A stretch of 64,000 nucleotides of DNA, taken from a virus (lineage: Duplodnaviria > Heunggongvirae > Uroviricota > Caudoviricetes). The stretch is from IMG/VR virus record IMGVR_UViG_3300037487_000968, positions 141,280-205,279 of that record, one strand, 5' to 3'. Positions 1 through 64,000 of this stretch are shown one piece after another; positions within the stretch are counted from its first letter, which is position 1, and each line of letters opens with the position of its first letter. Under the pieces are notes generated by a model that had not been told where the DNA came from, ran no database searches, and worked only from the letters and a program-made list of their open reading frames with translations. A program made the translations under genes and the position numbers.

Positions 1-181
1 AGGAACTTATAGAAACAAGCTAAAAGGTGAAATAACACTACGGTGTCCTAAGTCAGCGAACCAACATTAGAACCAAACCGGGCCAGGGGACACCTCTCGA
101 GCTGCAACAAGACTTGATAGATTCCACTTGCAGGTGGTGCTCTTTCTCGTCGGCTTGCTTCTATAAATACCCGATAAGTAT

Positions 182-270
182 TATATTGAAATACACTGTT
201 TGAGATGCACTGGAACGGGTCTCAATCCGGAACCTTACACTTGCCTTGCGGCACAATATACTTCAATATA
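182..270 (-). repeat. Imperfect inverted repeat (arms 182-198 and 252-270), copy 1 of a duplicated intergenic hairpin element
   Basis: Arms TATATTGAAATACACTG and CACAATATACTTCAATATA. On the minus-strand transcript every mismatch becomes a G-U wobble, giving a 17-bp stem. A second copy lies at 4856-4967. Confidence 0.5.
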
Positions 271-425
271 ACACTACAATAACTAAAGTGAAACACATTA
301 TGACCGGGCTGTTATACTCTCTACTAATACCACCAGGGTATTCGGGTCGTTAGTCCGACTTAGTTACCTATCAACTAATGTATCTCACTTTAGCTATCGT
401 ATGTGTTAATTATAATGCCTTTTAC

Positions 426-1079
426 TTACTCTGTCAACGGTTGTTCCTTACAATACCGTTCTATGTTTGCCCTTGCCTGTTGCTCCCACTTTGATCGGGC
501 AAAATCGGTGTGATAGATAAATTCGCGACAGGTTAGAAACTGCTTTAGGAAGGCAGCACTCTTCCCTTGATCTCTAGGATAGGAGCCACCATTCTCGTCA
601 ATAATGTTTATTTGGTTCTGGATAAAGTCTTCGTATGGAAGACAAAGTGAAAAGAGATCAGCATCAAGCAAGGTTCCCAGATCACCTCCTAGATCATCTA
701 CCATTCGCTTATTACTTAGATGAATTTCTATACAGGTATATAGAATCAGCTGTGCAGCCTTATCCACCACGACCATATTATCGGGTGTCAGGCTACGCCC
801 TGTTAAGAGAAGTGCAGCAGCAGAGCATCGTTCGTTAGCATCGGATCCAGCACCCGGAATATAGATAGCATCGTGCCAGTATGCTGCCAGAAGCAACTCT
901 GGTGATGCGTTTTCATCAATAACCTGAACACCCTTAACAACATTAAGAGCGTGGCCCCAATTATGGTAATGACGACTCTTCCAGTTGATATCATACCAAT
1001 ACTGTGCAGCAGTAGCAATGTCTTTCATTTTACTTTCCTTGCTGCCTGTGTTTTCCATCCTTCCAACCAGGCACACCAT
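426..1079 (-). CDS. HD-domain phosphohydrolase
   Basis: NWGHALNV (H) and AAYWHDAIY (HD) motifs characteristic of the HD superfamily. The true start may be the internal Met (MKDIAT). Confidence 0.5.
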   Translation of the reverse strand: MVCLVGRMENTGSKESKMKDIATAAQYWYDINWKSRHYHNWGHALNVVKGVQVIDENASPELLLAAYWHDAIYIPGAGSDANERCSAAALLLTGRSLTPDNMVVVDKAAQLILYTCIEIHLSNKRMVDDLGGDLGTLLDADLFSLCLPYEDFIQNQINIIDENGGSYPRDQGKSAAFLKQFLTCREFIYHTDFARSKWEQQARANIERYCKEQPLTE

Positions 1080-1239
1080 CTTGCTTGAGTCATTACATCT
1101 ACAAAATTTCTCAACAACTTCGGACCACCGCCCGGGCGTGGATCAACTATTAGTCTATCAGGAAACATAGAGCAATACTCGTTAAATGCCTTACGGCATA
1201 CCTTGAGTTCCTTTAATGATAAATCTGGAACATCTTCTT

Positions 1240-2637
1240 TCATTCTTCTACCTCAACCTTTTCCGGCTTGATAGCAGCAGCGAACTGAGCTTCAATCTCT
1301 GCGAAACTATCAGCAACTGTTTTGTCAGGCCGCGACTCAATCAACCGGGGCAGGAACAAAGAATGTTTCTTACCAGCCTTAGTGGAATACATAATACCAT
1401 TTGATCGGATGGTGACAATGCTGTTCATCCACTCGGCACGATTATTGTGTATTTCGTTCCGCAAGTCATCTGGGATACCCGAAGCATTGACCTCAAGCAG
1501 GCCGCAGCTACTCTGACAAGTAAGTGAGCCAAACAAGTGGGCAAACTTGTTTTTACCGGCGGTAAAACCTATTACTTCAAGCTCAACATCAACTACTTCC
1601 TTCTGCTTGACTTGATCCTTGCTTGTGCCATCCTTCCAGATAGCGTGGCGACTCTTACATACGGTGCCTTCCAGCTTACGCCTGCGAGCATCACGATAAT
1701 GTGCAAGTGCTTCATCGGGCGAATAAACAATCTTTGTTTCAATCAGCTGGATCTGAATAACATCAGTTCCTTGCAAGACAGGTTTCATTACCTGTTTTTC
1801 AAGCGATGTGTAACGTTCGTGATAAGAAACATTGTATTTGCCCTTAGAAACAAAAGCTTCTAATGGAATCTGATCCCAACAATCAAAAACAACAATCTCA
1901 CCTTCACCGAACGACCCACCTTTGGAAACAGAATTCAAAATCCCATTTCCAATTTGGCGTTCCAACATCACCCCGTTACGATACACAGTAAGTTCACCGT
2001 GTGTGCTCGTTCCATGTGTAAATGTTTTTGTGGCGGCAGCTTCAATGCCAAGCACATCCTGTGGCATCACTGTGCCGCCACGAGAAGTAATTTGAACAAA
2101 TCCGTCCTTGCTTACATTTACATAAGCAAACATTCCATCTGCTTTGATCTCTGAATACACGCCTTCGGAATAATCCCATTCTTCCATATTGGAAGATTCA
2201 GGAAGGCTACACCGCATATAAGGAGTGACAGGAATTTCATAATCCTTGTTTACACCTTTGACAGCTTTGTTCACAGTAGATTCTGAGAAGCCGCTGCCCA
2301 AATCTTTTATCAATAATTTTCGATACCAGCCATTCCATTGTTCATTAGTTGATCTCAACATAGACATATTGATTGCGTCCAACGCCGCATGACCTGTTAC
2401 CACACGATTGATCAACGCAAAGGCAAGTGTCTTAAACATAACAAATGGTAAACCAGCACCATCCGGCCCAGTACGAACCGGGACCTTCTTCACACCAAAG
2501 GTATCAATATTGTCTAAGGCGTACCTTAATCCAGCGAAAAATTCATCGTTGCCGGCTTGCGCTTCTCTGCGAATAACACCCTGTTTGAAGAGTTTGCTGT
2601 TGTCGGATGCGATTTCTGTAAGTAGTTGGTGTGTCAT
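1240..2637 (-). CDS. ATP-dependent DNA ligase (T4 gp30-like)
   Basis: 465 aa with nucleotidyltransferase motif I EIKADGMF (KxDG). Size and downstream motifs fit a DNA ligase rather than an RNA ligase. Confidence 0.7.
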   Translation of the reverse strand: MTHQLLTEIASDNSKLFKQGVIRREAQAGNDEFFAGLRYALDNIDTFGVKKVPVRTGPDGAGLPFVMFKTLAFALINRVVTGHAALDAINMSMLRSTNEQWNGWYRKLLIKDLGSGFSESTVNKAVKGVNKDYEIPVTPYMRCSLPESSNMEEWDYSEGVYSEIKADGMFAYVNVSKDGFVQITSRGGTVMPQDVLGIEAAATKTFTHGTSTHGELTVYRNGVMLERQIGNGILNSVSKGGSFGEGEIVVFDCWDQIPLEAFVSKGKYNVSYHERYTSLEKQVMKPVLQGTDVIQIQLIETKIVYSPDEALAHYRDARRRKLEGTVCKSRHAIWKDGTSKDQVKQKEVVDVELEVIGFTAGKNKFAHLFGSLTCQSSCGLLEVNASGIPDDLRNEIHNNRAEWMNSIVTIRSNGIMYSTKAGKKHSLFLPRLIESRPDKTVADSFAEIEAQFAAAIKPEKVEVEE

Positions 2638-2638
2638 A

Positions 2639-3073
2639 TTAAACCTTTAGATATGCGATGTGTTCTTTGATTGCGTGTTTTTGGTCAGGTGTCAGCTTAT
2701 CCCATACCATATTTGCAACAATGCGGCGATCATTGTATTCGTCATGTGCTTTCTTAAGATCTTTTAGATTTCGTTCAAGTGATTCGAGTTCCCATTCTTC
2801 TGTATTGTATGTAATGATATCATCAATATAGATTTTATTGGTATGATCTTCGCACTCGAATCTAACAGAAGGGCCTGTCTCAGTCAAAGATACATGCGTA
2901 GATACACCAAGGTGGCATGCCATTGCCTGAGCATCCATTAACCGTTTTGGGATGGTTGCTTTATACATTGCGATATGCTCAGCCTCATTTAATTCGTATT
3001 GTCTACGAATTTCAGCTTCTTCAGCTAAACGCTTTGCTCTGCGGCCGGTTGGGTCAATTACTTTTGTTGCCAT
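2639..3073 (-). CDS. hypothetical protein
   Basis: 144-aa ORF adjacent to the ligase, with a 1-nt gap and uniform coding texture. Confidence 0.45.
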   Translation of the reverse strand: MATKVIDPTGRRAKRLAEEAEIRRQYELNEAEHIAMYKATIPKRLMDAQAMACHLGVSTHVSLTETGPSVRFECEDHTNKIYIDDIITYNTEEWELESLERNLKDLKKAHDEYNDRRIVANMVWDKLTPDQKHAIKEHIAYLKV

Positions 3074-3113
3074 GTGTATATTATAGTTGATTCGCTATAA
3101 AGAGTCAACAGGA

Positions 3114-3332
3114 TTATAACAGCATTGTTAATCCAATACGCCGTATCTCATCAATACACTGTATTTCACAAATGCCTTCTGATGTATGCTTATCCATGTC
3201 AACCCAATCACTTTGATGAGTTGTCTCGTCGTCCACCCAACGATGTATAGCACCATTTGCATATACTTTGAAACAGCCTTCGTTAGTGTCAAGGTATGCA
3301 ATCTTTTCTACAAAATTGCTATGAATTTTCAT
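3114..3332 (-). CDS. hypothetical small protein
   Basis: 72-aa ORF. The 4-nt overlap with the next ORF suggests coupling. Confidence 0.3.
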   Translation of the reverse strand: MKIHSNFVEKIAYLDTNEGCFKVYANGAIHRWVDDETTHQSDWVDMDKHTSEGICEIQCIDEIRRIGLTMLL

Positions 3333-3535
3333 TTTACCTTCTTTGATTTCGGGAAATATCCTTCGGCAAGATCATCTGTGATCGAATTCATAAAGCGTGT
3401 CATACTTTCGACATCGCCGTGTGCCTGAAAGAACTTCTTTTTAGCACCATCGGCTAACCGTGTTACCTCAATGTGGAGATACTTATCGATGTCTTCAGTA
3501 ACTTCAAAATCAAACAGTGTCATCAATTTTTGCAT
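3329..3535 (-). CDS. hypothetical small protein
   Basis: 68-aa ORF in a coupled series. Confidence 0.3.
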   Translation of the reverse strand: MQKLMTLFDFEVTEDIDKYLHIEVTRLADGAKKKFFQAHGDVESMTRFMNSITDDLAEGYFPKSKKVK

Positions 3536-3962
3536 TTTCAGCCTTTAGTTTTCTAAGTCTTAAAACTTCTTTTGTTTCACCTTTGCTCTTCTTACCATTG
3601 CAAGGAGAACACATAAGTTGAGCATTGGATAAATTATCTGCACCGCCCAAAGCCCTGGCGAGCTTATGGTCATGGGTGAATAAAACATCTTCGTCTTCAC
3701 GCACACCATATAGGTTAAGGTGCCAGGCCATCTGCCCAGGTGATTGTTCCACCGCAAAGAATGTTCCTTCCAATCCGCAGCATACACACTTCATTCCTTT
3801 AGATGCTGCCCGAGCAAATGTTTTCATTCGCAGCGAGGATACACCTACCCAGATGCCGGATGGTCTTTGGATACGAGCTCGTTTTTCTTTCCAATGTGCT
3901 TTCACATCGGGTATGATTTCGGAGATCGGTATTACTTCAGATCGAAGGTATCTTTGTGTCAT
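3510..3962 (-). CDS. HNH homing endonuclease
   Basis: C-terminal FTHDHKLARALGGADNLSNAQLMCSPCNGKK is a canonical HNH motif. A Cys-rich Zn motif CVCCG lies upstream. Confidence 0.65.
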   Translation of the reverse strand: MTQRYLRSEVIPISEIIPDVKAHWKEKRARIQRPSGIWVGVSSLRMKTFARAASKGMKCVCCGLEGTFFAVEQSPGQMAWHLNLYGVREDEDVLFTHDHKLARALGGADNLSNAQLMCSPCNGKKSKGETKEVLRLRKLKAENAKIDDTV

Positions 3963-4089
3963 GTTGCTATTATAACGCAGATTGATATAAAGATAAAATG
4001 AGTAGGCAGTTATACATCCAGTCTTTTAACCACACGGCCTATCCCAACCATACGCGATGGCCTCTTGATTTAATGGGTCATAGTGGTAC

Positions 4090-4632
4090 CTACTCAAACT
4101 TAAAATAGTTGAAGTGATCTTCTAAATTCCATGTTTCCTGATTGATATCAACATTATCATGTGTCTGTAATTTAATATTCAGAACATTGTATCTCTTAAA
4201 GAAATTCCAATAATCTGGCGTAGAAGATGTAAGACCATTCTTCCTTAGTAAGGCATCGTTTGCTTTACTGATTAAACAGGTTGGAATATTCATTGCTTGT
4301 TTAGCATCAAATACACCTTTAATAAGAAGATCTCGAGCCTTGCTGGCAGGAATGACATGCTCAAAGATACAACTCTTGATATCAGTTCCTACTTCTTTAT
4401 AATGTGCTCCAATGCTTGCTTGCACCCTATATCCGTGATATCTTCTTAGCCAATGATCAATTGCATCACGCATAAGACGAAGTGTCTGCGTGCCACCACC
4501 GAGATGATATGCTTCTACAAGCCGATCAATTTCTCTTATAGTAATTACGCTCGACTCTTCATAACATTCGGGTCCGCGACGAACCCTTGAGTAAGGAGTA
4601 TCAACATAATTCTTTAAGGATGCTTCAAGCAT
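4090..4632 (-). CDS. hypothetical protein
   Basis: 180-aa ORF with no recognisable motif. Confidence 0.45.
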   Translation of the reverse strand: MLEASLKNYVDTPYSRVRRGPECYEESSVITIREIDRLVEAYHLGGGTQTLRLMRDAIDHWLRRYHGYRVQASIGAHYKEVGTDIKSCIFEHVIPASKARDLLIKGVFDAKQAMNIPTCLISKANDALLRKNGLTSSTPDYWNFFKRYNVLNIKLQTHDNVDINQETWNLEDHFNYFKFE

Positions 4633-4640
4633 ATTTAATA

Positions 4641-4841
4641 CTACCGATCACCTTCGAATGCAGCTTCAGCAGCCATCACTAAATTGTCATATCCGATGTC
4701 ATACAATTCGGCAGGATCCAACTCATTCAGCTCTTCTTCTGTCATATCAAGTCCGTCATCCCAGCAACCTTCTGTAGCATAGAAGCCATCATCCATGTCG
4801 CCTTCGACTACGACACTATTCCAATCAACTTTTTTACTCAT
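4641..4841 (-). CDS. hypothetical acidic small protein
   Basis: 66 aa, very acidic. AGGAG Shine-Dalgarno sits 8 nt upstream of the ATG, immediately downstream of hairpin element copy 2. Confidence 0.45.
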   Translation of the reverse strand: MSKKVDWNSVVVEGDMDDGFYATEGCWDDGLDMTEEELNELDPAELYDIGYDNLVMAAEAAFEGDR

Positions 4842-4855
4842 AGTTTACTCCTGTG

Positions 4856-4967
4856 TATCATATTGAAATACACTGGCAATACTGAGGAGCCAGTTCCGCA
4901 GGCAAATACGAGTTCTCGTAGATGAATGCACCTGGAGCCATTTTCAAACCAATATACTTCAATATGA
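4856..4967 (-). repeat. Copy 2 of the duplicated intergenic hairpin element (arms 4856-4875 and 4949-4967)
   Basis: Carries the same arm sequences as 182-270. A shared downstream motif ACCGGGCTRTTA also appears in both copies, at about 311 and 5020. Confidence 0.5.
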
Positions 4968-5281
4968 TAACAAATAAAAGTGTTCTGGCGACTCCACCAC
5001 AAAGTCCCAGAACCGGGCTATTAATCCATTCATCTAATATCTGTCACGTTTGGGCAAATTAGAAATGCCCTGCGATTTTCCCAGGCTCCCCTAATTGGGG
5101 ACTATGAGGCAGATCGTAAGCGCCCGGCAGTTCTGGTTTACTGCCTAACCCACTTTGACATAACGGAGTAAGTGTATTCCGGGTTAATCTTCGCCGTTCA
5201 CAAACTTTGCAGTCCATTCAGCAGCTTCTTCAAATTCGGCCCAGGATTCCCTGAACCATTTTTTAATCATTCCCCACATTT

Positions 5282-5485
5282 TTATTTTGAAGAACTTGTA
5301 TCTTGTTCAAATAACCGTTCTTCATATTCCTCTTGTGATAAAGAATGACTTCCGTCACAATAACCTGTGGTACTGCGACCGCAGCCACACGGTTGCTTGT
5401 GGTCTGTGCCAAAAATCATATCCCATCTTTGTGCGTATTCTTCGTTTGAAACACTACGCGGTCTTACCCAACTGCCTTTACTCAT
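5282..5485 (-). CDS. CDGSH-type iron-sulfur/zinc-finger-like small protein
   Basis: CGCGRSTTGYCDGSH resembles the CxCx2Sx3PxCDGSH signature of mitoNEET-type domains but is one residue shorter. Confidence 0.4.
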   Translation of the reverse strand: MSKGSWVRPRSVSNEEYAQRWDMIFGTDHKQPCGCGRSTTGYCDGSHSLSQEEYEERLFEQDTSSSK

Positions 5486-5650
5486 TATTATGTTATCCTT
5501 AAAAACTAAAAATTTGATATGAACGGCTAGATGCTTACCCTGAGAAAGGATTTATCGGCACGCCAGCATCTGTCTTGCCACTAATCCAAAGTGATCAATC
5601 CTTTGGGAATTAGGAAGAAAAGTCTCGGTTACTTATTCTTCATACCAAAA

Positions 5651-5756
5651 TTTTATATTAGAACACATTCACGCAGGAGTTGTCTACCTACTTGGCCCTA
5701 TATGGGTGGATCGATCCGAGTGCCAGCTGGACACCCAAGTGTGTTCTAATATAAAA
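5651..5756. repeat. 16-bp perfect inverted repeat (TTTTATATTAGAACAC / GTGTTCTAATATAAAA) flanking a 74-nt loop
   Basis: Exact reverse complements at 5651-5666 and 5741-5756, inside a 600-bp noncoding gap (5486-6085). Confidence 0.6.
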
Positions 5757-6085
5757 CCTATAATGCTTGGATCCGCCGGTGGTAATTGTACCAGATCAAA
5801 CCCTTTCGGGTCATCACACCTGGCCTCCACCCACTCCTCGTCACGGTCCATTATCGTATTGCCAACGCACTTTGCACCAAAGTGTAAGGTCCTGTAGTAA
5901 TCATCCTACTTCTCATCTTCCGGACCAGAATAGCAGTTGATTAGACTGCACGTCCAATTATATAAGGGCATTTAGCCTACATAAGAGCCCATCCTAGTGT
6001 AGCGGTATCCGGTCAATTAGTGGGTCGACGGACCATCCAGAGTTTTTTCACCACAACCTAATAGGTACTCTGCATTCTTACAAAT

Positions 6086-6478
6086 TCACGGCCACTGCAA
6101 AACAACGTCGCCGTCCTTCAGAGGAAGTGTTGCCTTCCACGAATTAGTATTCACGAGGATACGATTGTATCCATTATTTTCCATATTCCAACGAAGTATT
6201 TCTTCCTTCGGATCATTCCGGGCAACAACTTCTTCCAGCGTCTCGACCTTGCCGCCCAAGTAATACATAGGCGAAGTCTTAGTAATCTTGCTATCGAGCT
6301 CTTCGTCCTTGCGGGTCCGAGTGCTGAAGTAAAAACCATATGGTGTAGCACCGTGACGTTCTTTGATTCTTTTAGCCATTTCCTTGGCTGCATCGACATC
6401 CCAACTTTCGATAGGGGATTCGGATGTTTCGGAAACAAATGTTCCCGGAGAGCAAAAAGTGACAAAATGTTTTTTCAT
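6086..6478 (-). CDS. hypothetical protein
   Basis: 130-aa ORF. The overlapping 104-aa alternative-frame ORF was rejected. Confidence 0.4.
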   Translation of the reverse strand: MKKHFVTFCSPGTFVSETSESPIESWDVDAAKEMAKRIKERHGATPYGFYFSTRTRKDEELDSKITKTSPMYYLGGKVETLEEVVARNDPKEEILRWNMENNGYNRILVNTNSWKATLPLKDGDVVLQWP

Positions 6479-6508
6479 ACTACTCTTTCTAAATACCTAC
6501 TTCAAACT

Positions 6509-6593
6509 TGGTGCGGCTGGCCGGACTCGAACCGGCACACCTTTCGGCGAGAGATTTTAAGTCTCTTGTGTCTACCAATTTCACCACAGCCGC
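6509..6593 (-). tRNA. tRNA-Leu (anticodon TAA), class II with long variable arm
   Basis: The reverse complement folds as a cloverleaf: GCGGCTG acceptor stem, anticodon loop CTTAAAA, TTCGAGT T-loop, encoded CCA, 85 nt. Confidence 0.75.
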
Positions 6594-6637
6594 TATTCTC
6601 TAATAAGTATTTATTATATACTTACTTATCGTGCCTG

Positions 6638-6973
6638 TCAATAAAGGCCTAGCATATCCATTTCATCTTCAATTGCAGCGGCAACAGTTTCCTTTAATTG
6701 CCGCGGGTCGGTAATCACGACCTCTACAATTTTGTCTGCCAGCTTTTCGCGACCATTCAAATATGCCTGGAGCCGACCAGCAGCAATAGTGCGGCCAACC
6801 TTCTTATTGAAAACATCACCCGGGTTGCAACGAGCAATGGTAATCAGCACCTTGTTGTTATCAGCAGGGAGAATAGCAACTGTGGCACCGCCGCGTGAAC
6901 TGATTTCTTCAGAATCACCCCAGCCACCAGCGTCATTAAAGGCCCGATAATGCATAAATTGAATATTGTTCAT
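6638..6973 (-). CDS. hypothetical protein
   Basis: 111-aa ORF. Confidence 0.4.
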   Translation of the reverse strand: MNNIQFMHYRAFNDAGGWGDSEEISSRGGATVAILPADNNKVLITIARCNPGDVFNKKVGRTIAAGRLQAYLNGREKLADKIVEVVITDPRQLKETVAAAIEDEMDMLGLY

Positions 6974-7032
6974 TGTAGTTCCTATGTTGTGTAATGTCTA
7001 AAATGTTATTATACAGTGTATAGGCTATGCTG

Positions 7033-7458
7033 TCAATTGTCGCCTATGATTAACCTGCCGTATTTTTTGTGAAAGTTATCAAAATTATCTAATAGTATAG
7101 GTTCTATCGGCATTCGATGTTGAACAAGAATACACTTTATACACAATAATGGAAAAATATTTTCACTTATTGTTGATGGCACAGCTCGGACTGTAGTATC
7201 GTAATCATAACCTAAACCGACAAACGATACAAATTCTTTCCTTGATTCAGCAAATGGCTTTGTTAAGGCAAATTCGGTGTCAATATAGGCAAGCAAAATA
7301 TCAAATACAACATGACATGGGTGTGGTATTCGAAACGTATCGGGTTGTAAACCAGGGTGATTCTTTTGCCACGCCCAACCCTCGGCAGGTTTGATAGCAT
7401 CCTTTGTGGCAATGACATCATCCATTAGTTTCAGTAAAGTGATATATTTTTGATTCAT
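7033..7458 (-). CDS. hypothetical protein
   Basis: 141-aa ORF. Confidence 0.4.
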   Translation of the reverse strand: MNQKYITLLKLMDDVIATKDAIKPAEGWAWQKNHPGLQPDTFRIPHPCHVVFDILLAYIDTEFALTKPFAESRKEFVSFVGLGYDYDTTVRAVPSTISENIFPLLCIKCILVQHRMPIEPILLDNFDNFHKKYGRLIIGDN

Positions 7459-7467
7459 ATCAGTATT

Positions 7468-8016
7468 TTACGACTTTGTTATCGGCCTGTCAACGAGTTT
7501 ATAAAATCTGTGATTGTCGATAACCACAGCAAGTCGATATTGTTTTGACCATAGTGGATATTTGTATCTTTTTGCTTTCATTAAGGTAGGTGCAAGGTAG
7601 TGCGTAGCACCATTGGTTGGATCAGCAACTTCTTTCCTCATAACAGATTTAGCTACCTGTAAGGCCTGTTTCCAACTAGTCTTATCTATTGTGCTTTTTT
7701 GCTTTGGCTCCAAATGGAGACTCATTGCCGCTGCTCTTAATGCAGGATTATCATTGAAGATACTATACTGCTTAGGGGACAATACAACCTTACAAATCGT
7801 CTGTTTAACAGCTCGATTCATTGCTGTATAGGCCACAGCTATCTGACCCTTTAACGACTCCCCTCGAGCTTCACCGTAGATCATTGTGGCCAAACATTTT
7901 TCCTGCCTGACCTCTATCTTTGGTGTAACTTTAGCAATGGGACGATAACATATCGTTGGTGTGCCTTGTTGAACCATAATAGGCACAAAGGCTAGTGATA
8001 GGAGTAAGCATCTCAT
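7468..8016 (-). CDS. SleB-like cell-wall hydrolase (Hydrolase_2 family) with signal peptide
   Basis: N-terminal hydrophobic signal sequence, followed by IYGEARGES...AVAYTAMNR...ATHY motifs typical of SleB/CwlJ-type hydrolases. Confidence 0.6.
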   Translation of the reverse strand: MRCLLLSLAFVPIMVQQGTPTICYRPIAKVTPKIEVRQEKCLATMIYGEARGESLKGQIAVAYTAMNRAVKQTICKVVLSPKQYSIFNDNPALRAAAMSLHLEPKQKSTIDKTSWKQALQVAKSVMRKEVADPTNGATHYLAPTLMKAKRYKYPLWSKQYRLAVVIDNHRFYKLVDRPITKS

Positions 8017-8065
8017 ACCATAATTATATGTTAATTAGAAGTATGAGTCAACAGGATATAGAATA

Positions 8066-8370
8066 AGTGGCAGTCGCGGATTAGAGCTTCTTTAGCAAGA
8101 TAAATGCCCACTGCCTGTAAACTGGATCTTATGGATTTATTTATTGCCTGCCAGCGCACGAAAAGATGGCAATCGCGAAGCAGATGCTGAACCACCATGC
8201 AGATGGCCGAGATGCTTCCATTGCCAGTATTCAACAAGGAGATATTTCAATCCATGAAGGACACCTTAAAGTTGGCAGTCGCGAAAAGTAGTGCCGAACC
8301 AGAACCTAATCCAGTCGAGATGCTTTTCCACTGTCTGTCCCGACATGTATTAGGAACCTTTATAAGAAGT
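8066..8370. repeat. Three degenerate tandem repeat units of about 100 bp in an intergenic region
   Basis: TGGCAGTCGCG(G/A)A recurs at about 8071, 8168 and 8273. (C)GAGATGCTT(C/T)CCA(T/C)TG recurs at about 8207 and 8320. Confidence 0.45.
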
Positions 8371-8427
8371 TTACAGCCCTTTCGGGATTGGCTCCACTTA
8401 TGCCGTGGTGAGCATTCTTATATTAAA

Positions 8428-8504
8428 TGGTGGGTCGGGAGGGACTCGAACCCCCAATCAACAAATTATGAGTTTGCTGCCTTAACCAATTTGGCCACCG
8501 ACCC
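8428..8504 (-). tRNA. tRNA-Met (anticodon CAT), elongator type, or Ile2 if lysidinylated
   Basis: Cloverleaf with G1-C72 pair, anticodon loop CTCATAA, T-arm GGGGGTTCGAGTCCCTC, encoded CCA, 77 nt. Confidence 0.75.
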
Positions 8505-8509
8505 GAAAC

Positions 8510-8785
8510 TTAATCTTTCTTGATACGCGGGTCTTCATCGATAAGACCTTGAACCATAAGAGAATCACAGACGCCATTCATTATAATCCAAAGTTTCCAG
8601 TCTGCCGCTTCGGACCATTTGGCATTGTCTGCCAACAACTTATTCATTTCCTTTAACTCAGCAAGAATGAGTTTATTTGTATCAACAGTTTCGATAACTT
8701 CCTTGATCCCTGTATGTTCTGCAGCCGGAATTGATTCAACAGTTTCAGCTACTTCGGTTTTCTTAGTTGCAATTTTCCTAACCAT
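8510..8785 (-). CDS. hypothetical protein
   Basis: 91-aa ORF. Confidence 0.4.
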   Translation of the reverse strand: MVRKIATKKTEVAETVESIPAAEHTGIKEVIETVDTNKLILAELKEMNKLLADNAKWSEAADWKLWIIMNGVCDSLMVQGLIDEDPRIKKD

Positions 8786-8797
8786 TTTCTATCCTTT

Positions 8798-9082
8798 TTA
8801 TTGTAATTCACTTTGTCCAAACCAGATTCCGGCAATCTCGGTTGCAATAATTTGCGCCAGATGCCTACTGCAGAGAATATGTTCTCGTGCGGCTATTTTC
8901 TGCACTTCGTGTAATATATAGTTATTTGCCCACCTCTTAGAACTACTTGCATTCTCGAAATTGCTATGCACATCTTTTCTACTATTGAACTCAGCATCGC
9001 AAATTTCAAATAAGGTATCAACGGCATCAATTTCACATGTCATGGCATGATACAGTTCAATACCATTACGCGGTGAAAGCAT
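8798..9082 (-). CDS. hypothetical protein
   Basis: 94-aa ORF. Confidence 0.4.
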   Translation of the reverse strand: MLSPRNGIELYHAMTCEIDAVDTLFEICDAEFNSRKDVHSNFENASSSKRWANNYILHEVQKIAAREHILCSRHLAQIIATEIAGIWFGQSELQ

Positions 9083-9372
9083 TACGATACCTTATACAAA
9101 GGACGAAGTGATGCTGCCTTTTTCACAGCCGATGCTGATTTTCCTTTAACCTTTGTTACCGCAGGTTTGGGCATTCTGTTCATTTCCTTGTTCATATACC
9201 AATCCAACATCTTTGCCCGTACTTGGTCAGCAATGCTGCCATAATTAGGATCATAGCTAAAACGGATTGGAGAATCAGCCCAAGCATTACGCTTTAAGAA
9301 AGCCGCGACAGCATGTCGATGTGCTTTGTTAGCAGGATCAAATGGTGTTGTATTAGGTTTCTGAAGAATCAT
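9082..9372 (-). CDS. hypothetical basic protein
   Basis: 96-aa ORF with a 1-nt overlap to the upstream gene. Confidence 0.4.
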   Translation of the reverse strand: MILQKPNTTPFDPANKAHRHAVAAFLKRNAWADSPIRFSYDPNYGSIADQVRAKMLDWYMNKEMNRMPKPAVTKVKGKSASAVKKAASLRPLYKVS

Positions 9373-9394
9373 TTTATATCCTTAAAGTAAGTGT

Positions 9395-9471
9395 TGGCCT
9401 GACCGGAGGGACTCGAACCCCCGACCTACAGCTTAGAAGGCTGTTGCTCTATCCAGTTGAGCTACGGTCAG
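9395..9471 (-). tRNA. tRNA-Arg (anticodon TCT)
   Basis: Acceptor CTGACCG/CGGTCAG, D-arm GCTCAACTGGATAGAGC, anticodon stem ACAGC/GCTGT with loop CTTCTAA, encoded CCA. The T-arm is identical to that of tRNA-Met. Confidence 0.75.
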
Positions 9472-9607
9472 AGAATTTAATTAAGAAAGCCGGCCGCAAA
9501 CGGAATGTAAACAAGACACCATTGCTGGGGAAGATAAATTACACTTACCAACACTGCGGTAGTAAATCGTTTAATAGATTGCATGATAGCTCCTTAGTGT
9601 TTATATT

Positions 9608-9644
9608 ATAACAAAAGACGAAGGGACTGTCAACCAGTCCCTTC
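9608..9644 (-). terminator. Intrinsic terminator hairpin (GAAGGGACTG..CAGTCCCTTC) followed by T-tract
   Basis: 10-bp GC-rich stem, then CTTTTGTT on the minus strand, downstream of the 9675-9893 gene. Confidence 0.5.
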
Positions 9645-9674
9645 CATCCCTTCCATCCTTGCCATCTTGCCTAC

Positions 9675-9893
9675 TTACTTGGCTGGTGTTGATGCTGCCT
9701 TGGCTGGAGCAACTGCCTTTTTAGCTTTCTTAGCTTTAACTGCCTTCTTAGCAGGTGCAGCCTTAGCAGGTGCAGCAGGAGCAGCAACTGGTGCCGCAAC
9801 AGCAGGAGCAGCTACGGCAGCAGGTGCAACCGGTGCGGCAGCAAAAGCAGCAAAAGCAACAGTAGCAAGAACGAGAGTGATAAGTTTTTTCAT
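9675..9893 (-). CDS. Secreted Ala/Pro/Lys-rich low-complexity protein (histone-H1/AlgP-like AKKA repeats)
   Basis: N-terminal signal peptide MKKLITLVLATVAFAAFA, then PA(A/V)AAP and AKKAVKAKKAKKA repeats. The local GC content is higher than that of neighbouring genes. Confidence 0.45.
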   Translation of the reverse strand: MKKLITLVLATVAFAAFAAAPVAPAAVAAPAVAAPVAAPAAPAKAAPAKKAVKAKKAKKAVAPAKAASTPAK

Positions 9894-9972
9894 AATTTTC
9901 CTTTGTGTAATGTAAACTATAGACTATTTACCATTATATTGTAGTATATTAATTGATGTCGGTCAATCAGCT

Positions 9973-10350
9973 TCAATGTAATGTTGGTAAAGTTTCTTCG
10001 TGGTCGATATTAATCAATCCTCCCTGTTGAGAGATATCAATAAGGTGATTGGTGAGATTTTTGTATGAATCGTTGAGTTCTCGTTCATTCCGTAGGATCA
10101 TACGAAGAATATTTCGGCAATGCTCTGGAGAAATATCCTGCACTTGCAGCATTTCTCCAGCTTCATTAAACCAAATTTCTTCTGGAAATACCTTACCATC
10201 CAGTGCAGTATAGGTTTTATGTTCCTGCCATTGTACCTTGAAGCCAGTATTATCGGGCAGTTCCTGTACCTCGATCACATATTTGTGTGAATTGACTATA
10301 GGTCTTACAAGTTCTTCAAGTTCTTCGTATGTTCCGACTTCTTGTTTCAT
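9973..10350 (-). CDS. hypothetical protein
   Basis: 125-aa ORF. Its start overlaps the stop of the HFGVE-family gene by ATGA. Confidence 0.45.
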   Translation of the reverse strand: MKQEVGTYEELEELVRPIVNSHKYVIEVQELPDNTGFKVQWQEHKTYTALDGKVFPEEIWFNEAGEMLQVQDISPEHCRNILRMILRNERELNDSYKNLTNHLIDISQQGGLINIDHEETLPTLH

Positions 10351-10556
10351 TCTTCAACTCCGAAATGATCTAACACATTTAACGCAGACTTCGGTCCAGT
10401 CTTATCAAAGACTACTTTAGCACATTCCCGGACAATCAGCTCAGCAAATTTCTCCAAGTCAAACTCAGATACTTCGTCTTCGAGCACGCCCGAAAACTGT
10501 GCCGGTGTCAAATTTATTCCAGCCTTAATGGCAAGTTCTAAAATTCGTTTATTCAT
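10347..10556 (-). CDS. Small protein of the FAELIVREC...HFGVE paralog family
   Basis: 69 aa with KFAELIVRECA and a DHFGVEE C-terminus. Homologous to five small ORFs at 32.9-35.2 kb. Confidence 0.5.
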   Translation of the reverse strand: MNKRILELAIKAGINLTPAQFSGVLEDEVSEFDLEKFAELIVRECAKVVFDKTGPKSALNVLDHFGVEE

Positions 10557-10846
10557 TTAACTACCTTATTCTTTCCACAAGTACATTGGCGCCCTTGGTT
10601 ACAGTCGTGATTACAACCGGTCTTGCACCACTCTACAAGTTTAAGCCAAAATGCCAACAAATTAGCTTTCATCTTGCCTCTCCTTTGAATCTTTCTTTTG
10701 GGCCTGTCTTTCAGACTTCCAAAAGATTCGTTTCCAATCTCTTAAATGTTTCCACCACTGCGGTGCAGGAGTGAGTTGTCCTTGTCTTTTTTGAGCCATA
10801 ATGTATTATAATAATAATTAGTGCTAATGTCAAAGTTCCGGAGATC

Positions 10847-11068
10847 TTATTCATTAGTTTGTTTTTCAAACTCTTCATCTCTTGCTTGATCGTATAAGTA
10901 ATCACCATATGCGGCCCAGCGTTCCGGGATTGGATTTCCGCCTACGTCATATCGACCGCTCGTAGATACATTTCCGTTGACATCATAATATTCATCATCG
11001 ACGTCTTGGATTTCTATTTGTTTTTTCATATCGACTCCTATATTAACTATATTATAAAAGATAGACAA
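10847..11068 (-). CDS. hypothetical protein
   Basis: 73-aa acidic ORF. Confidence 0.35.
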   Translation of the reverse strand: MSIFYNIVNIGVDMKKQIEIQDVDDEYYDVNGNVSTSGRYDVGGNPIPERWAAYGDYLYDQARDEEFEKQTNE

Positions 11069-11208
11069 CTATCTGTCAACTGATGTATTTATTATATTGG
11101 GTTTGATATGAAATGGATTTCACCAAGATCAAGTCTGCTCGTGTTGCCTGATCGCAACAATGATTCTTATAGAGTGGAACTCGACTACCGTTTCTATTGA
11201 TTGTTGGT

Positions 11209-11586
11209 TTAAGGCAACATTGGGGCTATTTTGGGTTTGGTATTCTTGATGAGTTTCTTTGTAAATTTCAAATGGCCGGACATAGCACTGGCACATGGAA
11301 ATTGCTCACCTTTCTTGAATTTCGCACCATTGAGGGTAAATGGTTTTATTACTTCATCACCATTCCACCAACCGCGTTGTATTTTGATATACCCATCAAC
11401 ACCTAGTTGTTCGCGTAGTTTAGCGAACTCTGGGTGATCATCTGAACGAATTGTGCAGCAGCGATCTTCACCTTTAAGAATTTTAACAAGTTGATCATCT
11501 GTTAGTTCCTTTAGGCCAGCGTATATGCTCCACTCTTTCTTGATATTGATGGAAGTTAAATAACATTCATCAATTTCAAATTTCAT
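11209..11586 (-). CDS. hypothetical protein
   Basis: 125-aa ORF. Confidence 0.4.
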   Translation of the reverse strand: MKFEIDECYLTSINIKKEWSIYAGLKELTDDQLVKILKGEDRCCTIRSDDHPEFAKLREQLGVDGYIKIQRGWWNGDEVIKPFTLNGAKFKKGEQFPCASAMSGHLKFTKKLIKNTKPKIAPMLP

Positions 11587-12101
11587 TCTTCGGCCAATTT
11601 AGGGCTACCAGAGGGTACCGGATCGGCATACGGCTCAGATTCTTCGTGTCTTTCGCGATGGTGCCTATTACACAATGTCTTGGTCCAGCCATCACTACGT
11701 GGCTCGCCTGGTGCGCCACACATTTCGCATACACGGAAAGACATAGATTCGGCAAAATCGATGTAGTTATGCACTTCATCTGTAGCACTACTTACATAAA
11801 ATCGCAATCCACCGAATTTCTCTTTAACTTGAGTAATGGTAGGAAGCTCTTCCAGGGCATCTGCTACTTCCTTTTCGAGTTCGGCTATCTTTACAGAATC
11901 CAGAGAATTTCCCGGCTGTTCTAACTCATATTTCAATCGTCTCTTAGCACTTTCTATCTTATGTGAGATTAAATTGCACAAGGTGTCTATTATACCTGAC
12001 CATCCTATCTCTACACCAAAGTAATCAACTTGGGCTTTCTGATATAGGTCTGGCCAGCGTTTGGCTAATTCTTCAAAGTGTTGATCAATATCTTTATTCA
12101 T
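11583..12101 (-). CDS. hypothetical protein with C-terminal Cys4 zinc-ribbon
   Basis: 172 aa. The sequence CEMCG...CNRHH suggests a zinc-binding module. Confidence 0.4.
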   Translation of the reverse strand: MNKDIDQHFEELAKRWPDLYQKAQVDYFGVEIGWSGIIDTLCNLISHKIESAKRRLKYELEQPGNSLDSVKIAELEKEVADALEELPTITQVKEKFGGLRFYVSSATDEVHNYIDFAESMSFRVCEMCGAPGEPRSDGWTKTLCNRHHRERHEESEPYADPVPSGSPKLAEE

Positions 12102-12164
12102 ACTATTATTTTAATATTTTTTAATGTAAAAGTCTATAGCTTCGTACGTCTATAGGCACAGAAA

Positions 12165-12255
12165 TTGTGCAGGATTTTCGCACAGGATTTGGGTTTGAAA
12201 ATCCAAATCTGATTTGGAAATCTGAGATGGAATTTTGAAAAGGATTTTCAGATAT
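12165..12255. repeat. Iteron-like direct repeats (A)GGA(T/A)TTT x5 with an embedded palindrome TCCAAATCTGATTTGGA
   Basis: AGGATTTTCG, AGGATTTGGG, GATTTGGAAA, GGAATTTTGAAA and AGGATTTTCAG are spaced about 11-14 bp apart in the intergenic gap 12102-12247. Confidence 0.5.
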
Positions 12256-12694
12256 AAGAAGGACAGAAGGTTAAGTAAATGAAAGATGTCTTCCTGAAAT
12301 GTAAGACATTTTTAACACTCGGATTATATTTGTAGCCTGCTAAAGGTTTGCTATGCCTTGTAGGCATCTCTACATCAAAATAAAGATCCAATGTCCATGA
12401 AGTCATCCCATTAGAACAATCTACGATCATATATTTCATAACACTCTTCGCTGTAACAGTTTCTTGACCAACCTTTACATTACCGGGTTCTTCTAATACT
12501 ATGAGTATAGATCCTTGTCCATAATCGTCTTCATCTATTTGATTTCTTTCGCGATCATTTATATCTACAAAAGCCTTTAGTCCTGCGTAATCGAAACCTA
12601 CTATAGGTTTCCACTCTATAGGTAGTGCCTGTGTATCTTCTGCGGCGCCAGCAATATTACACATCATTAATAAAAGAAGTGTGAATATCCTCAT
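12248..12694 (-). CDS. Secreted hypothetical protein
   Basis: Signal peptide MRIFTLLLLMMCNIAGAA. 148 aa. Confidence 0.45.
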   Translation of the reverse strand: MRIFTLLLLMMCNIAGAAEDTQALPIEWKPIVGFDYAGLKAFVDINDRERNQIDEDDYGQGSILIVLEEPGNVKVGQETVTAKSVMKYMIVDCSNGMTSWTLDLYFDVEMPTRHSKPLAGYKYNPSVKNVLHFRKTSFIYLTFCPSYI

Positions 12695-12732
12695 ACTCTA
12701 TTTACCGACACCCCACACTTCTTTTAAGTATG

Positions 12733-12978
12733 TTACATCGATAATGGTTCTGCTAGTTCCGGGATTGTAGCTATGTGTAGGCTAGGGAAAGTAAGAGTAA
12801 TATAGGTGGCATCTTCGTCCGACATCTGTGCTGTATAAACTACAGTTCGATCATTGCCTGCTCCGGCGACAACCTTCATATGATATCTTATACAGTTTTC
12901 GTATAGGAAACTACAAACAGAAGAATCAGTTTCGGAGAAAACTTCTTTTACAATAAAACATTTAGTCAGTATGTTCAT
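12733..12978 (-). CDS. hypothetical small protein
   Basis: 81-aa ORF. Confidence 0.3.
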   Translation of the reverse strand: MNILTKCFIVKEVFSETDSSVCSFLYENCIRYHMKVVAGAGNDRTVVYTAQMSDEDATYITLTFPSLHIATIPELAEPLSM

Positions 12979-13186
12979 ATTTTGTTAAATCGTGTATTTC
13001 TTGAAATTTACATGCAAGCCGAATATAAAGTAATTCATATTTAGATAATGAGACAAAGTATCCCATTATTATATTTTCAAGGTCAGATATCACTATATGA
13101 TCTATGCTTATACCCATATGGGTAAGAACTTTATCAATATGCTCCTTGTCTTTAACTTCTAAGTCTATGCGATAATTACTCTTCAT
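12962..13186 (-). CDS. hypothetical small protein
   Basis: 74-aa ORF. Confidence 0.3.
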   Translation of the reverse strand: MKSNYRIDLEVKDKEHIDKVLTHMGISIDHIVISDLENIIMGYFVSLSKYELLYIRLACKFQEIHDLTKYEHTD

Positions 13187-13581
13187 CGTAGCTGTATTCC
13201 TTCTAATTTTTCTGCCAATACTTTTGGATCAAGGAGCGACCCTTTTTCAATAGGAAACAAATTCGACATCGTACCGTCGGCATTCATTCCGTCTACTTTT
13301 ACTGTAATGGTAACTTTATGTTGATCATTGATACGCTTTTCTTCGGCGAGTTCTTCTTCTGTGCGTTCGCGTCTAATAATGACATTTTTCATACCTAAGC
13401 GGAAGGTTAGGGCAGCTTCTGGATCCATATCCATAACTGCTTGTCTTTCACTAGTCCTGGGATTATCTAAATCGATAATACTAATTTCTTCAAGCACTGT
13501 ATATTCCTCGGGTTCGAGCCGTTCTACAATACGACGAAATTTGCCTTCTTCTTCGGCGCCAAACTTAAATGTATATTTCAT
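13183..13581 (-). CDS. hypothetical protein
   Basis: 132 aa. First in a run of ATGA-overlapping coupled ORFs (13183-14217). Confidence 0.4.
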   Translation of the reverse strand: MKYTFKFGAEEEGKFRRIVERLEPEEYTVLEEISIIDLDNPRTSERQAVMDMDPEAALTFRLGMKNVIIRRERTEEELAEEKRINDQHKVTITVKVDGMNADGTMSNLFPIEKGSLLDPKVLAEKLEGIQLR

Positions 13582-13778
13582 ACTGTTTCCTTATAGTTCA
13601 TCATTCCCTTAATAGGGATTGTTAATTTTAATGCTGTTGCTGCTCTTTCATTCATGCTCACTATGTACAAAACATCAAACGGTTCTTGAATTATCTTAAA
13701 TTTGATATGTTCTTTAGCAGCATAGTCTTCAAACTTAATCCAATGCTCGGCAGCTATTCTAATAATATAATTGTTCAT
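13578..13778 (-). CDS. hypothetical small protein
   Basis: 66 aa with a 4-nt overlap. Confidence 0.35.
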   Translation of the reverse strand: MNNYIIRIAAEHWIKFEDYAAKEHIKFKIIQEPFDVLYIVSMNERAATALKLTIPIKGMMNYKETV

Positions 13779-14005
13779 GCCATGAGATACTCGAAAGTAT
13801 TTGGTGGGTATTTAAGTTTAATCACTGTTTCTAATTCTTCGTCTGATACATAAAAGATAATCTTAGCCGGCAGTTGCAATTGATGTTTATTTCCTTTTAC
13901 ATCCGGCTCAATAACTCTAAAAATAGTCACACCCACTACATCTGTGAGCCATTTCTTCTTTGTTTCGACTTCCCATAATTGGCAGGTATATGACATAAAT
14001 TTCAT
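13775..14005 (-). CDS. hypothetical small protein
   Basis: 76 aa with a 4-nt overlap. Confidence 0.35.
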   Translation of the reverse strand: MKFMSYTCQLWEVETKKKWLTDVVGVTIFRVIEPDVKGNKHQLQLPAKIIFYVSDEELETVIKLKYPPNTFEYLMA

Positions 14006-14217
14006 CGTTGTCTATAGTTAGTCTGCACATCAAGTTTATGACGAAGCTTTATAAGAAGTGCTATTTCGGGATTAACAATAACACCAAGTGCAACTGAATA
14101 TTGATTTGCTTTATAATTCCAGACGGTACTAATCGATGGATATACTTTTTGATCATGTAACCACTTAATTTCAGAGTCCTGCTCTGCTGGTGGCACACAG
14201 TATATTATTTGGATCAT
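14002..14217 (-). CDS. hypothetical small protein
   Basis: 71 aa with a 4-nt overlap. Confidence 0.35.
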   Translation of the reverse strand: MIQIIYCVPPAEQDSEIKWLHDQKVYPSISTVWNYKANQYSVALGVIVNPEIALLIKLRHKLDVQTNYRQR

Positions 14218-14256
14218 ACTGTATTTTACTACATCATATATTTATACGCAATTGAT

Positions 14257-14445
14257 TTATCTTTTCCAGACATACATTGCACCTAATTTTAGAACAAGGG
14301 CAGTCATTTCTTCATCTATTGTTTCTACAATAAAAAAGCGATAACCTGCTCCTCGTGCCGTTTCGATTATAGCAAAATTATCTGTTTCAGCCATATCAAC
14401 CAGATGAGCTAATTTATCCGGTATCATAACATTTATCAGAGTCAC
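14257..14445 (-). CDS. hypothetical small protein
   Basis: 62 aa with a 4-nt overlap to the DD-carboxypeptidase gene. Confidence 0.3.
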   Translation of the reverse strand: MTLINVMIPDKLAHLVDMAETDNFAIIETARGAGYRFFIVETIDEEMTALVLKLGAMYVWKR

Positions 14446-15212
14446 AATTCCTTAACCAGCCTTTCCATATCGGGTATTCTAGTATGTGCGTTTTTACTAC
14501 CTAGTAAGACAAAGATTTTTCTACCTACAGCAGAGTTCATCATCATTACAAGGCATCCTCCTGCTGGATTAGTAAATCCAGTTTTAGATAATACTATACT
14601 AAACTTTGATGTGAGCGGGTTGGTATTATGTATTTTGATTGATCTTTTCTTAATCGGTATTTCGGCATTTGCCCGACTTGAAATATCAGTAATGGTATCA
14701 CTTAAAGAAGCAACCATAACCAGCTTGAGTAGATCGTGTGCGGTGCTAACATTACCTTTATCAAGTCCGGTCGGCTCTTGGTACCTTGTGTTAATCATAC
14801 CAATCTCTAATGCTTTCTCATTCATACGATCGACACAATTAGGGAGGTTGATACATAGAATTTGAGCGGCGAAGTTATCTGATCTAATGAGTGCTAATGT
14901 CAATAATTCGCGTCTAGTTAGTGTTTTTACTGTGCGTGGTATGCTGCTTTGCACTTGCCTTGTTTTTGGGATCAATATATCTTCGGTAAGATTTTGTTCT
15001 GAAGCAAGCAGAGCTACCATGAGTTTGCTAATAGAAGCAATTGGCCGAATGGTATCACCATCCTGCTCTCTTAATATTGTCCCATCTTCGTTTGCCACAA
15101 TAAAGCTTTTTGCGCTAAAGATTGGAACAGAAAAGGTGCGATGTTTAATGACTGCCGCGGCATTTCCTATTAGCATAGTTGTTGCACATACAGCTAAGAT
15201 CAGATTTTTCAT
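14442..15212 (-). CDS. Serine-type D-Ala-D-Ala carboxypeptidase/endopeptidase (PBP5/peptidase S11-like) with signal peptide
   Basis: Signal peptide, then SISK (SxxK), SDN (SxN) and KTG motifs in the correct order and spacing for a penicillin-binding protein fold. Confidence 0.65.
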   Translation of the reverse strand: MKNLILAVCATTMLIGNAAAVIKHRTFSVPIFSAKSFIVANEDGTILREQDGDTIRPIASISKLMVALLASEQNLTEDILIPKTRQVQSSIPRTVKTLTRRELLTLALIRSDNFAAQILCINLPNCVDRMNEKALEIGMINTRYQEPTGLDKGNVSTAHDLLKLVMVASLSDTITDISSRANAEIPIKKRSIKIHNTNPLTSKFSIVLSKTGFTNPAGGCLVMMMNSAVGRKIFVLLGSKNAHTRIPDMERLVKEL

Positions 15213-15243
15213 CTTAGTATTATACTACTAATACAGATTTTTG

Positions 15244-15627
15244 TCAACCCGTAACCATACCTTGCCCGGGTGCCTGCCATAATGGTCCAAGCGAAACAGG
15301 ACCGTATGTTATTACAGGAGCAGAAAGTGTAGTGCCATCATCTACCTGAAAACTAATCCTACCACCTCGGTCACTTGTGTCTAGCATATTATCAGTGACG
15401 CGAACCATAAAGGTGCCTTCGGTATTACTTACTAAGATAAGTTGCCTCATCTCAAATATAACACTAGCAGGGTTCTTGGGATACCAATGAACAGAAATTA
15501 TTCTGCTTAGATCCGAACCTATAAGTTTGAAATAACTAGGAATACCACTTGTGATAACAATGCCGACTAAACCACTACCTTCGAAGGGGCTAGTTGGTAA
15601 TGCTTGAATTCTTGCGATAGTTGTCAT
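15244..15627 (-). CDS. hypothetical protein
   Basis: 127-aa ORF. Confidence 0.4.
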   Translation of the reverse strand: MTTIARIQALPTSPFEGSGLVGIVITSGIPSYFKLIGSDLSRIISVHWYPKNPASVIFEMRQLILVSNTEGTFMVRVTDNMLDTSDRGGRISFQVDDGTTLSAPVITYGPVSLGPLWQAPGQGMVTG

Positions 15628-15638
15628 CCATTATTTAT

Positions 15639-15947
15639 CTAAAAATCCAAACGACAGTTTCTGATTGCCTTTGATGTACTATCTTCGTCATCGGGTAACA
15701 TAACAGCGTTACCTATTACAAAATTAAAATAATAGCTTTCGGGAATCTCTGCCATACTCTTATCTTCCTTAATTTTCATAAATGTAGGGAAAGATTCGTC
15801 TGCTTTGAATACAAAATCATGCCAGGTAGCATTCGGTTTCTTAATAGGCTCCAGGCAGTTCCAGTGAAAATCGGTATGTATAATACCCATTGCCCCCGAC
15901 TCCTTGAGTGCATCTTCTTTAAACCAACAGGACCAATAATACTTCAT
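15639..15947 (-). CDS. hypothetical protein
   Basis: 102-aa ORF. Confidence 0.4.
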   Translation of the reverse strand: MKYYWSCWFKEDALKESGAMGIIHTDFHWNCLEPIKKPNATWHDFVFKADESFPTFMKIKEDKSMAEIPESYYFNFVIGNAVMLPDDEDSTSKAIRNCRLDF

Positions 15948-16201
15948 ACTCGATATCTATCTTTAAGAGTATCAGGTATATAGGATATACGCATTCGATC
16001 AGATAAGAATTTATCTCTAAGTTTAATTACTGTAGCAGCCTCTGAATTAATTTTACCAGAAATCTTATAAGATAGGTTTCCCTTGTGATCGATGAGCGTG
16101 CAATTGTCTATAAATACGAAATCTTTGCCCAATTTGGACTCCAGATAAGACATACCGGGTTCGATTTCAAATATAAATTCAACAAAGATAAATTCATTCA
16201 T
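15944..16201 (-). CDS. hypothetical protein
   Basis: 85-aa ORF with a 4-nt overlap. Confidence 0.35.
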   Translation of the reverse strand: MNEFIFVEFIFEIEPGMSYLESKLGKDFVFIDNCTLIDHKGNLSYKISGKINSEAATVIKLRDKFLSDRMRISYIPDTLKDRYRV

Positions 16202-16539
16202 ACTTGAATGACTTCGCCATAAGTAATTTTTACTAGATTCTTATCAATGCGTGAGCAACTAGGAGCATAGACTTTTTCTTTTATAGAAAATGATTCTATA
16301 CCTAATAAAGTAATCACTTCTTTACACGTCATCGGTTGGTTAAGATGTACGTTAAGAAATATCTTTCTATTACTAAATTCTACATCAACATTACTGATTG
16401 CTTCACTCTCTACACTAAAAAATACAGGGTCAAGAAAGCATTTAGTAATATCGTCATTTATAATCCAATTTAATGTTAATACAGTCAAAACTAAAGATAG
16501 GAGAACAGCAAAGAAGCTTGTTCTCAGGAAATATTTCAT
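16198..16539 (-). CDS. hypothetical membrane-anchored protein
   Basis: 113 aa with an N-terminal TM segment. Confidence 0.4.
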   Translation of the reverse strand: MKYFLRTSFFAVLLSLVLTVLTLNWIINDDITKCFLDPVFFSVESEAISNVDVEFSNRKIFLNVHLNQPMTCKEVITLLGIESFSIKEKVYAPSCSRIDKNLVKITYGEVIQV

Positions 16540-16755
16540 TATGGTAGTCCAGGTAGGTGTTATTTAGGGTTCCAAGCATCTTTACCGGTTTTACGTTTAT
16601 ACCATGGCATCACAAGATTAAAATAGATAACCAAGAAAAGCCAGAGAAATGGTAAAAATGGGATTAGAACAACCCAACCTAAAATAAATGCCCATTTAGG
16701 TGGATTATCTATGTCGAATTTTATCATTTTATGATTCCGGTAATTATATACCTAT

Positions 16756-17277
16756 TTATAATTCTATCTTACACAATGCGCTAAATTCGCCTAAATGTGC
16801 ATTGAAGGTCTTAAGATCGAACATTGTTGAACGTCTTACAGCATCTGTTCCTAGCCAGCTGAAGCTAATGCTATTACTTGTTTTCATTGACTTAATAAGT
16901 GGTTGTGAAACATACATTGAACGATACAACAATGGTCCATCTTGTTCCCATCGAATAGCTGGGTCACCTTCGAATAATTTCTTATCCAAATGAATTTCGG
17001 TGTATTGCGGCATGTTGCCTATCATTGTGTTCCAGTAGATAGTAATAAGAGGATCGGCCGGCCTCGCTGCCGCTTTTGTGGAGCATACAAATCGCAAACC
17101 AGTGACAAACTTTTCCGTTTTAGCACCCACTTGCGTGCCTATCGCACTTGTATGATAAATGTACCCGATTGCTATCTTATTATTTCCGGTTACTTCGGTG
17201 ATCTTCCAACTAGGTATTTCGGCTGCGCCTGCTGTAATTGCTAGTGCAGAAATTATGCTAATGAATAGTTTTTTCAC
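16756..17277 (-). CDS. Secreted hypothetical protein
   Basis: Signal peptide MKKLFISIISALAITAGAA. 173 aa. Confidence 0.45.
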   Translation of the reverse strand: MKKLFISIISALAITAGAAEIPSWKITEVTGNNKIAIGYIYHTSAIGTQVGAKTEKFVTGLRFVCSTKAAARPADPLITIYWNTMIGNMPQYTEIHLDKKLFEGDPAIRWEQDGPLLYRSMYVSQPLIKSMKTSNSISFSWLGTDAVRRSTMFDLKTFNAHLGEFSALCKIEL

Positions 17278-17370
17278 ATAGACTCCTTGATATCACACAT
17301 ATTATAAGTTATAATAATATCATTAGTCAAAAGAAGTAAGATAAATAACGCTATACTTAATGGAAATTTA

Positions 17371-18438
17371 ATGAGACAAAAAGTTTATATCATCTATGAC
17401 GAGCAAACAGAATATGTAGCAGATAGGATCTGTAAGAAAAATGGGATAGATAAAAAATTCTTCTCCACTAATTCTGAACTTACAGCAGATATATTAAAAG
17501 AAATGACTAACCTATGCATAGGGCAATTTTTTTATATCATTAAAACCGATAAAGAGATTTTATTTCCTGACTTCGATTTTACATATAAACCCGAAACATG
17601 GGATAAGGATTATGTTCATATGTGGGGTAATAATACCGTTCGTTTGTATAATACTGATAATGTATTAAAAAATCCTGCAGAATATACTGATGAAGCTTTA
17701 AAGAATGGTGACATAAAACTTAAGAATAATATAGATAAGATATATACATATCCTACTTTCGATATAATATTCCTTAGTTATGATGAAGAATATGCTGATG
17801 CAAATTATGAAAAACTAAAAGAAAGATTCCCTAGAGCGAAGAGATTACATAATATTAAGGGTATCTTTGAAGCACATAAATCAGCAGCACAATGGGCAGA
17901 ACATGACAAATCTGATATGTTCTATGTGGTTGATGCTGATGCTGAAATTGTTTCTACGTTTGATTTTAGTTATCAACCACATTCTCTTAACAGGCAATCT
18001 GTCCATGTATGGCATTCCCGTAATCCCATAAATGATCTAGAATATGGATACGGTGGTATAAAGTTATTTCCGACAAAACTATTGGTAGCATACGAAGGAT
18101 CACCTATCGACTTCACAACAACAGTATCTAAGAGTTTCAAGGTAATGGATGAAGTAAGTAATATTACTAAATTTAACACCGATCCATTCTCGGCCTGGCG
18201 TAGTGGTTTTAGAGAATGCGCTAAACTTGCTTCTAAAATAATACCAAAACAAGATAATGCAGAAACAGAACTTAGACTTAGTGTCTGGTGTTCTAAGGGC
18301 GAAGATAGAAGCTTTGGAGATTTTACTATAATGGGTGCCATTGATGGTGCCAATTTTGGCAGAGCACATAAGGATCAACCCGATATGCTCGGGTTGATCA
18401 ATGATTTTAGTTGGTTAGAGAAACGATTTAATTCTTAA
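17371..18438 (+). CDS. Hypothetical protein with internal duplication, encoded on the opposite strand in an AT-rich island
   Basis: 355 aa. Two copies of the module FDF(T/S)Y(K/Q)P...VH(M/V)W at about aa 68-95 and 199-225. Markedly AT-rich relative to its flanks. Confidence 0.55.
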   Translation: MRQKVYIIYDEQTEYVADRICKKNGIDKKFFSTNSELTADILKEMTNLCIGQFFYIIKTDKEILFPDFDFTYKPETWDKDYVHMWGNNTVRLYNTDNVLKNPAEYTDEALKNGDIKLKNNIDKIYTYPTFDIIFLSYDEEYADANYEKLKERFPRAKRLHNIKGIFEAHKSAAQWAEHDKSDMFYVVDADAEIVSTFDFSYQPHSLNRQSVHVWHSRNPINDLEYGYGGIKLFPTKLLVAYEGSPIDFTTTVSKSFKVMDEVSNITKFNTDPFSAWRSGFRECAKLASKIIPKQDNAETELRLSVWCSKGEDRSFGDFTIMGAIDGANFGRAHKDQPDMLGLINDFSWLEKRFNS

Positions 18439-18779
18439 CAATAATTACCTAAGATTCCTTCAACTAATTCGTTGATATCTTTTTCTAATTTATCTGTATT
18501 GATAAAGATTTTTACATCTCTCATCTTCTTAAAAGAGTCTTCCATTACTTCCCATGTAGCATCTTTATTTACAGGGATAGGATGTGTAAGTTCTTCACCT
18601 TTTAGTTCAACTATATTACCATCATAATATTGAACAAGGATTTGTTCTATATACCTCGATGGTATCTCTTTAGCATCTATTTCTTTGACTATACGGTCAA
18701 ATACAGAAGGTTTAGCAATTCTACTAATAGCCCTATCTATATTAAAACTCGTCGTTGTTTTTTTTGCCATATTACTCAT
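18435..18779 (-). CDS. hypothetical protein
   Basis: 114-aa ORF. The start may instead be M4. Confidence 0.4.
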   Translation of the reverse strand: MSNMAKKTTTSFNIDRAISRIAKPSVFDRIVKEIDAKEIPSRYIEQILVQYYDGNIVELKGEELTHPIPVNKDATWEVMEDSFKKMRDVKIFINTDKLEKDINELVEGILGNYC

Positions 18780-18797
18780 CTCCCTAATACCTCCTAT

Positions 18798-18805
18798 TAT
18801 TTATA
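18798..18805 (-). promoter_or_regulatory. Candidate T4-type late promoter TATAAATA
   Basis: Exact TATAAATA on the minus strand about 19 nt upstream of the 18435-18779 ATG, followed by a GGAGG Shine-Dalgarno. Confidence 0.35.
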
Positions 18806-18845
18806 AGAATATAGCCGGGGGAAAACCGGCTATATTACGGGAGAA

Positions 18846-19574
18846 TTACTTCTGAGATGATCGGGCCGCATCCCTTTTTAGTTTTGCGGCAACCTTGGCA
18901 TCAATAACTGCTTCTTTCTTTTCAACTTTTGCTTCAGCAGCCTTACGTTGATCGCGTTCACGACGTTTAGTCTTCTGTTCTTCCAGCTTCGCAGCCTTTG
19001 CATCAACAGGTAAAGCAGGTCTACCACGGCCTGGGCGCGAGTCGGGATCTAAAGCATAGGCCTCTTCCCGTTTAGCAGCAGCGTCTTTCTCTAGAATCTC
19101 TGCCTGAAGGATGAGTCCTTTAGCGATAGCCGACGGATCTCCAACTGGAATTGTCGGTAATACAACCGGCGCAACCACCTGCTGACCAGATTGTTTTGCC
19201 ATATATTCATCAACCTTCTTATCAATAGTTGCATTGATAAGTGCTAATGGAACTGCTTGTCCCGGTAATGGAAGCATTGTAATATTGGTTACAGGTTCCT
19301 TACGAAGGTATCCCCTCTGATGAAGTGCGGTTAGACAATTCAGCCCATCCGGGAAGGTTCTGCGATTTAAGACTTCGTAGAAATCATTTGTCTCCACTGA
19401 TTCTTTGCTGTTAAGACATTGAATTAAATAGTCGTGATAGCTATCTGGAAGACGTTCTGTTTCAACAATTAAGCAATTTGCTTCATCATTAGGAAGTTTT
19501 CTAAACACTACAGCTACACGGACTCCGGTATTTAAAAGCTGACCGGCGTGCTTTTTTAGGCCTTCTATTGCCAT
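18846..19574 (-). CDS. hypothetical protein with Lys/Ala/Glu-rich C-terminal tail
   Basis: 242-aa ORF. Confidence 0.45.
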   Translation of the reverse strand: MAIEGLKKHAGQLLNTGVRVAVVFRKLPNDEANCLIVETERLPDSYHDYLIQCLNSKESVETNDFYEVLNRRTFPDGLNCLTALHQRGYLRKEPVTNITMLPLPGQAVPLALINATIDKKVDEYMAKQSGQQVVAPVVLPTIPVGDPSAIAKGLILQAEILEKDAAAKREEAYALDPDSRPGRGRPALPVDAKAAKLEEQKTKRRERDQRKAAEAKVEKKEAVIDAKVAAKLKRDAARSSQK

Positions 19575-19607
19575 AATTTACTCCTTAAGGGGTATAAACC
19601 CCCTTGA

Positions 19608-19916
19608 TTATGCTGCCGGTGCTTCTGCTACTTCTTCTGTTTCTTCTGAAGCTTCTACTTCTTTCTTTTGTGTGCTTTCTACATAAGCTAAGAATCCAGA
19701 TAGCTTATTATAAACATCACCGACTTGAGATAATTCTCCAGCTTGGAATGCGCCACGGCGTGATGCTAGATCAACAACACGAGCTAGTAATTGAAGATCA
19801 ACAATTGTCAATTGTACTGGTTCAACTGAAGTTGTTGTTGGTGCATCAGCTGCAGGTGCTACTGGTGCTACTGGTGCAGATGCTGGTGCCGAAGCTTTCT
19901 TGTTTGGTTTTGCCAT
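19608..19916 (-). CDS. hypothetical Ala/Pro-rich protein
   Basis: 102 aa with a low-complexity N-terminus and an acidic C-terminus. Confidence 0.4.
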   Translation of the reverse strand: MAKPNKKASAPASAPVAPVAPAADAPTTTSVEPVQLTIVDLQLLARVVDLASRRGAFQAGELSQVGDVYNKLSGFLAYVESTQKKEVEASEETEEVAEAPAA

Positions 19917-20021
19917 TATGGTTCTCCGTTAAAATGAATGGTTATTGTAGATTATCTACTAACATTACTTATGACAGAGAATGTAAATCGTGGCATTTAT
20001 TGATATTTTATTGGACGATTT

Positions 20022-20483
20022 TCAAGATACAGCGTAGATAAGTGCTGTTATAATGGCAGAATCTTTTCTTAATTGGCGTTTTTCTATCATTTTGACATAT
20101 CTTATTTGTCTCTCTTCGAATGTCGCATATAATCCTACAGGTCGATTTTTCCATTTTATCTTTTGAGCATTAGATAGATTATCTTTATGCTTTTGTGTAA
20201 ATCCAATCTCTGATAGATGACGTTTAACCCAGCCGTACTTCTTATTATTTCCAAGACCTGACATTAACTTTACAGCATACCAGAGCCCTTTAGTATTAGG
20301 GTAAATCTTAACGAGTAATAAATGAGCAAGGTAATGTTCTTCGGGTGTTAGTGAAACAATGTTAGATAGATCATTCGTTCCCTGTAGACATTTAGGGACT
20401 ATATGGTGGCGTTCGATATAACCGTCTAGAAGGCGAGTTTGTGCTCTATCTACAAGTCTTTTATATATTTGTTCATAATTCAT
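20022..20483 (-). CDS. HNH homing endonuclease
   Basis: HHIVPKCLQGTNDLSNIVSLTPEEHYLAH HNH motif. Confidence 0.65.
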   Translation of the reverse strand: MNYEQIYKRLVDRAQTRLLDGYIERHHIVPKCLQGTNDLSNIVSLTPEEHYLAHLLLVKIYPNTKGLWYAVKLMSGLGNNKKYGWVKRHLSEIGFTQKHKDNLSNAQKIKWKNRPVGLYATFEERQIRYVKMIEKRQLRKDSAIITALIYAVS

Positions 20484-20487
20484 ATAA

Positions 20488-20522
20488 TATTTACCAAAAT
20501 AAAAGCACCCGAAGGTGCTTTT
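20488..20522 (-). terminator. Intrinsic terminator (AAAGCACC-TTCG-GGTGCTTT) with flanking T/A runs
   Basis: Perfect 8-bp stem with a tetraloop, then TTTTATTTTGG on the minus strand, downstream of the 20524-21108 gene. Confidence 0.55.
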
Positions 20523-20523
20523 A

Positions 20524-21108
20524 TTAGTGTGCCGGGCCTGTTGGCTGCGGTAAAACTTTGATTAACTCATCCGGCCAACCTAAGTAAAACCTCCACTCTT
20601 CATCTCTGATATGGATGGGTAAAGTCTTACGTTTGGCAAGAATTTCATAATAAGTAGGCTTGTAAGGCTTCTTCTTAGGTACAATAGTCTTATCAGCACC
20701 TTTATCGCTGTTGCATGTCTTACAAGAAGTACATACATTCAACCAATTAGTCTTACCACCATGCGATTTAGGTACCACATGGTCCAGTGTTAATTCAACA
20801 AGCTTCACCTTACCCTTAGCATCTTTACACCGGCTTGTAGTTTGAAGCTGGCAGGTAAAATCATCCCGCAAATAAACATTGGAACGACTGTACTTGAGAT
20901 TTTTGCTCCACTTAACATGCTCAGTCATGATAACAATAGATGGGACTTTCATTTCTAAGTGTTGAGATCTAACAACCCAACTTTCGTAAGATTTTAGAAC
21001 CTTCACTTTGCCTAAAAACATCAGCCGCATGGCTACTTGCCATGATACAACCGAAAGGGGTACATGGGATAGTGGTGTGCCATCGCTGTTAAGTATTAGT
21101 GTGTCCAT
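20524..21108 (-). CDS. HNH homing endonuclease
   Basis: LDHVVPKSHGGKTNWLNVCTSCKTCNSDKG motif. Forms a tandem pair with the HNH gene at 20022-20483. Confidence 0.65.
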   Translation of the reverse strand: MDTLILNSDGTPLSHVPLSVVSWQVAMRLMFLGKVKVLKSYESWVVRSQHLEMKVPSIVIMTEHVKWSKNLKYSRSNVYLRDDFTCQLQTTSRCKDAKGKVKLVELTLDHVVPKSHGGKTNWLNVCTSCKTCNSDKGADKTIVPKKKPYKPTYYEILAKRKTLPIHIRDEEWRFYLGWPDELIKVLPQPTGPAH

Positions 21109-21175
21109 AATTATTAATTCGGAATAAGATCCGTGCTGTTATTATACGATGTATAATATATTAAGTCAACTCGTT

Positions 21176-21448
21176 TTAAACGACAAGTTCTATGTAACCC
21201 TGAAATTCTGAAGGTATACCTTTTAACTTTAATGCTACAGCATCTTCTATCTTATCAAAATCTACCCTAAATGTTTCTTCAAACAATTGTTTACACGGAT
21301 TAGGATCGATTACAGGTTCTATGTTATAACTTACTTCGTTATTGCATGATTCATCAACCCACGACTTAAAGAAAATTTCCAGTAGCTTGTGTTTTTCCAA
21401 TGCTGCTGAGTCTTTGATTTTAAAGTATAGAGAGGTTTGATGCATCAA
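21176..21448 (-). CDS. hypothetical protein
   Basis: 90-aa ORF. Confidence 0.35.
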   Translation of the reverse strand: MMHQTSLYFKIKDSAALEKHKLLEIFFKSWVDESCNNEVSYNIEPVIDPNPCKQLFEETFRVDFDKIEDAVALKLKGIPSEFQGYIELVV

Positions 21449-21474
21449 GTTGTCTTTGATTTTATTTATCCTCT

Positions 21475-21756
21475 CTATCGATCTAATGTAAGCAACTTTA
21501 GGTTTATGGCAGCAATAGCAACCCTGGCGTCTTCTATATATGATTCTCGTTGGTGTTGATCATGAGCTGACTGCCCTTGCCAGAGACGATCGAAGATAGG
21601 ATCAAATAACTCATCAAGTGTATCTTCAATATCCGTGTTGGGTCCGATACTATCCTCGACTGTGATTATAGCATCTCTCAACAACCTACTTTTAGCAATT
21701 GCTTTAGCGATTGTTTCGAAGAATTCTTCATTCACTTGTAGTAAATAATCGTTCAT
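21475..21756 (-). CDS. hypothetical protein
   Basis: 93-aa ORF. Confidence 0.35.
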   Translation of the reverse strand: MNDYLLQVNEEFFETIAKAIAKSRLLRDAIITVEDSIGPNTDIEDTLDELFDPIFDRLWQGQSAHDQHQRESYIEDARVAIAAINLKLLTLDR

Positions 21757-21860
21757 TTTATGACTAAAATATTATACATGGTCTTACATCGTGCTTGATT
21801 GTAGTATGCTGTAATTAGCCGATTTTGTGTGAATCTACAAGCTAATTACAGCGATTATTA

Positions 21861-23069
21861 CTACCTTTTGCTTTGCGGGGAATGACTATCTGGCTCATAC
21901 CAGGCAGTCATACCAAACGGCGCAACAATACTACGTTTCGCATCACCGTGTATAAGGAACAGTGTATCGCAGTACAAAGGATCGCCCCAACCACCACAAG
22001 GATAACCATCAGTCATCATAATGAAACGTTCTGGCTCGATATTGTTTTCCTTCATATATGTCCAGTTGCATTCGAAACTTGTGCCACCACCACCCTTGAT
22101 TTCGTAATCATCAATCTCATCAATTGTATCCGGTGTAAACTTGGCATGATTATAAACCTTTGTATCAAAGCACCAGACTTCTAATTCGAAGTCAGTAAAT
22201 TGCTGCATGATACCTTTGGTTTCACTCAGCAAGTCCCTGAGCATATCATCGCCCATAGAACCCGAACAGTCAATTGAAACTGCTGCCTTAACTTTAACAT
22301 CTTCTTTGGTGCCTGGGAGATAGATACCACTTGCTTGACTTTTACGCGAGCAACGGCTCCATGTAAAATCATTCTTAATCATGGATTGAATCTTCATGTT
22401 AAGGATCTCACGCCAATCCATTTGTGGCTCAACCAAATCTTTCAAGAGACGCTTAACACCACCCGGTGTATTACCTGCACCGGCAGATTTAGCAGCCTGC
22501 ATAACCGCAGCTCTGATTTCGTCTGAAAGGTTGCGTTGTTCTTCCTCAGTCATCGGCTCGCCTTTACCATCCCCTGGTTCAAGGTGGATGTCGAATTCGG
22601 GCCAATTGCTGTTTGGATCCTTCAGCAACAGTTCATACACTTCCTCTGCGAACATGCCTTTATACTTTGCATCGAAGCAGGCCTGCACACCAGATGTCTT
22701 TGGATCTGGAAGTTTGCCAATATTGTGTTCGTGGAGTTCATAGTTGATAACAAAGTCTGCTGCCGCGTTCCACATTTTGGGCTTGCGACCTCCACGACGA
22801 CTCATGTGATCATAAACACAGTGTTCAACTTCGTGTGCTACCAAGAAGATACACTCTTGTTTATTAAGTTTTGAAATGAAATCGCGATTGTAGTAGAAAT
22901 AACGACCATCAGTTCCAGCAGTTTTGCACCATGGCTGATCGGTAGCATCTCTTAAAATTAAACGAGTTGCAAGTGTACCCCAAAATGGTTGCTGGAGTAG
23001 TAGAGAAATACGTGCCCGGATAATCTGTTCCAGGACCGCTTCGGGGCTGGTATCTGTTGCTGCTGCCAT
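21861..23069 (-). CDS. von Willebrand factor A domain protein (CobT-like partner of the CobS-like ATPase)
   Basis: MIDAS motif VSIDCSGSMG (DxSxS) in a 402-aa protein, located next to the MoxR/CobS-type ATPase gene. Confidence 0.55.
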   Translation of the reverse strand: MAAATDTSPEAVLEQIIRARISLLLQQPFWGTLATRLILRDATDQPWCKTAGTDGRYFYYNRDFISKLNKQECIFLVAHEVEHCVYDHMSRRGGRKPKMWNAAADFVINYELHEHNIGKLPDPKTSGVQACFDAKYKGMFAEEVYELLLKDPNSNWPEFDIHLEPGDGKGEPMTEEEQRNLSDEIRAAVMQAAKSAGAGNTPGGVKRLLKDLVEPQMDWREILNMKIQSMIKNDFTWSRCSRKSQASGIYLPGTKEDVKVKAAVSIDCSGSMGDDMLRDLLSETKGIMQQFTDFELEVWCFDTKVYNHAKFTPDTIDEIDDYEIKGGGGTSFECNWTYMKENNIEPERFIMMTDGYPCGGWGDPLYCDTLFLIHGDAKRSIVAPFGMTAWYEPDSHSPQSKR

Positions 23070-23307
23070 TTTTATTCCTTGTGTTGCATGTATTATACAA
23101 CTTTAGTGACTATTAGTCTATATGATACAGTTTATGTATATGAATAAGTGCTTGAGAGTACTTTGTTACACCGTTATTTCCAAGCACAACAGTTGTCATG
23201 CAGGTATTCCCGTGTAATACCCATCCTAGTTTCAGGAGAGTATTTATATTGTCGATAAGTGTATTCTTATCGTTGCTATCAATTAATATATATTCTGTCA
23301 TTTATAT

Positions 23308-23342
23308 TCCTTAAAACATAAAGCCCGCACACGGCGGGCTTT
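23308..23342 (-). terminator. Intrinsic terminator hairpin (AGCCCGC..GCGGGCT)
   Basis: 7-bp GC stem, then TTATGTTTT on the minus strand, just downstream of the CobS-like gene stop. Confidence 0.4.
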
Positions 23343-23352
23343 ATGGCATGCA

Positions 23353-24447
23353 TTAATCTTCCAGGATGTACTTACCGTATTTTTCGTGGAAGCCCTTAAA
23401 CGTCTTCAGCTGACGGTGATTGATTGGCAGCGCATAATCACGCAGTGCGGTTTTAGCACCCAGCACAATCATTTCAGTTTGGAAGTTTTCCATCATAAAT
23501 GTGAAGAAGTGATCCACGCATTCGTGCCATGTATCCATACCAAAACCTTCTTCCTTGGCTTTGGCCTTTGCTACCCATTCTTGCAAGGTGTAGCACATGG
23601 AAATTGTCAGCGAATACATTGCGCTCAGATCCTTGACATTCAGGTTCTTTTCCTTGCCCATCAGCACGTCTTCCGACTTTGGCATACGAGCAGCAACCTT
23701 ACGGTGTGCGCTAAATTCGGTTGCCAGACCGTCACCAACTGTACCTGCAACCAGTGCAGTGTTCATAGATTCTGGCAAGTCGTCTGTAATCAGTTGACCA
23801 ACGAACACCCAGCTACGCGGTGTAGCGAATGCTTTGTCAGGGCTCTTCGAATCGAAGTTGAAGAGCTTTTGCTTATGGTGCGACAAGAAGCCAACCACAT
23901 CAGCATGGACACGGTTGCCAATTGCCCATTTTTGCCAATCTTCGAAGTTTGCCGCCATTTCAATGTGGACCAAACGATTCGCAAGCGGACTTGGCATACG
24001 ATAAGTAACACCCTTGTCACTATCGCGATTGCCAGCACAAACCATCGACACGCCCTTTGGCAAATGATATTCACCGACTCGGCGATTCAAGATCAGTTGA
24101 TAGGCCGCCGCCTGCACACTCGGCGGAGCAGCATTGATTTCATCCAAGAACAAAATTGCATTACCGAAGAAACCTTCTGTAGGCAAATCAGCAGGCTGAG
24201 CCCACTTCATTGTTTTGGTATCGGGATCATAATAAGGAATGCCCTTGATGTCAGTCGGCTCAAGCAAGAGCAGACGCATGTCAATAACGGGGCGATTTGT
24301 TTCAACACCAATTTCCGCAATCAATTCAGACTTACCAATACCGGGCGGTCCCCAAATCATTGCAGGGCGGCCTACCTTCATGCAGCGAGTAAGAAGTGTA
24401 CGAACGTCACGTGGGCGTTCAACGCGGTGTGTATCAAGTGTAGCCAT
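23353..24447 (-). CDS. cobS: MoxR/CobS-like AAA+ ATPase
   Basis: Walker A GPPGIGKS and Walker B ILFLDEIN, about 360 aa. This matches the phage-type CobS ATPase commonly paired with a VWA protein. Confidence 0.65.
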   Translation of the reverse strand: MATLDTHRVERPRDVRTLLTRCMKVGRPAMIWGPPGIGKSELIAEIGVETNRPVIDMRLLLLEPTDIKGIPYYDPDTKTMKWAQPADLPTEGFFGNAILFLDEINAAPPSVQAAAYQLILNRRVGEYHLPKGVSMVCAGNRDSDKGVTYRMPSPLANRLVHIEMAANFEDWQKWAIGNRVHADVVGFLSHHKQKLFNFDSKSPDKAFATPRSWVFVGQLITDDLPESMNTALVAGTVGDGLATEFSAHRKVAARMPKSEDVLMGKEKNLNVKDLSAMYSLTISMCYTLQEWVAKAKAKEEGFGMDTWHECVDHFFTFMMENFQTEMIVLGAKTALRDYALPINHRQLKTFKGFHEKYGKYILED

Positions 24448-24520
24448 TTATGTTTTCTCCGATAGTTAAAAAATTTGCTATGTGTGTATTATGCTATATT
24501 TATTTAATCAGGTCAAATGG

Positions 24521-24859
24521 TTATTTAACCTTGCCGGCCAAGACATCCCACATAAGTTTGCCTTCTGCTTCTTCAATAAAGGTCGGCCAAATCTCAAACA
24601 ATCTTGGTTGACTGATCTTGTCATAACCCTTCTTCAATTTAGATTGAACAAGTTTGTTAAGCTCAAAGCCCGTCACGTTGGACTTAAACTGCATAGCTTT
24701 TCCACGTCGAGCCCAAAATACACAGCAGTTCCACCCGTTCTGTTTGGTGTCCCATCTGCTTGCGTTAGGTGTGGGCCGATAGAAATAACCCCAGATCTTA
24801 TCGTGGTTGTCTTCGTTACACCAGCCAATCCATCCAAATTCGTCTTCGATTGTACTCAT
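24521..24859 (-). CDS. hypothetical protein
   Basis: 112-aa ORF. Confidence 0.4.
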   Translation of the reverse strand: MSTIEDEFGWIGWCNEDNHDKIWGYFYRPTPNASRWDTKQNGWNCCVFWARRGKAMQFKSNVTGFELNKLVQSKLKKGYDKISQPRLFEIWPTFIEEAEGKLMWDVLAGKVK

Positions 24860-25485
24860 GATATACCTTTCAGTTTATTTACAGTAAGTATCTGACCAAG
24901 TCCCGGCCAATCAGCAAGGAATATTTTAACATCGTATTGCCAACCCTGATTCCCACCTCCACCTGACCCAATCTTTAATCCTACGACTTCGAGTGCTTCA
25001 CTGTAAGGATAGTTGCCATCATACTTCTTAGGTCTTTCTAAGGTACCTTTGATAAAACCTTCCCACCCGGGATAGCTTGTAACACCGGGACTCTTAGCAC
25101 ACCAATTTGTAACACCGTTATCAGGACATTGATGTGAGTTAGATACAAAATAATTATATTTAACCTTCAATTCTATTTTAGTAAATTTATCGTCTGGATG
25201 AAATCCACGACGCCATCTCTTATCATCATTTGTAAATTTAATGGCATTAGCAGCATCCATAATATATCTTTGATTTTTTAGAAACCAAGGAATAATATCT
25301 TCTGGATCGTAAATCTCTGATCTCTCTCTTTTCAACCATACAGCAAATTCACTGCGGATCTTTTTGTGCAGACGCTCTTCTTTTTGATTTGCCCGCATAG
25401 CCTTTAGATGTAGGATATACTTTGCACGATCCTTCTCTTCAAAGATCTTACCTGTTACTCTGCATTTATATACCTGTACTCGCAT
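24856..25485 (-). CDS. hypothetical protein
   Basis: 209-aa ORF with a 4-nt overlap. Confidence 0.45.
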   Translation of the reverse strand: MRVQVYKCRVTGKIFEEKDRAKYILHLKAMRANQKEERLHKKIRSEFAVWLKRERSEIYDPEDIIPWFLKNQRYIMDAANAIKFTNDDKRWRRGFHPDDKFTKIELKVKYNYFVSNSHQCPDNGVTNWCAKSPGVTSYPGWEGFIKGTLERPKKYDGNYPYSEALEVVGLKIGSGGGGNQGWQYDVKIFLADWPGLGQILTVNKLKGIS

Positions 25486-25486
25486 A

Positions 25487-25714
25487 TTATCCTCTGATCC
25501 TATCCCACATTAGTTCTTCATCCTTAACACAAGCCACCGGTTTGAGCCAACCATTATTGATACACTGAGCAATAATCAGTTTATATTCACTAGGGCATTC
25601 TTTGTTAATTTCAAATCCTGCTCTGGGTGCAACAATTGGGCCGTCAAAAATCATGAAATCAACATCTTGACGACGAATTGTTCTGATACAACTTTTATGA
25701 GCAATAATTGGCAT
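25487..25714 (-). CDS. hypothetical small protein
   Basis: 75-aa ORF. Confidence 0.35.
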   Translation of the reverse strand: MPIIAHKSCIRTIRRQDVDFMIFDGPIVAPRAGFEINKECPSEYKLIIAQCINNGWLKPVACVKDEELMWDRIRG

Positions 25715-25790
25715 ATAATAAAAGGAATTAGGGTGCAGTAACTAACTACACCCTAATTATATGCTAGATCTAAGTACTGGTCAATTGATA

Positions 25791-26438
25791 TTAGAAAAAC
25801 ATTCCACCAATAACCAAGGTACCAATAGTTAATGCAATCATTACCCAGAATGCAAGCCATTCACCGTCATCTTCAAGATCTTTGAATCCTTTGGGTACAC
25901 GAATCAACTTGGTACCTTTAAATAATCCGCCAAGCCGGCTGTATTCTACCTTTTCATATCCTTTTGTGAATAATCGTAGATACAACATTCTAGAGATAGA
26001 TAGCCCTACAGTAACAAACAAAGCACCATACATCATTTTAATGGCTGCGGCTCCTGCAAGTTTCCATATAATTAGCATTGCTGTCAATCTACCTGCATCT
26101 GTATGCAAGAAATCATTTACAGTAACACCAAGTTCTTTTGCGGCAATGCCGATTGCCTTGGCAAAACCTTCTGCTGCTGCTGCCGCCTGTGTACCCCATG
26201 TTGCAGCCATGCCAATATGAGTACATATATCAGCAGCCGCCGGATTCTCAACAACCTTAGCGGCCCGTGCCACAGCCGCTGCGGCCTGTGATTTCAACTC
26301 AGCCACTTGAGCTTCAGATAAACCACTTACATCTACCGTTGTTTGGGCAGCAAACGAAGTAATAACAGTCAATGCCATTGCAATTGATGCAATAATTTTA
26401 CGAAACATATATTTCCTTATTAAAATGCGTTCATCCAT
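25791..26438 (-). CDS. Membrane protein (N-terminal signal/TM segment, Ala-rich amphipathic region, C-terminal TM segments)
   Basis: Hydrophobic stretches at both ends of a 215-aa protein. Confidence 0.45.
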   Translation of the reverse strand: MDERILIRKYMFRKIIASIAMALTVITSFAAQTTVDVSGLSEAQVAELKSQAAAAVARAAKVVENPAAADICTHIGMAATWGTQAAAAAEGFAKAIGIAAKELGVTVNDFLHTDAGRLTAMLIIWKLAGAAAIKMMYGALFVTVGLSISRMLYLRLFTKGYEKVEYSRLGGLFKGTKLIRVPKGFKDLEDDGEWLAFWVMIALTIGTLVIGGMFF

Positions 26439-27505
26439 GTGTATGGAAGAGACTTGAATTGATTTTCACGAGTGAATACCAATACAAGTGTGTTTGCCTT
26501 ACCTTCATTCAGCACATATGTAAACGTGCCTGCTTCGGGATCAATTTTCTTTAAGTCACGCGGTGTAACTTCGAATGTGGTTGTACTGGCATCTTCAACT
26601 TCCGGTGTAAGATTAATCTCAAAGGTAAGATCATCTTGCGAAAGAGGATTGCCGCGAATGGTATCAGGCCACACAAACTCGGAATTGATTTCTTTGCCTT
26701 CAGCGAAAACACTAACATGGTGCTTAACGTTACCTGCATCAATAGGTTTGGCATTCAGCATTTCCATTGCTTGATTAGGCGTTTCGTTATAACGATTCAT
26801 TTCTTCAACCAATGCTTTAAGCATGTCGAAATTAAACGAATCAAACATCATTGTTAGTTTAACAATTTGCGAAATATATTCCTTGCTATTGAGATTATCA
26901 TTACAATATTCTTCAATGAACGCAGAATCTAATCCTGTGAAATCGAGCATATAGAAAATGCGGCCAGGGCGATTACGCATATGCGAGCTGACACGGTATT
27001 TGTCATTCACAGTAAGCACAAACAATTTCTTTGTGGGATATACACCATCCAGCAAAGTTAAAGTTGCTTCCTGTTCGTCATTATCAAATACCTTCTCAAA
27101 TTCATCAAACACAATAACACACGGTTCGTCAATCTCTTGAATGAATGTGTTGAAGCTATCGCCACAAAATGGCGTATTAATAACAAGTGTAGAAATACCT
27201 GATTGTGCGGCTTTCTGCGAAATCAGTTTAGCAAGCATTGTCTTGCCACTACCTTTTTCACCATTAAGCAAAACACCGGTAGTATTTGGTCGTTGGCCAA
27301 ATGTGCTAAGAATACGATCAGCTTGATGTGTAGTTTTGCCATAGATCTTGCCGCTGACATTAAAGTCAGTAATAGGCTTTAGGAACCAGCCTTTTTCCGG
27401 GTGATTACCTACCGTATAGGTGCCGACAGGCAGCTTATTTCTGACATCAAAAACGCCTTGCTTGGTAGGCCACAGAAGTTCACCACTCTTAAGATAAAAT
27501 GACAT
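26420..27505 (-). CDS. AAA+ ATPase
   Basis: Walker A LLNGEKGSGKT and Walker B CVIVFDEFE. 361 aa. Confidence 0.55.
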   Translation of the reverse strand: MSFYLKSGELLWPTKQGVFDVRNKLPVGTYTVGNHPEKGWFLKPITDFNVSGKIYGKTTHQADRILSTFGQRPNTTGVLLNGEKGSGKTMLAKLISQKAAQSGISTLVINTPFCGDSFNTFIQEIDEPCVIVFDEFEKVFDNDEQEATLTLLDGVYPTKKLFVLTVNDKYRVSSHMRNRPGRIFYMLDFTGLDSAFIEEYCNDNLNSKEYISQIVKLTMMFDSFNFDMLKALVEEMNRYNETPNQAMEMLNAKPIDAGNVKHHVSVFAEGKEINSEFVWPDTIRGNPLSQDDLTFEINLTPEVEDASTTTFEVTPRDLKKIDPEAGTFTYVLNEGKANTLVLVFTRENQFKSLPYTWMNAF

Positions 27506-27514
27506 ATTTTCTTT

Positions 27515-28015
27515 CTATTTAAATTCTACTAACGTAACTGTACCGTTTTTAGCGGTAACCAAATCATCAAACCATTCCAACAATGACAAGATTGTTTGTG
27601 GGTTACCACCTGCAAGGCCCATTCCAATCATTGGAAATCCAAATTTACACCCCGGGTATTGGTGTGCAAGTTTTTGCAGGATCATAGTAAATGATGTGTA
27701 TTCAAATACATCACCATTCTCCCCACCACTATTAAATCCATATTGTGTATATGCATTAATGATGTTGAATTGCTTGCCAAGCATAGTTGAGTAACAACCG
27801 AGTTTATCATAATCACCTGCATGTGAATACTTCACATCAGCTAAATACGCATCGGGATATCGTGCTTTAATCTCGCGAGCAATACCACTGCCCATAGTTT
27901 CAAAGCAGTTGCAACCTTGTACGATTATATTGAACTCACCTTGTTCAGCAAGATCAATCAAATTCCCTGTTACAACTTTCATGTTTTTACATTCCTGTGA
28001 AAAGCGGTACCGCAT
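27515..28015 (-). CDS. Macro-domain (ADP-ribose-binding/processing) protein
   Basis: VTGNLIDLAEQGEFNIIVQGCNCFETMGSGIAREI resembles the macro-domain core (GNL...VNAAN-like...GGGVxxAI). Confidence 0.5.
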   Translation of the reverse strand: MRYRFSQECKNMKVVTGNLIDLAEQGEFNIIVQGCNCFETMGSGIAREIKARYPDAYLADVKYSHAGDYDKLGCYSTMLGKQFNIINAYTQYGFNSGGENGDVFEYTSFTMILQKLAHQYPGCKFGFPMIGMGLAGGNPQTILSLLEWFDDLVTAKNGTVTLVEFK

Positions 28016-28127
28016 ACAATACCAAAAATCAAACTAAGGATACCGCCTGTTGTGACAAAGAAATAAGCATTCAGGGCAGTTGCGATTAGCATAAGCCAAG
28101 TCCAAATATCCCAATATTTTACAGGTA

Positions 28128-28328
28128 TCATTTTATTCCTTTTAAAGCATCTCTGCCTTGTTTAACTACAGTAGCAATATAATACAAAGTGCCATATTCA
28201 GTCAAGCGGTTTTGTGCTTGCTTGACACGCTCCTCGTCGCAAAACTCTGGAGCGTATGTATTTGTCCAATCATCTAAAGCAATTATAGCAGTTTTTAATG
28301 CATTACGCAAGGATTCAACTTCACTCAT
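28128..28328 (-). CDS. hypothetical small protein
   Basis: 66-aa ORF. Confidence 0.35.
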   Translation of the reverse strand: MSEVESLRNALKTAIIALDDWTNTYAPEFCDEERVKQAQNRLTEYGTLYYIATVVKQGRDALKGIK

Positions 28329-28785
28329 CTTTATCCTTAAATTCTATTTGCACACAGAATTTTTCCTTCCAGCTATTATAGGCATTTTTTATAAAACCGT
28401 CAGGTTTGGGCCGACTGTTCATTCGCCTATTGTATAGCCAATCGATTACCACCTTCGTGCCAATAATAAAACCACCAATACCAAGGACAATCATTGCCCC
28501 AACAGCCCAATCACTGAAGAACCATGTGCCCAGCATAATACTAAACCAGATGCCAAGCAAGAGGTGTGATACAATAAATCCGGCACCTGCGATAGCTACA
28601 CCTGCAAGTGTTAGCAGCAACAGCCCGCCCATGACATGCCTTGAGTATGTGCAGATATCTGCACTATCTCCGTATGTATAAAACTCACCATCGCTATATT
28701 TGCTAACGCTGGGCACTCTGTAGCTGGCCACTTTTGTAGCAAGCAAAAAGTGCCAGCTATTTGTATTAAATGTAAGTATTTTCAT
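28321..28785 (-). CDS. Membrane protein (start moved to the internal Met)
   Basis: The ORF runs 28321-28965, but the internal ATG at 28785 has an AAGGAA Shine-Dalgarno and avoids a 143-nt overlap with the lipoprotein gene. Two TM helices. Confidence 0.4.
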   Translation of the reverse strand: MKILTFNTNSWHFLLATKVASYRVPSVSKYSDGEFYTYGDSADICTYSRHVMGGLLLLTLAGVAIAGAGFIVSHLLLGIWFSIMLGTWFFSDWAVGAMIVLGIGGFIIGTKVVIDWLYNRRMNSRPKPDGFIKNAYNSWKEKFCVQIEFKDKDE

Positions 28786-28822
28786 TTTGTTTCCTTGTGT
28801 GACCGCGGGGTACACTGGATCT

Positions 28823-29053
28823 TCACTGTTTGGGCCCCCAGACCTTTTCAACTTTAAGTGATTCGGCATCCAATCCAGCACTTTCACACTTTTTAGTTTC
28901 GTTAATAATATCATCGTTTGATATTGGTTTCCACTGTGTAGTATCTTGTACATTTGTTTCTGCATTGGTGTCGGATGCAGGAGCAGATCTATTTTCCGAT
29001 TTTCCGCACCCGATCATCAATAATCCAACAAATATAACTAAAAACAATTTCAT
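28823..29053 (-). CDS. Lipoprotein
   Basis: Signal peptide with lipobox LMIGC. 76 aa. Confidence 0.5.
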   Translation of the reverse strand: MKLFLVIFVGLLMIGCGKSENRSAPASDTNAETNVQDTTQWKPISNDDIINETKKCESAGLDAESLKVEKVWGPKQ

Positions 29054-29256
29054 TTCTTTCCCTTTAGTTTATCTACAACTTTTTCCATATCGTAGAGTTG
29101 TTTACATTCTCTCGGCATACCCATGCTACCAACCACAGCACCGCAGTCATTGCATCTGTAGCTATAACTGGTGCTATCATGATCAAAGTATGCTACCGAA
29201 CCGCACAGAAGGACGATCGGTTTTGTATCATCTGCAGATGGAGTATCATACCTCAT
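29050..29256 (-). CDS. Zinc-ribbon small protein
   Basis: CGSVAYF...CNDCGAVVGSMGMPREC. 68 aa. Confidence 0.4.
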   Translation of the reverse strand: MRYDTPSADDTKPIVLLCGSVAYFDHDSTSYSYRCNDCGAVVGSMGMPRECKQLYDMEKVVDKLKGKK

Positions 29257-30335
29257 TCAACAGCCTCTTCCTCTACTTCATCTTCTGCCATTATTTCGTC
29301 ATACTCAGCTTTCTCGGCTTTAAGGATATCGAGTACTGTATTAGCAAGCAGGATATAACCATCTGCATCTTGACTCTGCCCACCTTGGCCAGATTGTTGT
29401 GTCCAAACCTTACGGGTATATCCCATAAAGGAGTTTACCCACGCACCAATAAGTGCTTCTTTAACAAAAGAAGCAAGCCCACCCCAATCTTCCTTCTCGA
29501 GATAGTCGTTAATATATTCTTTAACCCTAATTAAACCAAATGTATTGCTTTCGCCGCTATCGAAATAATTTAACCATTTGGTAGCAAGATTAGGACTATT
29601 CCATTCATCGCCACGTGACATCCTTCTCATTATGCGTGCCAGGACAGGATTATCTTCCTTCTTTGCGTCGTCTTCTTCTTTTTTCTTTTTGGCGATATAT
29701 TCCGGAATAGAATCTACAAGATCCTTAAAGTAGACACGGACATAATGATTATCATAACCTGCATTACCACCTTCACCGACATAATCCCCAATATACCATT
29801 TTTCCATGATGTTCTTAAAGATTTCACCGTGGATGATAACATGAGTAACTTGACGGAAGGTATCTTCCTGCCTAATCTTTGCTGACAAACGATCGAGTTC
29901 GAATTGTTGAGAATCAGTAAGACCATTACCCAGGCGCATCTTCTCAAGTTCGCCACGTTGGTACTCATTGGCATTCCACGAACGCAATTCTTGGATGCCT
30001 AAACGATCTTCGTGATCAGCTTCAAATAGCATATCAATATCGAAGTTATCCTTGTTCACTACTGTGTCATGGCAGGAATTGGGACCTTGCCCAAATTCGT
30101 AAATTCGTGCGCGGATTGCTTCAACGACAAGGTTCATCCCGAAACCGTAGCACTCTTCAACAGCACCGTAATCATTGTATTTGCCGTAGAAAGGAATCGG
30201 GCAAACATCATACAGAGCATTTCCATAACAGAAAGACCTCTTCTCCTTGTTTTCCAACAGCATAAAGACAGCCACATCAGTTCCGGCTGTGACGTGCAGA
30301 TTAGATACCGCACAAGTTCCATTCCATGATCCCAT
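29253..30335 (-). CDS. hypothetical protein with poly-acidic C-terminus
   Basis: 360-aa ORF. Confidence 0.5.
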   Translation of the reverse strand: MGSWNGTCAVSNLHVTAGTDVAVFMLLENKEKRSFCYGNALYDVCPIPFYGKYNDYGAVEECYGFGMNLVVEAIRARIYEFGQGPNSCHDTVVNKDNFDIDMLFEADHEDRLGIQELRSWNANEYQRGELEKMRLGNGLTDSQQFELDRLSAKIRQEDTFRQVTHVIIHGEIFKNIMEKWYIGDYVGEGGNAGYDNHYVRVYFKDLVDSIPEYIAKKKKEEDDAKKEDNPVLARIMRRMSRGDEWNSPNLATKWLNYFDSGESNTFGLIRVKEYINDYLEKEDWGGLASFVKEALIGAWVNSFMGYTRKVWTQQSGQGGQSQDADGYILLANTVLDILKAEKAEYDEIMAEDEVEEEAVE

Positions 30336-30655
30336 TATTTTGCTCCAAATTTAGATTGCAACCGTTCGAACTCTTTGCGTTCGCGTTCTTCTTGCATAGA
30401 TGCATTTGTTTTTTCATTCAGAATACGCTTATCATATTCGGCATCTGTTTCTTCGCGATTAATAGATACATTAAATCGCGGTGATGGACTTGAATCATAT
30501 TGGTACCAAAAATTTGGATCCCAACTAAGTCTTGCATCAATACCGTATTTGGCAATAAAATCTTCAATACGTGCTTTTACATTACCGAGTGTGCTCTCAA
30601 AGTCATATGGGGAAATATCTTCCACATCAACTGTGATTATTTGTTTCTTAGACAT
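30335..30655 (-). CDS. hypothetical protein (start trimmed to the internal Met)
   Basis: The internal ATG at 30655 has a GAAGGG Shine-Dalgarno and removes a 224-nt overlap with the 30648-31019 gene. Confidence 0.4.
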   Translation of the reverse strand: MSKKQIITVDVEDISPYDFESTLGNVKARIEDFIAKYGIDARLSWDPNFWYQYDSSPSPRFNVSINREETDAEYDKRILNEKTNASMQEERERKEFERLQSKFGAK

Positions 30656-31019
30656 ACAATGATACCCTTCCTTCAAAATTACCAAATCTATCACCGGGTG
30701 CTTTAGCATCGCATTCATCACAGAAGCGTTCTTGGTAATCTGGAAAATACTTTCCAACAACTTCCCAGATCTCATCCACACTTTCTGCTTCAACCATTGC
30801 ACAAGCAGTTCCATCACTGCGACTATGTTTATCCAAGAAGGCGTCGCCTTCATCTTCATCTTCATCTTCAATCTTTAAGTATTCGGCATGCTTCTCATCC
30901 GATAACCCATAATTAGGACGATCTCGTTGTCCGGACCACCAATATTGAAACGGTGGTTCATCAACACAACCTTCTTCTTCGTAGCCGCCGGAATACCAAC
31001 TAATCCAGTATCGTTGCAT
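30648..31019 (-). CDS. hypothetical acidic protein
   Basis: 123-aa ORF. Confidence 0.4.
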   Translation of the reverse strand: MQRYWISWYSGGYEEEGCVDEPPFQYWWSGQRDRPNYGLSDEKHAEYLKIEDEDEDEGDAFLDKHSRSDGTACAMVEAESVDEIWEVVGKYFPDYQERFCDECDAKAPGDRFGNFEGRVSLYV

Positions 31020-31021
31020 TA

Positions 31022-31363
31022 TTATCTTCCTATAAGTTTATCAACCATTTCCTCTTCGGAAATAAATACCTTCGCATCCTGTAAGAACTGTATCAACCCA
31101 TCTATGTCCATATCGAAGACAGTTATTACTTGTTTTGATCCTATCATATATGGATTGCTAACTTCTATAACCATATTCTTCTTTGATGTAACACTTAGTT
31201 TCAAAGTCTGCCTATTTGGCCAATGTTCCTCGTGCTTACACGAAATGCGATCCGACTGATAAGAATCTTCAGCAATTGATAAAAGTTCTAATGTAGGCAT
31301 AATAGGAAGAGGTTGTATGTCATTATAACATACAACCTTTGGTATTACAACAGGTGTTGCCAC
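31022..31363 (-). CDS. hypothetical protein
   Basis: 113-aa ORF. Confidence 0.4.
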   Translation of the reverse strand: MATPVVIPKVVCYNDIQPLPIMPTLELLSIAEDSYQSDRISCKHEEHWPNRQTLKLSVTSKKNMVIEVSNPYMIGSKQVITVFDMDIDGLIQFLQDAKVFISEEEMVDKLIGR

Positions 31364-31372
31364 CTGTGTTTC

Positions 31373-32596
31373 TTACTTAGCAGTCTTGCCCTTAGTGACA
31401 GACATATCAATACCCAGTTCACGGGCAGTCTTAGCAGTGAGCATTTCAACAAGCGCCGCAGCACCATTTCCACCTGCACCACTGTTACCCATCACCACAC
31501 TCGGAACCCAAGCGCCTTGATAGTTACCCATCGCCTCAGCATACGCCTTGGAGACTTCAACATACGCAGCAAGTTTTGTATCCAAAGCACCGTCAGCGTT
31601 CATTCGCAGAGCCTTAGCCTGTGCATCACCTTCACCACGAAGAATCTGTTCCTTCTTGTATTGTTCAGCAGCCTTTGCACCGAGAGTTGCCACGGCCACA
31701 GCCTTTTCAGCGAAAGCAATTTCCTTGGCGTTCAGTGTTTCTTGTTCCCACTTAGCCTTAGCCGCAGTTGCCTTACCTTGTTGCTCAGTTGTAATCGCAT
31801 CTTGTTCAGCCTTCTTTGCGTTGGCGATAGAGATTTGAACACCGGTTGTAGATTGTTGACGTTGCTTGATCTGGTCTTCAACGATCTGGTCGTACTTGAT
31901 TTCGTTGATTGAGACCGGCTGTAAAATGATGCCATACTTCGTAATCTGGGATTCAGATTCACGCATCGGCTGACCCTTGTCATTCATCGCAATCTGAACC
32001 ACAGCAACTTGCTTATCAGCACCAGTGATCGGATCCTTCTGTGTGACTGTAACAGTCTTTGTCAGATACGGGCCGTGAATCAACTGATCGTCAATGTACT
32101 TCGGAATCTCAGGACGCTTTTCAGCCGATGATTCAGTTGAACTCATTGTGGGTCCGACATTGTAAATCACCTTCTGCATAGCCGGGCGAATCAATTGCTG
32201 CTCAATGGCGCCGACTGATCCGAAGTCCTTGTGAAGCGCCACGATTTGTTCGTGCTTCAAAGGCATCTGCCAGTTCACTGTTCCGGAGATGTTACCGTGA
32301 CCACCGTCATTGAAGCGAGTGGAGATTGATTCATCAGTTGTCTTTCCCTGATCTTTCACGGAACTAAACGAGAACTGATCACGCCGTTGATACGTTGTAA
32401 CTTTGCCGAACGCCTGGGCTTTCCAACCGGGTTCAGTAAAAGTATTCAGATCGCCGCCAAGCGCCTGAATCACCATGAGGTTCTTCGCATCAAGATTTTC
32501 CACCAGCATTGGCAGACAGATAAGAGTTGCCAGAAATGCGATTCCTGCCAACGCCGCCGTAAGAATTCGGCGGGGTGTGACTGTGGGTGTGTTCAT
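31373..32596 (-). CDS. SPFH/Band-7 domain protein (stomatin/HflK/flotillin-like)
   Basis: N-terminal TM segment, SPFH-like core and a C-terminal Ala/Glu/Lys coiled-coil EQILRGEGDAQAKALRMNADG typical of the HflK/stomatin family. Confidence 0.6.
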   Translation of the reverse strand: MNTPTVTPRRILTAALAGIAFLATLICLPMLVENLDAKNLMVIQALGGDLNTFTEPGWKAQAFGKVTTYQRRDQFSFSSVKDQGKTTDESISTRFNDGGHGNISGTVNWQMPLKHEQIVALHKDFGSVGAIEQQLIRPAMQKVIYNVGPTMSSTESSAEKRPEIPKYIDDQLIHGPYLTKTVTVTQKDPITGADKQVAVVQIAMNDKGQPMRESESQITKYGIILQPVSINEIKYDQIVEDQIKQRQQSTTGVQISIANAKKAEQDAITTEQQGKATAAKAKWEQETLNAKEIAFAEKAVAVATLGAKAAEQYKKEQILRGEGDAQAKALRMNADGALDTKLAAYVEVSKAYAEAMGNYQGAWVPSVVMGNSGAGGNGAAALVEMLTAKTARELGIDMSVTKGKTAK

Positions 32597-32619
32597 ATAA
32601 AAATTTTCCTGTGTATAGT

Positions 32620-32886
32620 TTACGATTTAATCACTGTTTCAGCGATTTGCTTCTCAAGGGCAACTTGCTCTTGATTGATTTCGAACAGTCGTTTTTGCAA
32701 ACGATATAGTTCGGTTTTTTCTTCCAGTGCGTGCTCGGCGTTCTCGACTGCGACAAGCAGTGGCGTCACCTTACGGAACATTGGAAAGAAAGGGGTACTG
32801 AACAGGAAGGGCATTATCACTTGCGTGAGAAAACCTACGAATAGCACAAATGCTACAAGCCCGCCAATTAGTTCTAAAAATACCAT
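32620..32886 (-). CDS. Small membrane protein, NfeD-like partner of the SPFH protein
   Basis: 88 aa with an N-terminal TM helix, sitting immediately upstream of the SPFH gene as in bacterial NfeD-SPFH operons. Confidence 0.4.
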   Translation of the reverse strand: MVFLELIGGLVAFVLFVGFLTQVIMPFLFSTPFFPMFRKVTPLLVAVENAEHALEEKTELYRLQKRLFEINQEQVALEKQIAETVIKS

Positions 32887-32942
32887 ATAAACTCCTTTGT
32901 GTGTAGTGTATTATATGTAATCAACAATAAACGGTCAATTGG

Positions 32943-33191
32943 TTATAAATCTTGTTGATTGTCTTCAAAGTGTTTTGTAATTACTGAGGCAAAATATTCC
33001 CGACGATATCGGTCTTTGGTCATAATAACATCAGTACATTCTTTAATGATTAGTTCGGCAAATCTTTCATTATATAGTTGAAACCAGGTCTGGTTGAATG
33101 TATTGCGATCTGCTACACCTTCAGACGCCATTGCGTTGATTGGATCAAATGCCTGTTCAGCAAGTTCTTTAATTCGGTTGTTCATTACCAA
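32943..33191 (-). CDS. FAELI(V/I)KEC-family small protein
   Basis: RIKELAEQA...RFAELIIKEC...ITKHFEDNQQDL. Paralog of the gene at 10347-10556. Confidence 0.5.
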   Translation of the reverse strand: MVMNNRIKELAEQAFDPINAMASEGVADRNTFNQTWFQLYNERFAELIIKECTDVIMTKDRYRREYFASVITKHFEDNQQDL

Positions 33192-33379
33192 CCCTCTACG
33201 CCGGATACTTCAATCTTAAATTCGCCCTCTTCACCTTCGATTGTAGTCCGTATTGTCATAGAAGTTACTGATCCAATTCCGCTCGAATTATCTTGTTCAA
33301 CTAAGATGGTTTCGATATTAGGAAATTTATCCATAATCTCTACCATCTTCTTCAAATCATCTCTGTGTATGTACATCAT
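33185..33379 (-). CDS. hypothetical small protein
   Basis: 64 aa. Its start overlaps the stop of the upstream HFGVE gene. Confidence 0.4.
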   Translation of the reverse strand: MMYIHRDDLKKMVEIMDKFPNIETILVEQDNSSGIGSVTSMTIRTTIEGEEGEFKIEVSGVEGW

Positions 33380-33618
33380 TCAACTCCGAAATGTTTTGCT
33401 AACTCTTCCCCAACATCAACATCGTAGTAATGAACTGTGCCGGCATCGAGCCGTTCACTACCTTGATATAAGTCGTCACTCACTCGGATGCATTCCTGCA
33501 CAATAAGTTCTGCAAACTTACCAAGTTGAATCATGGCAAACTGATTGTCACCTTCTTGTGTGTTTTTATCTGCATACGCATAGGCTTGCTTTTGCAGGGC
33601 TAAAAGTCGTTCGTTCAT
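33376..33618 (-). CDS. HFGVE-family small protein
   Basis: MNERLLALQKQA...KFAELIVQEC...AKHFGVE. Confidence 0.5.
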   Translation of the reverse strand: MNERLLALQKQAYAYADKNTQEGDNQFAMIQLGKFAELIVQECIRVSDDLYQGSERLDAGTVHYYDVDVGEELAKHFGVE

Positions 33619-33803
33619 TCTTTTACTCCGAAATGTTTAAACATCGCAACTACCCCTTCATGATCGTGCCCGCAAAACTCACCACATTCCCGAACAATCA
33701 ACTCGGCGAACTTATCCGGATTGAACTCGTTTGCAGGGCCGTCGTCCCCATCCCAGTTAGGGTTGGTAGCTTGTTTTTTAAGTTCTTTTAATCGTTCATT
33801 CAT
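33615..33803 (-). CDS. HFGVE-family small protein (start at the internal MNE, not the 138-aa extended frame)
   Basis: MNERLKELKK...KFAELIVREC...KHFGVKE. Its ATG lies in an ATGAATGA overlap with the upstream gene's stop, inside the conserved junction cassette. Confidence 0.5.
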   Translation of the reverse strand: MNERLKELKKQATNPNWDGDDGPANEFNPDKFAELIVRECGEFCGHDHEGVVAMFKHFGVKE

Positions 33804-34077
33804 GCTTCGGCTCCATCCAATGTGACTTACCCTTGGTAAGCATTTTTTTGATAAACTCGGCCTCTTCCCACGAAGTGCATACCATCCTGATTGTGGATGA
33901 TCCGTGATATGTTTCATCCCAAAACCACAGTTTGTTTTCAGTCGGTGAGTAGCACAATTCGTACAGATGATCTGGTCTGCACCCATCTCCTTGCGGGCAC
34001 TGACATTGGTAGTAAGTGAAACCGGTACCATCTATGTATTCCTTCTCGTCCCGCCACTTTGTTTTAGGTTCATTCAT
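33796..34077 (-). CDS. Cys-rich small protein ending MEPKHE
   Basis: 93 aa. Starts MNE and ends MEPKHE at cassette copy 1. Confidence 0.45.
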   Translation of the reverse strand: MNEPKTKWRDEKEYIDGTGFTYYQCQCPQGDGCRPDHLYELCYSPTENKLWFWDETYHGSSTIRMVCTSWEEAEFIKKMLTKGKSHWMEPKHE

Positions 34078-34331
34078 GCTTCGGCTCCAAATAATTTACC
34101 AAACTCGTTCGCTTTATTCTTGTCTTTGAACCAGAACATATACTTGAATCCTGGACTACAAGAACACTCTTTCCCTGCCTTAAACTTATCCAGATTAAAC
34201 GAGTATGCGGACGACACTAATACCTCACCTGCTTCACGCAGCGGTTCAATATAGGTGATGATTTTCTCATTCTCGCCAGTCTCAGGATACGGACGAGGAA
34301 TATTGATGGTAAACAGAAATTCTTCATTCAT
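34074..34331 (-). CDS. Small protein ending KLFGAEA (frame-variant of the HFGVE end)
   Basis: 85 aa. Starts MNE. Its C-terminus is encoded by the same cassette read in another frame. Confidence 0.45.
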   Translation of the reverse strand: MNEEFLFTINIPRPYPETGENEKIITYIEPLREAGEVLVSSAYSFNLDKFKAGKECSCSPGFKYMFWFKDKNKANEFGKLFGAEA

Positions 34332-34542
34332 GCTTCGGCTCCAGACTACCGCGTTCTAACCAAAGCGCAATGGCATTGTTGGATGTGTGGGATACATGTT
34401 CAATCCCTTTACTATCCACAAAAATAATGTCTTTACCGTCAAACTTTAGGTGACCATTCTCTGGTCTGATGATCATGTCATACGAATCATTGTGTGTCAG
34501 AAAACCTAACACAACGGGCCGCAGGATTGTATATTCATTCAT
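34324..34542 (-). CDS. Small protein ending LEPKHE
   Basis: 72 aa. Starts MNE and has an 8-nt overlap with the downstream gene. Confidence 0.45.
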   Translation of the reverse strand: MNEYTILRPVVLGFLTHNDSYDMIIRPENGHLKFDGKDIIFVDSKGIEHVSHTSNNAIALWLERGSLEPKHE

Positions 34543-34741
34543 GCTTCGGCTCCATACCCTCTGGGTTTAACAGTTGAAAACAAACATACTCCTGGCAATC
34601 GCTGCCAGGGTCTCTTTTTTCTTTATGTAGGCGACACCAACCATCGCCAGTGTAACGACCCTCGGCGTCCGCATTAAAGTTATAGTAGGCACAGTGGTCA
34701 CAGCAAGTATAACCAGGGGCACAATCCGGACATAGTTTCAT
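34535..34741 (-). CDS. Cys-rich (zinc-binding) small protein ending MEPKHE
   Basis: CPDCAPGYTCCDHCAYY...CRLH. 68 aa. Confidence 0.45.
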   Translation of the reverse strand: MKLCPDCAPGYTCCDHCAYYNFNADAEGRYTGDGWCRLHKEKRDPGSDCQEYVCFQLLNPEGMEPKHE

Positions 34742-34935
34742 AGAATTTTCTTATTTAGAATACCAGCCTCTGCCAGTGAGTAGAAAGCAATAACTAGGTT
34801 GAACATCGGTACCATAGCGATCAACGCACTAATTAGTAAATCAGCAATAGTAAGATACCCTTGCTTCTTTCGTGTACTATAGAAAATACATACAAAAGAA
34901 AATAATACCATTAAAAAATAAAGTGTTCCCATCAT
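34738..34935 (-). CDS. Small two-TM membrane protein
   Basis: 65 aa and highly hydrophobic. Confidence 0.4.
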   Translation of the reverse strand: MMGTLYFLMVLFSFVCIFYSTRKKQGYLTIADLLISALIAMVPMFNLVIAFYSLAEAGILNKKIL

Positions 34936-35123
34936 TCGACTCCAAAATGTTTCTTCACGTCCTCGGGCCTGATGTTACCGTGGCCATCTGTCAACCCCAG
35001 GCACTCCTTGACAATAAGGTCAGCGAACATTCTGTAGTCGAAATCTCGCAATCCTTCGTGATCACTGCCGTAGGGAGCAATTAGACCGGCCTTTCTTGCT
35101 AGATCTCTTATATGATCAGTCAT
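34932..35123 (-). CDS. HFGVE-family small protein (start at internal Met MTDH)
   Basis: IRDLARKAGL...MFADLIVKEC...KKHFGVE. Has an 8-nt ATGACTGA overlap with the upstream stop. Confidence 0.5.
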   Translation of the reverse strand: MTDHIRDLARKAGLIAPYGSDHEGLRDFDYRMFADLIVKECLGLTDGHGNIRPEDVKKHFGVE

Positions 35124-35394
35124 ATACTTTCCAACAGTTGTTGTCGTAATCCCAATGCCGCGTATCATAAATTTTCACTTCCACGCCGTATCCGAACAGA
35201 CATAACTCCAACTGAGGGCCAGCGTGATCAGACTTAATCGACCATTGGCAATGTATCTTGGCAAGATCGTAAGAGTAGCGGCAAACTTCAAACTCCCACG
35301 CTTTGTGCTTAGTAATTAAACCAGAACGGCAGAATAGATTTTCAAAGTTTTCCGTATACCACGGATTAATCAAACTGAGTCGTATGTCAAACAT
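35116..35394 (-). CDS. hypothetical protein
   Basis: 92-aa ORF. Confidence 0.4.
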   Translation of the reverse strand: MFDIRLSLINPWYTENFENLFCRSGLITKHKAWEFEVCRYSYDLAKIHCQWSIKSDHAGPQLELCLFGYGVEVKIYDTRHWDYDNNCWKVYD

Positions 35395-35599
35395 TTAAGT
35401 TATTGGCTTCGTTAAGATCGCCATCCATTACTTCAAGCGTGCCATCAAACTTGTAACCAATGCCTCTCATCCAATCCTCGATGTGCGTGAGCAATTCTGG
35501 CCAAGTTTGCTCACCGGTGATGATATGCTTTATTTCACGACCTGGGCCAAAGGATGTAACTTCGTCATCTTCATATATAAATGTATATTTGCTTGTCAT
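35387..35599 (-). CDS. hypothetical protein
   Basis: 70-aa ORF. Confidence 0.35.
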   Translation of the reverse strand: MTSKYTFIYEDDEVTSFGPGREIKHIITGEQTWPELLTHIEDWMRGIGYKFDGTLEVMDGDLNEANNLNV

Positions 35600-35600
35600 G

Positions 35601-36122
35601 TTATTTCTCGATTGAAAATTTTGCTATTGCTTCTCTGAGGATATGTTCAACATAGTGGTTGAGCGTCATATCAGCTTCGTGCGCTTTTGTCATCAGAAGG
35701 AACTTAGTATCATCATCTAAATCTAGTGTTACTAACACTCGTGTATCATATTCTTCGCCAGCAGCAATAGCAGCAGCCTTCTCTAGGATGTCTTCTTCGA
35801 CATCCAGATCGATGAACTTGCTACCATCAATGGATTCTTCAAAATCTACTCCGCGACTTTTCGCTTCAGCTTTATGCGCTTCAACATAATCGGGATGAAT
35901 CCAGCGATATTCCCGATGATTACTATAATCCCATGCTTGCATTTCATAAACTACCTGGGTCTTTGTATCAAATATGACATTTACTGTATGTCCATCTTCG
36001 TCATATTTCTGATTCCAGTAATCCATGTTATAAGCATTAGGCCCATAACATTTCCAACCATAAGTGCTACCCTCGGTAACTTTATACTGAGTGCATTCCA
36101 TAAAATCTTTAAGTGTAATCAT
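35601..36122 (-). CDS. hypothetical protein
   Basis: 173-aa ORF. Confidence 0.45.
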   Translation of the reverse strand: MITLKDFMECTQYKVTEGSTYGWKCYGPNAYNMDYWNQKYDEDGHTVNVIFDTKTQVVYEMQAWDYSNHREYRWIHPDYVEAHKAEAKSRGVDFEESIDGSKFIDLDVEEDILEKAAAIAAGEEYDTRVLVTLDLDDDTKFLLMTKAHEADMTLNHYVEHILREAIAKFSIEK

Positions 36123-36580
36123 TTCGGTTCCTTGGTTAATTTACAAATTAGCATAAATTCTTCATACGCATTTCTTACTGCCGGGTTTGACAACAGTTTA
36201 TCTGCCTCTTCCTGCATCGCTTTTACAGCAGCATCAGTTGCTTCTTGTGCAGCAGGCCACTGAAGCGCATGTTTTTCTGTGCCAAATGATGCCGCTAATG
36301 CATCCCAGGCAGCACGTTGTTCTTCAGTTAATGGTGTTCCTCTATTCGCTGCCCTTAAATCTGATTCGCGCATTATAACATGTGAGATAATATCTTTACA
36401 ATACCTACCTGCAGCAATCATCGGAGCAAAGGCCGGTTCGATATTATATAAGGTAGACATACCACCAGGGTATACTGATACAAGATGATCACCTTTGGTA
36501 AAACCCGCATTGAAATCGGAATCATATTCCCTGATAGGGATATATTTACGACCTTCTTTTTTATAGAATATTGTTTTCAT
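36119..36580 (-). CDS. hypothetical protein
   Basis: 153-aa ORF with a 4-nt overlap. Confidence 0.45.
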   Translation of the reverse strand: MKTIFYKKEGRKYIPIREYDSDFNAGFTKGDHLVSVYPGGMSTLYNIEPAFAPMIAAGRYCKDIISHVIMRESDLRAANRGTPLTEEQRAAWDALAASFGTEKHALQWPAAQEATDAAVKAMQEEADKLLSNPAVRNAYEEFMLICKLTKEPK

Positions 36581-36941
36581 TACCCGTGTATGTTAATGTT
36601 ATATCTTCAACTTCGGGATTGGCATTCATGGCTAACCAGCGACCCCATACATACATAGCATCGCCATTGTATCCCGGGTCGCCCGATAATAGATAAACTC
36701 GACCGCTGCCTGTTACACCTTTGCGTGATTTGACATCAAAGGTTTGGACAGCAGAACAAACACGACCTTCATAGCCGGCATATCCTACAAAATGGATAGT
36801 ATCTCCTGTTCCGTGAAAATCCCCCTTAACACGATAGATTCTCCATTGCGTCAGAGTTGTATTTGGTTCCTGTGTCACATCAGCAGGTTTCCATATGCTA
36901 ATGCTTTCTAAATGGTCAAACAGAGTCTTAAGATTTGTCAT
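36561..36941 (-). CDS. hypothetical protein
   Basis: 126-aa ORF. Confidence 0.4.
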   Translation of the reverse strand: MTNLKTLFDHLESISIWKPADVTQEPNTTLTQWRIYRVKGDFHGTGDTIHFVGYAGYEGRVCSAVQTFDVKSRKGVTGSGRVYLLSGDPGYNGDAMYVWGRWLAMNANPEVEDITLTYTGNENNIL

Positions 36942-36999
36942 AACTGATCCTTTGTCCTATTATAATACAAAATACAAAATAGGTCAACAATACCGGAGA

Positions 37000-37236
37000 T
37001 TACTCTAACTTCTGTAATTTCACTTTAGCTGCCAATACCAACGCTAATGCTTCTTCTTCCGATAGTTCTATCATAGTGGTTTCTGTTACATCGTGCCAGT
37101 CTGGATACCAATGTTTTATATAAGTGGATCCCGACTTTATATTATATGATCCAGGATTTAGCGTATTCATATATTCATAAAATTCGGACGCATCGTTAGT
37201 TAGAAAAGTTACATTCCAGAAATGTTTAACTTCCAT
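37000..37236 (-). CDS. hypothetical protein
   Basis: 78-aa ORF. Confidence 0.35.
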   Translation of the reverse strand: MEVKHFWNVTFLTNDASEFYEYMNTLNPGSYNIKSGSTYIKHWYPDWHDVTETTMIELSEEEALALVLAAKVKLQKLE

Positions 37237-37437
37237 TTAACCGCCATACTTTAATTTAAGAATCAATGCTTCATCGTCTGGTATTCTACATAGATAGACG
37301 ATATCATAGAATGAATAGGTATAATCTATTCCATTCAGTTGCCATTTACTGTCTTTAAAAACTGGATGATATATTGCACCTGTTATACCAGTATAGACAT
37401 ATTCTGTTAGTTCCGTTAATTCTCTATCCTCAATCAC
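37237..37437 (-). CDS. hypothetical protein
   Basis: 66-aa ORF. Confidence 0.35.
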   Translation of the reverse strand: MIEDRELTELTEYVYTGITGAIYHPVFKDSKWQLNGIDYTYSFYDIVYLCRIPDDEALILKLKYGG

Positions 37438-38356
37438 TTAGATCACCTTTGTTTACAACAAACGGTTCTACTTCCTTAAATTCAGATTCAGTAGCCTGAT
37501 AGAATTTCCACGTTTCTAATTCGATACAAGTTAATGCCGCCCATTTCTTTGGTGCTACACCGTGCGAAGAATATCCACCGGTATTAGACCAGCGACATTG
37601 CCATGCGCCGGTATCGATACAAGTCTGCCCTACTATAGTAATTGGTTGATGTAATGTTGTATGGCCACAGATGATGTGTGATAGCTCATCATTAAACATA
37701 CCAGTCATGTCGTTATATTTAATTACTCTGACTATCTTATCTCTATTACTTAAATCGCGTTCATACATCTCGTAGAATATACATCTATGCCATGTAAGTG
37801 AATCACCTTCATAACACGGAATAGTTGCTATTTTTCTTAAGTCATCTGGGTTGGATAGTATCTCATCGGACAAAGGTACAGGCACTGTTGGGAATTCAGC
37901 GTGAATGATATGAAACTTCTTGCCACTCTTTACATTTACAGTAATAAGGTATGGTAATTCCTCTACAAGGGGCAGTAGATCAAACAGGGCAACACTATGA
38001 TCAGACGGTATTAAGGCAGGATTCTTTTTATCATTTATTGCTTCCATTCCCCATTGCCCACCATTATTAAACCACATACTATCAGTCCCGTGCGGCCAAT
38101 GGAATTTTTCAAGCATCATCTGTTCGTGATTACCCAACACAGAATGAAACCATGGTTCCCTGATTAGTTCCAAACATTTAAGATGGTCGGGTCCACGGTC
38201 GATCAAATCGCCAACAGAAATCATGCGGTCGATAGTAGGATCGAAATTGATATTCCTCAATAGATTTTGAAGCACTTCAAAACAGCCGTGTAAATCCCCG
38301 ATCACGAAATCGCGACCTAATAAGTTTGGCTCTAAGATTTTTAATGGATCTTTCAC
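37430..38356 (-). CDS. Ser/Thr protein phosphatase (lambda-PPase-like metallophosphoesterase) with C-terminal extension
   Basis: GDLHG, GDLIDRGP and GNHE motifs in canonical order, with about 150 extra C-terminal residues. Confidence 0.7.
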   Translation of the reverse strand: MKDPLKILEPNLLGRDFVIGDLHGCFEVLQNLLRNINFDPTIDRMISVGDLIDRGPDHLKCLELIREPWFHSVLGNHEQMMLEKFHWPHGTDSMWFNNGGQWGMEAINDKKNPALIPSDHSVALFDLLPLVEELPYLITVNVKSGKKFHIIHAEFPTVPVPLSDEILSNPDDLRKIATIPCYEGDSLTWHRCIFYEMYERDLSNRDKIVRVIKYNDMTGMFNDELSHIICGHTTLHQPITIVGQTCIDTGAWQCRWSNTGGYSSHGVAPKKWAALTCIELETWKFYQATESEFKEVEPFVVNKGDLSD

Positions 38357-38736
38357 ATATAACCTTTTAATACTTCTGCTAATCTTTCTTGTTCTAATCT
38401 ATTCACTGTTCTTGTTAATTTAACCGGACCTTTAATTGGGACATATTTTTGTTCAAATGTTTGGATTTCACAATTATCTAATTCAGCCTGTAATTTGTGA
38501 TAGATAATATTTCCAATAATCGTATTTACATTATCTATGGGCCTAAACGGCCCTTGTCCATCAACATTGGTTATCCATGTTAGTTTATATCCTTCTGGAA
38601 TTCTATTCTTACCTTTACCCTCGGCTGGTTTCCAAAATACCCCAGATAAAAGTAATCCAGATGATTTATTGATAATTTTATAAAATCTCATTTTATTCCT
38701 GCTAATACATTTAACACGTTTTCCTGATCTGCCCAT
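38353..38736 (-). CDS. hypothetical protein
   Basis: 127-aa ORF. Confidence 0.4.
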   Translation of the reverse strand: MGRSGKRVKCISRNKMRFYKIINKSSGLLLSGVFWKPAEGKGKNRIPEGYKLTWITNVDGQGPFRPIDNVNTIIGNIIYHKLQAELDNCEIQTFEQKYVPIKGPVKLTRTVNRLEQERLAEVLKGYM

Positions 38737-39014
38737 GCTTTTTCCTGATCAACCCTAATCTTCAGATACTCGCGTATGTGTCTGCGATTGCTCCAAATAA
38801 ACTTTTCGTATTTTAACAAACTTTTAGCACACCCTTCGCATCCATAAACAAATAACATACCGGCGAGTTCGATATAACCAAAAGAATCATCGCTATCCTC
38901 CGGAACGCTATGATCCTTACCGCAGCCACAATGCACCCACGGGCCACCACCACCCAGGCCAGCATCCCACATCATATCACTGGCTCTATCGGTGGGTTCT
39001 GTATAATTTGGCAT
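38688..39014 (-). CDS. hypothetical Cys-rich protein
   Basis: 108 aa. Contains CGCGKDH...CEGC. Confidence 0.35.
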   Translation of the reverse strand: MPNYTEPTDRASDMMWDAGLGGGGPWVHCGCGKDHSVPEDSDDSFGYIELAGMLFVYGCEGCAKSLLKYEKFIWSNRRHIREYLKIRVDQEKAWADQENVLNVLAGIK

Positions 39015-39208
39015 TAATCGTCCCCGTATAAAGCATCGCCCAAACTTTGCTCGAGCTCGCTGATTTTATCTTCCAGTCGCTCAACTACTTTATCCTTTTC
39101 GTCCTCGAGGCTAGATAGTTGTTCCTGCAGATATGTTATCTGTCCACGCAGACGAATATTTTCCTGTTGTAGTTCAAATATTCGTTCGTCCTTCAAGTCA
39201 TCCATCAT
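39014..39208 (-). CDS. Small coiled-coil protein
   Basis: 64 aa with a heptad-like Leu/Glu pattern. Confidence 0.35.
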   Translation of the reverse strand: MMDDLKDERIFELQQENIRLRGQITYLQEQLSSLEDEKDKVVERLEDKISELEQSLGDALYGDD

Positions 39209-39666
39209 TTTATAAGTCCTTTGCGCTTTCTGCGTTCAATTTCTTTCTTATATTCTTTCGGAGACCATTGCTGCCCGTTGATCCAATATTCTTTTGGATG
39301 TCCTGTAGCATCAACTGCCGGCCCATCCAGACGATGCAATTTTCCATCTACAAACCAAAACCTACTCTGCTTATGTCTATATGCGGGGCCGTCTTCACGA
39401 TGAAGTTCACCGTCTTTATACCAACCTTCGAAATCATATTTCTTACTAATATGTGCCGGACCATAAATTCTATGAAGTATTCTTTTATTACCCTCGGTGT
39501 TTGGCTTACAATATATAATATCCTGGGCGCCATAATGGGCCGGTCCCCACCAATCTTCCCACAATTTGCCTCGCACATAATAATGCGGCCGCAACGGATT
39601 GCTAAACTGCCTATCGATAGTTAATGCTTCAAATAATGCGTCCTCTGACTTTTCGGTATCACTCAT
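39205..39666 (-). CDS. MORN-repeat-like protein
   Basis: Repeated DG(E/K)LHRxDGPA(Y/V) units (three copies). Confidence 0.45.
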   Translation of the reverse strand: MSDTEKSEDALFEALTIDRQFSNPLRPHYYVRGKLWEDWWGPAHYGAQDIIYCKPNTEGNKRILHRIYGPAHISKKYDFEGWYKDGELHREDGPAYRHKQSRFWFVDGKLHRLDGPAVDATGHPKEYWINGQQWSPKEYKKEIERRKRKGLIK

Positions 39667-39773
39667 GTTTAATTATACCACAATTATTTATTTTAGTCAA
39701 CTGAAGATAAATAAGTGTAGTTCGCGATACGACTAATATCCAACTACTCTAACGCTTTTAAGGAGCATCAGCG

Positions 39774-40631
39774 ATGTATTTAGCATACACTTATTTAATC
39801 ACAAATAAAATTACCCATCAATTTTATTATGGATCTCGTTATCAAAATATAAAATTAAAAAGAACGCCGGAACAAGATCTTTGGATATTTTATTTTACTT
39901 CATCAAAAGAAGTAAAGAAATTATTAAAAGAATACAATAAAGATTTATTCGAAATATCTATAGTATTCAAATCCGAAAACTACGATGAATGTTACTGGCA
40001 GGAACAAGATCTAATAAAAGAAAATATAATAAATCCTTTGTGTATGAATCTGACATATACTGATAAATCAGCAGGAAGGCACATATTTTCAATGGCAGGT
40101 AAAACTCGATCCGAAGAAGCCTGTAAAAAATCATCAATCTCATTAAAGGCGTATCATGAGAATGAACCAGCTGATGTTAAAGCAGCAAGATTCGCTCTCC
40201 AGAAAGCCGCGTGGAATAGAAGATCGGAGGAATCGGAAATTGAACGCATTGATAAAATGATATTTTCTCGTAATAATAAGACAGAAGAAGAAAAATTAGT
40301 TATGTCGAGAAATAGAAGGATAGCCCAGACAGATAGAGTGGAAGAAGCTAAGTTGATTTCTGTTTTCCGACAAAAAGAGACAAAAGCAAATTGGTCTCCC
40401 GAAAAGAGAGAAGCATTTATAAATAAAGTGAAATCTTGTGTTAATAAGGGTAATGCTAAAGGTGGGACATACCAGATCACTGATCCGGCCGGTAATACAT
40501 ATATTATTGTTAGTTTAAGTAAATTTTGTAGAGAAAATAATCTACCATTTGATTCAATGAGAGGTATTGCTGCAGGAACCCAAAAGTGTTGTAAAAATCA
40601 TCCAGGTTGGCGATTACATAAACTTGACTGA
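39774..40631 (+). CDS. GIY-YIG homing endonuclease (Seg/I-TevI-like, free-standing)
   Basis: N-terminal YTYLITNKITHQFYYGS matches the GIY-x10-YIG core (compare I-TevI GIYQIKNTLNNKVYVGS). NUMOD-like repeats and a C-terminal DNA-binding tail follow. The gene is AT-rich and on the opposite strand. Confidence 0.7.
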   Translation: MYLAYTYLITNKITHQFYYGSRYQNIKLKRTPEQDLWIFYFTSSKEVKKLLKEYNKDLFEISIVFKSENYDECYWQEQDLIKENIINPLCMNLTYTDKSAGRHIFSMAGKTRSEEACKKSSISLKAYHENEPADVKAARFALQKAAWNRRSEESEIERIDKMIFSRNNKTEEEKLVMSRNRRIAQTDRVEEAKLISVFRQKETKANWSPEKREAFINKVKSCVNKGNAKGGTYQITDPAGNTYIIVSLSKFCRENNLPFDSMRGIAAGTQKCCKNHPGWRLHKLD

Positions 40632-40960
40632 TAGCTGTTTTCTAAATATTGTTCCACACCACCAGATAATTTTATTGTCATAGCATCCATGTCCGAAAAT
40701 AATATCAGGCGGCGCGGAGTAAGAAAATAGGGATATGTAAATTGGGCCATAGCCAATTGATGTCTGGATTTAAGCGTATCCGGAATTTCAAAGCTATACG
40801 CTGTAAATATAGCCTTGATAACAATAAACCCTGTCAGCGATAATCTTAATCCATCCGGGTGATGAAATAGCAGACAGTTGAGTTGATTGTCATCTAAAGG
40901 TGTTGCCTTTTCGTGCTTGTTTCTAATCTCAGTAAAGATTGCTTTTTTAAGCGGTCCCAT
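40598..40960 (-). CDS. hypothetical protein
   Basis: 120-aa ORF. Confidence 0.35.
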   Translation of the reverse strand: MGPLKKAIFTEIRNKHEKATPLDDNQLNCLLFHHPDGLRLSLTGFIVIKAIFTAYSFEIPDTLKSRHQLAMAQFTYPYFLTPRRLILFSDMDAMTIKLSGGVEQYLENSYQSSLCNRQPG

Positions 40961-40967
40961 ACGTTAT

Positions 40968-41192
40968 TTATATCAGCCAACGGGCAATACCTACTATGTT
41001 TATGATAACAAAGAAGTAACTTTGATACAATATAGATTTAGAAGCATTAGAATTTCTTAGCAGGTATATGGTTGCAGCATTAGATAAGAGAAACGGAATA
41101 AATGCCCAACCAGATATTGATAAATTCAACGCAAGAAGGAGGGAGCCGATTACCGATCCCCAGAAAGATGTATGATCTATTAAAAATTTCAT
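40968..41192 (-). CDS. Small two-TM membrane protein
   Basis: 74 aa and hydrophobic. Confidence 0.35.
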   Translation of the reverse strand: MKFLIDHTSFWGSVIGSLLLALNLSISGWAFIPFLLSNAATIYLLRNSNASKSILYQSYFFVIINIVGIARWLI

Positions 41193-41256
41193 ACTACATT
41201 ATAACATACTACGCAATAAACTTATACCGAAATCAAATAGTTAGATAAATAGCAAT

Positions 41257-41631
41257 ATGAAAATTCGAGAAGCCGTATTAGAACCAGCCATATCACATTT
41301 GTTGCAGCTATGCCAACAGGAATTAGAACTCGATGAACTTCCACCTATTAATCTTATAGATGACGAACCCTTTATTGAATCAGGGGATAAAAAGTCCTTC
41401 GGTGAATTTAACGGTGACGCAATTAAAGTAATAACCAAAGGAAGACACCCGATGGATGTTATGCGAACACTTGCTCACGAATTAACTCATTGGAAGCAAC
41501 GAGTAGAAGGGCAAGAAATGGATGGTGCTGATGGCAGTGAAACTGAAAATCAGGCCAATAGCGTTGCTGGTGTGATAATGAGGAGATTTGGAGAACGCTA
41601 CCCCGAATACTTCATTGATTCATTACCTTAA
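41257..41631 (+). CDS. Small HExxH-motif protein (possible zinc metallopeptidase-like)
   Basis: HELTHW motif. 124 aa on the plus strand. Confidence 0.35.
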   Translation: MKIREAVLEPAISHLLQLCQQELELDELPPINLIDDEPFIESGDKKSFGEFNGDAIKVITKGRHPMDVMRTLAHELTHWKQRVEGQEMDGADGSETENQANSVAGVIMRRFGERYPEYFIDSLP

Positions 41632-41924
41632 TCTTCAGTCTCAGCAAGTAGCTCGCCGCCATTTAGCTTAAACACAGCAAAATCGGTTGTCTTAAATATC
41701 TTATTCAATCTATCTGACAAATTAAATGCGTGTCCAGAATTGGAGAAGCTAACCTTTTTATATTTTGGACCGGGATACGAGACTAGATGGCTAAGGGTAC
41801 GAAGATTTATAGGTTTACCTTGATAAAATACAGCATAAATTGCATCTGCATTTAATACCTGTTCTGCCTTATAACTTTTGTTGACGTTTTCTAATAGTAC
41901 GGTAGGTTTTGGTCTTGCCATCAA
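41628..41924 (-). CDS. hypothetical protein
   Basis: 98-aa ORF. Confidence 0.35.
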   Translation of the reverse strand: MMARPKPTVLLENVNKSYKAEQVLNADAIYAVFYQGKPINLRTLSHLVSYPGPKYKKVSFSNSGHAFNLSDRLNKIFKTTDFAVFKLNGGELLAETED

Positions 41925-42020
41925 TATTCTCCAATAATATACATATATTTATCAAAAAACGCCTTTTAATAGACTTTAGCATTTTTTAACAATTATTAGA
42001 TAATCGATAAATAATAGATT

Positions 42021-42272
42021 ATGAGACTACAAGAATTAATCCAAGAAAATAGATTAGAACAAGCCTATTATAATACTGAATTTGATAGAGCAAACGGCCC
42101 TCAACAACCGTCTTTACCTAAAATACAGGCTAACTATTATGTTTCTATAAACGGAAAGCATTGGAAAGATTTTGAAACAGAAGAAGCAGCTATGAAAAGT
42201 GCTACCACCGTACATAACAAAAAACCACGACTAAGAGTGGATGTTATGCCTATAAAAAGAAAGAGACCGTAG
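42021..42272 (+). CDS. hypothetical protein
   Basis: 83-aa ORF on the plus strand. Confidence 0.35.
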   Translation: MRLQELIQENRLEQAYYNTEFDRANGPQQPSLPKIQANYYVSINGKHWKDFETEEAAMKSATTVHNKKPRLRVDVMPIKRKRP

Positions 42273-42278
42273 TCCCTT

Positions 42279-42476
42279 TCAGAAAACGCCGCCATCTATT
42301 ATTCGAGTTGTTGTGGCAGTTTCATTGACAACCACTTGAAGTGGTTTTTCTTTTACTTTTAATATATCATCGATTTCTTTTAGCAGATCTTTTGCTTCAG
42401 TAACAGTCATGTTATACTCTGTTACATTTTTCTTAACATTCTTTAATCTTGCTCTTAATCGTACAATTTCGGACAT
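42279..42476 (-). CDS. hypothetical small protein
   Basis: 65-aa ORF. Confidence 0.3.
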   Translation of the reverse strand: MSEIVRLRARLKNVKKNVTEYNMTVTEAKDLLKEIDDILKVKEKPLQVVVNETATTTRIIDGGVF

Positions 42477-42973
42477 TATTTATTTAAGTTCTTTTCTTTT
42501 CGATTCTTTGTTAGAGAAGTCCTCATCTCTAACTCTGTCTTAAATGGACCGGCATACTCATATGTTTCTAATGTCGAAAGCTTTGGACAGTAAGCCGGCA
42601 TCCAGTTCTTAGGAAAGTGTAAGCAATAATATCCTGCACTATAATAGACTTCGCTAGTGGCTTTCTTACTGAAGAGTGGTAATCTATTACCTTTAATAAG
42701 AACTTCGTTTGGACCATCAAAATCAACTGGATAACCATTAATGAAATAATCCTTCTTTACATTCTCTTCGACAATGGGTTCCACAACATTTTCAAATACA
42801 TCTTCGTTAAAGAATTTGTTTACTTCCTTACGATTAATGAATTGTTGTTTTACACCCTTAATCATTAATACATATTGATTACGGATTTCGGTTAGAAGAC
42901 CAATTCGGATTTCATCCGTATCTCCGAGCACTAACCAAGCTGTCTCTGTGATAGGTTTTAATTTTACTGACAT
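42476..42973 (-). CDS. hypothetical protein
   Basis: 165-aa ORF. Confidence 0.4.
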   Translation of the reverse strand: MSVKLKPITETAWLVLGDTDEIRIGLLTEIRNQYVLMIKGVKQQFINRKEVNKFFNEDVFENVVEPIVEENVKKDYFINGYPVDFDGPNEVLIKGNRLPLFSKKATSEVYYSAGYYCLHFPKNWMPAYCPKLSTLETYEYAGPFKTELEMRTSLTKNRKEKNLNK

Positions 42974-42976
42974 ATA

Positions 42977-44017
42977 TTATTTCTCATTGTTGTATTTAGC
43001 CTTCAGCATCGGCATAAATGCTGTAGAATTATCACCGATTTTCTTTAATGCCCACTTACCGCAAAACTTCATAAAGCCCACACCAATTTCAACAGCAGGA
43101 ACATTTTTACGATCAGTTTGCTCTGCTATAATTTGTAGGCATTCAGTTTTTACATTATCGGGTATTTGAGATAGGTCAATTAAAGTTCGGTTAAATTCAT
43201 ATTGTTCTTTAACACGTTTTTCTTCTTCGTTATGATCTACCCATTTCTGTAACATAAAATTGTTCCAGGCGTAGCCCTTGTTTGTATCGGCAAAAGCTTC
43301 CCGGATTCCGATTGTTGCCTTAGTGCCTTTTTCTCTCACACCCGGATAAGCACTAAAGATATTATCAGTCTTATCACCACGAACACATTTTAAGAATAGC
43401 GCATAGTTATACCATTCTTTTTCACATTCGAAGTTAGGATTCTTTTTACCGGCCTTAATCTTAGCATCAGATTTAAGAATAAATTCTAATCGGTTACCAT
43501 CATCATCGAATACACCGTCTTGTTTAATTTGGATATCCTTAACAGGATCATATAACATTACATTAGGATATTTTAATAATTGAAAGAAGTCAGAATCAGA
43601 ACTAATAATAATATGTTGATCATCTGGGTGGGCTTCAATGAATACAGCGATCATATCATCGGCCTCGGCTTTAGGATTCCGAAGTACTGTTATGTTAGTT
43701 TTCTGATCAAAGTATTCAACAAGGTCATCAAAGGATTCCACAAGAATTTCATGATCTTCTTGTTCTTTAATGGTTTGTTGAGCAAAGGCGGTTGGTCGAT
43801 TTCCTTTGTAGTCAGGGTAGATATCCTTACGCCAAGACCGCCCCTCAATATAGAAGATGGTATGGGTTCCATTCCACTTACTATACTCTTTCTTCATACT
43901 GTTGAGTATCAGGTGTAACGCCATGCCTATCATGCTATCGATACCCAATGCAGGATTAGTCATTTTAATTTGACGATAAAATAAATTATGACCGTCTGTG
44001 TGGATAAAAGTGTGCAT
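42977..44017 (-). CDS. rnh: RNase H / 5'-3' flap exonuclease (T4 rnh-like)
   Basis: AEADDMIAVFIEAHPDDQHIIISSDSDFFQLLKYPNVMLY aligns with T4 RNase H YEADDHIAVLVKKFSLEGHKILIISSDGDFTQLHKYPNVKQW. An upstream YKGNRP motif is also present. Confidence 0.85.
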   Translation of the reverse strand: MHTFIHTDGHNLFYRQIKMTNPALGIDSMIGMALHLILNSMKKEYSKWNGTHTIFYIEGRSWRKDIYPDYKGNRPTAFAQQTIKEQEDHEILVESFDDLVEYFDQKTNITVLRNPKAEADDMIAVFIEAHPDDQHIIISSDSDFFQLLKYPNVMLYDPVKDIQIKQDGVFDDDGNRLEFILKSDAKIKAGKKNPNFECEKEWYNYALFLKCVRGDKTDNIFSAYPGVREKGTKATIGIREAFADTNKGYAWNNFMLQKWVDHNEEEKRVKEQYEFNRTLIDLSQIPDNVKTECLQIIAEQTDRKNVPAVEIGVGFMKFCGKWALKKIGDNSTAFMPMLKAKYNNEK

Positions 44018-44069
44018 GTCTTATTATACTATATTTGGGTGATTTTGTCAATAGAGTTCAGTTGCTCTG

Positions 44070-44333
44070 TTACGACGGGTCGCTTACACTTGAGCGGTGA
44101 ACTTGCTTTAGCAGGGCTTTATATTCTGTTGGATGTGAACGCCAATAAACAGCGTGGGATTTCTGCGGGCGTTCAACATAGTGATCGAAAAGGATTCCTT
44201 GTCTACGAGGATCAACATTGTGTGATAGGCATCCTGGACACGGAAAATAGTTTCGCATTGAAAGAGCTTCGCGGATGGACATTTTCTCTCCGCCCAATCT
44301 ACGCTTCATTGCATAGTATGTGCGATAATGCAT
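44070..44333 (-). CDS. hypothetical basic protein
   Basis: 87-aa ORF filling the gap. More GC-rich than its surroundings. Confidence 0.3.
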   Translation of the reverse strand: MHYRTYYAMKRRLGGEKMSIREALSMRNYFPCPGCLSHNVDPRRQGILFDHYVERPQKSHAVYWRSHPTEYKALLKQVHRSSVSDPS

Positions 44334-44983
44334 TATCTATAGCCTTTCTTGCCAACTGGCAGACCTTTAGAATCATCACTCCAACGTTTAACTGCATCGA
44401 GATTAGCTTCTGAATCAGCAGTAAAGTCTCCTGTGCCATCAAACTCTTCCATTGCCACATTTCTACATACTTCCATAAACCATTGATTAACAATGTTGTC
44501 TGGTGTAGGACCCGAATATCCTGCTTCTTTGAGTTTTTCTACAAACTGCTCGTTCCAATCAAGTTCAAAGCTGCCTTCAAGTGCGGTCTTACCACCAAAG
44601 TCCATGCTTAAACAATTAATCCACGGCTCGCCCTGTAATGTAGCTAATTGCTTTTCGTATTCTAAATCATTGACCTTACCTTTTCTGTGGTCAATTTCTA
44701 ATGCGGCTAGTGCCTTCTGCTTCTCATCTTTAATTAGTGTGATGAGATTGTCATGATAAGTCTGTTCATTTATGTGACCGTACTTTAGTTCAATATCCCA
44801 TTTCTTTGTGGTATATGTATCCTTATCATAATCTTCTTTATTAAGATCGAGTAACCGTACTTCCAACATAATACCTGTAAGCTCATACTCTGCTCGCATA
44901 ATTTCTCTAGTTTTTCCTGCTGTTCCCCAATGTGCTGGGAGCCACCCAAACGGTATTAATTTTTTAGACATATTCTTTTCCAT
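44333..44983 (-). CDS. hypothetical protein
   Basis: 216-aa ORF. Confidence 0.45.
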   Translation of the reverse strand: MEKNMSKKLIPFGWLPAHWGTAGKTREIMRAEYELTGIMLEVRLLDLNKEDYDKDTYTTKKWDIELKYGHINEQTYHDNLITLIKDEKQKALAALEIDHRKGKVNDLEYEKQLATLQGEPWINCLSMDFGGKTALEGSFELDWNEQFVEKLKEAGYSGPTPDNIVNQWFMEVCRNVAMEEFDGTGDFTADSEANLDAVKRWSDDSKGLPVGKKGYR

Positions 44984-45191
44984 ACCTTAAAGTAAATGCA
45001 AGACAATCCTCTTGCGTTTCAAAAACAATTACAATAATTGGTTTTAAATTTTCATATATAACATCTATCTCAGAACCTGGCCAATTATTTGTAATCTCAT
45101 TTAATCTTTTAAGATTGCCACCTATGCCGCTAGATCTGGTTTTATAAACCCGATGAGAAAATTCTGCAGGAATTTCCATCTGGATTAACAA
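44964..45191 (-). CDS. hypothetical protein
   Basis: 75-aa ORF. Confidence 0.35.
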   Translation of the reverse strand: MLIQMEIPAEFSHRVYKTRSSGIGGNLKRLNEITNNWPGSEIDVIYENLKPIIVIVFETQEDCLAFTLRYGKEYV

Positions 45192-45357
45192 CCCGGGTCT
45201 GTATTTATGCCTGGAAATTTATAGATAACAAACCATCTGAAATCCCAACGCCTATTTTTCTTGGCATGACATTCATTAAAGGCCCAACTTATCCAGGGAC
45301 GATCACGGCTTATCTGAAAATGATATGCACCAAATCTTATATTGACTAAAAGATTGC

Positions 45358-47208
45358 TCATGCCAAACTCGCAAACAGGTGAATCTGCATCTGCATCTTA
45401 AATCCATGCTGCATACAATATTGCCCAACATACTTGTGGTTAGCCTCATTCTTTTCCATATCAAGTAACCCCGGTTCCCACCATGAAATAATCTCATCAA
45501 CTGTGCTACGCTCTGCCATAGTGATCTCACCCTTCTCTGCCCTGAGTAGTTTGATCTTCTGCGGGAAAGAATTATAAATGTTCATTGGGCTACAATAGAT
45601 ATCCTTGCCTGTCTTTACTTTCCAATCATGTGCCCACTGTGGCACATTGTTATAAGGACTTTCTGTATCTGCACTCATAACAAACTTCAAGCAGTCTGCA
45701 CGATCTAAAATAGTTTTAGATGGTGCGTAATACTTCACGGCCTTACCATCCTTCTCCATGCACTTGGGAGAGCAAACGAGTGTAACACCGTCTGGTACTA
45801 CTGTATCAGGAATACCGTTGCTTTCAACTTGTACTGCTTTGAAATACATCTTTTGTTGATATTGCATAAACGCAGAGATGTTTTCTTGCAGCAACGGTTC
45901 GCCGCCAGTCATTACTAATACGATATTAGGATACAGCTTGCCTATCCGAGTTTTGTTCAGTGCCCAATCTGGTGCAGCAATTCCTTTTTCGTTGTTAAAG
46001 TACCCGCAAATAGTATTGTGGATCTTAGTTTCAATCTGTATAAACGTCATCCAATCGCCATCGTCAAAGAAAGTATCACAATTATGTACTACACATCCGT
46101 TAGCAATATATGTATGTGTATCTTCTACTTCGAAATTATAAACGGTACGTTCGGCAGTTTTACTACCGAATAATCTTGCCCATCCTCTTCCGTCGGTTTC
46201 ATTTACAAACTCTACACTCTTTACTACTTTACCGTTATGAATAAATTCCGCAACCTTTTCGCGTATTTTACTATGTTCGGACATTTTAAGCTCGCTCTGA
46301 ACAAGTGGTAAGAATAAAGTATCATACCCTTCTTTAGCAAATAGCGCCTTGCGTTTTTCCATCCACTCTTTACCACGAGGAGATTTTTTAACCCATAGTG
46401 AGTCATCTGCCCAAACTTCAATTACTTTCTTTTGTCCGTTTACAACAAAGTCGGGTACTTTATGCTGGATAACTAAATCCCCGGCACCTACAAAAGTAAT
46501 AGGTAATCCTTCACATATTTTTTCTACTTTAATCTCTAATCCAGATTTAAGTTGTGTTTCTCGATTAACCCAAGATTTTAGAGCAGTAGCAGGATCTTTC
46601 ATTGGATTACCTGCGCCCGTTAAGCGTTCGATATTTTTCTCTCTAAACTCCGGGTCTTCCCATAACGCAGATAATCTTGTTGCTGCTTTATCTTTTTCAT
46701 CCTGAGACATAGGTGCACGATTTGCCAGGTCAAACGCAGGATTAAACACTTTCCTGCGGTCAGATAACGACCAGTGTACAATTTTGTCACCTGCCACTAA
46801 ATCCTCGGCATTAACCCAACTCCTATTAGAGGTTAAGAATGGATGTTCTGGCGTACACCAAACCGGCTCGCCTGAGCTGGTTACTTTAACAATTTTGTCT
46901 GCGATAGACCTGTATGTGCGTGTAACCTTCTTAGGAACCATTTTATCCTTGTCCCACGACATAACCATGTCACCTACTTTGACTTGGTCGATTCGTTTAG
47001 ATTTTCCATCTGCCATTGTAATCTTAGTAGACGGTACAAAGCAAAAGCTACAATCTAAATTGCACTTTGCTAGACGGATGAAGAGTGCGGGCGTGCCAGC
47101 GTATGGTCCTTCTCCCTGAAGAGTGAAGAACATGCTTGTTACAAACAGGCTATCCTTGGGTGCATCCTTAAAATACTTCTTACCGATAATTTCATTAGTT
47201 CCGAACAT
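45358..47208 (-). CDS. queE: 7-carboxy-7-deazaguanine synthase QueE (radical SAM) interrupted by an intein
   Basis: N-extein GEGPYAGTPALFIRLAKCNLDCSF plus C-extein CDTFFDDGDW reconstitute the QueE CX3CX2C-DT signature. Inserted between them are 321 aa bearing intein blocks A (CFVPSTKITMADG), B (TPEHPF) and G (VVHN|C). Confidence 0.8.
   Translation of the reverse strand: MFGTNEIIGKKYFKDAPKDSLFVTSMFFTLQGEGPYAGTPALFIRLAKCNLDCSFCFVPSTKITMADGKSKRIDQVKVGDMVMSWDKDKMVPKKVTRTYRSIADKIVKVTSSGEPVWCTPEHPFLTSNRSWVNAEDLVAGDKIVHWSLSDRRKVFNPAFDLANRAPMSQDEKDKAATRLSALWEDPEFREKNIERLTGAGNPMKDPATALKSWVNRETQLKSGLEIKVEKICEGLPITFVGAGDLVIQHKVPDFVVNGQKKVIEVWADDSLWVKKSPRGKEWMEKRKALFAKEGYDTLFLPLVQSELKMSEHSKIREKVAEFIHNGKVVKSVEFVNETDGRGWARLFGSKTAERTVYNFEVEDTHTYIANGCVVHNCDTFFDDGDWMTFIQIETKIHNTICGYFNNEKGIAAPDWALNKTRIGKLYPNIVLVMTGGEPLLQENISAFMQYQQKMYFKAVQVESNGIPDTVVPDGVTLVCSPKCMEKDGKAVKYYAPSKTILDRADCLKFVMSADTESPYNNVPQWAHDWKVKTGKDIYCSPMNIYNSFPQKIKLLRAEKGEITMAERSTVDEIISWWEPGLLDMEKNEANHKYVGQYCMQHGFKMQMQIHLFASLA
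46081..47043 (-). mobile_element. Intein (aa 56-376 of the QueE precursor), large enough to carry an endonuclease domain
   Basis: Starts with Cys1, has a TxxH block B, ends YIANGCVVHN and is followed by a +1 Cys that is also the third Fe-S ligand. Confidence 0.75.
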
Positions 47209-47807
47209 TATTCTTTGCCGCCTTTTAGCTTTTCTACTATTTTAGACGCTTCCAACAAATAAGTCAAGTCATCTGCCGTTAGGGAACCTTTTTCTTTAGC
47301 AATTTCAATTAAGTCAGCAAATACACTGTCTCTCATTCTATGCTTTACACCCTGTGTAATACCGGATTGCATTTCACCCCCTAGTGATATTGATCTAGCA
47401 AAGGCTTCAGCCGCTTCATTTACATCAATACCATTACCCCATGTTATTGTACCATCTCGGTTGAGACGAACAATCTCTGTATTAGACTGATTATAAAATG
47501 TGACTACAGAAGTAGAATTATGAAGATTAGTACCAATTGTAAAACTGCTAGATCCTTGATAAGGGGATGATGTTATTGTATTATAAACACTACCTGCAGC
47601 TATTGTTGATCCCGTGATCATACTGCTATTCATTGTATATGTCGGGATATTCGTCCCGGTTGATAAGGTAATATTTCCCACGGTATTAGCAGAACCAATA
47701 GAGCTATTAGCGGGAAAAGAGGAAGGCACTGTTACTGTAGTAGGCATTTTAGTTTTACCCTTTTTAGAAAACCATTTCTTAAACACATTAAACTCCTGAC
47801 GAGTCAC
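47208..47807 (-). CDS. Ser/Thr/Asn-rich hypothetical protein
   Basis: 199-aa ORF. Confidence 0.45.
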   Translation of the reverse strand: MTRQEFNVFKKWFSKKGKTKMPTTVTVPSSFPANSSIGSANTVGNITLSTGTNIPTYTMNSSMITGSTIAAGSVYNTITSSPYQGSSSFTIGTNLHNSTSVVTFYNQSNTEIVRLNRDGTITWGNGIDVNEAAEAFARSISLGGEMQSGITQGVKHRMRDSVFADLIEIAKEKGSLTADDLTYLLEASKIVEKLKGGKE

Positions 47808-48123
47808 CCCATGTATGCATGTATCTAGATAGACGTGCCATCTTATTAATGCGGGCTTTTTCTATACCCTCAGCTGTAACACCTAGGCCAGCGTTTGTGA
47901 CCATATCTACCAGAGCCAATACATCACCTAATTCCATTTCTAAATTTTCGAGATTGGTTGTTGTAGAATTAGGATTTTTACCTACAACACCAAATCTCTT
48001 AATCTTTGAAGCTGCCTGAATAACTTCAGCACATTCTTCCTGCAAAATGTTTAGGCATTCTTCCTGATGATCATTTACCTGTTTCAAATTTCTTCTCCCA
48101 GTTCCATGCATGTGAAATAGCAT
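47788..48123 (-). CDS. mazG: MazG-like nucleotide pyrophosphohydrolase
   Basis: EECAEVIQA...ELGDVLAL EExxE/D motifs of the all-alpha NTP-PPase fold. Confidence 0.6.
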   Translation of the reverse strand: MLFHMHGTGRRNLKQVNDHQEECLNILQEECAEVIQAASKIKRFGVVGKNPNSTTTNLENLEMELGDVLALVDMVTNAGLGVTAEGIEKARINKMARLSRYMHTWGDSSGV

Positions 48124-49045
48124 CTTTGATATTATATTGTGGTTCCCAATTTAGTAACTGTTTTGCCTTGGAAATATCTGCTACTAATTCTGCCGGGTCA
48201 CCTAACCGTCTAGGCATATATTCAATTACTGGTGCAACACCAACAACCTCGCCTGCATACTGAACCAGTTCTTTAACACTAACACCATCACTGCCACCAC
48301 CGAGATTAAATGCTTCGTTGCCATTCCCGGCATCGAAGAAATCTATTGCCTTAGCATGAGCATCAGCCAGATCTGCGATATGAACATAATCGCGAACACA
48401 GGTGCCATCCTTAGTGGGATAATCATTACCAAATAAAGGAAATGATTCACCCTTTAATATCTTATTACATAAAATAGGAATAACGTGTGTTGCCGGACGT
48501 TGAACATATCCAAAACGGCAGGCTGGATCAGCACCTGCTGCATTAAAGTATCTAAAATTTACATACTTTAGACCATACGCCCTGGCATAATCCTTAATCA
48601 TTAATTCGCCTGCTACTTTTGTCGATGCATATGGATTCTCTGGATCATAGTATAGACCTGCTTCTTTAAGTGGTCCATCTTGACCTTGCCGACCATACGT
48701 ATTTCCGCTAGAACTAAAGATAATGTTCTTCATCCCATTAGCGACCATGATGTCGAGCATACCCTTCATTTTTACCACATTATTTGCGTAATACTTCTCC
48801 GGTTCTGTTACGCTCTGTTCTACTAGATGCTCTGCCGCAAGATGTATAATAGTATCATAGTGAAAAATATTCGATTGTAGGAAACTAAGATAATCCTCTT
48901 CAAATATAGTTGCTGGTGTATCCCAATTCTTAATCTTACGATCTACTATAGATACCTGATGTCCTTGCTCGTGTAATTTGTGTGCTACTTGCGTACCAAC
49001 AAACCCGCTACCACCCGTAATTAAAATTTTATGCTTTTTTGTCAT
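48071..49045 (-). CDS. NAD-dependent sugar epimerase/dehydratase (GalE-like, extended SDR)
   Basis: N-terminal TGGSGFVG Rossmann motif and YASTK catalytic YxxxK. 324 aa. Confidence 0.7.
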   Translation of the reverse strand: MTKKHKILITGGSGFVGTQVAHKLHEQGHQVSIVDRKIKNWDTPATIFEEDYLSFLQSNIFHYDTIIHLAAEHLVEQSVTEPEKYYANNVVKMKGMLDIMVANGMKNIIFSSSGNTYGRQGQDGPLKEAGLYYDPENPYASTKVAGELMIKDYARAYGLKYVNFRYFNAAGADPACRFGYVQRPATHVIPILCNKILKGESFPLFGNDYPTKDGTCVRDYVHIADLADAHAKAIDFFDAGNGNEAFNLGGGSDGVSVKELVQYAGEVVGVAPVIEYMPRRLGDPAELVADISKAKQLLNWEPQYNIKDAISHAWNWEKKFETGK

Positions 49046-49304
49046 TTACTAACCTTTCAATAATCTTATATGCATCGTATGCCTCTTGTAATGCAGGGTA
49101 CTTATCTTGCATAATTTGGTTGGGCTCAATAATTGCTAATCGTGCTTCTATTGCTTCTATCCGTTTAAGAAGTATTTTATAATCGGATTCTGCAAATATA
49201 GGACCCCATGTTGCTCCGGTACTACCTGCAGTTAATACGACACCAGGTAAAACTGTGCCTACAGTTTGAGCTATAATTCCATAATTTGGTTCCCCGACGC
49301 TCAT
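49029..49304 (-). CDS. hypothetical protein
   Basis: 91-aa ORF. Confidence 0.35.
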   Translation of the reverse strand: MSVGEPNYGIIAQTVGTVLPGVVLTAGSTGATWGPIFAESDYKILLKRIEAIEARLAIIEPNQIMQDKYPALQEAYDAYKIIERLVNDKKA

Positions 49305-49588
49305 GCTGAATACTTTATTTTGAAGAATAGTGCATCATCGGAATCTACAAACCCTATGTAGATAGCTTCTGATCCATACCCATTGTTAAATTTTACTTCT
49401 ACTAATCCGTTACTGTTTGAATTTACCCACTCTATCATATCTAGAAAGCCGGGTGTATACAAACGCTTTACTACTACCTTATATTTCTTATCAAAGATAG
49501 GCTGGCCATCACATCCTATCATATCAATAGGTTTTTCAGTCGAGGATGACTTTCGGAAAATACGAAAGAGTTGCGCCATTTTCCCCAT
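49301..49588 (-). CDS. hypothetical protein
   Basis: 95-aa ORF. The start is uncertain and may be an internal Met. Confidence 0.3.
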   Translation of the reverse strand: MGKMAQLFRIFRKSSSTEKPIDMIGCDGQPIFDKKYKVVVKRLYTPGFLDMIEWVNSNSNGLVEVKFNNGYGSEAIYIGFVDSDDALFFKIKYSA

Positions 49589-49898
49589 CTTCGCTTACCT
49601 CCACAGAAACTGTCCGGTTTGGGTATGCACCTACAATATAGTTAATAAGTTCTTCTGCGAGCATTTCACAGCTCTTATAATCTACCTCCATTGCACCGCT
49701 ATCAAAGATAGATTCTAGTTCGCGTTTAAATAAAATAAATTCAATATCTCTATCATTGTGTTCCACAGACACGGTTGCCTTAAAATGGAAAATATGTCGA
49801 TGCGGGTGTTTTAAAAATTCTACACCAGCTGGTGCATCTGGGTAGCGATGAATCCCTTCTTTCTGGAAGGTAACAAAAATAGTTCTATTTAAACTCAT
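49536..49898 (-). CDS. queD: QueD-like 6-carboxy-tetrahydropterin synthase (PTPS family)
   Basis: HRYPDAPAG...HPHRHIF parallels E. coli QueD [21 protein letters not shown]. Overall length is 120 aa. Confidence 0.6.
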   Translation of the reverse strand: MSLNRTIFVTFQKEGIHRYPDAPAGVEFLKHPHRHIFHFKATVSVEHNDRDIEFILFKRELESIFDSGAMEVDYKSCEMLAEELINYIVGAYPNRTVSVEVSEDGENGATLSYFPKVILD

Positions 49899-50638
49899 TT
49901 TTTGGCTTTTGCCTTCTTTGTAGATTCCTTCGCTGAGAGCGGGTCGGTTTTAGCACCTTCAGCATATGCTTCAGCTGCGTCCGTAGGGCTCTTAATAAAG
50001 GCGACTGGCGATACTTTCGTTTCTTCATATTCCGGCTTTAATAATGATTTAGAATCTGGATCAAGTCCTAGTTCTGTCTGATTTTTTACCTCAGTCTGCA
50101 CTGTTACTGCTGGTGTTGATTGCTCTTGTGTAATAATCAAATCCGAACCATATTCCGTCCAATCAGTAAAACGGTTACTATCGGTTACTTCCTTAAAGTG
50201 CATACACCACACACCCGGGTTGGTTGCATTAAAATCAACATCGTCAATTTTAACTGTTAGATTAGAACTAGTTGTTTGTATACTCGGAATTCGTACACTT
50301 AACAACGGTACAAACATTCTAGATAACCAAGTAGCAGGATTCAATACACTTAGCATTGCCTTATGTAAATGCGCTTCGTATTCGAGTGTCACCCAAAAAC
50401 CTTTATCTAATAAAGCAGTAATAGTTTCATTCCAATAAGGTGATACAGGAATAGATGCATCAAATGAGTGATTGGCACCCATAAAGATATGTGTTACCTT
50501 ATGTTCTGTGGCATGTTTTAAAATAGATTTAATATCTTGTTTACCGACTACAAATAAAGTCTTCTTTGAGTATGCAGGTGTATGCTCTACCTCTGGGCCG
50601 ATGAAGAATGCCACATTGTTATGTCCGTCTCTTTTCAT
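49895..50638 (-). CDS. hypothetical protein inside the deazaguanine cluster
   Basis: 247 aa, no recognisable motif. It lacks the QueC SGGxDS motif and has a Lys/Ala-rich tail. Confidence 0.45.
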   Translation of the reverse strand: MKRDGHNNVAFFIGPEVEHTPAYSKKTLFVVGKQDIKSILKHATEHKVTHIFMGANHSFDASIPVSPYWNETITALLDKGFWVTLEYEAHLHKAMLSVLNPATWLSRMFVPLLSVRIPSIQTTSSNLTVKIDDVDFNATNPGVWCMHFKEVTDSNRFTDWTEYGSDLIITQEQSTPAVTVQTEVKNQTELGLDPDSKSLLKPEYEETKVSPVAFIKSPTDAAEAYAEGAKTDPLSAKESTKKAKAKK

Positions 50639-50807
50639 TTTATTTCCTTATACTAATTCTTCGATAATACCTAACATTTCTGCAACCACAATCATTGTGC
50701 CTGCAAAAAATAGGTTACCTACTGCTAGACTGCATCCTGCTACAATGCGTAATGCACTTTTAACGAAACTAATTCGTTGATGTAATTTTGGATCTGGCTG
50801 TTTCATT

Positions 50808-51986
50808 TTAATATTTTGCCTTTGCTACGTGTTTTCTATAATCATTACCATTACGTGCCCACTCTTCGCCTTTGCCTTCAAATACGTCTAGTGTGCGATC
50901 TATTGTTCCATTTTGCCAATCACTTACTGCACCTGTTTTATATGATGCCGGACTCACAAACATCTTTTCAAGTCTTTCTGCGGCATCTTCTACGCTCCAC
51001 GGAATATACATATTCTTTGGATTATTAGCAAATACTTCCGGAAAACTGCGATATGCTGGATATAATGTTAGTGTGCCAAACGTGTCAGCTTCGCTTACTG
51101 TGTTACTTACCCAGTCTTGTAAAGCACAGTTAAATAAAACGGTGCTATCAGCAAGCAATTCATAGTAGTCATTCTTTTTCAGACCAGTATAGATCTTAAA
51201 ATTCGCAGTTCCGCTGGTTGTCAAATATTCGGCAAACTCGACATGCTGCTTATTATTACTCTTTAATTTAGGATGACCACAGAATATAGCAAATTCAACA
51301 TCTGGTCGAGTTTTGTAAAATCTCTGTGCCAATTGCATATAGAATTCTGGTTGCTTTTCGTCATCCCATCTTGCTGCAAAACCTACACGTTGCTCACGTG
51401 ATGTAATTGGTTTGACAAAAGGTACTCTGCTCTTAACTTCTTCTTTACCAAACGGTAATCCTGTTACATAGATAGGTGCTTTCATTCCTGCAATACGCAG
51501 ATTTGCAACCATTTCCTCACTTGCGACAAGAATTCCTGATACAAACTCATCTACCATTTTTTCGTAGTGACGCATCCAATGTGCCATTCCTTCACGATTA
51601 ACAAAATCATCTGGATCAATAGATTGTGCTAAACAACGAACATACACCTTTGGGCGAAACTTTTTAGGAACCTGTTCTAAGATATACGGTAAGCTTTCGA
51701 TGCCGGGTGTAAACATATCCTCATAAAAGATAACATCATCTTTTGTTACCTTACCTTCCTTCATAAGTTTAACAAGATTGGCTGTCTGCAACATACTATA
51801 ATATGTTCTGCCGTGTGCATCCAATACACTACCTGTAACAATTTTCTTATCTGTGCTTAGTTCGCTACCCGTTACAAGTTCATATTCAATACCGCGCAGT
51901 TTAAATACACGTTCATTCCAATCTTGTAGTTGAAGTGTATAACGTGCTTCATAACTTTCTAAACCCATATAAAATAGTTTTCTCAT
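50808..51986 (-). CDS. Glycosyltransferase (GT-B, group-1-like)
   Basis: The C-terminal half carries the EX7E-like region typical of GT1 enzymes. Start set at the MRKLF Met (51986), which has an AAGGGA Shine-Dalgarno. The ORF itself extends to 52040. Confidence 0.5.
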   Translation of the reverse strand: MRKLFYMGLESYEARYTLQLQDWNERVFKLRGIEYELVTGSELSTDKKIVTGSVLDAHGRTYYSMLQTANLVKLMKEGKVTKDDVIFYEDMFTPGIESLPYILEQVPKKFRPKVYVRCLAQSIDPDDFVNREGMAHWMRHYEKMVDEFVSGILVASEEMVANLRIAGMKAPIYVTGLPFGKEEVKSRVPFVKPITSREQRVGFAARWDDEKQPEFYMQLAQRFYKTRPDVEFAIFCGHPKLKSNNKQHVEFAEYLTTSGTANFKIYTGLKKNDYYELLADSTVLFNCALQDWVSNTVSEADTFGTLTLYPAYRSFPEVFANNPKNMYIPWSVEDAAERLEKMFVSPASYKTGAVSDWQNGTIDRTLDVFEGKGEEWARNGNDYRKHVAKAKY

Positions 51987-51988
51987 TT

Positions 51989-52228
51989 TTATCCCTTTAA
52001 AATATATGCGAGTACATCCTCGCCTTCGACTACCACACATTGACTACCGTATACTAGATAACCATCTCTATAATGTCCCTGAACAGGCATTGCTCTTATC
52101 ATTTTAGGCATTATTTTAGTAACCGAACATATCATTAAAGAATTATGAACTGCCACAGCAACTTTAGTACCTAAGCAAATGGGTCTGCCGAGTATATCAG
52201 GGTGTTCAGGTGTTACTTTCTTTGGCAT
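51989..52228 (-). CDS. hypothetical protein
   Basis: 79-aa ORF. Confidence 0.35.
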   Translation of the reverse strand: MPKKVTPEHPDILGRPICLGTKVAVAVHNSLMICSVTKIMPKMIRAMPVQGHYRDGYLVYGSQCVVVEGEDVLAYILKG

Positions 52229-52529
52229 TGGTTGTATGTGTCGAATATATGCGCTTTATGTGCGATATTACTTCGTTATCTATTTCTTTGGCTATTTCTG
52301 CCGATAATACCCTAAGCATTTCATCTTCAAGACGTTCTGCTGCGGTCTTGTATGGTTGGCTTAATCGACGAACAATCTCATCTGCTTGTTCTTCTTCATT
52401 CATATCCTTAACACCCTTTAGAGGAAAGGGCGGTTTAGGTGATGGGTGAATACCGTCGCTCCAATTCGTTAATATGCGAAGTGGTGCGCTGGCGGGCTTA
52501 TATGTTGTTATCTTATCTATCATAGTCAA
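52206..52529 (-). CDS. hypothetical protein
   Basis: 107-aa ORF. Confidence 0.35.
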   Translation of the reverse strand: MTMIDKITTYKPASAPLRILTNWSDGIHPSPKPPFPLKGVKDMNEEEQADEIVRRLSQPYKTAAERLEDEMLRVLSAEIAKEIDNEVISHIKRIYSTHTTNAKESNT

Positions 52530-52923
52530 TGACGCGAATCAGCTTATCTCCCATCCAATGAGAGCAACCTTCATTCTTATCCTCAGCCATATCTTTCAGC
52601 ATCTTAGTGTAATCTTTCTTGCTGATTTCTCTACCATCGACGATAGTTTCACCTAGATAACGCTGTGATACAGATTCAAAGGAATCGTCATCATTACCAG
52701 AATCAATCATTGTTACTTCATCATATGCGTGTTCAAGCTCTGCCGCTTCAATTACATAACGATGTCTAAAAGTAGAAATAGTATCAACGATGTATAATTT
52801 TTTCTTAGCCACTTTATTTTCTTCCTTCTTAAGTTTAGATGCCATCATTATATTATAAAACTCTAGTTGTTTTTCTACAACCTTTTTCGCTTCTTTCACG
52901 CCCGGAAAATCTTTAGTTCTCAT
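52513..52923 (-). CDS. hypothetical protein
   Basis: 136-aa ORF. Confidence 0.4.
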   Translation of the reverse strand: MRTKDFPGVKEAKKVVEKQLEFYNIMMASKLKKEENKVAKKKLYIVDTISTFRHRYVIEAAELEHAYDEVTMIDSGNDDDSFESVSQRYLGETIVDGREISKKDYTKMLKDMAEDKNEGCSHWMGDKLIRVIDYDR

Positions 52924-53747
52924 AATCCTAGTCCTTCCAAATTTTCGTAGGGCACTCTAAATCCTGCTGCATGGAAATGTCCGCCGCCGCCGTGAGTTAC
53001 AGCAATAGCCGACACATCGATTCCTTCTTTAGATGAACGCAAACTAAATTCGCGTCCATCTGGCTTATCATAATAACAGGCAGCAAAAGGTTCGTTGATA
53101 GCCATAATATGTCCTGCTTCAGAACTCATTGTATACGGAAGATTACATACAGGTACATCGTATCCTGCAATCGTGATTCTTTTCTGCATAACACCGATCA
53201 ATTCCCGAATATCTTTTAGGTGCTTACGATCGATCGCCTTACCTTCGGTAATCAATTCTTGTAGGTCAACCTTCATCAACATATCCCAATTTTCGAATGT
53301 GTAACCATAGCTGAAAATTGATGCTTGAATTTCTTTTGTGAATGGGATTTTAAATTGCCAACGATCTCTATCATCGACATGTTTAATAATTTGAGGAATA
53401 TCTTCACCGGGGAAAAAGAACATCCAGGTAAGCATTGCACCGCTGAAGTTATTTTCTAGACTATAAAGTGTGGTCATTTGTTTTTCTAAACCCACTAAGT
53501 CGATAATTGCTGTTGCGTGGTGGTCGATATGTGTAACGCTGTTTGCCTTAGCAATGATTTCTTCCATTACAGGGCGTTTATACGCAAAGTCTACAATATA
53601 GACATCTGCTCCTGTTACATCTGGTGGTGGTGTTTGATATACTCCTGCATGGTATTCAACGTCTTCACCTAACGCCCTTCGTACTACCCATGCTGCTGTA
53701 AATCCATCGGCACAGTTGCCATGATAGATACATATTTTCTTCGTCAT
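52920..53747 (-). CDS. DHH-family phosphoesterase (NrnA/RecJ-like, DHH+DHHA1)
   Basis: IYHGNCADGFTAAW (motif I/II), IDHHATAI (DHH) and GGGHFHAAGF (DHHA1 GGGH). Confidence 0.7.
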   Translation of the reverse strand: MTKKICIYHGNCADGFTAAWVVRRALGEDVEYHAGVYQTPPPDVTGADVYIVDFAYKRPVMEEIIAKANSVTHIDHHATAIIDLVGLEKQMTTLYSLENNFSGAMLTWMFFFPGEDIPQIIKHVDDRDRWQFKIPFTKEIQASIFSYGYTFENWDMLMKVDLQELITEGKAIDRKHLKDIRELIGVMQKRITIAGYDVPVCNLPYTMSSEAGHIMAINEPFAACYYDKPDGREFSLRSSKEGIDVSAIAVTHGGGGHFHAAGFRVPYENLEGLGL

Positions 53748-53981
53748 TTATTTCCTTCTTTTCGGTTGTTGGCTCTTATGGCGAATGTTTAGATTGTGGG
53801 GCCTCGGCGGCCTCGAAACAAGTTGTGGTTCACATTCTGCAAACACTGAATGGGCACATATGAGCCCATTCAGCATGCCATGCATATAGTTTACGCCCGT
53901 CCCGCCTACATATACAGAATCCGACTGTATACCAATCATGCTCTCTAGGCAACTAAGTTGTTTTTGCAGTTTCTCATTCAT
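53748..53981 (-). CDS. hypothetical small protein
   Basis: 77-aa ORF. Confidence 0.3.
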   Translation of the reverse strand: MNEKLQKQLSCLESMIGIQSDSVYVGGTGVNYMHGMLNGLICAHSVFAECEPQLVSRPPRPHNLNIRHKSQQPKRRK

Positions 53982-55512
53982 CTATGTTAATAAGGTCTTC
54001 TTTATCAAGACTTGCAATATCCTCACCCTTAATCTCTTTCTTTGTATTTGCATTAGAATGATCAAATAAGGAATGGTATGTATCAACGATCTTATTTTCC
54101 TTGAAACTTATACTGTTGAGCTGCCCCTCATAGTCCTTTAGTAACTGATATGCACCATCTCTATCTCTAGAAAATAGTTCTTCAACGAAACTGTTAAAGA
54201 AGAAAATATTATTTGGTAAGAAATCGCAAATTGGCACTTTTGATTTCTTTACCCAATCTCGATAATCAATCTTCTTGGTTGCATATACAATATCTGCATG
54301 CCGATTAATTTCTTGTACAGCCTGGATGTGATTATAGACATTATGTCCCATAACAATAGCATAGGTAGTTGTGTCCCAACTTGTCTTACCTTCCTTGCCG
54401 TGCTTATTTAAATCGCCCGGGCCCATCACGCATAAATCACCAACAGTACAACGCTCCATAATAGGGCCCTGGAATGTCATTCCTAATTTACTACCCTTTA
54501 GGGATTTATCATCCAAACCTCTTCCCATTGCATAGGTAAGTTGATCGGGATCAAATTTATTATAATTATAGGAAAGAGCATATCCGCCTGCTGCAACAAA
54601 TGGCGATGCAGCATCAAAGCTAATATTGATATTAGGATTATACTTCTTCAGTTGGCGTTCAATTGATGTTAAGAAACATGCCCAATCTAATCTACCAATT
54701 CCCAAAAAGTGAATCCAGTCTTTAGTTGCTAGTAATCCATCTTCTCGTAGATCAATAAGACGTTCGAGTGCAGTTTTCATATCTCTCATGTTGACACCGG
54801 CGAATGCCCATCCCTCAAGTGTTCTATCAGGTGTGTATCCGAGTGCCTCTACTGCTTCCGGAATGCTATATGGGATAACTCTTTCGTACCATGTTTTCGA
54901 TGTTTCATTTGAACTACCCGAAAGTACATTTAAAAATTTAGTTGCACCAGGTACTCGATGTTCCATAAAATATTTGAGATTGTATTCAGTAACATCTAAG
55001 CAATCTTCAAATTTAGTCAACCCAGTCTTTTCACTCAATGGTGGTAATGCGGCAAATGCCGGGACATCTAATGTCATTGACCAATCTGAAGTGTGTTCTA
55101 GATAACGTAATATTTCTTCACGTAATTTATCACCCGCTGGAGTCATAACGGTGGTCCAATCCATCTTTATAACACCTGTTGCAATTTGGAATCCACCTGA
55201 GTCGCCGACAAGGATAGTATCTTTATCACGCTTGTGAATCATAGGTTCCCTATCATCACACTTATCCAGTTTCCGTTCAGCGTGGCCTGCTGAATACAAT
55301 CCATACTTGTAACTAAAGTACGCATCTTCGGGACCCTTTAAAAAGTCCAATCCCTGAATACCTAGTTCAAATTTTTCTGGTACACGCTCTTTGGGAATAA
55401 ACTTCTCATCTAGCAAATCTTTGCCCAGATGTGTTGTATAGAATCCGCTAATGGCAGGCAGGTATCGAGCCCATTGGCCTTCGTTGTGTCTTTTTGTAAA
55501 ATCAATTCCCAT
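53974..55512 (-). CDS. dpdA: TGT-family DNA/tRNA-guanine transglycosylase (DpdA-like)
   Basis: ILVGDSGGFQIATG matches the catalytic DSGGFQ motif of queuine/archaeosine tRNA-ribosyltransferases. 512 aa, co-clustered with queD and queE. Confidence 0.65.
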   Translation of the reverse strand: MGIDFTKRHNEGQWARYLPAISGFYTTHLGKDLLDEKFIPKERVPEKFELGIQGLDFLKGPEDAYFSYKYGLYSAGHAERKLDKCDDREPMIHKRDKDTILVGDSGGFQIATGVIKMDWTTVMTPAGDKLREEILRYLEHTSDWSMTLDVPAFAALPPLSEKTGLTKFEDCLDVTEYNLKYFMEHRVPGATKFLNVLSGSSNETSKTWYERVIPYSIPEAVEALGYTPDRTLEGWAFAGVNMRDMKTALERLIDLREDGLLATKDWIHFLGIGRLDWACFLTSIERQLKKYNPNINISFDAASPFVAAGGYALSYNYNKFDPDQLTYAMGRGLDDKSLKGSKLGMTFQGPIMERCTVGDLCVMGPGDLNKHGKEGKTSWDTTTYAIVMGHNVYNHIQAVQEINRHADIVYATKKIDYRDWVKKSKVPICDFLPNNIFFFNSFVEELFSRDRDGAYQLLKDYEGQLNSISFKENKIVDTYHSLFDHSNANTKKEIKGEDIASLDKEDLINIDE

Positions 55513-55542
55513 TGTTATCCTTCTTATTTTTGTATTTAGATT

Positions 55543-56286
55543 TTAGGCCTTGCCTGCAGGTAGAATATAGGAATATTTGCCGATGCCGCTATCGATATCA
55601 ATCTTTAATGCACCCATATCAGAAAAACTCATTGTTGCTGTTGATGTTTCTGTTAACTTTAGAATAGCAAGAACCTGAGCCAAAGGCCACGACCATTGAT
55701 GTTTTAATGTGCCTGTTACATTATCTGCAAATGGTAAGACAGTGCTATCTGTCGGGCCTGTTCCTACTGCAAAATTTAGTGTCCCTTTATCAACACTAAC
55801 CACAAAACGTTTTTCAAAGCCGCCTAGTGTGCCTAACATATAAGACAGCTCTGCAATCTTCTTCTTTTCCGGTGTAATGGTTACATTCCAAGTCGCACCC
55901 TTAAAAGGCGGAACCTTAATTTGCTCATTAACCATTGTTTCACTCATGAAACGATAATTTGCCGAATGCCCGTAGCCAGATGCAAATTTAACACCAGTTG
56001 GAACAGTCACACCGTTACGTAATTCTGTAACAATATCGGTTGATGCCTTATCTCCGCTAAATACTGGAAAATCAATAAAGCCCTTTAGAATAGCAACACG
56101 TGATAAACCTACTGTTGCATCAACACCGGTAATAGGCTGATACATGGTTCCGAAAACAACCACAGTTTTATCTGCGTCGATTGCTTCAATTTTTGCATCT
56201 GCCCCTGTACCTACAATTTTTACCATATCAATAAAGCCTAACGAATTTGTGTGCTTAATGATATCCTTAAATGAATCTAATAACAT
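55543..56286 (-). CDS. Putative sliding clamp (T4 gp45-like)
   Basis: 247 aa directly downstream of the DNA polymerase. Size and position resemble T4 gp45, but sequence similarity is weak. Confidence 0.35.
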   Translation of the reverse strand: MLLDSFKDIIKHTNSLGFIDMVKIVGTGADAKIEAIDADKTVVVFGTMYQPITGVDATVGLSRVAILKGFIDFPVFSGDKASTDIVTELRNGVTVPTGVKFASGYGHSANYRFMSETMVNEQIKVPPFKGATWNVTITPEKKKIAELSYMLGTLGGFEKRFVVSVDKGTLNFAVGTGPTDSTVLPFADNVTGTLKHQWSWPLAQVLAILKLTETSTATMSFSDMGALKIDIDSGIGKYSYILPAGKA

Positions 56287-56340
56287 GTGAGATCTCCCTT
56301 TTGTTTAGTATATAATATTTTACCGTGAATGTCAAACGTT

Positions 56341-59292
56341 TCACATCTTGCTGAAGTCAAACAATGTCTCGAGATGTGCGTGTTCTTTATTGGTTCTACT
56401 TAAATCCCATTTAAGTACGCCTAGTAGATTTTCTACTTTCTTATCAACAATACCTGCCATCATATCATCGCTGTCAAATGGTAGGTTTAAGAACCACTCT
56501 GGCAGATGATTCTCATCCACAGGATAGGCAATTGATGTAAGTCTGTTTTCGGATGTTTCTTTTAGCTTACAAACAATAATTTTCTGTCCGTCGATAATTT
56601 TCATAGCATGTTGATCTAAGTGGACTTCTTTTAATCTATTCCACGCAAGGCTTGCTGTTACGTGGCCCGGTACGTGTAAGTTACCTACCTCAATGCCTTT
56701 TAACTTCTTAAATCCTGCATCTTCGAGTTTATCTCTATAATGGGTCAACTTATTAACTGCTCGCGGAGTGCCTTGTTGCCAAGGTTTCATATCTTCAAAT
56801 TTTTCCTTGAATAAACGAACCTTCTCAATAACCGCATTTTCACCTTTGTCTATAAGAGTATCCATTAGTATCTCAGAGAGGAATTTTTGCACGAATTTAG
56901 GCGTATCTGCACGCTTCAAATCGAGTCCCATAGCCTTTACCTTACCTACCTTACCACCTACATCGAGTCTAATACCGTCCTTATCATACATTAAGCAAGC
57001 ATAACGCTTCTTAACCATCCATATCCCGGTCTCTGAAACAGTTTCACGAGAGCTTGCAATTACGCCGGTTGAACGCTTAATAGGCACATTAAATTTACCT
57101 AATAAGAATTCTGGGAAGGTTGCGGAAACTGCTTTTGCCAGGTCATTGTAAAGATCTACAATACTTTCTTTAGTCCATACAATCTCATTACGATCTATTT
57201 CTTCTTTAAGTATAGGATAGGCAGAGAAATAGCACGAGTCTGTATCACCATACACAATCGACTTACCGTAGTGATCATATTCACCTGTCATCATTTCGTT
57301 AGTCTTTGCTGCCATATGTTTGGTAATCGTTCTACCGGTTAATGTAGTTGATTGTCCTAGGCGTTGATCAAAAAATCTACTACCTGCATTTAATAACGCA
57401 CCATATGCAGAATTTAAATTAATTTTCTTAACAAGTTGACGCTTATCCCAAAATCCAACAATACGCTTTAAGTCCTTTTGATCTCTGTGAATTGCCTTAC
57501 CATCCTTAACCATTAGGTTGTGTTGATTCATATATTGAATAACACGCTTTGTATGGCCTTCAGCAATGATTTCCTTTAATTTTTTAGGTCTGTATGACTC
57601 GGCGTCTAAGTAAGGGTTAGCCTTTAACTCTGCATCGTTAATATCACTATTTGTGAACAATTCCGCCGGTACCTTCACGCCTTCTATCTTGTCATTATCC
57701 TCAATGTCTTGATAGTTAACCATAATACCCTGCAGTATCTTACGCTCGTTATACCAACGAGTTAACAGACTAGGAATTACCCCATCGGCATCAGTTTTAA
57801 AAATTGTACCATTAGCACTAATGCACCAAGGTTGTCCACTTTCAAATATAAGATCGTGTAACTCTTTACCGGTTACTTCATATTCAGAACCGTCTTCCAT
57901 ATCTAATATTAGCTTTGTACCAATATCTTCATTATAAAAATCTTCCATCTCGAGCACATGGAATCTATCATTCCACCATGACGCAAATGTGTATTTGGCT
58001 CCTCTTGCTTCCCAATCCTTAATTGCCTGATTTGTACGGTCTAACCTAATTTGTCCCACAATCATTTCTGGGCTCATATTAAGCGTTCTAATTACAGATG
58101 GATATAGTGACTTCATGTCAGTGCTACCTATCCATCTGTGAAATCCTTTCTTTGGTGTTGCAACCCAACCACCTGCTGCTCGAGCTGATTTCTCATCGTG
58201 CGAATGTTTCTTATCCGGGCATATCATATTACGGTTATGTGCTTCCATCAGCACATTTTGATCTGTAACCGCAACTGCACCCATTGTTGTTTGGATTAAT
58301 ACACAACTTGAATGTGCAATTGAGTTTGCTAAGTCAATAAATTGTAGTTTCTTATCAAGTTTATCTAACAATCGCGTATCTTGTAGGTTGTATTCTAGGA
58401 ATTTCTTAAAATCATCGTTATATAATTCGTCTAATGTACCATCGTATTGGACTTTAGTTTCACCTAATTCAACCTCGGCAATTGCGTTAAGTGCATAGCT
58501 GTGGCGTTCTTCATAATTATACTTCTTGTAGATTGCCATGTAGTCAACTGAAATACGGCCAATCAAATCATATGTAATAGCTTCCTTACCGCCACGATCA
58601 TATGTGCGTTCTTTAGGCATTTGTTCCCAAAGACACATTCTTCTAGCTTCGTTCTTACCTAGGATTTTCTTTATACGATTTACAACATATGGAATATCAT
58701 ACACTTCTGAATTCCAACCAGATAGAACATCAGCATCCTCAATAATGTCTATAAAGGCGTTTAGCATATCTGCTTCTGATTTAAACAATACTGTGTTGCC
58801 TACTTCGTCTGCAATCGCAGTGGCTTCTTCCCATGTTAGTGTTTCGGGAGGAATAGCCAAACATATGATTTCATCTAACCACTGTAAATGTACAGATATA
58901 GCAGTGATATAATTATTTGCATCAGCTGCATCAGACCAACCTTCTTCTTTATCAAAGCTAGTTTCGATATCGAAAAATGCCACATTTAAGGTAGGTGCAT
59001 CACCGTGATGATAATTGTGTTCAAGACAACGAAAGATAGGATCAACATCAGATTCCCAGCGTCTGACATTACCTGACAGTGTTTTTATTAACTTTTGTTT
59101 TTCTATGAAGGTACGCGGTGTAATCTTTTTTACCGTATCATCGTATATAGTTTTGTGCGAGCCCTTTGGGTCGCTAAGATAGAAGTGATAATCTGGTTGG
59201 AATTCACGATAAACACGTTTACCGTGAATTCTTTCTACAATTTTAATTACTTCAGTATCGCCGCCCTTCTTAAAGAGCGCATCAATATACAT
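56341..59292 (-). CDS. Family-B DNA polymerase (T4 gp43-like) with 3'-5' exonuclease domain
   Basis: Exo I FFDIETSF, pol motif A DMKSLYPS, motif C YGDTDS. 983 aa. Confidence 0.9.
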   Translation of the reverse strand: MYIDALFKKGGDTEVIKIVERIHGKRVYREFQPDYHFYLSDPKGSHKTIYDDTVKKITPRTFIEKQKLIKTLSGNVRRWESDVDPIFRCLEHNYHHGDAPTLNVAFFDIETSFDKEEGWSDAADANNYITAISVHLQWLDEIICLAIPPETLTWEEATAIADEVGNTVLFKSEADMLNAFIDIIEDADVLSGWNSEVYDIPYVVNRIKKILGKNEARRMCLWEQMPKERTYDRGGKEAITYDLIGRISVDYMAIYKKYNYEERHSYALNAIAEVELGETKVQYDGTLDELYNDDFKKFLEYNLQDTRLLDKLDKKLQFIDLANSIAHSSCVLIQTTMGAVAVTDQNVLMEAHNRNMICPDKKHSHDEKSARAAGGWVATPKKGFHRWIGSTDMKSLYPSVIRTLNMSPEMIVGQIRLDRTNQAIKDWEARGAKYTFASWWNDRFHVLEMEDFYNEDIGTKLILDMEDGSEYEVTGKELHDLIFESGQPWCISANGTIFKTDADGVIPSLLTRWYNERKILQGIMVNYQDIEDNDKIEGVKVPAELFTNSDINDAELKANPYLDAESYRPKKLKEIIAEGHTKRVIQYMNQHNLMVKDGKAIHRDQKDLKRIVGFWDKRQLVKKINLNSAYGALLNAGSRFFDQRLGQSTTLTGRTITKHMAAKTNEMMTGEYDHYGKSIVYGDTDSCYFSAYPILKEEIDRNEIVWTKESIVDLYNDLAKAVSATFPEFLLGKFNVPIKRSTGVIASSRETVSETGIWMVKKRYACLMYDKDGIRLDVGGKVGKVKAMGLDLKRADTPKFVQKFLSEILMDTLIDKGENAVIEKVRLFKEKFEDMKPWQQGTPRAVNKLTHYRDKLEDAGFKKLKGIEVGNLHVPGHVTASLAWNRLKEVHLDQHAMKIIDGQKIIVCKLKETSENRLTSIAYPVDENHLPEWFLNLPFDSDDMMAGIVDKKVENLLGVLKWDLSRTNKEHAHLETLFDFSKM

Positions 59293-59543
59293 TAACCCAG
59301 GCCCCCTGCCTTGTATAATTCTTCAAGCTCATCAAATGCTTCTCGTTGATCATTCATTGTGCCTTTCTGAACAGCCTTTATTAATTTATTCAATTGTGCT
59401 GGTTTTACTTCAAGTTCTTCAGCGATTGCTTTAACAGTTTCGCTTAACCCCTCTTTTAGGTCTTCGCATTCTTGTAATACCTGAACTCCGTCTGCAACTA
59501 ATTGTTTTAGTCGCGCAATATTCTCTGGTGATAATTTAGCCAT
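59292..59543 (-). CDS. hypothetical small protein
   Basis: 83 aa with a 1-nt overlap to the polymerase start. Confidence 0.4.
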   Translation of the reverse strand: MAKLSPENIARLKQLVADGVQVLQECEDLKEGLSETVKAIAEELEVKPAQLNKLIKAVQKGTMNDQREAFDELEELYKAGGLG

Positions 59544-59610
59544 ATAACTCCTTGAACTTTGTAGTGTTTTACTTAGCGTTTAGACTATTGTAGCGGCAAC
59601 GTTTATGAAG

Positions 59611-60237
59611 TCAAGGATTTCTTACTGCTTCTGCCCGTTTGAAACGATGAGGACCAACTAATTCCAATCTTGAAGGATTATTCATAATTTCTGGATCCTT
59701 CATGAATTCACTTTTAGGATTTACCCAAAACCCTACCATGTTACCTTTTAATGGTAACTTTCCATCTTTAACTGGAATTGCCTCTTCAAATTCTCCACCT
59801 GCCTTTGCTGTTCCATAGCTTCTTTTATGTTGTCCCTGCAATTCTTGCCCAGGTTTTGAAACTATTTTCCTCATTTTTTCATGTTTAGAAAGTTCCGGGG
59901 CATTGACTCGAGCTTGACCTCTAATATCTCTACTTTGGCTTGTGCCTAATGTTTTATATCTTGATTCTACAGCATTTCTATCTAAAACTATCACAGCATG
60001 ACGACCGACTCCTGCCTCCTGTTCACCCGACCCTGTACCGCCCGAAGCATAATTCCAGTCTCTTGTTGTGCTCACAGTTGGTAATTCTGTCTGTGCCTGA
60101 GTAGATACTTGAGGTCCAGAAGCTGCCTTAAGAAAGCCTGATGCAAGAACAGCCTTTGGATCTCCAGTGGCGTGATAGAGATAATTTCCACCAACCGCTT
60201 CTACCATAAATTCCTCGGCTCTCATTTGCAAGCACAC
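59611..60237 (-). CDS. hypothetical protein (weak ADP-ribosyltransferase-like motif order)
   Basis: 208 aa. YHAT...STT...EFEE occur in the order seen in H/R-S-E ADP-ribosyltransferases, but this is only suggestive. Confidence 0.4.
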   Translation of the reverse strand: MCLQMRAEEFMVEAVGGNYLYHATGDPKAVLASGFLKAASGPQVSTQAQTELPTVSTTRDWNYASGGTGSGEQEAGVGRHAVIVLDRNAVESRYKTLGTSQSRDIRGQARVNAPELSKHEKMRKIVSKPGQELQGQHKRSYGTAKAGGEFEEAIPVKDGKLPLKGNMVGFWVNPKSEFMKDPEIMNNPSRLELVGPHRFKRAEAVRNP

Positions 60238-60617
60238 CTTGCGGCTTCTTTTCCTAGGTAGTCATTTATAGCTGCTTTAATGGCATCCTCGGCCAATATG
60301 CTACAGTGTATTTTGACTGGAGGGAGGGCGAGTTCTTCAACAATCTGACTATTCTTAATGCTTCCTGCTTCATCAAGCGTCTTACCCTTGACCCATTCTG
60401 TGACAAGAGAACTGGAAGCAATCGCCGACCCGCAGCCATACGTCTTAAATTTCGCATCTTGAATAATTCCATCTACTACTTTGATCTGTAGCTTCATTAC
60501 ATCTCCACATGCCGGTGCCCCCACCATTCCTGTACCAACATTTAGATCGGCACTATCCATTTTTCCCACATTACGTGGATTTTCGTAGTGATCTACTACT
60601 TTCGAACTATAGGCCAT
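60222..60617 (-). CDS. iscU: Fe-S cluster assembly scaffold IscU
   Basis: Near-colinear match to bacterial IscU: MAYS.KV.DHYENPRNVG...GAPACGDVMKLQIKV...KTYGCGSAIASSSL...PPVKIHCSILAEDAIKAAI. Confidence 0.85.
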   Translation of the reverse strand: MAYSSKVVDHYENPRNVGKMDSADLNVGTGMVGAPACGDVMKLQIKVVDGIIQDAKFKTYGCGSAIASSSLVTEWVKGKTLDEAGSIKNSQIVEELALPPVKIHCSILAEDAIKAAINDYLGKEAARCACK

Positions 60618-61195
60618 TATTGAAAACTTCCATAGGCATTGCCTGTTATAGGTTCATTGGAACCTTTATACATCTTCGGGTCATATCCGTGTATTGGAGA
60701 AAGTATGCCCTTCATTAGATTTTCATCTGCCACTTCTTGTCCAAATCTGTGCATTTGGTCAGGCATCACTCTATTGAACCATTCTACTATAAGCGGTCTA
60801 ACATCGCGACCTGGTTGCGTATCTTCTATGGATCTTAACTGATCATTAAGTTCATCATCCTCAATAATTTCCATTATGTAAATAGGTGCTATAGCTGCCG
60901 GAATAGGATTTTCCATAATCTTTTTAACTAATTCAAAATCTTCCGGCGTTAGTGGTAATTTATATACTGCTTCTGCAATCTTATGAACTCTACCCATAAC
61001 ATCTTTCAGTTCATAATAATCATCTCTTAATCTTGATTTTAAAAATTCTTTGCCTGCTACAGACGTATTAGGACTCATAATTTTATCCACATAACTAGTC
61101 ATACGTTGCTGTAAAGCATCTATCTTTCTAGTCTGCTGTGGAGACAAACTTCTATCCGAAGTGCCTTTTGGTAATAAAATTTCTACTATTCTCAT
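60617..61195 (-). CDS. hypothetical protein
   Basis: 192-aa ORF with a 1-nt overlap to iscU. Confidence 0.45.
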   Translation of the reverse strand: MRIVEILLPKGTSDRSLSPQQTRKIDALQQRMTSYVDKIMSPNTSVAGKEFLKSRLRDDYYELKDVMGRVHKIAEAVYKLPLTPEDFELVKKIMENPIPAAIAPIYIMEIIEDDELNDQLRSIEDTQPGRDVRPLIVEWFNRVMPDQMHRFGQEVADENLMKGILSPIHGYDPKMYKGSNEPITGNAYGSFQ

Positions 61196-61217
61196 ATTAT
61201 GTATTTATCTAATTTTA

Positions 61218-61252
61218 TTAAAGCCAAAATAAAAGGGACCGAAGTCCCTTTC
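61218..61252 (-). terminator. Intrinsic terminator (AAGGGAC-CGAA-GTCCCTT) with T-tract
   Basis: 7-bp stem with a GNRA-like loop, followed on the minus strand by TTTTATTTTGGCTTT, downstream of the 61267-61632 gene. Confidence 0.55.
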
Positions 61253-61266
61253 TGATCTATTCAATA

Positions 61267-61632
61267 TTAAATACTGAATTCTGCAGCAACAGACTTAGGC
61301 ACTAAATCAATGCTATATTCCTTTGCTTTTCCGACAATAGCAGGAAGAACAAAAATTGCACCAGGGGTAGCTATCAATGCGGCAAACGATGTTGCCTTTA
61401 ATAGTTCCTTGGCATTTGTATTAGCTGTAGCAAGTTCTTTAGGTGTTGCATCACCTTGCATTGCCTTCTGATAAATGCGAGTCATTTCTTGAGCATTCGT
61501 ATATTCAGTTGTAACAACTGATTGCACCTTTTCAAACACGACTTTTGCAGCCTGTGGTGTCTTAGGGATGGCTTCAAACATATCAGTCATTGATTTGAAA
61601 AAAGTCTGTGGAGTATTGATAGATGTAAACAT
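61267..61632 (-). CDS. hypothetical protein
   Basis: 121-aa ORF. Confidence 0.45.
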   Translation of the reverse strand: MFTSINTPQTFFKSMTDMFEAIPKTPQAAKVVFEKVQSVVTTEYTNAQEMTRIYQKAMQGDATPKELATANTNAKELLKATSFAALIATPGAIFVLPAIVGKAKEYSIDLVPKSVAAEFSI

Positions 61633-61753
61633 TTTTAATTTCCTTATAAAGTGCCGTTATGGCCACTATTGCAATTACTGTCTCACCATGAGCACAGTTC
61701 TTGTAGTGTAACTGTATTTATGTTGCGATGCAACAAAACCTTATAATATCGGT

Positions 61754-61987
61754 TTATTCTGTAGGTTTTGGCTCAGTAGTCTCTTTCACCTTCACACCAG
61801 CAGCGCCTGCACCTAATAATGACCCATATGCTAGGCCGAAATTTACCATATCAAAAGCACCGCTCTTGTATATTTGAAATCCTGAAAATCCTAAGAAACA
61901 GACTACGCCAACGATCCATAGCCATCTTGCCGGGTCATGTGTCTCGCCGTCCGGGCCTGTGAGTAAATCTTTAATCACTCTATTCAT
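61754..61987 (-). CDS. Small two-TM membrane protein (holin-like topology)
   Basis: 77 aa with two hydrophobic helices. Preceded by a TATAAATA late-promoter candidate and an AGGAG Shine-Dalgarno. Confidence 0.45.
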   Translation of the reverse strand: MNRVIKDLLTGPDGETHDPARWLWIVGVVCFLGFSGFQIYKSGAFDMVNFGLAYGSLLGAGAAGVKVKETTEPKPTE

Positions 61988-62008
61988 TCTAATCTCCTAT
62001 TAACTATT

Positions 62009-62016
62009 TATTTATA
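62009..62016 (-). promoter_or_regulatory. Candidate T4-type late promoter TATAAATA
   Basis: Exact octamer on the minus strand 22 nt upstream of the 61987 ATG, immediately after the tail-fibre terminator. Confidence 0.4.
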
Positions 62017-62047
62017 GAAAAGGCCCCGAATTCGGGGCCTTTTCTTT
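62010..62047 (-). terminator. Intrinsic terminator (AAAAGGCCCCGAATTCGGGGCCTTTT)
   Basis: Perfect 9-bp GC-rich stem flanked by A- and T-runs, 20 nt downstream of the tail-fibre gene stop. Confidence 0.6.
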
Positions 62048-62067
62048 GATCTAACCTAAGTTAGTTA

Positions 62068-64000
62068 TTAGCTTTGAGCTACTTGGTATGTGAATATCAC
62101 TTTGCATGTCGATCCCGATGTTGCGCCTGTACCTGCAACAGTAGCGTTAACTTGCTCGCTTGCACCAATTGTAAAGAATGTTTCAGCCATATACATACCT
62201 GCAGTTTGTGTATCATTCTCTGCAGTTGTCATGAATGCTGCTACGCCATCAGTGGCAGTACCAACAGATAATGTTGCAGCCGAATCAGGTGTTGTAACAA
62301 TAACCTTAACAGAAAGAACTGTTGCACCTGCTGGTATAAGAGTACCAATTGCTACGGTAGCATTTGTTGCCAAAGAAACTGTAGCTTGGAAAGACTTAAT
62401 AGCACCAGCGGACGCACCAGCAGCAATAGCATGATCAACATAGTATTTGTTGGTTAATGCTGTATCAATTGTTGCAATTGCGCCAGCATATGATGCTGCT
62501 GTTTGACCGGCTACATCAACATAGCTAAGTGCTGTAGGACTTAAAACAACATTTCCTAATATCGATTGTAATGTTAATACTGTGTTACCGATAACACTAA
62601 GTGGTGTGCCTGCATCTGATTGGATAACACCGCTGCCGGCTGGTCCAATAACAACTGTACCATCGCCGTTTGGCATAAGAACAATGCTTGAATTAGTATC
62701 TAATGAAGTAAGTGTTACATTTAGACCTGATGGACTGGTGCCTGTTTCTAAAGTAGCACCAGTAGAACCACCAATTTCTAATAAACCAGTTCCTGCTGCT
62801 GGTGTAAATTTAAATAACGAGCTCGATTCTAATGATGATTCTCCACCATACAGCAACTGATTAGCAGGAACTGATGTTAAGCCAGTACCACCGTGTGCTA
62901 CGTCAACTGTCTTAAGCGAAACTGCACCTGCTGTAGTACTGAAAGAAGCTGTATTGAAGCTTGCAACACCTTTTAATGTTGTTGATGCACTTTGAACTGT
63001 TACACTATATGTACCTGTATCTACCGATGTGAATACACCCTGGTCCGAATCGCCCACGATCACCAATGTATCGCCTAGTACTATTTCACCAGTCCCAGAG
63101 TCAGCATTTAAAGTAAATCCATCATTCACAAGCATAGCATTTGTTACACCTGTTGCAGCAATACCTAACGCAGAACCTGTTGCCTGTGTAAGGCCGCCGC
63201 CTGATACAAGAGCCAATGCCAACTGTCCGCCAAGTCCACTTGTATTAAGAGCACTCCCGGTTACTATGTCTAAGGTAATATCATTACCTTCAGTAGTTGT
63301 AAGACCAGCACCTAAGTTTGCGTCAATTACTGTACCAGCGACTGTAACACCAGTACCACCACTGTATGCACCAGCACCTGAGAACTGTACCCAGTTTTGA
63401 TAATTACCAGGCTCGCCCATGTTAACTAAATAATGATTAGACTGAACCCAGCCGGTATTAGCAAAAGTAGTACCTTCTAATATGAAAATAGAAGCACCGA
63501 CTAACTCTGTATATACATCGGCATCGCTCGAACGTGTGAGAGTGTAGGCATATGATCCAGGTGTTCCAGTCACTGTAGCAACATAAATACCTTCTTCGGC
63601 ATGATCTGTTTGGGCAGTTAATAGAATTCGATATCCGGTATTTGTAGTGTCAAGAACAGGGTGACCATCAATTACAAGATTGGTACCAGTTAATGGAACA
63701 TTTACATTAGATAATAATTCAGCTGCTTGTTTCCAAGTTAATCCGCTAACCTGATTATCAACATATTGTTTTGAAGCTGCTGCTGTTGGTCCCGATGGTA
63801 GTGCAGGAAGACCTAATACTTCACCACCGCCAACGAATGTTAAATTCGCTGCAGATGCCATTGAATCACCGGCAACATTCACATATGTAGCATCTACTAA
63901 TGCTGTGATATCAGATGTAACGACTGCTGTTGTACCAGTAACACGACCGTATGTATCACGAGCAACTTTAACGAAAGAACCAGTACCTGAATCAGAAACT
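62068..64000 (-). CDS. Tail-fibre-like structural protein (5' end truncated by the window edge)
   Basis: Gly/Thr/Ser/Ala-rich beta-type composition with GGTG-containing repeats. The frame stays open upstream of the GTG at 63882 through to position 64000. Confidence 0.55.
   Translation of the reverse strand, partial: VSDSGTGSFVKVARDTYGRVTGTTAVVTSDITALVDATYVNVAGDSMASAANLTFVGGGEVLGLPALPSGPTAAASKQYVDNQVSGLTWKQAAELLSNVNVPLTGTNLVIDGHPVLDTTNTGYRILLTAQTDHAEEGIYVATVTGTPGSYAYTLTRSSDADVYTELVGASIFILEGTTFANTGWVQSNHYLVNMGEPGNYQNWVQFSGAGAYSGGTGVTVAGTVIDANLGAGLTTTEGNDITLDIVTGSALNTSGLGGQLALALVSGGGLTQATGSALGIAATGVTNAMLVNDGFTLNADSGTGEIVLGDTLVIVGDSDQGVFTSVDTGTYSVTVQSASTTLKGVASFNTASFSTTAGAVSLKTVDVAHGGTGLTSVPANQLLYGGESSLESSSLFKFTPAAGTGLLEIGGSTGATLETGTSPSGLNVTLTSLDTNSSIVLMPNGDGTVVIGPAGSGVIQSDAGTPLSVIGNTVLTLQSILGNVVLSPTALSYVDVAGQTAASYAGAIATIDTALTNKYYVDHAIAAGASAGAIKSFQATVSLATNATVAIGTLIPAGATVLSVKVIVTTPDSAATLSVGTATDGVAAFMTTAENDTQTAGMYMAETFFTIGASEQVNATVAGTGATSGSTCKVIFTYQVAQS

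Follow-up and report, generated by a model that had tools for sequence, protein, structure and literature searches.

Several described systems combine a conserved stem with a sequence that it encloses or delimits. The rRNA processing stems of Escherichia coli and the early RNase III sites of phage T7 are long stems (about 20 bp or more) that flank a functional RNA in a polycistronic transcript, recur in several similar copies per genome and are sited between mature RNAs or genes; RNase III is also reported to take part in the processing of the T4 tRNA cluster, and the enzyme is not strongly sequence-specific. The Correia/NEMIS repeats and other bacterial MITEs have short interiors bounded by conserved terminal inverted repeats of about 20-26 bp, reach many copies and show presence/absence polymorphism, and transcribed Correia repeats fold into hairpins that are cut by RNase III. 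In T4-type phages, a repeated short stem-loop frames exchangeable cassettes in plastic early regions (PeSL cassettes), and integron attC sites join a conserved stem to a variable top. The T4 tRNA cluster also encodes small stable RNAs among its tRNA genes, namely rnaC (species 1) and rnaD (species 2). Finally, the 5' and 3' ends of the bacterial Y RNAs YrlA and Yrn1, which are bound by Ro60/Rsr, pair as a long conserved stem closing a module, and this stem carries a Ro-binding motif, GNCGAAN0-1G or GGUCCGA (PMC4201824).

The hairpins described here, found in a window that comprises the whole 64,000-nucleotide stretch of phage DNA analysed, share many of the traits just listed for RNase III stems, MITEs, T4 stable RNAs and the closing stem of Y RNAs. 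Their family, which is large and occurs in uncultivated phages, appears to be uncatalogued, and it fails to qualify as any of these four, lacking defining features of each. The usual reading of a phage tRNA array is that of a list of tRNA genes. The arrays of a wide set of uncultivated phages (contigs of 4 kb to 524 kb) hold a second, abundant class of small-RNA genes, recognisable by one terminal stem that closes more than 150 different cores. The stem is of use as a sequence handle for finding RNAs on a large scale, as a processing substrate and as a bait for a binding protein, and the family bears both on the role of non-tRNA stable RNAs in phage tRNA clusters, such as T4 species 1 and 2, and on the ways in which phage tRNA arrays gain and lose cassettes.

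Two minus-strand hairpins with common arms

The first hairpin, copy 1, occupies positions 177-275 on the minus strand. Its RNA 5' arm (269-254) and 3' arm (198-183) enclose an interior of 55 nt (253-199), and the stem is lengthened by AGUGUU/AAUACU to about 22 bp over 177-275. Copy 2 (4851-4973, minus strand) has its RNA 5' arm at 4965-4950, an interior of 74 nt and its RNA 3' arm at 4875-4860; it forms a rod-like extended hairpin whose stem is longer than that of copy 1 (about 4851-4973). Written on the plus strand, the arm sequences ATATTGAAATACACTG (183-198 and 4860-4875) and CAATATACTTCAATAT (254-269 and 4950-4965) are identical in both copies. A preliminary description of this DNA had placed the arms of copy 1 at 182-198 and 252-270, which is right to within 1-2 nt.

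In the minus-strand RNA, the 16-nt core of both copies pairs through 13 Watson-Crick and 3 G.U pairs without any mismatch, and in the plus-strand RNA the same three positions are A.C or C.A mismatches. The proposal that all mismatches turn into wobbles in a continuous stem on one strand, and into A-C and C-A mismatches on the other, therefore holds. The two strands also differ in folding energy, the minus strand being the stronger for both copies: -36.5 kcal/mol (z -4.8) against -24.7 (z -3.2) for copy 1, and -48.0 kcal/mol (z -6.0) against -35.6 (z -3.6) for copy 2. The exact 16-mer arm has 2 sites in the 64-kb window, both of them in the two copies; with up to 3 mismatches, 5 matches are found against 1.7 expected. 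The interiors of 55 and 74 nt are unrelated, leaving the arms alone in common. The element had been presented as duplicated, and the second copy with identical arms is indeed there, but the pair is not a plain duplication; these are two members of a multi-copy family.

The 3' flanks of the two copies, AAUACUUAUCGGG and GAUACACAGGAG, hold no U-tract, and termination at the hairpin, earlier considered along with processing, is therefore unlikely. That the structure is a chance inverted repeat or an intrinsic terminator is hardly credible. Nothing speaks for it beyond a hairpin being there, whereas the stems are AU-rich, neither copy appears in the list of terminator-like sites for the window, and recurrence with covariation in at least 130 loci, set out below, rules out a chance inverted repeat.

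Recurrence and covariation of the stem in phage tRNA arrays

The preliminary description had suggested a search for further copies of the arm, and these are abundant in IMG/VR. An exact scan with one arm returned 41 loci, about 15 of which have a partner arm 45-121 nt away, and the paired-arm pattern ATATTGAARYAC-N(49-79)-GTRTTTCAATAT returned at least 120 loci. A census of 161 loci (1.43 Mb), in which interiors of 25-200 nt were searched, gave 256 units, 212 of them distinct, in 130 loci, which sets the size of the family at 130 loci or more; the densest locus holds up to 10 units within 4 kb. The proteins of the carrier phages are only 25-60% identical, yet the arms are identical. Free divergence of the arms in related phages is not the case.

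The same paired-arm pattern matched only 3 contigs, all of them lake MAGs, among 185,579 bacterial and archaeal genomes (GTDB), and the element is therefore not host-encoded. In this it differs from the Correia repeats and other MITEs, which belong to bacterial chromosomes. No cultured phage in INPHARED carried the element in megablast/blastn searches with the window and one array, or with the 38-nt arm palindrome at E<=10. Rfam 15 returned only tRNAs and noise for the window (gathering threshold, E<=5) and for seven array loci (E<=1), and at the two copies themselves it gave no match at the gathering threshold or at E<=5, RF00005 tRNA included. A covariance model of the stem with a 4-nt loop was discarded: it missed both true copies, being unable to span interiors of 55-74 nt, and its window hits (E 0.6-9) are meaningless. 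Full-text literature searches found no description of the family. A published catalogue of candidate structured RNAs from IMG/VR may include single units without recognising the shared stem, and the passages of it that were searched do not describe the family (PMC10690425).

The family consensus, 5'-RCC AUAUUGAARYACAUUN ... N'AGUGURUUUCAAUAU GGU-3', describes a stem of about 19 bp with two near-fixed wobbles, U14.G and G9.U. Much of the arm conservation in the census stems from the search patterns, which prescribed the first 12 positions of the 5' arm and the last 12 (5-16) of the 3' arm. Only the flanks, the last four positions of the 5' arm (13-16) and the first four of the 3' arm (1-4) escape this bias. 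Position 13 is A-U in 98% of units, position 14 U.G in 84% and C-G in 11%, and position 15 U-A in 96%, while position 16 covaries fully (A-U 65, G-C 51, C-G 24, U-A 18, U.G 18 and G.U 14 of 212). In the flanks, C-G predominates at -1 (81%) and -2 (75%), and A-U (54%) or G.U (19%) at -3; the flank CC is absent in about 20% of units. Both window copies differ from the consensus once in the 5' arm and nowhere in the 3' arm.

Among 81 distinct stems, 95.8% of cells are paired. Compensatory double changes are seen at 14 of the 19 pairs of the stem, in 133 cells. The covariation score is reached by none of 500 shuffles, and when the register is shifted by 1-3 columns, the paired fraction falls to 30-51%. 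Covariation of the innermost pair is confined to the two arms of one unit and is not seen between neighbouring units, which means that the arms pair across the interior; an alternative in which a 3' arm would pair with the 5' arm of the following unit was rejected on the same observation.

The orientation of the wobbles was counted by the strand of the neighbouring tRNA genes alone, independently of the stems. Stems oriented in this way contain 353 G.U against 29 A.C, and by unit the lean to G.U is 179 to 3 (p=3e-49). The three tRNAs of the window are encoded on the minus strand, and it is on this strand that both copies carry G9.U, U12.G and U14.G. Selection for RNA structure on the gene (minus) strand, as first proposed from copy 1, is strongly backed by this bias together with the covarying pairs and the number of loci.

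Strand asymmetry alone is, however, unable to separate RNA from single-stranded DNA. A hairpin of the type of integron attC sites or IS200/IS605 ends, folded from one DNA strand and serving recombination or replication, would tolerate G.T pairs, and the conserved stem, the variable top of 40-120 nt and the total length do resemble attC, as does the cassette-like gain and loss of units described below. We nevertheless judge this explanation very improbable, given that the stems are continuous, without extrahelical bases or GTTRRRY/RYYYAAC boxes, that no integrase or HUH transposase occurs among the commonest neighbours, and that units abut exactly on A76 and +1 of tRNAs, which speaks for a role at the level of RNA.

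This abutment is typical of the family. The 161 loci contain 1,735 tRNA genes, and the units lie almost all inside phage tRNA arrays, 242 of 254 on the majority tRNA strand. Of the units, 71 start exactly at A76 of a tRNA called by ARAGORN, and 25 end directly before the +1 of a tRNA. In a typical unit, the 5' arm begins at A76 of the upstream tRNA or tRNA-like RNA (helix-NCCA) and the 3' arm reaches to -1 of the next RNA. Of the upstream RNAs that were not called as tRNAs, 58% end in a helix plus NCC, whereas shifted controls give 26%. These arrays also contain many tRNA-tRNA junctions of only 1-10 nt that have no unit, so the stem is not required for tRNA maturation in general. A CRISPR or TIGR-like array was rejected, the arms being inverted and not direct, with units of 75-150 nt. 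At both window copies the RCC...GGU flanks and an adjacent tRNA are missing (flanks GUU/AAU in copy 1, AUC/GAU in copy 2), which makes them atypical, displaced members of the family whose role may differ from that of its core.

Interiors, and the gain and loss of units

The interiors range from 25 to 165 nt, most of them about 40-120 nt; they sort into 158 clusters, 121 with a single member. The largest cluster occurs in 20 loci, and recurrent ones are conserved across contigs, with too little variation within clusters for covariation to inform on interior structure. T-loop motifs, expected in 4.4 of the 212 interiors, are present in 29; they are missing from about 86% of modules, both window copies included. 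With thresholds set to 85%, ARAGORN calls only 3-4 units tRNA-like, and does so inconsistently. A single unit (L018, 2619-2713) reaches the Rfam gathering score for tRNA: the inner 7 bp of its long stem take the part of the acceptor stem, after which come U8, a D-arm and a T-arm, and the anticodon region is replaced by 39 nt. T4 rnaC likewise folds tRNA-like, with a T-arm next to its 3' strand as in the tRNA-like units. rnaC and rnaD differ from the family in having no conserved long terminal stem and in not being multi-copy.

Such tRNA-like units bring to mind a protein-binding scaffold of the Y RNA kind, in which a single protein of the phage or the host would use the stem as its handle and the modules would serve as baits, tethers or decoys, for example as decoys against host defences that target tRNAs. 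We consider this rather improbable as an account of the family, although several observations suit it. Sequence is kept beyond what pairing demands, including a near-fixed U.G wobble at an unconstrained position, T-loops are in excess, and the unit at the tRNA gathering score has the order D-arm ... T-arm with the long stem in the acceptor position, as in Deinococcus radiodurans Yrn1 (PMC4201824). Mimicry of tRNA D- and T-arms in some units and an RNA-repair setting (RtcB, RNA ligase) are further likenesses to bacterial Y RNAs; genes for Rnl1 RNA ligase, RtcB, PTP-SAK phosphatase, R2K ATP-grasp and Metallophos adjoin the arrays. Against a scaffold stands the lack of a candidate partner protein among the neighbour genes examined. 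TROVE/Ro60 is absent from the 48 distinct window ORFs, the 20 commonest neighbour clusters and the RtcB locus, and from the best 25 of 92 families from 111 further neighbour ORFs. No RNase III or other dsRNA-binding family occurs among the neighbours examined either (for part of them, the best 25 of 92 families), which comprise RNA-repair and DNA-metabolism genes only. The stem has no Ro-binding motif either, the arm reading UUGAAG in place of the YrlA motif GNCGAAN0-1G, no Y RNA family scores in Rfam, and most modules are not tRNA-like.

A bolder version takes the 19-bp stem as a universal handle for a phage or host protein and the more than 150 interchangeable modules, tRNA mimics among them, as a library of decoy or tether RNAs made from tRNA arrays. 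This is a speculative and unlikely proposal, which we mention for what it would imply: the modules might sequester or divert defence nucleases that target tRNAs, or enzymes of RNA repair. As decoys in a tRNA-cleavage conflict they would add a new layer of phage counter-defence, and a true universal handle would make the family a modular RNA chassis with no described phage counterpart.

Units are gained and lost as wholes. Between related contigs, single units are precisely present or absent at the CC| boundary (L152/L054 and L102/L048). In L044/L095, one unit of a tandem pair has been gained or lost. One of these cases resembles unequal crossing-over between arms, and the insertion in L131/L063 is flanked by an 8-nt direct repeat, ATACCATA, which the other four empty-site pairs do not show. 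These events would suit a recombination cassette acting at the DNA level, similar to a MITE, with the 19-bp arms as terminal inverted repeats of a small module, mobile or prone to recombination, that spreads within phage tRNA arrays and from one to another. The exchange of window positions 174-388 between conserved flanks in the close relative L036, the identity of the arms despite 25-60% protein identity, and HNH homing endonuclease genes in or near the arrays at 26 loci agree with such a cassette. The G.U bias would then express only selection against disturbing the tRNA transcripts around the module, and a cassette of this kind is compatible with an RNA role.

Other observations make a mobile DNA cassette an unlikely explanation, if one to be taken seriously. 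No transposase or recombinase is found among the commonest neighbour families, target-site duplications are inconsistent, and the interiors are unrelated, unlike those of Correia and other MITE families. Moreover, 95% of units are co-oriented with the tRNAs and share the wobble bias of 353:29, and the unit boundaries coincide with mature RNA ends to the nucleotide. Of the cassette systems, PeSL offers a further parallel in the window, where a consensus early-type promoter is followed by a hairpin at 275-401 and by copy 1, with L036 carrying another cassette in this place; the arms of the family contain no promoter, however, and they frame RNAs where PeSL frames ORFs. Both the MITE-like cassette and the Y RNA-like scaffold are alive as explanations, and neither excludes a role of the stem in processing.

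A proposed role in RNA processing, and the setting of the window copies

We tentatively prefer, with somewhat less than even confidence, to regard the element as a shared terminal stem for the processing and stability of small RNAs that are cut from polycistronic phage transcripts. Pairing of the two ends of a module would turn it into an autonomous, exonuclease-resistant domain and keep it from misfolding with neighbouring tRNAs, and the stem would place the cuts that free the module and its neighbours from the precursor. The cut on the 3' side could be made by RNase P, to which the U at -1 would fit. On the 5' side, a double-strand-specific or other endonuclease, e.g., RNase III or RNase E, might cut at or in the stem. 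That the units are transcribed, as well as the choice of nuclease and the function, we infer from the features described above.

RNase III processing is a hypothesis. Both copies have continuous pairs of at least 22 bp when G.U is included, i.e., about two turns of dsRNA, as RNase III sites need, and the position of copy 2 between ORFs recalls the T7 early intercistronic sites. Several differences from the known RNase III stems are to be set against this. Cleavage is only predicted here, the enclosed RNAs measure 25-165 nt and are of more than 150 kinds, and the T7 sites have internal loops, which the family stems lack. Furthermore, the stem sequence is conserved far beyond the known needs of RNase III, and the weak sequence specificity of this enzyme thus leaves the constant stem in phages of 25-60% protein identity unexplained.

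In the window the canonical context is lost. Copy 1, together with the hairpin at 275-401, might form a stand-alone non-coding transcript from a sigma-70 consensus promoter, and copy 2 lies in the leader 5' of a 66-aa ORF (4641-4841, minus strand), where its hairpin would serve in processing or stabilisation. This ORF is the first gene of a run that leads to a DNA ligase and a phosphohydrolase, and its ribosome-binding site lies directly after copy 2. From the end of the core 3' arm (4860) to the AGGAG Shine-Dalgarno sequence there are 8 nt, the first four of which are the stem extension GAUA of copy 2; the Shine-Dalgarno sequence itself is unpaired.

The hairpin at 275-401 on the minus strand (arms 401-376 and 300-275, interior 75 nt) lies directly 5' of copy 1 on the same transcript. 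Its 26-nt arms are 85% complementary, and it folds to -50.3 kcal/mol on the minus strand, the plus strand reaching only -33.4. The 3' arm, TAATGTGTTTCACTTT, matches 13 of 16 consensus positions, and by reading of the sequence the changes in the 5' arm are compensating. A second hairpin, at 5651-5756 and listed on the minus strand, has perfect arms of 17 bp (UUUUAUAUUAGAACACA and UGUGUUCUAAUAUAAAA) around an interior of 72 nt. Compared with the consensus AUAUUGAAACACA, positions 6 and 7 are swapped, with compensation on both arms. It folds to -42.7 kcal/mol (z -4.7), its strand is ambiguous because the stem is perfect, and it is missing from the relatives L002 and L036. In a PWM scan of the window the arms of these two hairpins rank next after copies 1 and 2, each arm alone being sub-threshold and inside the shuffle range. 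Both hairpins are probable diverged members of the family.

Upstream of the hairpin at 275-401 lies a perfect sigma-70 consensus promoter, TTGACA-17-TATAAT (409-437, minus strand, 12/12 match). A transcript from this promoter would start a few nucleotides before the hairpin and would be predicted to fold into 275-401 and copy 1; the energy of the two folded together is -83.2 kcal/mol (z -6.6) for the minus strand and -57.4 for the plus strand. In L036 the promoter is kept, with a different RNA cassette downstream: window positions 174-388, which hold the hairpin at 275-401 and copy 1, are swapped for a different RNA of 117 nt with a T-arm, and the swap is bounded by the conserved consensus promoter and by conserved downstream sequence. 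Copy 2 is stable in the same relatives, its arms being identical in L002 and L036 and its interior carrying 1 substitution in L002 and none in L036.

The preliminary description had also assigned a shared downstream box to the two copies. Such boxes exist, as ACCGGGCTGTTA (UAACAGCCCGGU on the RNA) at 303-314 on the plus strand, inside the interior of the hairpin at 275-401, and as ACCGGGCTATTA at 5012-5023 on the plus strand, which on the RNA precedes copy 2 by 47 nt; a stretch of about 30 nt around this second box resembles the box region of copy 1. The box is no feature of the family, however. ACCGGGCTRTTA occurs twice in the window against 0.33 expected, a count that 5 of 100 shuffles reach, and it is restricted to this phage and two close relatives, where it precedes 4 of the 256 family units. 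It is thus attributable to local paralogy or chance and does not form part of the element.

Megablast of positions 1-6000 and blastn of positions 1-500 against 50,697 phage records returned no match, and the phage thus has no close cultured relative. The ORFs of the window lie nearly all on the minus strand. Its first 12 kb hold much non-coding sequence and six perfect TTGACA-17-TATAAT promoters on that strand, and ARAGORN calls three tRNA genes in the window, all on the minus strand (Leu at 6509-6593, Met at 8428-8504 and Arg at 9395-9471), with no further tRNA. The window further encodes a DNA polymerase, a flap endonuclease, HNH and GIY-YIG homing endonucleases and a QueE-like enzyme, and its DNA ligase is 42% identical to those of the Pseudomonas phages phiK7B1 and nickie.

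RNAs and RNA-repair genes accompanying the units

In addition to the units themselves, each of which comprises two arms of the conserved terminal stem enclosing a variable interior, the tRNA arrays of other IMG/VR loci harbor further RNAs. ARAGORN reports genes of 86-91 nt as 'tRNA-???', with a two-base anticodon (ta), in L014 (12431-12517), L027 (502-592) and L026 (1151-1239). In the first two loci, the gene is located 7-8 nt upstream of a unit whose interior of approximately 120 nt is conserved between them, and in L026 a different unit, with a 62-nt interior, follows 55 nt downstream. Furthermore, a conserved non-tRNA RNA of approximately 85 nt or more is found in L131 (1020-1104), L100 (404-488) and relatives (L058, L064 and L123). 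Its 3' end is formed by a hairpin with the loop UUUAGGG, followed by NCC and, immediately thereafter, by a unit; this RNA is another uncatalogued RNA family of the arrays.

RNA-repair genes, including those for T4-type RNA ligase 1, RtcB, the PTP-SAK phosphatase and the R2K ATP-grasp protein, are clustered beside unit-bearing arrays (e.g., L015 1243-2148, L106 4378-6184 and L019 2099-3324). A Metallophos phosphoesterase gene adjoins that of RtcB and represents the commonest neighbor family (37 loci).

Variable and tRNA-like segments in close relatives

At 5186-6502, the window carries a 1.3-kb segment that takes in the hairpin 5651-5756 and the ORF 6086-6478. L002 and L036, both close relatives, have approximately 70-200 nt in its place, and this hypervariable spot lies between conserved flanks. 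Further T-arm-like motifs (GGGGTTTCGAGTCCCC, TCCGGTTCAAGACCGGA) are present on the minus strand of L036 at 1980-2160, just outside the start of the window, within approximately 500 nt devoid of ORFs; none of them received a tRNA call. The first 176 nt of the window probably belong to an array of non-coding RNAs that are tRNA-like.

Promoters and homing endonuclease genes

Six promoters of perfect sigma-70 consensus (TTGACA-17-TATAAT) are located within a 12-kb stretch of the window, all on the gene (minus) strand (409-437, 6613-6641, 7008-7036, 9605-9633, 10805-10833 and 11051-11079), which suggests a very strong early region dependent on the host polymerase. The perfect promoter 11079-11051 is spanned by an inverted repeat (11024-11113; 20-nt arms, 80% complementary, 50 nt apart), whose arms show no relation to the terminal-stem family.

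Three HNH endonuclease ORFs lie on the minus strand (3510-3962, 20524-21108 and 21861-23069). A SegE-like GIY-YIG ORF (39774-40631) occupies the plus strand, opposite to nearly all other window genes, a placement typical of free-standing homing endonucleases.

Further hairpins and palindromes

A short intergenic hairpin on the minus strand (20492-20529) has arms resembling the family stem (CACUAAUAAAAGCAC.../...GUGCUUUUAUUUUGGUA) but a nearly absent interior; its match to the family covariance model was not significant (E-value 0.62). The hairpin 9932-9983, of ambiguous strand and with a 26-nt interior, is located directly past the stop of the ORF 9973-10350, and its arm ATATTGTAGTATATTA scores 13 bits with the family weight matrix. 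Downstream of the ORF 62068-63882, a perfect 15-bp palindrome without spacer (62016-62045; AGAAAAGGCCCCGAA/TTCGGGGCCTTTTCT) looks like a bidirectional terminator.

Follow-up and report, generated by a model that had tools for sequence, protein, structure and literature searches.

The minus strand of the window, that is, the whole 64,000-nucleotide stretch of DNA analysed, contains a block of overlapping small genes in which the 21-mer TGGAGCCGAAGCATGAATGAA, referred to below as the cassette, is found at four consecutive small-gene junctions. The initial annotation had reported four exact copies at 33795, 34069, 34323 and 34534 on the minus strand, and the same positions were recovered: the 64 kb contain exactly four zero-mismatch matches, all on that strand, no fifth copy was found in them at up to 4 mismatches, and 100 dinucleotide-preserving shuffles gave 0 matches. 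The genes around the block include members of what is named here the F family, uncharacterised small phage proteins of the form MNER...KFAELIVREC...HFGVEE*. The features are as follows, in order of descending coordinates:

36959..36987, minus strand: sigma-70-like promoter match, TTGACC-17-TATAAT, 11/12
34932..35123, minus strand: F0, 63-aa F-family member upstream of the block, C-terminus HFGVE* with GGAGTCGAATGATG
34535..34741, minus strand: module A, 68-aa Cys-rich ORFan MKLCPDC..., the anchor upstream of the array in all relatives
34534..34554, minus strand: cassette J1, A-to-B joint, read in A as GMEPKHE*; ATG of B at 34542-34540
34324..34542, minus strand: module B, 72-aa ORFan MNEYTILRP...
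34323..34343, minus strand: cassette J2, B-to-C joint, read in B as SLEPKHE*; ATG of C at 34331-34329
34074..34331, minus strand: module C, 85-aa ORFan MNEEFLFTIN...FGAEA*
34069..34089, minus strand: cassette J3, C-to-D joint, read in C one base shifted, as LFGAEA*; ATG of D at 34077-34075
33796..34077, minus strand: module D, 93-aa Cys-rich ORFan MNEPKTKWRDE...
33795..33815, minus strand: cassette J4, D-to-F1 joint, read in D as WMEPKHE*; ATG of F1 at 33803-33801
33615..33803, minus strand: F1, 62-aa F-family member MNER...KFAELIVREC...HFGVKE*, downstream of the fourth cassette
33376..33618, minus strand: F2, 80-aa F-family member; its F-type junction to F1 is CGGAGTAAAAGAATGAACGAA (33610-33630)
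32943..33185, minus strand: F3, 80-aa divergent F-family member MNNRIKELAEQ...KHFEDNQQDL
32910..32938, minus strand: next sigma-70-like promoter match, 11/12, downstream of the block
10347..10556, minus strand: F5, 69-aa F-family member distant from the block, with the canonical junction CGGAGTTGAAGAATGAAACAA (10342-10362)

Within the cassette, a Shine–Dalgarno (SD) core, GGAG, is separated by a 7-nt spacer from an ATG, and each of the two other frames is closed by a TGA stop (within ATGA and ATGAATGA). Modules A, B and D finish with (M/L)EPKHE and TGA and overlap the next gene by the 8 nt of ATGAATGA, whereas module C, read one base shifted, finishes with FGAEA and TGA and overlaps by the 4 nt ATGA; in all four copies the cassette ATG opens the downstream gene as MNE, with GGAG 7 nt ahead of it. 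This agrees in every frame with what had been described from the letters of the window. The bases directly flanking the 21 nt are unrelated from copy to copy, and no similarity between gene bodies was found among the modules at the protein or DNA level (best E = 0.1). The same four-copy layout is present at 100% identity in assemblies ERZ4201064, SRR35119657 and ERR3856787, one of which is probably the source assembly of the window itself and the last of which is the shortest contig, covering only three of the four copies, and at 99.7% identity in assembly ERZ27287891. Since assemblies from four samples carry the same layout, the array is not an assembly artefact.

The two promoter matches are the only strong ones on the minus strand and enclose about 4 kb of tightly overlapping small genes, including the cassette block, which suggests that this run forms a single transcription unit. 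The promoter regions were also considered as a repeated element of the promoter-early stem-loop (PeSL) type, a candidate that was rejected, as they have little in common beyond the hexamers. At or beside the four cassettes there is neither a sigma-70-like promoter, which the 21-mer would be too short to contain, nor a terminator-like site; the 21-mer has no hairpin or inverted-repeat potential, the folds of the 81-nt windows round the copies are no better than those of shuffled sequences (z 0.06-0.68), and Rfam gave no match to a known RNA family there. No more than about a third of the genes in the window, from crude gene calls, have a core resembling an SD, and the dependence on GGAG in the host is therefore assumed.

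The source phage is an uncultured giant phage. Among isolated phages, no close relative was found by megablast of the region or by tblastn of an F protein, and the DNA polymerase has at most 43% identity to those of Atu_ph07/Rak2-like jumbo phages. Pfam and PHROGs gave no usable matches for modules A to E (E being a module of relatives, described below) and F. The exact 19-mer was found as 7 single matches in 185,579 prokaryotic genomes, none of them encoding relatives of A to F, which were taken as chance; most single 19-mer matches in metagenomes and degenerate-pattern matches in viral contigs likewise lie in unrelated contexts.

The F family has 6113 representatives at 50% clustering. Among the best 150 of these representatives, 93 begin with MNER and 65 finish with HFGVEE, and the joint between tandem F-family copies is a widespread junction, GGAGTTGAAGMATGAAYGAA, of which the 21-mer is the local variant. 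In a more distant phage, the joint between two F genes, TTCGGAGTTGAAGCATGAATGAACGA / GGAGTTGAAGCATGAATGAA, lies 2 nt from the cassette core and reads HFGVEA*/MNER, which is the frame of FGAEA* at J3. The F-type 20-mer is present in more than 120 IMG/VR contigs, and about 20% of its junctions attach a gene that does not belong to the family. Among 147 F-type junctions, the +1 frame (...ELKNE*) is used at 2, and at 14 the cassette is kept as a leader behind an earlier stop. Sequence comparison thus shows that the cassette is not a stand-alone invention and derives from the joint at the ends of a huge family of paralogues, with FGAEA as the ancestral F-family frame. Homologues of D that stand alone terminate in TGGATGGAGCCTGCCTGA, therefore the first 8 nt of the cassette at D seem native to D, and the 'CC' variant read in this frame may be the end of D fused to an F-type joint.

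Codon usage in this wider junction family demonstrates selection, at the level of the codon, for GGAG at a fixed spacing. The Gly codon in xFGV* is GGA at 33 of the 33 junctions of relatives, as opposed to 21% genome-wide, and in a set of 207 F genes that was not selected by the search pattern it is GGA in 194, against 28% elsewhere in the same genes; the choice of GGA puts GGAG 7 nt ahead of the next ATG. In that set, the arrangement GGAG-7 nt-ATG occurs in 153 genes and a TGA stop in 174. The proposal that the cassette acts as a translational-coupling module fits this evidence.

Gene content between cassettes was compared across ten related loci from public metagenomes, where 14 distinct upstream-to-downstream gene combinations occur at cassette-type junctions. 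The module orders are as follows, L numbers designating loci of relatives:

Window: A, B, C, D, F
L004: A, E, B, F
L005: A, B, C, F
L006: A, B, C, G
L008: A, F
L022: A, E, F
L009: A, E, F
L054: A, G
L076: A, E, G and, separately, C, H, F

Module B is thus found in the window, L004, L005 and L006 and missing from L008, L022 and L076; module C is present in the window, L005, L006 and L076, with a different downstream partner every time; and module D occurs only in the window and the near-identical assemblies, its more distant homologues terminating in HWMEPA*, HWMEKV* or HWMEPNNE*. The comparison of L022 with L008, from one metagenome, reveals a precise indel consisting of E and one cassette. 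Across the ten loci the cassette is identical or 1-3 nt off while the adjoining gene differs, and the identity of the sequences changes abruptly at it: a gene between two cassettes is 99-100% identical where neighbouring genes are 83-90% identical (bodies of A, 80-95%), with values of 99.5% for module B between the window and L004, 100% for B between L005 and L006, and 98.6-100% for module E between loci (Fisher p = 3e-6 to 4e-8). Mismatches cease 4-10 nt before a cassette and reappear within 27 nt past the next one, and in other cases homology breaks off exactly after ATGAATGAA. These discontinuities and homology ends fall 0-27 nt from a cassette, the limit of a resolution set by an SNP density of about 1 per 10 nt, so that the crossovers are placed at or beside the cassette and not strictly inside it. 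The prediction that small gene modules are shuffled at the cassette is borne out by these data. The initial annotation had also named two findings that would speak against it, absence of the cassette from relatives and flanking genes that are tandem duplicates; instead, the cassette is present in relatives and the bodies are unrelated.

It had further been claimed that selection acts on the nucleotides of the cassette and not on a peptide. The encoded peptide is indeed not conserved: EQKHE, ELKHE, EPKNE and EPNNE are found in its place, and distant homologues of A and D lack the EPKHE tail. However, orthologous junctions in relatives with 1-3 substitutions (EQKHE, ELKHE, EPKNE, FGAKA) are still kept as junctions, and the full 21-nt identity is therefore better explained by recombinational copying or homogenisation than by selection on each individual base. 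Where the cassette forms the 3' end of A, 3 of its 21 sites are variable compared with 65 of 187 in the body of the gene (p = 0.08), with a divergence of 2.9% versus 13.1%, a trend that is not significant alone and only suggests a higher conservation of the cassette.

All of these data are probably best accounted for by a translational-coupling linker that doubles as a homology patch for the swapping of single genes. The 21-mer would be the locally homogenised form of the widespread junction, with the consensus GGAG-(TT/CC)-GAAG-(A/C)-ATGAA-Y-GAA, which originated as the joint between tandem F-family genes. A ribosome ending the upstream gene in either frame would stop atop the next start codon, from where it could re-initiate, and such re-initiation would be important in a long operon whose members mostly have no signals of their own. 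Moreover, the same 20 or more bases, repeated at successive junctions and in co-occurring relatives, could serve as a portable patch of homology, or 'linker', at which recombination would delete, insert or swap whole small genes with stops, starts and coupling all preserved; unrelated captured genes would gain the termini encoded by the cassette, MNE... and ...EPKHE or ...FGAEA. The exchange would presumably be performed by homologous recombination and not by another copying mechanism. A length of 21 nt is short for efficient homologous recombination, which is a point against the linker role. In T4-type replication and recombination, small homology patches suffice (Singer et al. 1982, cited in PMC2839356). 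Between the window and L004, crossover points also lie at another short stretch that is conserved, the KFAELIVREC motif.

The repeats might instead be a by-product of gene arrival, each gene having been inserted with its own GGAG...ATG leader by illegitimate or other recombination, with 21-nt identity by descent and a selection filter of the type proposed by Hendrix retaining the arrangements that preserve stops and starts. The 14 F-type cassettes that persist as leaders behind an earlier stop suggest that the cassette belongs to the downstream gene, and some rearrangement endpoints in the region have no recognisable cassette, for instance upstream of gene A and where the whole block is translocated relative to a 407-aa gene. 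This explanation is nevertheless rather unlikely, given that every swapped module bears the same cassette at both ends and in two reading frames, that the indel distinguishing A, E, F from A, F is precise to the base, and that one joint serves all 14 partner combinations; furthermore, copies inside one genome are identical while orthologous junctions differ across lineages, which points to ongoing exchange between copies. If the cassette were purely an expression signal, either as an optimal combination of SD, spacer, start and stop or as the target that a phage RNA-binding regulator binds or cuts, such as a RegA-like repressor or a GGAG-specific RNase similar to RegB, its identity would be maintained by selection on the mRNA and it would have no role in recombination. 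Such a signal would be in line with the strong selection that the codons of the junction family reveal for GGAG at 7 nt and for the TGA overlap, and with four copies spanning the initiation regions of consecutive, possibly co-regulated genes. Yet spacer and flanking bases vary at the orthologous junctions of relatives, so exact identity is not needed, there is no predicted RNA structure (z about 0) or Rfam match, a limited scan of the ORFs next to the polymerase detected no RegA-like family, and the cassette-bounded differences in gene content would be left unexplained, all of which makes a pure signal improbable.

If the cassette were the site recognised by a specialised recombination enzyme that moves promoterless genes, for example an integrase of the integron type or a homing endonuclease, this would account for the alternation of repeat and gene, which resembles integron cassette arrays, and the phage does possess genes for HNH and SegE-like endonucleases. 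These, however, lie at least 5 kb away and outside the modules, no integrase, transposase or serine recombinase was found among the window ORFs of at least 150 aa (64 kb of a larger genome), and the 21-mer offers no fold to such an enzyme; this mechanism is thus very improbable. It is harder still to believe that the four genes arose by recent tandem duplication, or from F genes by frame shifts, and that only their ends can still be recognised. All start with MNE and have a family-type joint at their ends, and the FGAEA of C resembles HFGVEA, but the bodies bear no resemblance to one another, an HMM of the F family found nothing in any of the six translated frames of A to E, and homologues of D and A elsewhere carry different ends of their own.

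It has long been asked how phages acquire and shed their numerous small accessory genes, which often serve host takeover or anti-defence. The competing answers are homology-guided exchange at 'linkers' and random illegitimate recombination followed by a selection filter, and explicit linkers have rarely been identifiable. The linker proposed here for the preferred reading is explicit and minimal, with 21 nt of defined content and single-gene resolution, and natural variants swap gene by gene. The cassette is tied to a junction that more than 120 viral contigs share and to a family of more than 6000 clusters, so the mechanism may be common in uncultured phages. The cassette predicts sites of natural recombinants, and 21 nt that hold an SD, a start and stops in two frames may help in the design of synthetic phage operons. 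A broader and more speculative possibility, to which we give limited credence, is that the conserved F-family ends, together with the 21-mer derived from them, evolved as a 'plug-and-play' adaptor, with SD, start and stops in both alternative frames, kept at least in part because it helps co-infecting phages to capture and exchange accessory genes one at a time. If this were true, nearly any captured ORF would be properly terminated and the next gene re-initiated, which would represent a translation-level counterpart of integron cassettes and PeSLs across thousands of uncultured phage lineages, and the spread of the F family and its invariant termini could be owed partly to the adaptor role and not to protein function alone.

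Among known systems, the PeSLs of T4-type phages are intergenic elements of about 100 bp in which a sigma-70 promoter and a terminator hairpin precede an SD and a start codon, and their recombination was demonstrated experimentally via mini-circles (Arbiol et al. 2010, PMC2839356; Comeau et al. 2014, PMC4122927). Like PeSLs in the plastic regions of T4-superfamily phages, the cassettes are short repeats that flank ORFans and bound insertions, deletions and replacements between close relatives; in both, expression signals travel along, so that a moved gene would be expressed at its new site, and homologous recombination between copies is the proposed mechanism. In contrast to PeSLs, the 21-mer has neither promoter nor hairpin and is embedded in two coding regions that overlap. 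It would act on translation, is used in two reading frames and goes back to the ends of a protein family, and the evidence for its recombination comes from the comparison of genomes, not from mini-circles. It also resembles the 'linker' or boundary sequences of modular theory (Susskind & Botstein 1978; Botstein 1980; Clark et al. 2001; cited in PMC2839356 and PMC3029335), as a short boundary sequence common to genomes that differ in their modules and coinciding with the breakpoints within SNP resolution. Classical linkers are crossover points that ensure the right placement and regulation of an incoming module, located between multi-gene functional modules of temperate lambdoid phages and rarely identifiable, whereas here the unit is a single small gene and the linker is explicit, up to four in a row, with a defined content of SD, start and two-frame stops. 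Pope et al. (2011, PMC3029335) interpreted the insertion of gene 68 in the mycobacteriophage Island3 as the product of short repeats recombining with each other. There too, the C-terminal codons and nucleotides of the inserted ORFan are common to the upstream gene and the repeat brackets an indel relative to a close relative, although that case is one event with a repeat of about 50 bp in one frame and not a recurrent cassette family with translation signals in many genomes.

Coupled junctions in which stop and start overlap (ATGA, TAATG) are known in phage and bacterial operons. The cassette shares with them an SD within the end of the upstream ORF and a stop overlapping the next start, but in ordinary coupled junctions the sequence differs from one unrelated gene pair to another, and breaks in synteny are not marked by them. 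Integron arrays likewise have promoterless small genes, a recurrent separating site and gene-by-gene presence and absence; their attC sites are imperfect palindromes of 57-141 bp that the integrase recombines as folded single strands, unlike the 21-mer, which has no fold and no integrase partner among the window ORFs of at least 150 aa. Arrays of tandem paralogs have similar bodies, which are not seen here, while the identity with the joint between F-family paralogs, to within 2 nt of the core, places the cassette among F-family junctions. What is new here would be a variant of the known principle of linker sequences and PeSLs.

The exact 21-mer TGGAGCCGAAGCATGAATGAA (the cassette) occurs in four zero-mismatch copies when the whole window is searched, all on the minus strand, against a count of 0 in 100 dinucleotide-preserving shuffles, and no extra copy with ≤4 mismatches is found in the window. 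The copies join the small genes A to D to each other and to F1, a member of a family of small phage proteins (the F family) that start with MNER, carry an internal KFAELIVREC motif and end in HFGVE(E).

Cassette copies and the genes that they join
34534-34554, minus: exact copy, A/B joint (J1)
34323-34343, minus: exact copy, B/C joint (J2)
34069-34089, minus: exact copy, C/D joint (J3)
33795-33815, minus: exact copy, D/F1 joint (J4)
34535-34741, minus: gene A, 68 aa, C-terminus (M/L)EPKHE, then TGA
34324-34542, minus: gene B, 72 aa, C-terminus (M/L)EPKHE, then TGA
34074-34331, minus: gene C, 85 aa, cassette bases shifted by one, giving FGAEA, then TGA
33796-34077, minus: gene D, 93 aa, C-terminus (M/L)EPKHE, then TGA

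In 4/4 copies, the ATG of the next gene (MNE) lies 7 nt 3' of GGAG, and stop and start overlap as ATGAATGA (8 nt) or ATGA (4 nt). One frame of the 21-mer is open and is that of the start (WSRSMNE), and the other two are stopped (after GAEA and EPKHE); therefore, the cassette ends two frames and opens the third. The flanks directly beyond the 21 nt are dissimilar among copies, and the gene bodies between them show no relationship at the DNA or protein level. The initial annotation, which described four exact copies in two reading frames with GGAG about 7 nt before an MNE start, joining bodies whose differences it took to argue against tandem duplicates, is confirmed in full. Assemblies of four different samples show this layout at 99.7-100% identity to the window; the window itself probably comes from one of those at 100%, and the shortest contig spans just three copies. 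A and D both encode small proteins rich in Cys (CxxC...CCxHC and CQCPQ...C) with a handful of homologues each, metagenomic only, and their conserved cores stop short of the cassette-encoded tail.

The source of the window belongs to the T4 superfamily as an uncultured large phage, with a DNA polymerase of ≤43% identity to those of Atu_ph07/Rak2-like jumbo phages and no DNA-level match to the region among isolated phages; other genes include a ligase, AAA ATPases, HNH and SegE-like endonucleases and tRNAs. The cassette block sits within ~17 small minus-strand genes having overlapping stops and starts, bracketed by two strong promoter matches, and we infer that this run is a single polycistronic, probably early, transcription unit. 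The block is set among F-family paralogs, five of which are present in the window. The HNH and SegE-like endonucleases could possibly act as local stimulators of recombination.

Other features of the window
36987-36959, minus: strong sigma-70-like promoter match
32938-32910, minus: strong sigma-70-like promoter match
10347-10556, minus: F-family paralog
32943-33185, minus: F-family paralog
33376-33618, minus: F-family paralog F2
33615-33803, minus: F-family paralog F1
34932-35123, minus: F-family paralog
3510-3962, minus: HNH endonuclease gene, one of three
20524-21108, minus: HNH endonuclease gene
21861-23069, minus: HNH endonuclease gene
39774-40631, plus (the strand opposite to that of the cassette block, and 5 kb away from it): SegE-like GIY-YIG endonuclease gene
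60222-60617, minus: NifU/IscU-like iron-sulfur cluster scaffold gene (Pfam E = 4e-51), adjoining the DNA polymerase region
20494-20521, minus: terminator-like element (G+C hairpin, TTCG loop, then TTTTATTTTGG)
61224-61251, minus: second copy of this element, with common flanking sequence
6509-6593, minus: tRNA-Leu (TAA)
8428-8504, minus: tRNA-Met (CAT)
9395-9471, minus: tRNA-Arg (TCT)
7468-8016: cell-wall hydrolase gene
14442-15212: D-Ala-D-Ala carboxypeptidase-like gene
45358-47208: gene for a 616-aa protein with a QueE-like radical-SAM domain
48071-49045: NAD-dependent sugar epimerase gene

Genes for Fe-S biosynthesis, Fe-superoxide dismutase and an eIF-1a-like protein are found on L078, a related contig.

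At 50% clustering and E ≤ 1e-3, the F family numbers 6113 representatives, with highly conserved ends (MNER start in 93/150 and HFGVEE end in 65/150 of the best 150 of 6113) and no Pfam or PHROG annotation; its predicted model is small, helical and confident (pLDDT 85), with structural matches solely to uncultured-phage proteins that are uncharacterised. The F-F joint of a more remote phage (L039, L045) is TTCGGAGTTGAAGCATGAATGAACGA, read as HFGVEA-stop and MNER. Since this joint is only two bases apart from the core of the 21-mer (TT vs CC) and is read in the frame of J3, the 21-mer derives from the F-F joint as a variant, with FGAEA as the ancestral reading and EPKHE as the +1 reading. Stand-alone homologues of D end in TGGATGGAGCCTGCCTGA (HWMEPA-stop) and, thus, at this joint the cassette's opening 8 nt belong to D itself; fusion of the end of D to an F-type joint may have given rise to the CC variant. 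The F-type 20-mer GGAGTTGAAGMATGAAYGAA is present in at least 120 IMG/VR contigs among the matches listed, frequently repeated within one contig at a spacing of 200-300 nt. Among the F-type junctions in the matches listed, the upstream gene is non-F in 27/147 and the downstream gene in 31/147, 2/147 are used in the +1 frame (...ELKNE-stop, the exact analogue of EPKHE), and 14/147 are kept as leaders after an earlier stop, which suggests that the cassette moves with the downstream gene. Thus, the capture of unrelated genes and the two-frame use are general and extend beyond this window. Unrelated viral contigs with +1-frame or untranslated-leader F-type junctions comprise L081, L162 and 14 other IMG/VR loci.

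The Gly codon of xFGV-stop is GGA in 33/33 distinct junctions of relatives, over a genome-wide Gly background of 21%. In another 207 F genes, drawn from 118 other contigs and not chosen by the search pattern, this codon is GGA in 194/207 (28% elsewhere in those genes), GGAG precedes the next ATG by exactly 7 nt in 153/207, and the stop is TGA in 174/207. Selection here acts at the nucleotide level, on the SD, the fixed spacing and the overlapping stop/start. The joint has the anatomy of a putative translational-coupling module, as the initial annotation suggested. The encoded peptide, by comparison, lacks conservation: orthologous junctions read EQKHE, ELKHE, EPKNE, EPNNE and FGAKA, and distant A and D homologues lack the tail. 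Neither an RNA structure nor an Rfam family could be linked to the cassette. The earlier claim of selection on nucleotides rather than peptide stands for these signals, but the perfect identity of the four window copies is best explained by copying through recombination and not by per-base selection, because the orthologous junctions of L005 and L006 differ at 3/21 positions, about as much as the adjacent gene bodies.

Public collections were searched with the cassette and with A, B and D; this yielded ten informative related loci with cassette-type junctions, in which gene content between junctions varies.

Gene orders (a slash marks a cassette-type junction; E, G and H are additional small genes, again unrelated)
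Window: A/B/C/D/F
L004: A/E/B/F
L005: A/B/C/F
L006: A/B/C/G
L008: A/F
L022: A/E/F
L009: A/E/F
L011: A/E/...
L054: A/G
L076: A/E/G and C/H/F

These loci contain 14 distinct upstream-to-downstream partner pairs, and L022 and L008, from one metagenome, are set apart by an indel, precise to the base, of gene E together with one cassette. Identity also jumps between neighbouring genes (Fisher tests, p = 3e-6 to 4e-8). Gene A bodies are 80-95% identical among loci, whereas identity in B reaches 99.5% for the window versus L004 (A, 87%) and 100% for L005 versus L006 (A, 90.4%; C, 92.1%), and E is 98.6-100% identical across loci having A at 83-89%. L005 and L006 show 0 mismatches over a stretch of 262 nt that begins 4 nt ahead of J1 and ends 27 nt past J2, with ~9% divergence on either side; the window/L004 match over B (34553-34323) runs exactly from cassette to cassette. 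In L009/L011 and L004/L022, the last mismatches in A fall 4-10 nt ahead of the cassette and, where the downstream gene differs, homology stops exactly after ATGAATGAA. Recent swaps of single genes among diverged genomes, ending at cassettes or directly beside them, are thus well supported by comparison of metagenome assemblies, at a breakpoint resolution of ~10-30 nt, and the suggested role as a recombination site for shuffling small modules gains from indels, partner changes and identity jumps that all map to cassettes. The KFAELIVREC motif, a second short conserved patch, behaves in the same way: a homologous window/L004 block of 223 nt (95% identity; window ~33713 and ~33490, minus; L004 6594-7015) extends from the F1 motif to the F2 motif, which makes the motif another crossover patch and yields chimeric F genes. 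Some rearrangements in the region involve no cassette. The cassette-gene block lies upstream of a 407-aa Band_7/SPFH-like gene in the window and downstream of it in L001/L004, a larger rearrangement (window 31321-34741 vs L001 2393-6480) with endpoints not at the 21-mer.

Comparison of the loci shows the cassette, at the level of sequence, as an F-family joint that bounds both gene presence/absence and identity jumps, with an SD, spacing and stop under selection. A ribosome ending in either frame would re-initiate at the cassette ATG. For T4-type replication and recombination, small homology patches suffice (Singer et al. 1982, as cited in PMC2839356), and a recombination-proficient machinery of this type could use repeats of 20-odd bases as crossover points; crossovers within a genome would cause deletion, duplication and homogenisation of copies, and those between co-infecting relatives insertion and replacement. 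This scheme is partly compatible with a model in which each inserted gene brought its own leader, the copies being identical by descent and selection filtering random events, although that model accounts more poorly for indels precise to the base, for the 14 partner pairs and for the identity of copies within a genome. A cassette that is purely an expression or regulatory signal does not explain synteny, and a dedicated recombinase acting on it lacks support, with neither a supporting gene nor a site structure in the 64 kb visible. For A-D, an origin by tandem duplication or from F genes read in a shifted frame was tested and not supported.

Neither this joint nor the F family was found described in the searchable literature. 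The cassette seems to work similarly to Botstein's linker sequences and to the promoter-early stem-loop (PeSL) cassettes of T4-type phages (PMC2839356, PMC4122927), and resembles the lone case of mycobacteriophage Island3 gp67/68 (PMC3029335). However, identification as a PeSL is rejected, since the cassette has no promoter and no hairpin, measures 21 nt instead of ~100 bp, and lies inside overlapping coding sequence, where it would act on translation.

Follow-up and report, generated by a model that had tools for sequence, protein, structure and literature searches.

The closest cultured relative carrying the genes analyzed here is the Pseudomonas jumbo phage PA5oct (Wroclawvirus), whose DNA carries a modified G and resists enzymes that cut G-containing sites; apparently, just some G contexts (GA/GG) are protected (PMC12191111). 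The END-nuclease preprint on PA5oct named QueE and a PTPS only, and a transglycosylase was not named. In Cellulophaga phage phiST, a set comprising DpdA3 (259 amino acids [aa]), DpdL, QueD/QueE/FolE, and MazG accompanies DNA that was measured to be fully dDG (PMC10516641). DpdL carries the signature LxxxHRHxF in place of the CxxxHGH of QueD; its role as a decarboxylase is a proposal, and no dDG was obtained when dpdA and dpdL of phiST and of Acidovorax phage ACP17 were placed in E. coli (PMC10516641). The phage DpdA2 group (Vibrio phage nt-1 type), which here includes the proteins of ACP17 and Stenotrophomonas phage Moby, is encoded by phages that mostly carry QueC. Bacterial DpdA, the DNA preQ0 insertase of S. 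Montevideo (PDB 7ui4), has the partners DpdB and DpdC, both of which are absent from the system described below.

We analyzed a 64,000-nucleotide stretch of viral DNA (the window), which belongs to a distant relative of PA5oct. It contains a real gene cluster that is a variant of the known 7-deazaguanine modification systems (Table 1) and that, lying beside the DNA polymerase, probably replaces guanine in the phage DNA by a 7-deazaguanine base. A sequence-only reading of the window had already proposed a DpdA-type system beside replication genes. Its ORF and motif positions were reproduced, its core idea and the placement of PolB (Pfam and PHROG matches) held, its assignment of a QueD did not, and the base it suggested, dCDG, became less likely; it had also overlooked the GT4 glycosyltransferase, GalE, MazG, and protein U as members of the module. 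From the folds, residue conservation, gene content, and conserved gene order, we infer the base, the DNA substrate, and each enzymatic step, and we consider it likely that the locus is a DpdL-type 7-deazaguanine DNA modification module of a PA5oct-like jumbo phage. PA5oct itself has homologs of the DpdA-like protein (48% identity), the glycosyltransferase, DpdL (48%), the 247-aa protein next to PolB, PolB, and RNase H in the same order. It differs in that it shares no nucleotide-level similarity with the window, its QueE is barely similar and lacks an intein, its cluster lacks GalE, DHH, and MazG, and its U homolog lies 28 kb away.

Table 1. Positions and supporting evidence for the genes of the cluster and its flanks in the 64-kb window
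Feature	Position	Strand	Evidence
RNase H / 5'-3' exonuclease (context)	42977..44017	-	Pfam 5_3_exonuc_N E 2e-17; synteny with PA5oct EST35_0325
QueE (7-carboxy-7-deazaguanine synthase) with 321-aa intein	45358..47208	-	phrog_2076, Pfam, and TIGR models
MazG-type nucleoside-triphosphate pyrophosphohydrolase	47788..48123	-	Pfam MazG E 3e-6
GalE-type UDP-hexose 4-epimerase	48071..49045	-	TIGR01179 galE 298 bits (cut-off 262.3); Pfam Epimerase E 7e-51
DpdL, 120 aa (QueD paralog, T-fold; proposed 7-carboxy-7-deazaguanine decarboxylase)	49536..49898	-	Signature, homology, context
U, 247-aa protein with conserved N-terminal domain of ~170 aa	49895..50638	-	Conserved position in related loci
392-aa GT-B / GT4-like glycosyltransferase	50808..51986	-	Two-Rossmann GT-B fold, nearest to GT4 enzymes; conserved beside DpdL
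DHH/DHHA1 phosphoesterase	52920..53747	-	phrog_4771 E 1e-99; Pfam DHHA1
512-aa DpdA-like transglycosylase (TGT/DpdA-superfamily TIM barrel)	53974..55512	-	Fold, catalytic residues
247-aa protein between PolB and the DpdA-like gene	55543..56286	-	phrog_12062 (unknown function)
Family B DNA polymerase (PolB; context)	56341..59292	-	Pfam DNA_pol_B and exo domains; phrog_262 E 5e-191

The 512-aa protein has a TIM-barrel fold closest to the TGT/DpdA structures, with DpdA as the top structural match and the TGT/DpdA proteins clearly separated from other TIM barrels. The DSGGFQ motif noted earlier occupies residues 104 to 109, and its DSGG occurs nowhere else among window ORFs of 40 aa or more. In the alignment, the three catalytic Asp residues correspond to D89/D143/D264 of E. 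coli TGT, the counterparts of which in bacterial DpdA are D95/D130/D256; residue roles were taken from the literature (PMC10164549). By this alignment, D104 is the predicted acid/base, F108 is predicted to stack, D149 to recognize the base, and D300 to act as the nucleophile. Across 80 diverse homologs, these positions are conserved at 100% (D104), 100% (F/Y108), 97.5% (D149), and 100% (D300); at position 198, the window protein has Ser and the family Gln or His. Sequence-level similarity to TGT is marginal: the window protein does not match Pfam PF01702 (TGT), and just 3 of the 80 homologs match it weakly (best E value, 0.007). The structural zinc site, CxCx2C...H, which the sequence-only reading had named as a mark of a tRNA-specific TGT, was not found in the protein. 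It is conserved in bacterial DpdA and TGTs, whereas CxCxxC occurs in 0/80 homologs and 0/48 aligned members of this family, and the aligned members have no conserved Cys cluster beyond D300. Identity to bacterial DpdA and TGTs is ~11 to 16%, and the 512-aa protein has an extra ~95-aa N-terminal region and an acidic C-terminal tail.

The DpdA2 proteins are the closest to this family by profile (hhalign probabilities of 96.6% [E value, 5e-10] and 96.3% [1.5e-9] over ~175 core columns), and the family HMM recognized the ACP17 and Moby proteins with E values of 2e-9 and 5e-8 (small database). At the BLAST level, reciprocal tblastn gave no hits at E values of ≤1e-5 and 1e-3, and a direct tblastn search gave an E value of 0.065. 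The ACP17 and Moby proteins likewise lack CxCxxC, DpdA2 genes also lie beside PolB and replication genes, and ACP17 shares the whole U/DpdA/GT/DpdL/QueE arrangement with the window; however, the 512-aa protein is ~100 aa longer and falls into its own large family. Homology to phage DpdA3 (phiST/CP220 type) was marginal (hhalign probability of 65.9% over 83 columns for CGPG_00065), and the DSGG motif is absent from the phiST protein. The 512-aa protein is probably a very divergent DpdA-like enzyme that has yet to be classified, with a predicted activity on DNA. Its family comprises 760 clusters at 50% identity and more than 3,671 at 90% identity, and it is covered by no Pfam or PHROG model. Recognition of this large unannotated family would broaden the generalization that each 7-deazaguanine phage has a DpdA of its own, and it supplies a transglycosylase candidate for PA5oct-like jumbo phages, which are of therapeutic interest and have modified G in their DNA. 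Homology to the DpdA-like protein was used to retrieve 80 related IMG/VR viral loci. Their gene order is PolB, 247-aa protein, DpdA-like, U, DpdL, GT4, (GalE), FolE, and QueE, and the RNase H/exonuclease gene marks the downstream edge of the conserved block.

The 120-aa T-fold protein, which had been read as QueD, is DpdL instead. Residues L29-KHP-H33-R34-H35-I36-F37 exactly match the DpdL signature, and the protein is 42 to 50% identical to the DpdL proteins of PA5oct, ACP17, and phiST but 18 to 25% identical to QueDs in alignments. tblastn matched it to phiST CGPG_00067 (E value, 3e-18) and ACP17 DpdL ASD50405 (7e-34), and a DpdL HMM gave an E value of 3e-51; Pfam PTPS did not match. An identity as QueD was rejected, as Leu replaces the catalytic Cys of CxxxHG(H/Y) and the DH...DDP block is missing. 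The context fits DpdL as well, with a DpdA-like gene and QueE nearby, no QueC, and FolE/QueD presumably beyond the window. As a consequence, the window lacks a true QueD too, and the predicted base changes: 7-deazaguanine (dDG), or a base derived from it, is more likely than dCDG. The phiST system shares with the window the presence of DpdL, the absence of QueC, a MazG gene in the cluster, and an adjacent polymerase; it has no GT4 glycosyltransferase, U, or GalE.

The earlier observation that QueC and FolE are missing was borne out: SGGxDS and CEHH motifs are absent throughout the 64 kb, Pfam searches of 50 larger or cluster ORFs and tblastn of the window at an E value of ≤1 gave no match to either protein, and neither did an HMM search of all 392 window ORFs of ≥40 aa. 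The profile search proposed with that observation, when run on the window, recovered DpdL but no QueC, FolE, or true QueD. FolE and QueD were also absent from the 10 kb beyond either end, and the supply of 7-carboxy-7-deazaguanine (CDG) in this phage is thus an assumption. By analogy with PA5oct, in which FolE and two QueD-like genes lie ~55 kb from the cluster, the genome probably carries both at some other site; FolE is within the cluster in about half of the related contigs. QueC was found in none of the 80 loci and not in the ~96% of the PA5oct genome examined. This absence would also suit a pathway that ends at CDG, with the T-fold protein acting as the QueD that the window otherwise lacks and the transglycosylase installing dCDG directly. 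Such a base is natural in STSV-2, and Cui et al. consider insertion of CDG by DpdA3 possible. We nevertheless regard this pathway as unlikely, because the T-fold protein lacks the Cys required by QueD and carries the exact DpdL signature, PA5oct and ACP17 have a genuine QueD alongside DpdL, and the phiST gene set, with DpdL and without QueC, gives dDG and not dCDG.

Host enzymes could instead complete the pathway, with QueC, FolE, and QueD of the host yielding preQ0, the transglycosylase inserting it in the manner of classical DpdA1 and DpdA2 and of bacterial DpdA, and some unrelated function for DpdL and the glycosyltransferase. The hosts of many deazaguanine phages have a full queuosine pathway (PMC6884629), and the nearest structural match of the 512-aa protein is a preQ0 insertase. 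We judge this improbable, since the related loci keep FolE, QueE, and DpdL but never QueC, the tight DpdA-like/U/DpdL/GT linkage recurs across unrelated phages, and a phage that boosts CDG synthesis but leaves the next step to its host is hard to explain. The lack of QueC makes preQ0 an unlikely substrate, unlike for bacterial DpdA, and is consistent with the DpdL-type pathway leading to dDG or a derivative rather than to dCDG or dPreQ0.

QueE is, as noted before, a QueE-type radical-SAM protein (phrog_2076; E value, 1.5e-43) interrupted by an intein, which spans residues 56 to 376 (window positions 46081 to 47043). Pfam Intein_splicing matched residues 64 to 376, and the TIGR intein N- and C-terminal models matched residues 56 to 126 and 356 to 377. 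The splice sites read CNLDCSF|C...VVHN|CDTFF, so that the +1 residue, Cys377, provides the iron-sulfur motif CX3CX2C with its third Cys; intein removal gives C49-x3-C53-x2-C377. Four TIGR QueE models matched the N-extein, and the ACP17 QueE aligned in two blocks, residues 1 to 56 and 377 to 616, with 35 to 70% identity (tblastn). The intein and divergence leave the full-length protein below the NCBIfam cut-offs.

Genetic coupling of the GT4 glycosyltransferase with DpdL is seen in six or more phage groups that are unrelated to one another, a recurrence that suggests a hypermodification not yet characterized. GalE follows the glycosyltransferase in 15/80 loci, and U lies between the DpdA-like gene and DpdL in 72; its homologs include ASD50402, encoded directly upstream of ACP17 DpdA, and EST35_0364 of PA5oct. 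U matched no Pfam, PHROG, NCBIfam, or PDB entry, even with a profile, and comparison rejected it as a hidden FolE, QueD, or QueC. Tentatively, DpdL and GT4, together with U and GalE, may make an undescribed glycosylated or sugar-dependent 7-deazaguanine hypermodification, which would be installed by a fifth DpdA clade, devoid of the zinc site and characteristic of PA5oct-like jumbo phages. If true, this would explain both the modified G of PA5oct and the lack of dDG from ACP17 dpdA and dpdL alone in E. coli. The GT4-DpdL coupling offers a concrete starting point for testing whether a new DNA hypermodification exists and for finding the components that the dDG pathway still lacks.

In the DpdL-type module that we favor, FolE and QueD, encoded elsewhere in the phage genome as in PA5oct or supplied by the host, would convert GTP to CPH4. 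Intein splicing would restore the CX3CX2C motif, giving active QueE and CDG. QueC would not be used; rather, DpdL, a Cys-less QueD paralog, would process CDG, with decarboxylation to 7-deazaguanine as the proposed reaction. The 512-aa enzyme would then carry out the double displacement of TGT/DpdA enzymes, in which the deazapurine takes the place of guanine in double-stranded phage DNA; D300 would be the nucleophile and D104 the acid/base, and the base would be held by D149 and F108. In the window phage, GalE would feed the GT4 glycosyltransferase; this enzyme and U would most likely either decorate the base or be required for the reaction, and the modified DNA may escape restriction.

MazG occupies, in five related loci, the position taken by FolE in others. 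The DHH/DHHA1 phosphoesterase is restricted to the window's own subclade (3/80 loci), and its place as a working part of the module is uncertain. These two genes, a BUCT-ZZ01 cluster gene annotated as xanthine-guanine phosphoribosyltransferase, and the MazG of phiST with its 100% replacement would fit a deazapurine made into a dNTP before replication and incorporated by PolB, with MazG and DHH clearing canonical or intermediate nucleotides and the TGT-fold protein acting on nucleotides or tRNA, but this is improbable given that the enzyme has an intact triad in 80/80 loci (retrieved by homology to it) and adjoins PolB in 75, that no phosphoribosyltransferase was found in the window, and that the GA/GG-limited protection in PA5oct fits a sequence-selective postreplicative enzyme better than bulk dNTP replacement. 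The 247-aa protein next to PolB, present in 80/80 related loci, had been labeled a clamp; neither its sequence nor its family profile matched a clamp or any other entry in the PDB, and its PA5oct homolog, EST35_0314, has an MS-based annotation as a virion structural protein.

The 7-deazaguanine DNA-modification cluster proposed in the sequence-only reading proved to be real, and its three ORFs (the DpdA-like 512-aa protein, a 120-aa T-fold protein, and QueE) were found in place within a minus-strand gene run covering 42 to 60 kb of the window. Its interpretation held in large part, except that the supposed QueD is DpdL, that 2'-deoxy-7-deazaguanosine (dDG) or a derivative takes the place of dCDG as the predicted base, and that the module had been drawn without a GT4-like glycosyltransferase (GT), a 247-aa protein (U), GalE, and MazG. 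The coordinates are collected in the table.

Coordinates of the features discussed, in window numbering unless another record is named, with the number of related loci (out of 80) that carry the gene; these numbers are lower bounds, since many contigs are incomplete
Feature	Position	Strand	Related loci (at least)
ATP-dependent DNA ligase	1240-2637		
HNH endonuclease	3510-3962	-	
Cell-wall hydrolase	7468-8016	-	
D-Ala-D-Ala carboxypeptidase (Peptidase_S11)	14442-15212	-	
HNH endonuclease	20524-21108	-	
DUF2201 metallopeptidase/VWA-like protein adjoining MoxR-like AAA ATPase	21861-24447	-	
SPFH/Band-7 protein	31373-32596	-	
SegE-like GIY-YIG endonuclease	39774-40631	+	
RNase H	42977-44017	-	
QueE	45358-47208	-	28
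QueE intein	46081-47043	-	
MazG	47788-48123	-	8
GalE	48071-49045	-	15
DpdL (120 aa)	49536-49898	-	67
U (247 aa)	49895-50638	-	72
GT	50808-51986	-	58
DHH phosphoesterase	52920-53747	-	
DpdA-like protein (512 aa)	53974-55512	-	
C-terminus of DpdA-like protein	53974-54060	-	
Other 247-aa protein	55543-56286	-	80
PolB	56341-59292	-	75
NifU_N-like protein	60222-60617	-	
DpdA2 of ACP17 (L003)	7698-8972		
DpdA2 of Moby (L013)	6001-7212		
QueD-like gene of PA5oct (L012)	19206-19724		
QueD-like gene of PA5oct (L012)	21501-21971		
Xanthine-guanine phosphoribosyltransferase of BUCT-ZZ01 (L180)	12303-12764		
'PAPS reductase family' protein of X1 (L181)	6091-6624		

The 512-aa protein gave no sequence match in Pfam, PHROG, NCBIfam, or PDB, and sequence and profile searches of its family against PDB returned nothing; kinship to TGT/DpdA was revealed only by fold comparison and hhalign. 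Fold comparison ranked the DNA preQ0 insertase DpdA (7ui4) first (17.7), followed by QTRT2 (15.7), archaeosine TGT (15.2), bacterial TGT (14.7), and Cap10 (12.7), with generic TIM barrels at 11.2 or lower, and the best six Foldseek matches were likewise TGT/QTRT2. A profile that combined 80 diverse family members (mean column identity, 19%) could be aligned to E. coli TGT with a probability of 89%. In this alignment, DSGGFQ (residues 104 to 109; the sole DSGG among window ORFs with 40 aa or more) was in register, as were the base-binding and nucleophile Asp residues, the Q-G motif, the Gly-rich loop, and the (Y/H)L(M/L)G(V/I)G strand. D104 and D300 were invariant among the 80 members, D149 was 97.5% conserved, and position 108 was always Phe or Tyr. 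Their respective counterparts in bacterial DpdA are D95, D256, D130, and F99, the functions of which are known from mutagenesis (PMC10164549). Based on the fold comparison, the in-register profile alignment, and the conserved active-site residues, the 512-aa protein belongs to the TGT/DpdA superfamily and is predicted to be catalytically competent.

The CxCx2C...H zinc site, a conserved feature of TGTs and of bacterial DpdA, was absent from all 80 family members, as it is from the DpdA2-type proteins of phages ACP17 and Moby. Profile comparison placed this DpdA2 type nearest among known phage groups (ACP17, 96.6%; Moby, 96.3%), the ACP17 protein matching the nt-1 type that had served to define DpdA2, while phiST DpdA3 gave a marginal 66%. 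No connection of the family to the DpdA2-type (ACP17, Moby) or DpdA3 (phiST) proteins was detected by BLAST. We conclude that the family, which is large and unannotated (over 3671 clusters at 90% identity and 760 at 50% identity), constitutes a separate, unclassified transglycosylase clade without a name in the literature searched. Residue 198, equivalent to Gln203 of TGT and His181 of bacterial DpdA in recognition of the Watson-Crick edge, was Gln in 63/80 and His in 11/80 relatives. In the window protein and five other relatives, Ser takes this place, possibly a sign that base specificity has shifted in this subclade. Family members carry acidic C-terminal tails, many of which end in an (S/N)LF(D/E)(F/Y)-like motif; the ends of the ACP17 (TLDELFE) and Moby (SLDDLFG) DpdA2 proteins are similar, and the tail of the window protein, SLDKEDLINIDE, is less typical. 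This motif resembles the C-terminal peptide by which T4/RB69 DNA polymerase binds its clamp, and it could link the transglycosylase to the replisome.

The 120-aa protein, first read as QueD, is DpdL by its signature, its homologues, and its missing catalytic Cys. It showed no Pfam PTPS match, and its phage homologues include CGPG_00067 of phiST and ASD50405 of ACP17, both named DpdL by Cui et al. (2023), a QueD paralogue and proposed decarboxylase of 7-carboxy-7-deazaguanine (PMC10516641). The LxxxHRHxF signature that replaces CxxxHGH in DpdL (PMC10516641) reads L29-KHP-H33-R34-H35-I-F37 here, neither the catalytic Cys nor the DH...DDP block is present, and identity to DpdLs was 42 to 50% compared to 18 to 25% for QueDs. 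Phage phiST possesses DpdL, lacks QueC, and contains dDG in its DNA (PMC10516641). Therefore, absence of QueC from the window is expected, and by analogy the most likely base is dDG or one of its derivatives, not dCDG or dPreQ0. Direct insertion of dCDG, with the T-fold protein serving as QueD, is less likely because this protein bears the DpdL signature.

The window indeed contains neither QueC nor FolE, as had been read from the sequence: motif search, Pfam scans of 50 of the larger and cluster ORFs, tblastn with phage FolE, QueD, and QueC, and HMMs run on the full set of 392 ORFs with 40 aa or more were negative for both. The small cluster ORFs (199, 216, 136, and 107 aa) were ruled out as hidden FolE, QueD, or QueC by profile-profile comparison, and neither FolE nor QueD was present within 10 kb past each window end. 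We retrieved 80 IMG/VR loci with relatives of the 512-aa protein (41 to 97% identity). Their dominant order was PolB, 247-aa protein, DpdA-like, U, DpdL, GT, (GalE), FolE, QueE, 216-aa protein, and RNase H, with FolE in at least 40 of the 80. The window's subclade differs in its order (DHH, GT, U, DpdL, GalE, MazG, 199-aa protein, and QueE), and its cluster lacks FolE. QueD and QueC were found in 0/80 loci, and this universal absence of QueC renders the completion of preQ0 by a host QueC less likely. An IMG/VR scan with QueD returned at least 80 loci, whose contigs, compared by eye, did not overlap the DpdA-like contigs among the matches listed. The 247-aa protein whose gene separates PolB from the DpdA-like gene in all 80 relatives had been taken for a sliding clamp; it yielded no PDB match and no detectable clamp similarity, and its PA5oct counterpart is annotated as a virion structural protein with MS evidence.

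QueE carries an intein, as had been recognized, and its exteins aligned to ACP17 QueE as two blocks. The 321-aa intein (...CNLDCSF / C56...VVHN376 / C377DTFF) interrupts the radical-SAM CX3CX2C iron-sulfur motif. Thus, the +1 extein residue Cys377 is the third iron-sulfur ligand, and cluster binding is impossible before splicing. In contrast, QueE of PA5oct and of ACP17 contains no intein, and tblastn found the intein in none of the 80 related loci.

Megablast against phage genomes gave no nucleotide-level match for the cluster, and several metagenome contigs carry identical copies; the identical 512-aa protein is also encoded on a 210-kb JGI contig. At the protein level, it was collinear with Pseudomonas jumbo phage PA5oct (Wroclawvirus), with PolB, the 247-aa protein, the 512-aa protein (48% identical to hypothetical protein EST35_0316), a glycosyltransferase-like protein, the 120-aa T-fold protein, a 216-aa protein, and RNase H in common order. 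Approximately 55 kb from its DpdA-like gene, PA5oct encodes FolE (EST35_0253), a canonical QueD (EST35_0254), and a second QueD-like gene (EST35_0258) annotated as hypothetical; CxxxHGH marks one of the two QueD-like genes and CxxxHGY the other, and both are additional to DpdL. QueC was not found in the ~96% of the PA5oct genome covered (all except 200001-210999 and 236563-236799, the annotated genes flanking the larger gap being structural proteins). For PA5oct, a 2025 preprint on END nucleases names QueE and a PTPS only (PMC12191111).

The best-supported reading, by analogy with these phages, is that guanine in DNA would be exchanged post-replicatively for 7-deazaguanine or a close derivative made via QueE and DpdL, possibly followed by sugar-dependent elaboration of the base. 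Experimental support comes solely from the relatives PA5oct and phiST: DNA of PA5oct is refractory to several G-site restriction enzymes and is a target of nucleases that sense modified G (PMC12191111), and phiST contains dDG (PMC10516641). MazG, the DHH phosphoesterase, and the BUCT-ZZ01 phosphoribosyltransferase annotation hint at a nucleotide-level route, which is less likely given an intact transglycosylase in 80/80 loci (retrieved by homology to it), beside PolB in 75.

A GT of the same kind adjoins DpdL in ACP17, Sinorhizobium phage Phosso, Xanthomonas phages X1 and BUDD, Burkholderia phage BCSR5, and cyanophage BUCT-ZZ01, and this GT was present in 18 of 29 phage records with DpdL; the phiST group, unlike the window module, has DpdL without GT. 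In the literature searched, 7-deazaguanine and a glycosyltransferase were nowhere linked for phage DNA, and the coupling of GT to DpdL suggests a so far undescribed chemistry. GalE scored above the curated galE cut-off. U has a homologue directly upstream of ACP17 DpdA and another elsewhere in PA5oct; it matched nothing in Pfam, PHROG, NCBIfam, or a PDB profile search, and local hhalign comparisons with FolE, QueD, QueC, DpdL, and MazG were all negative. The DpdL-GT cluster of BUCT-ZZ01 contains a gene annotated as xanthine-guanine phosphoribosyltransferase, and that of X1 contains a 'PAPS reductase family' protein adjoining FolE; either could be an extra pathway enzyme.

Elsewhere in the window, the two HNH genes and the SegE-like GIY-YIG gene probably encode free-standing homing endonucleases. 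The SegE-like gene is on the opposite strand, within a local GC-skew inversion.
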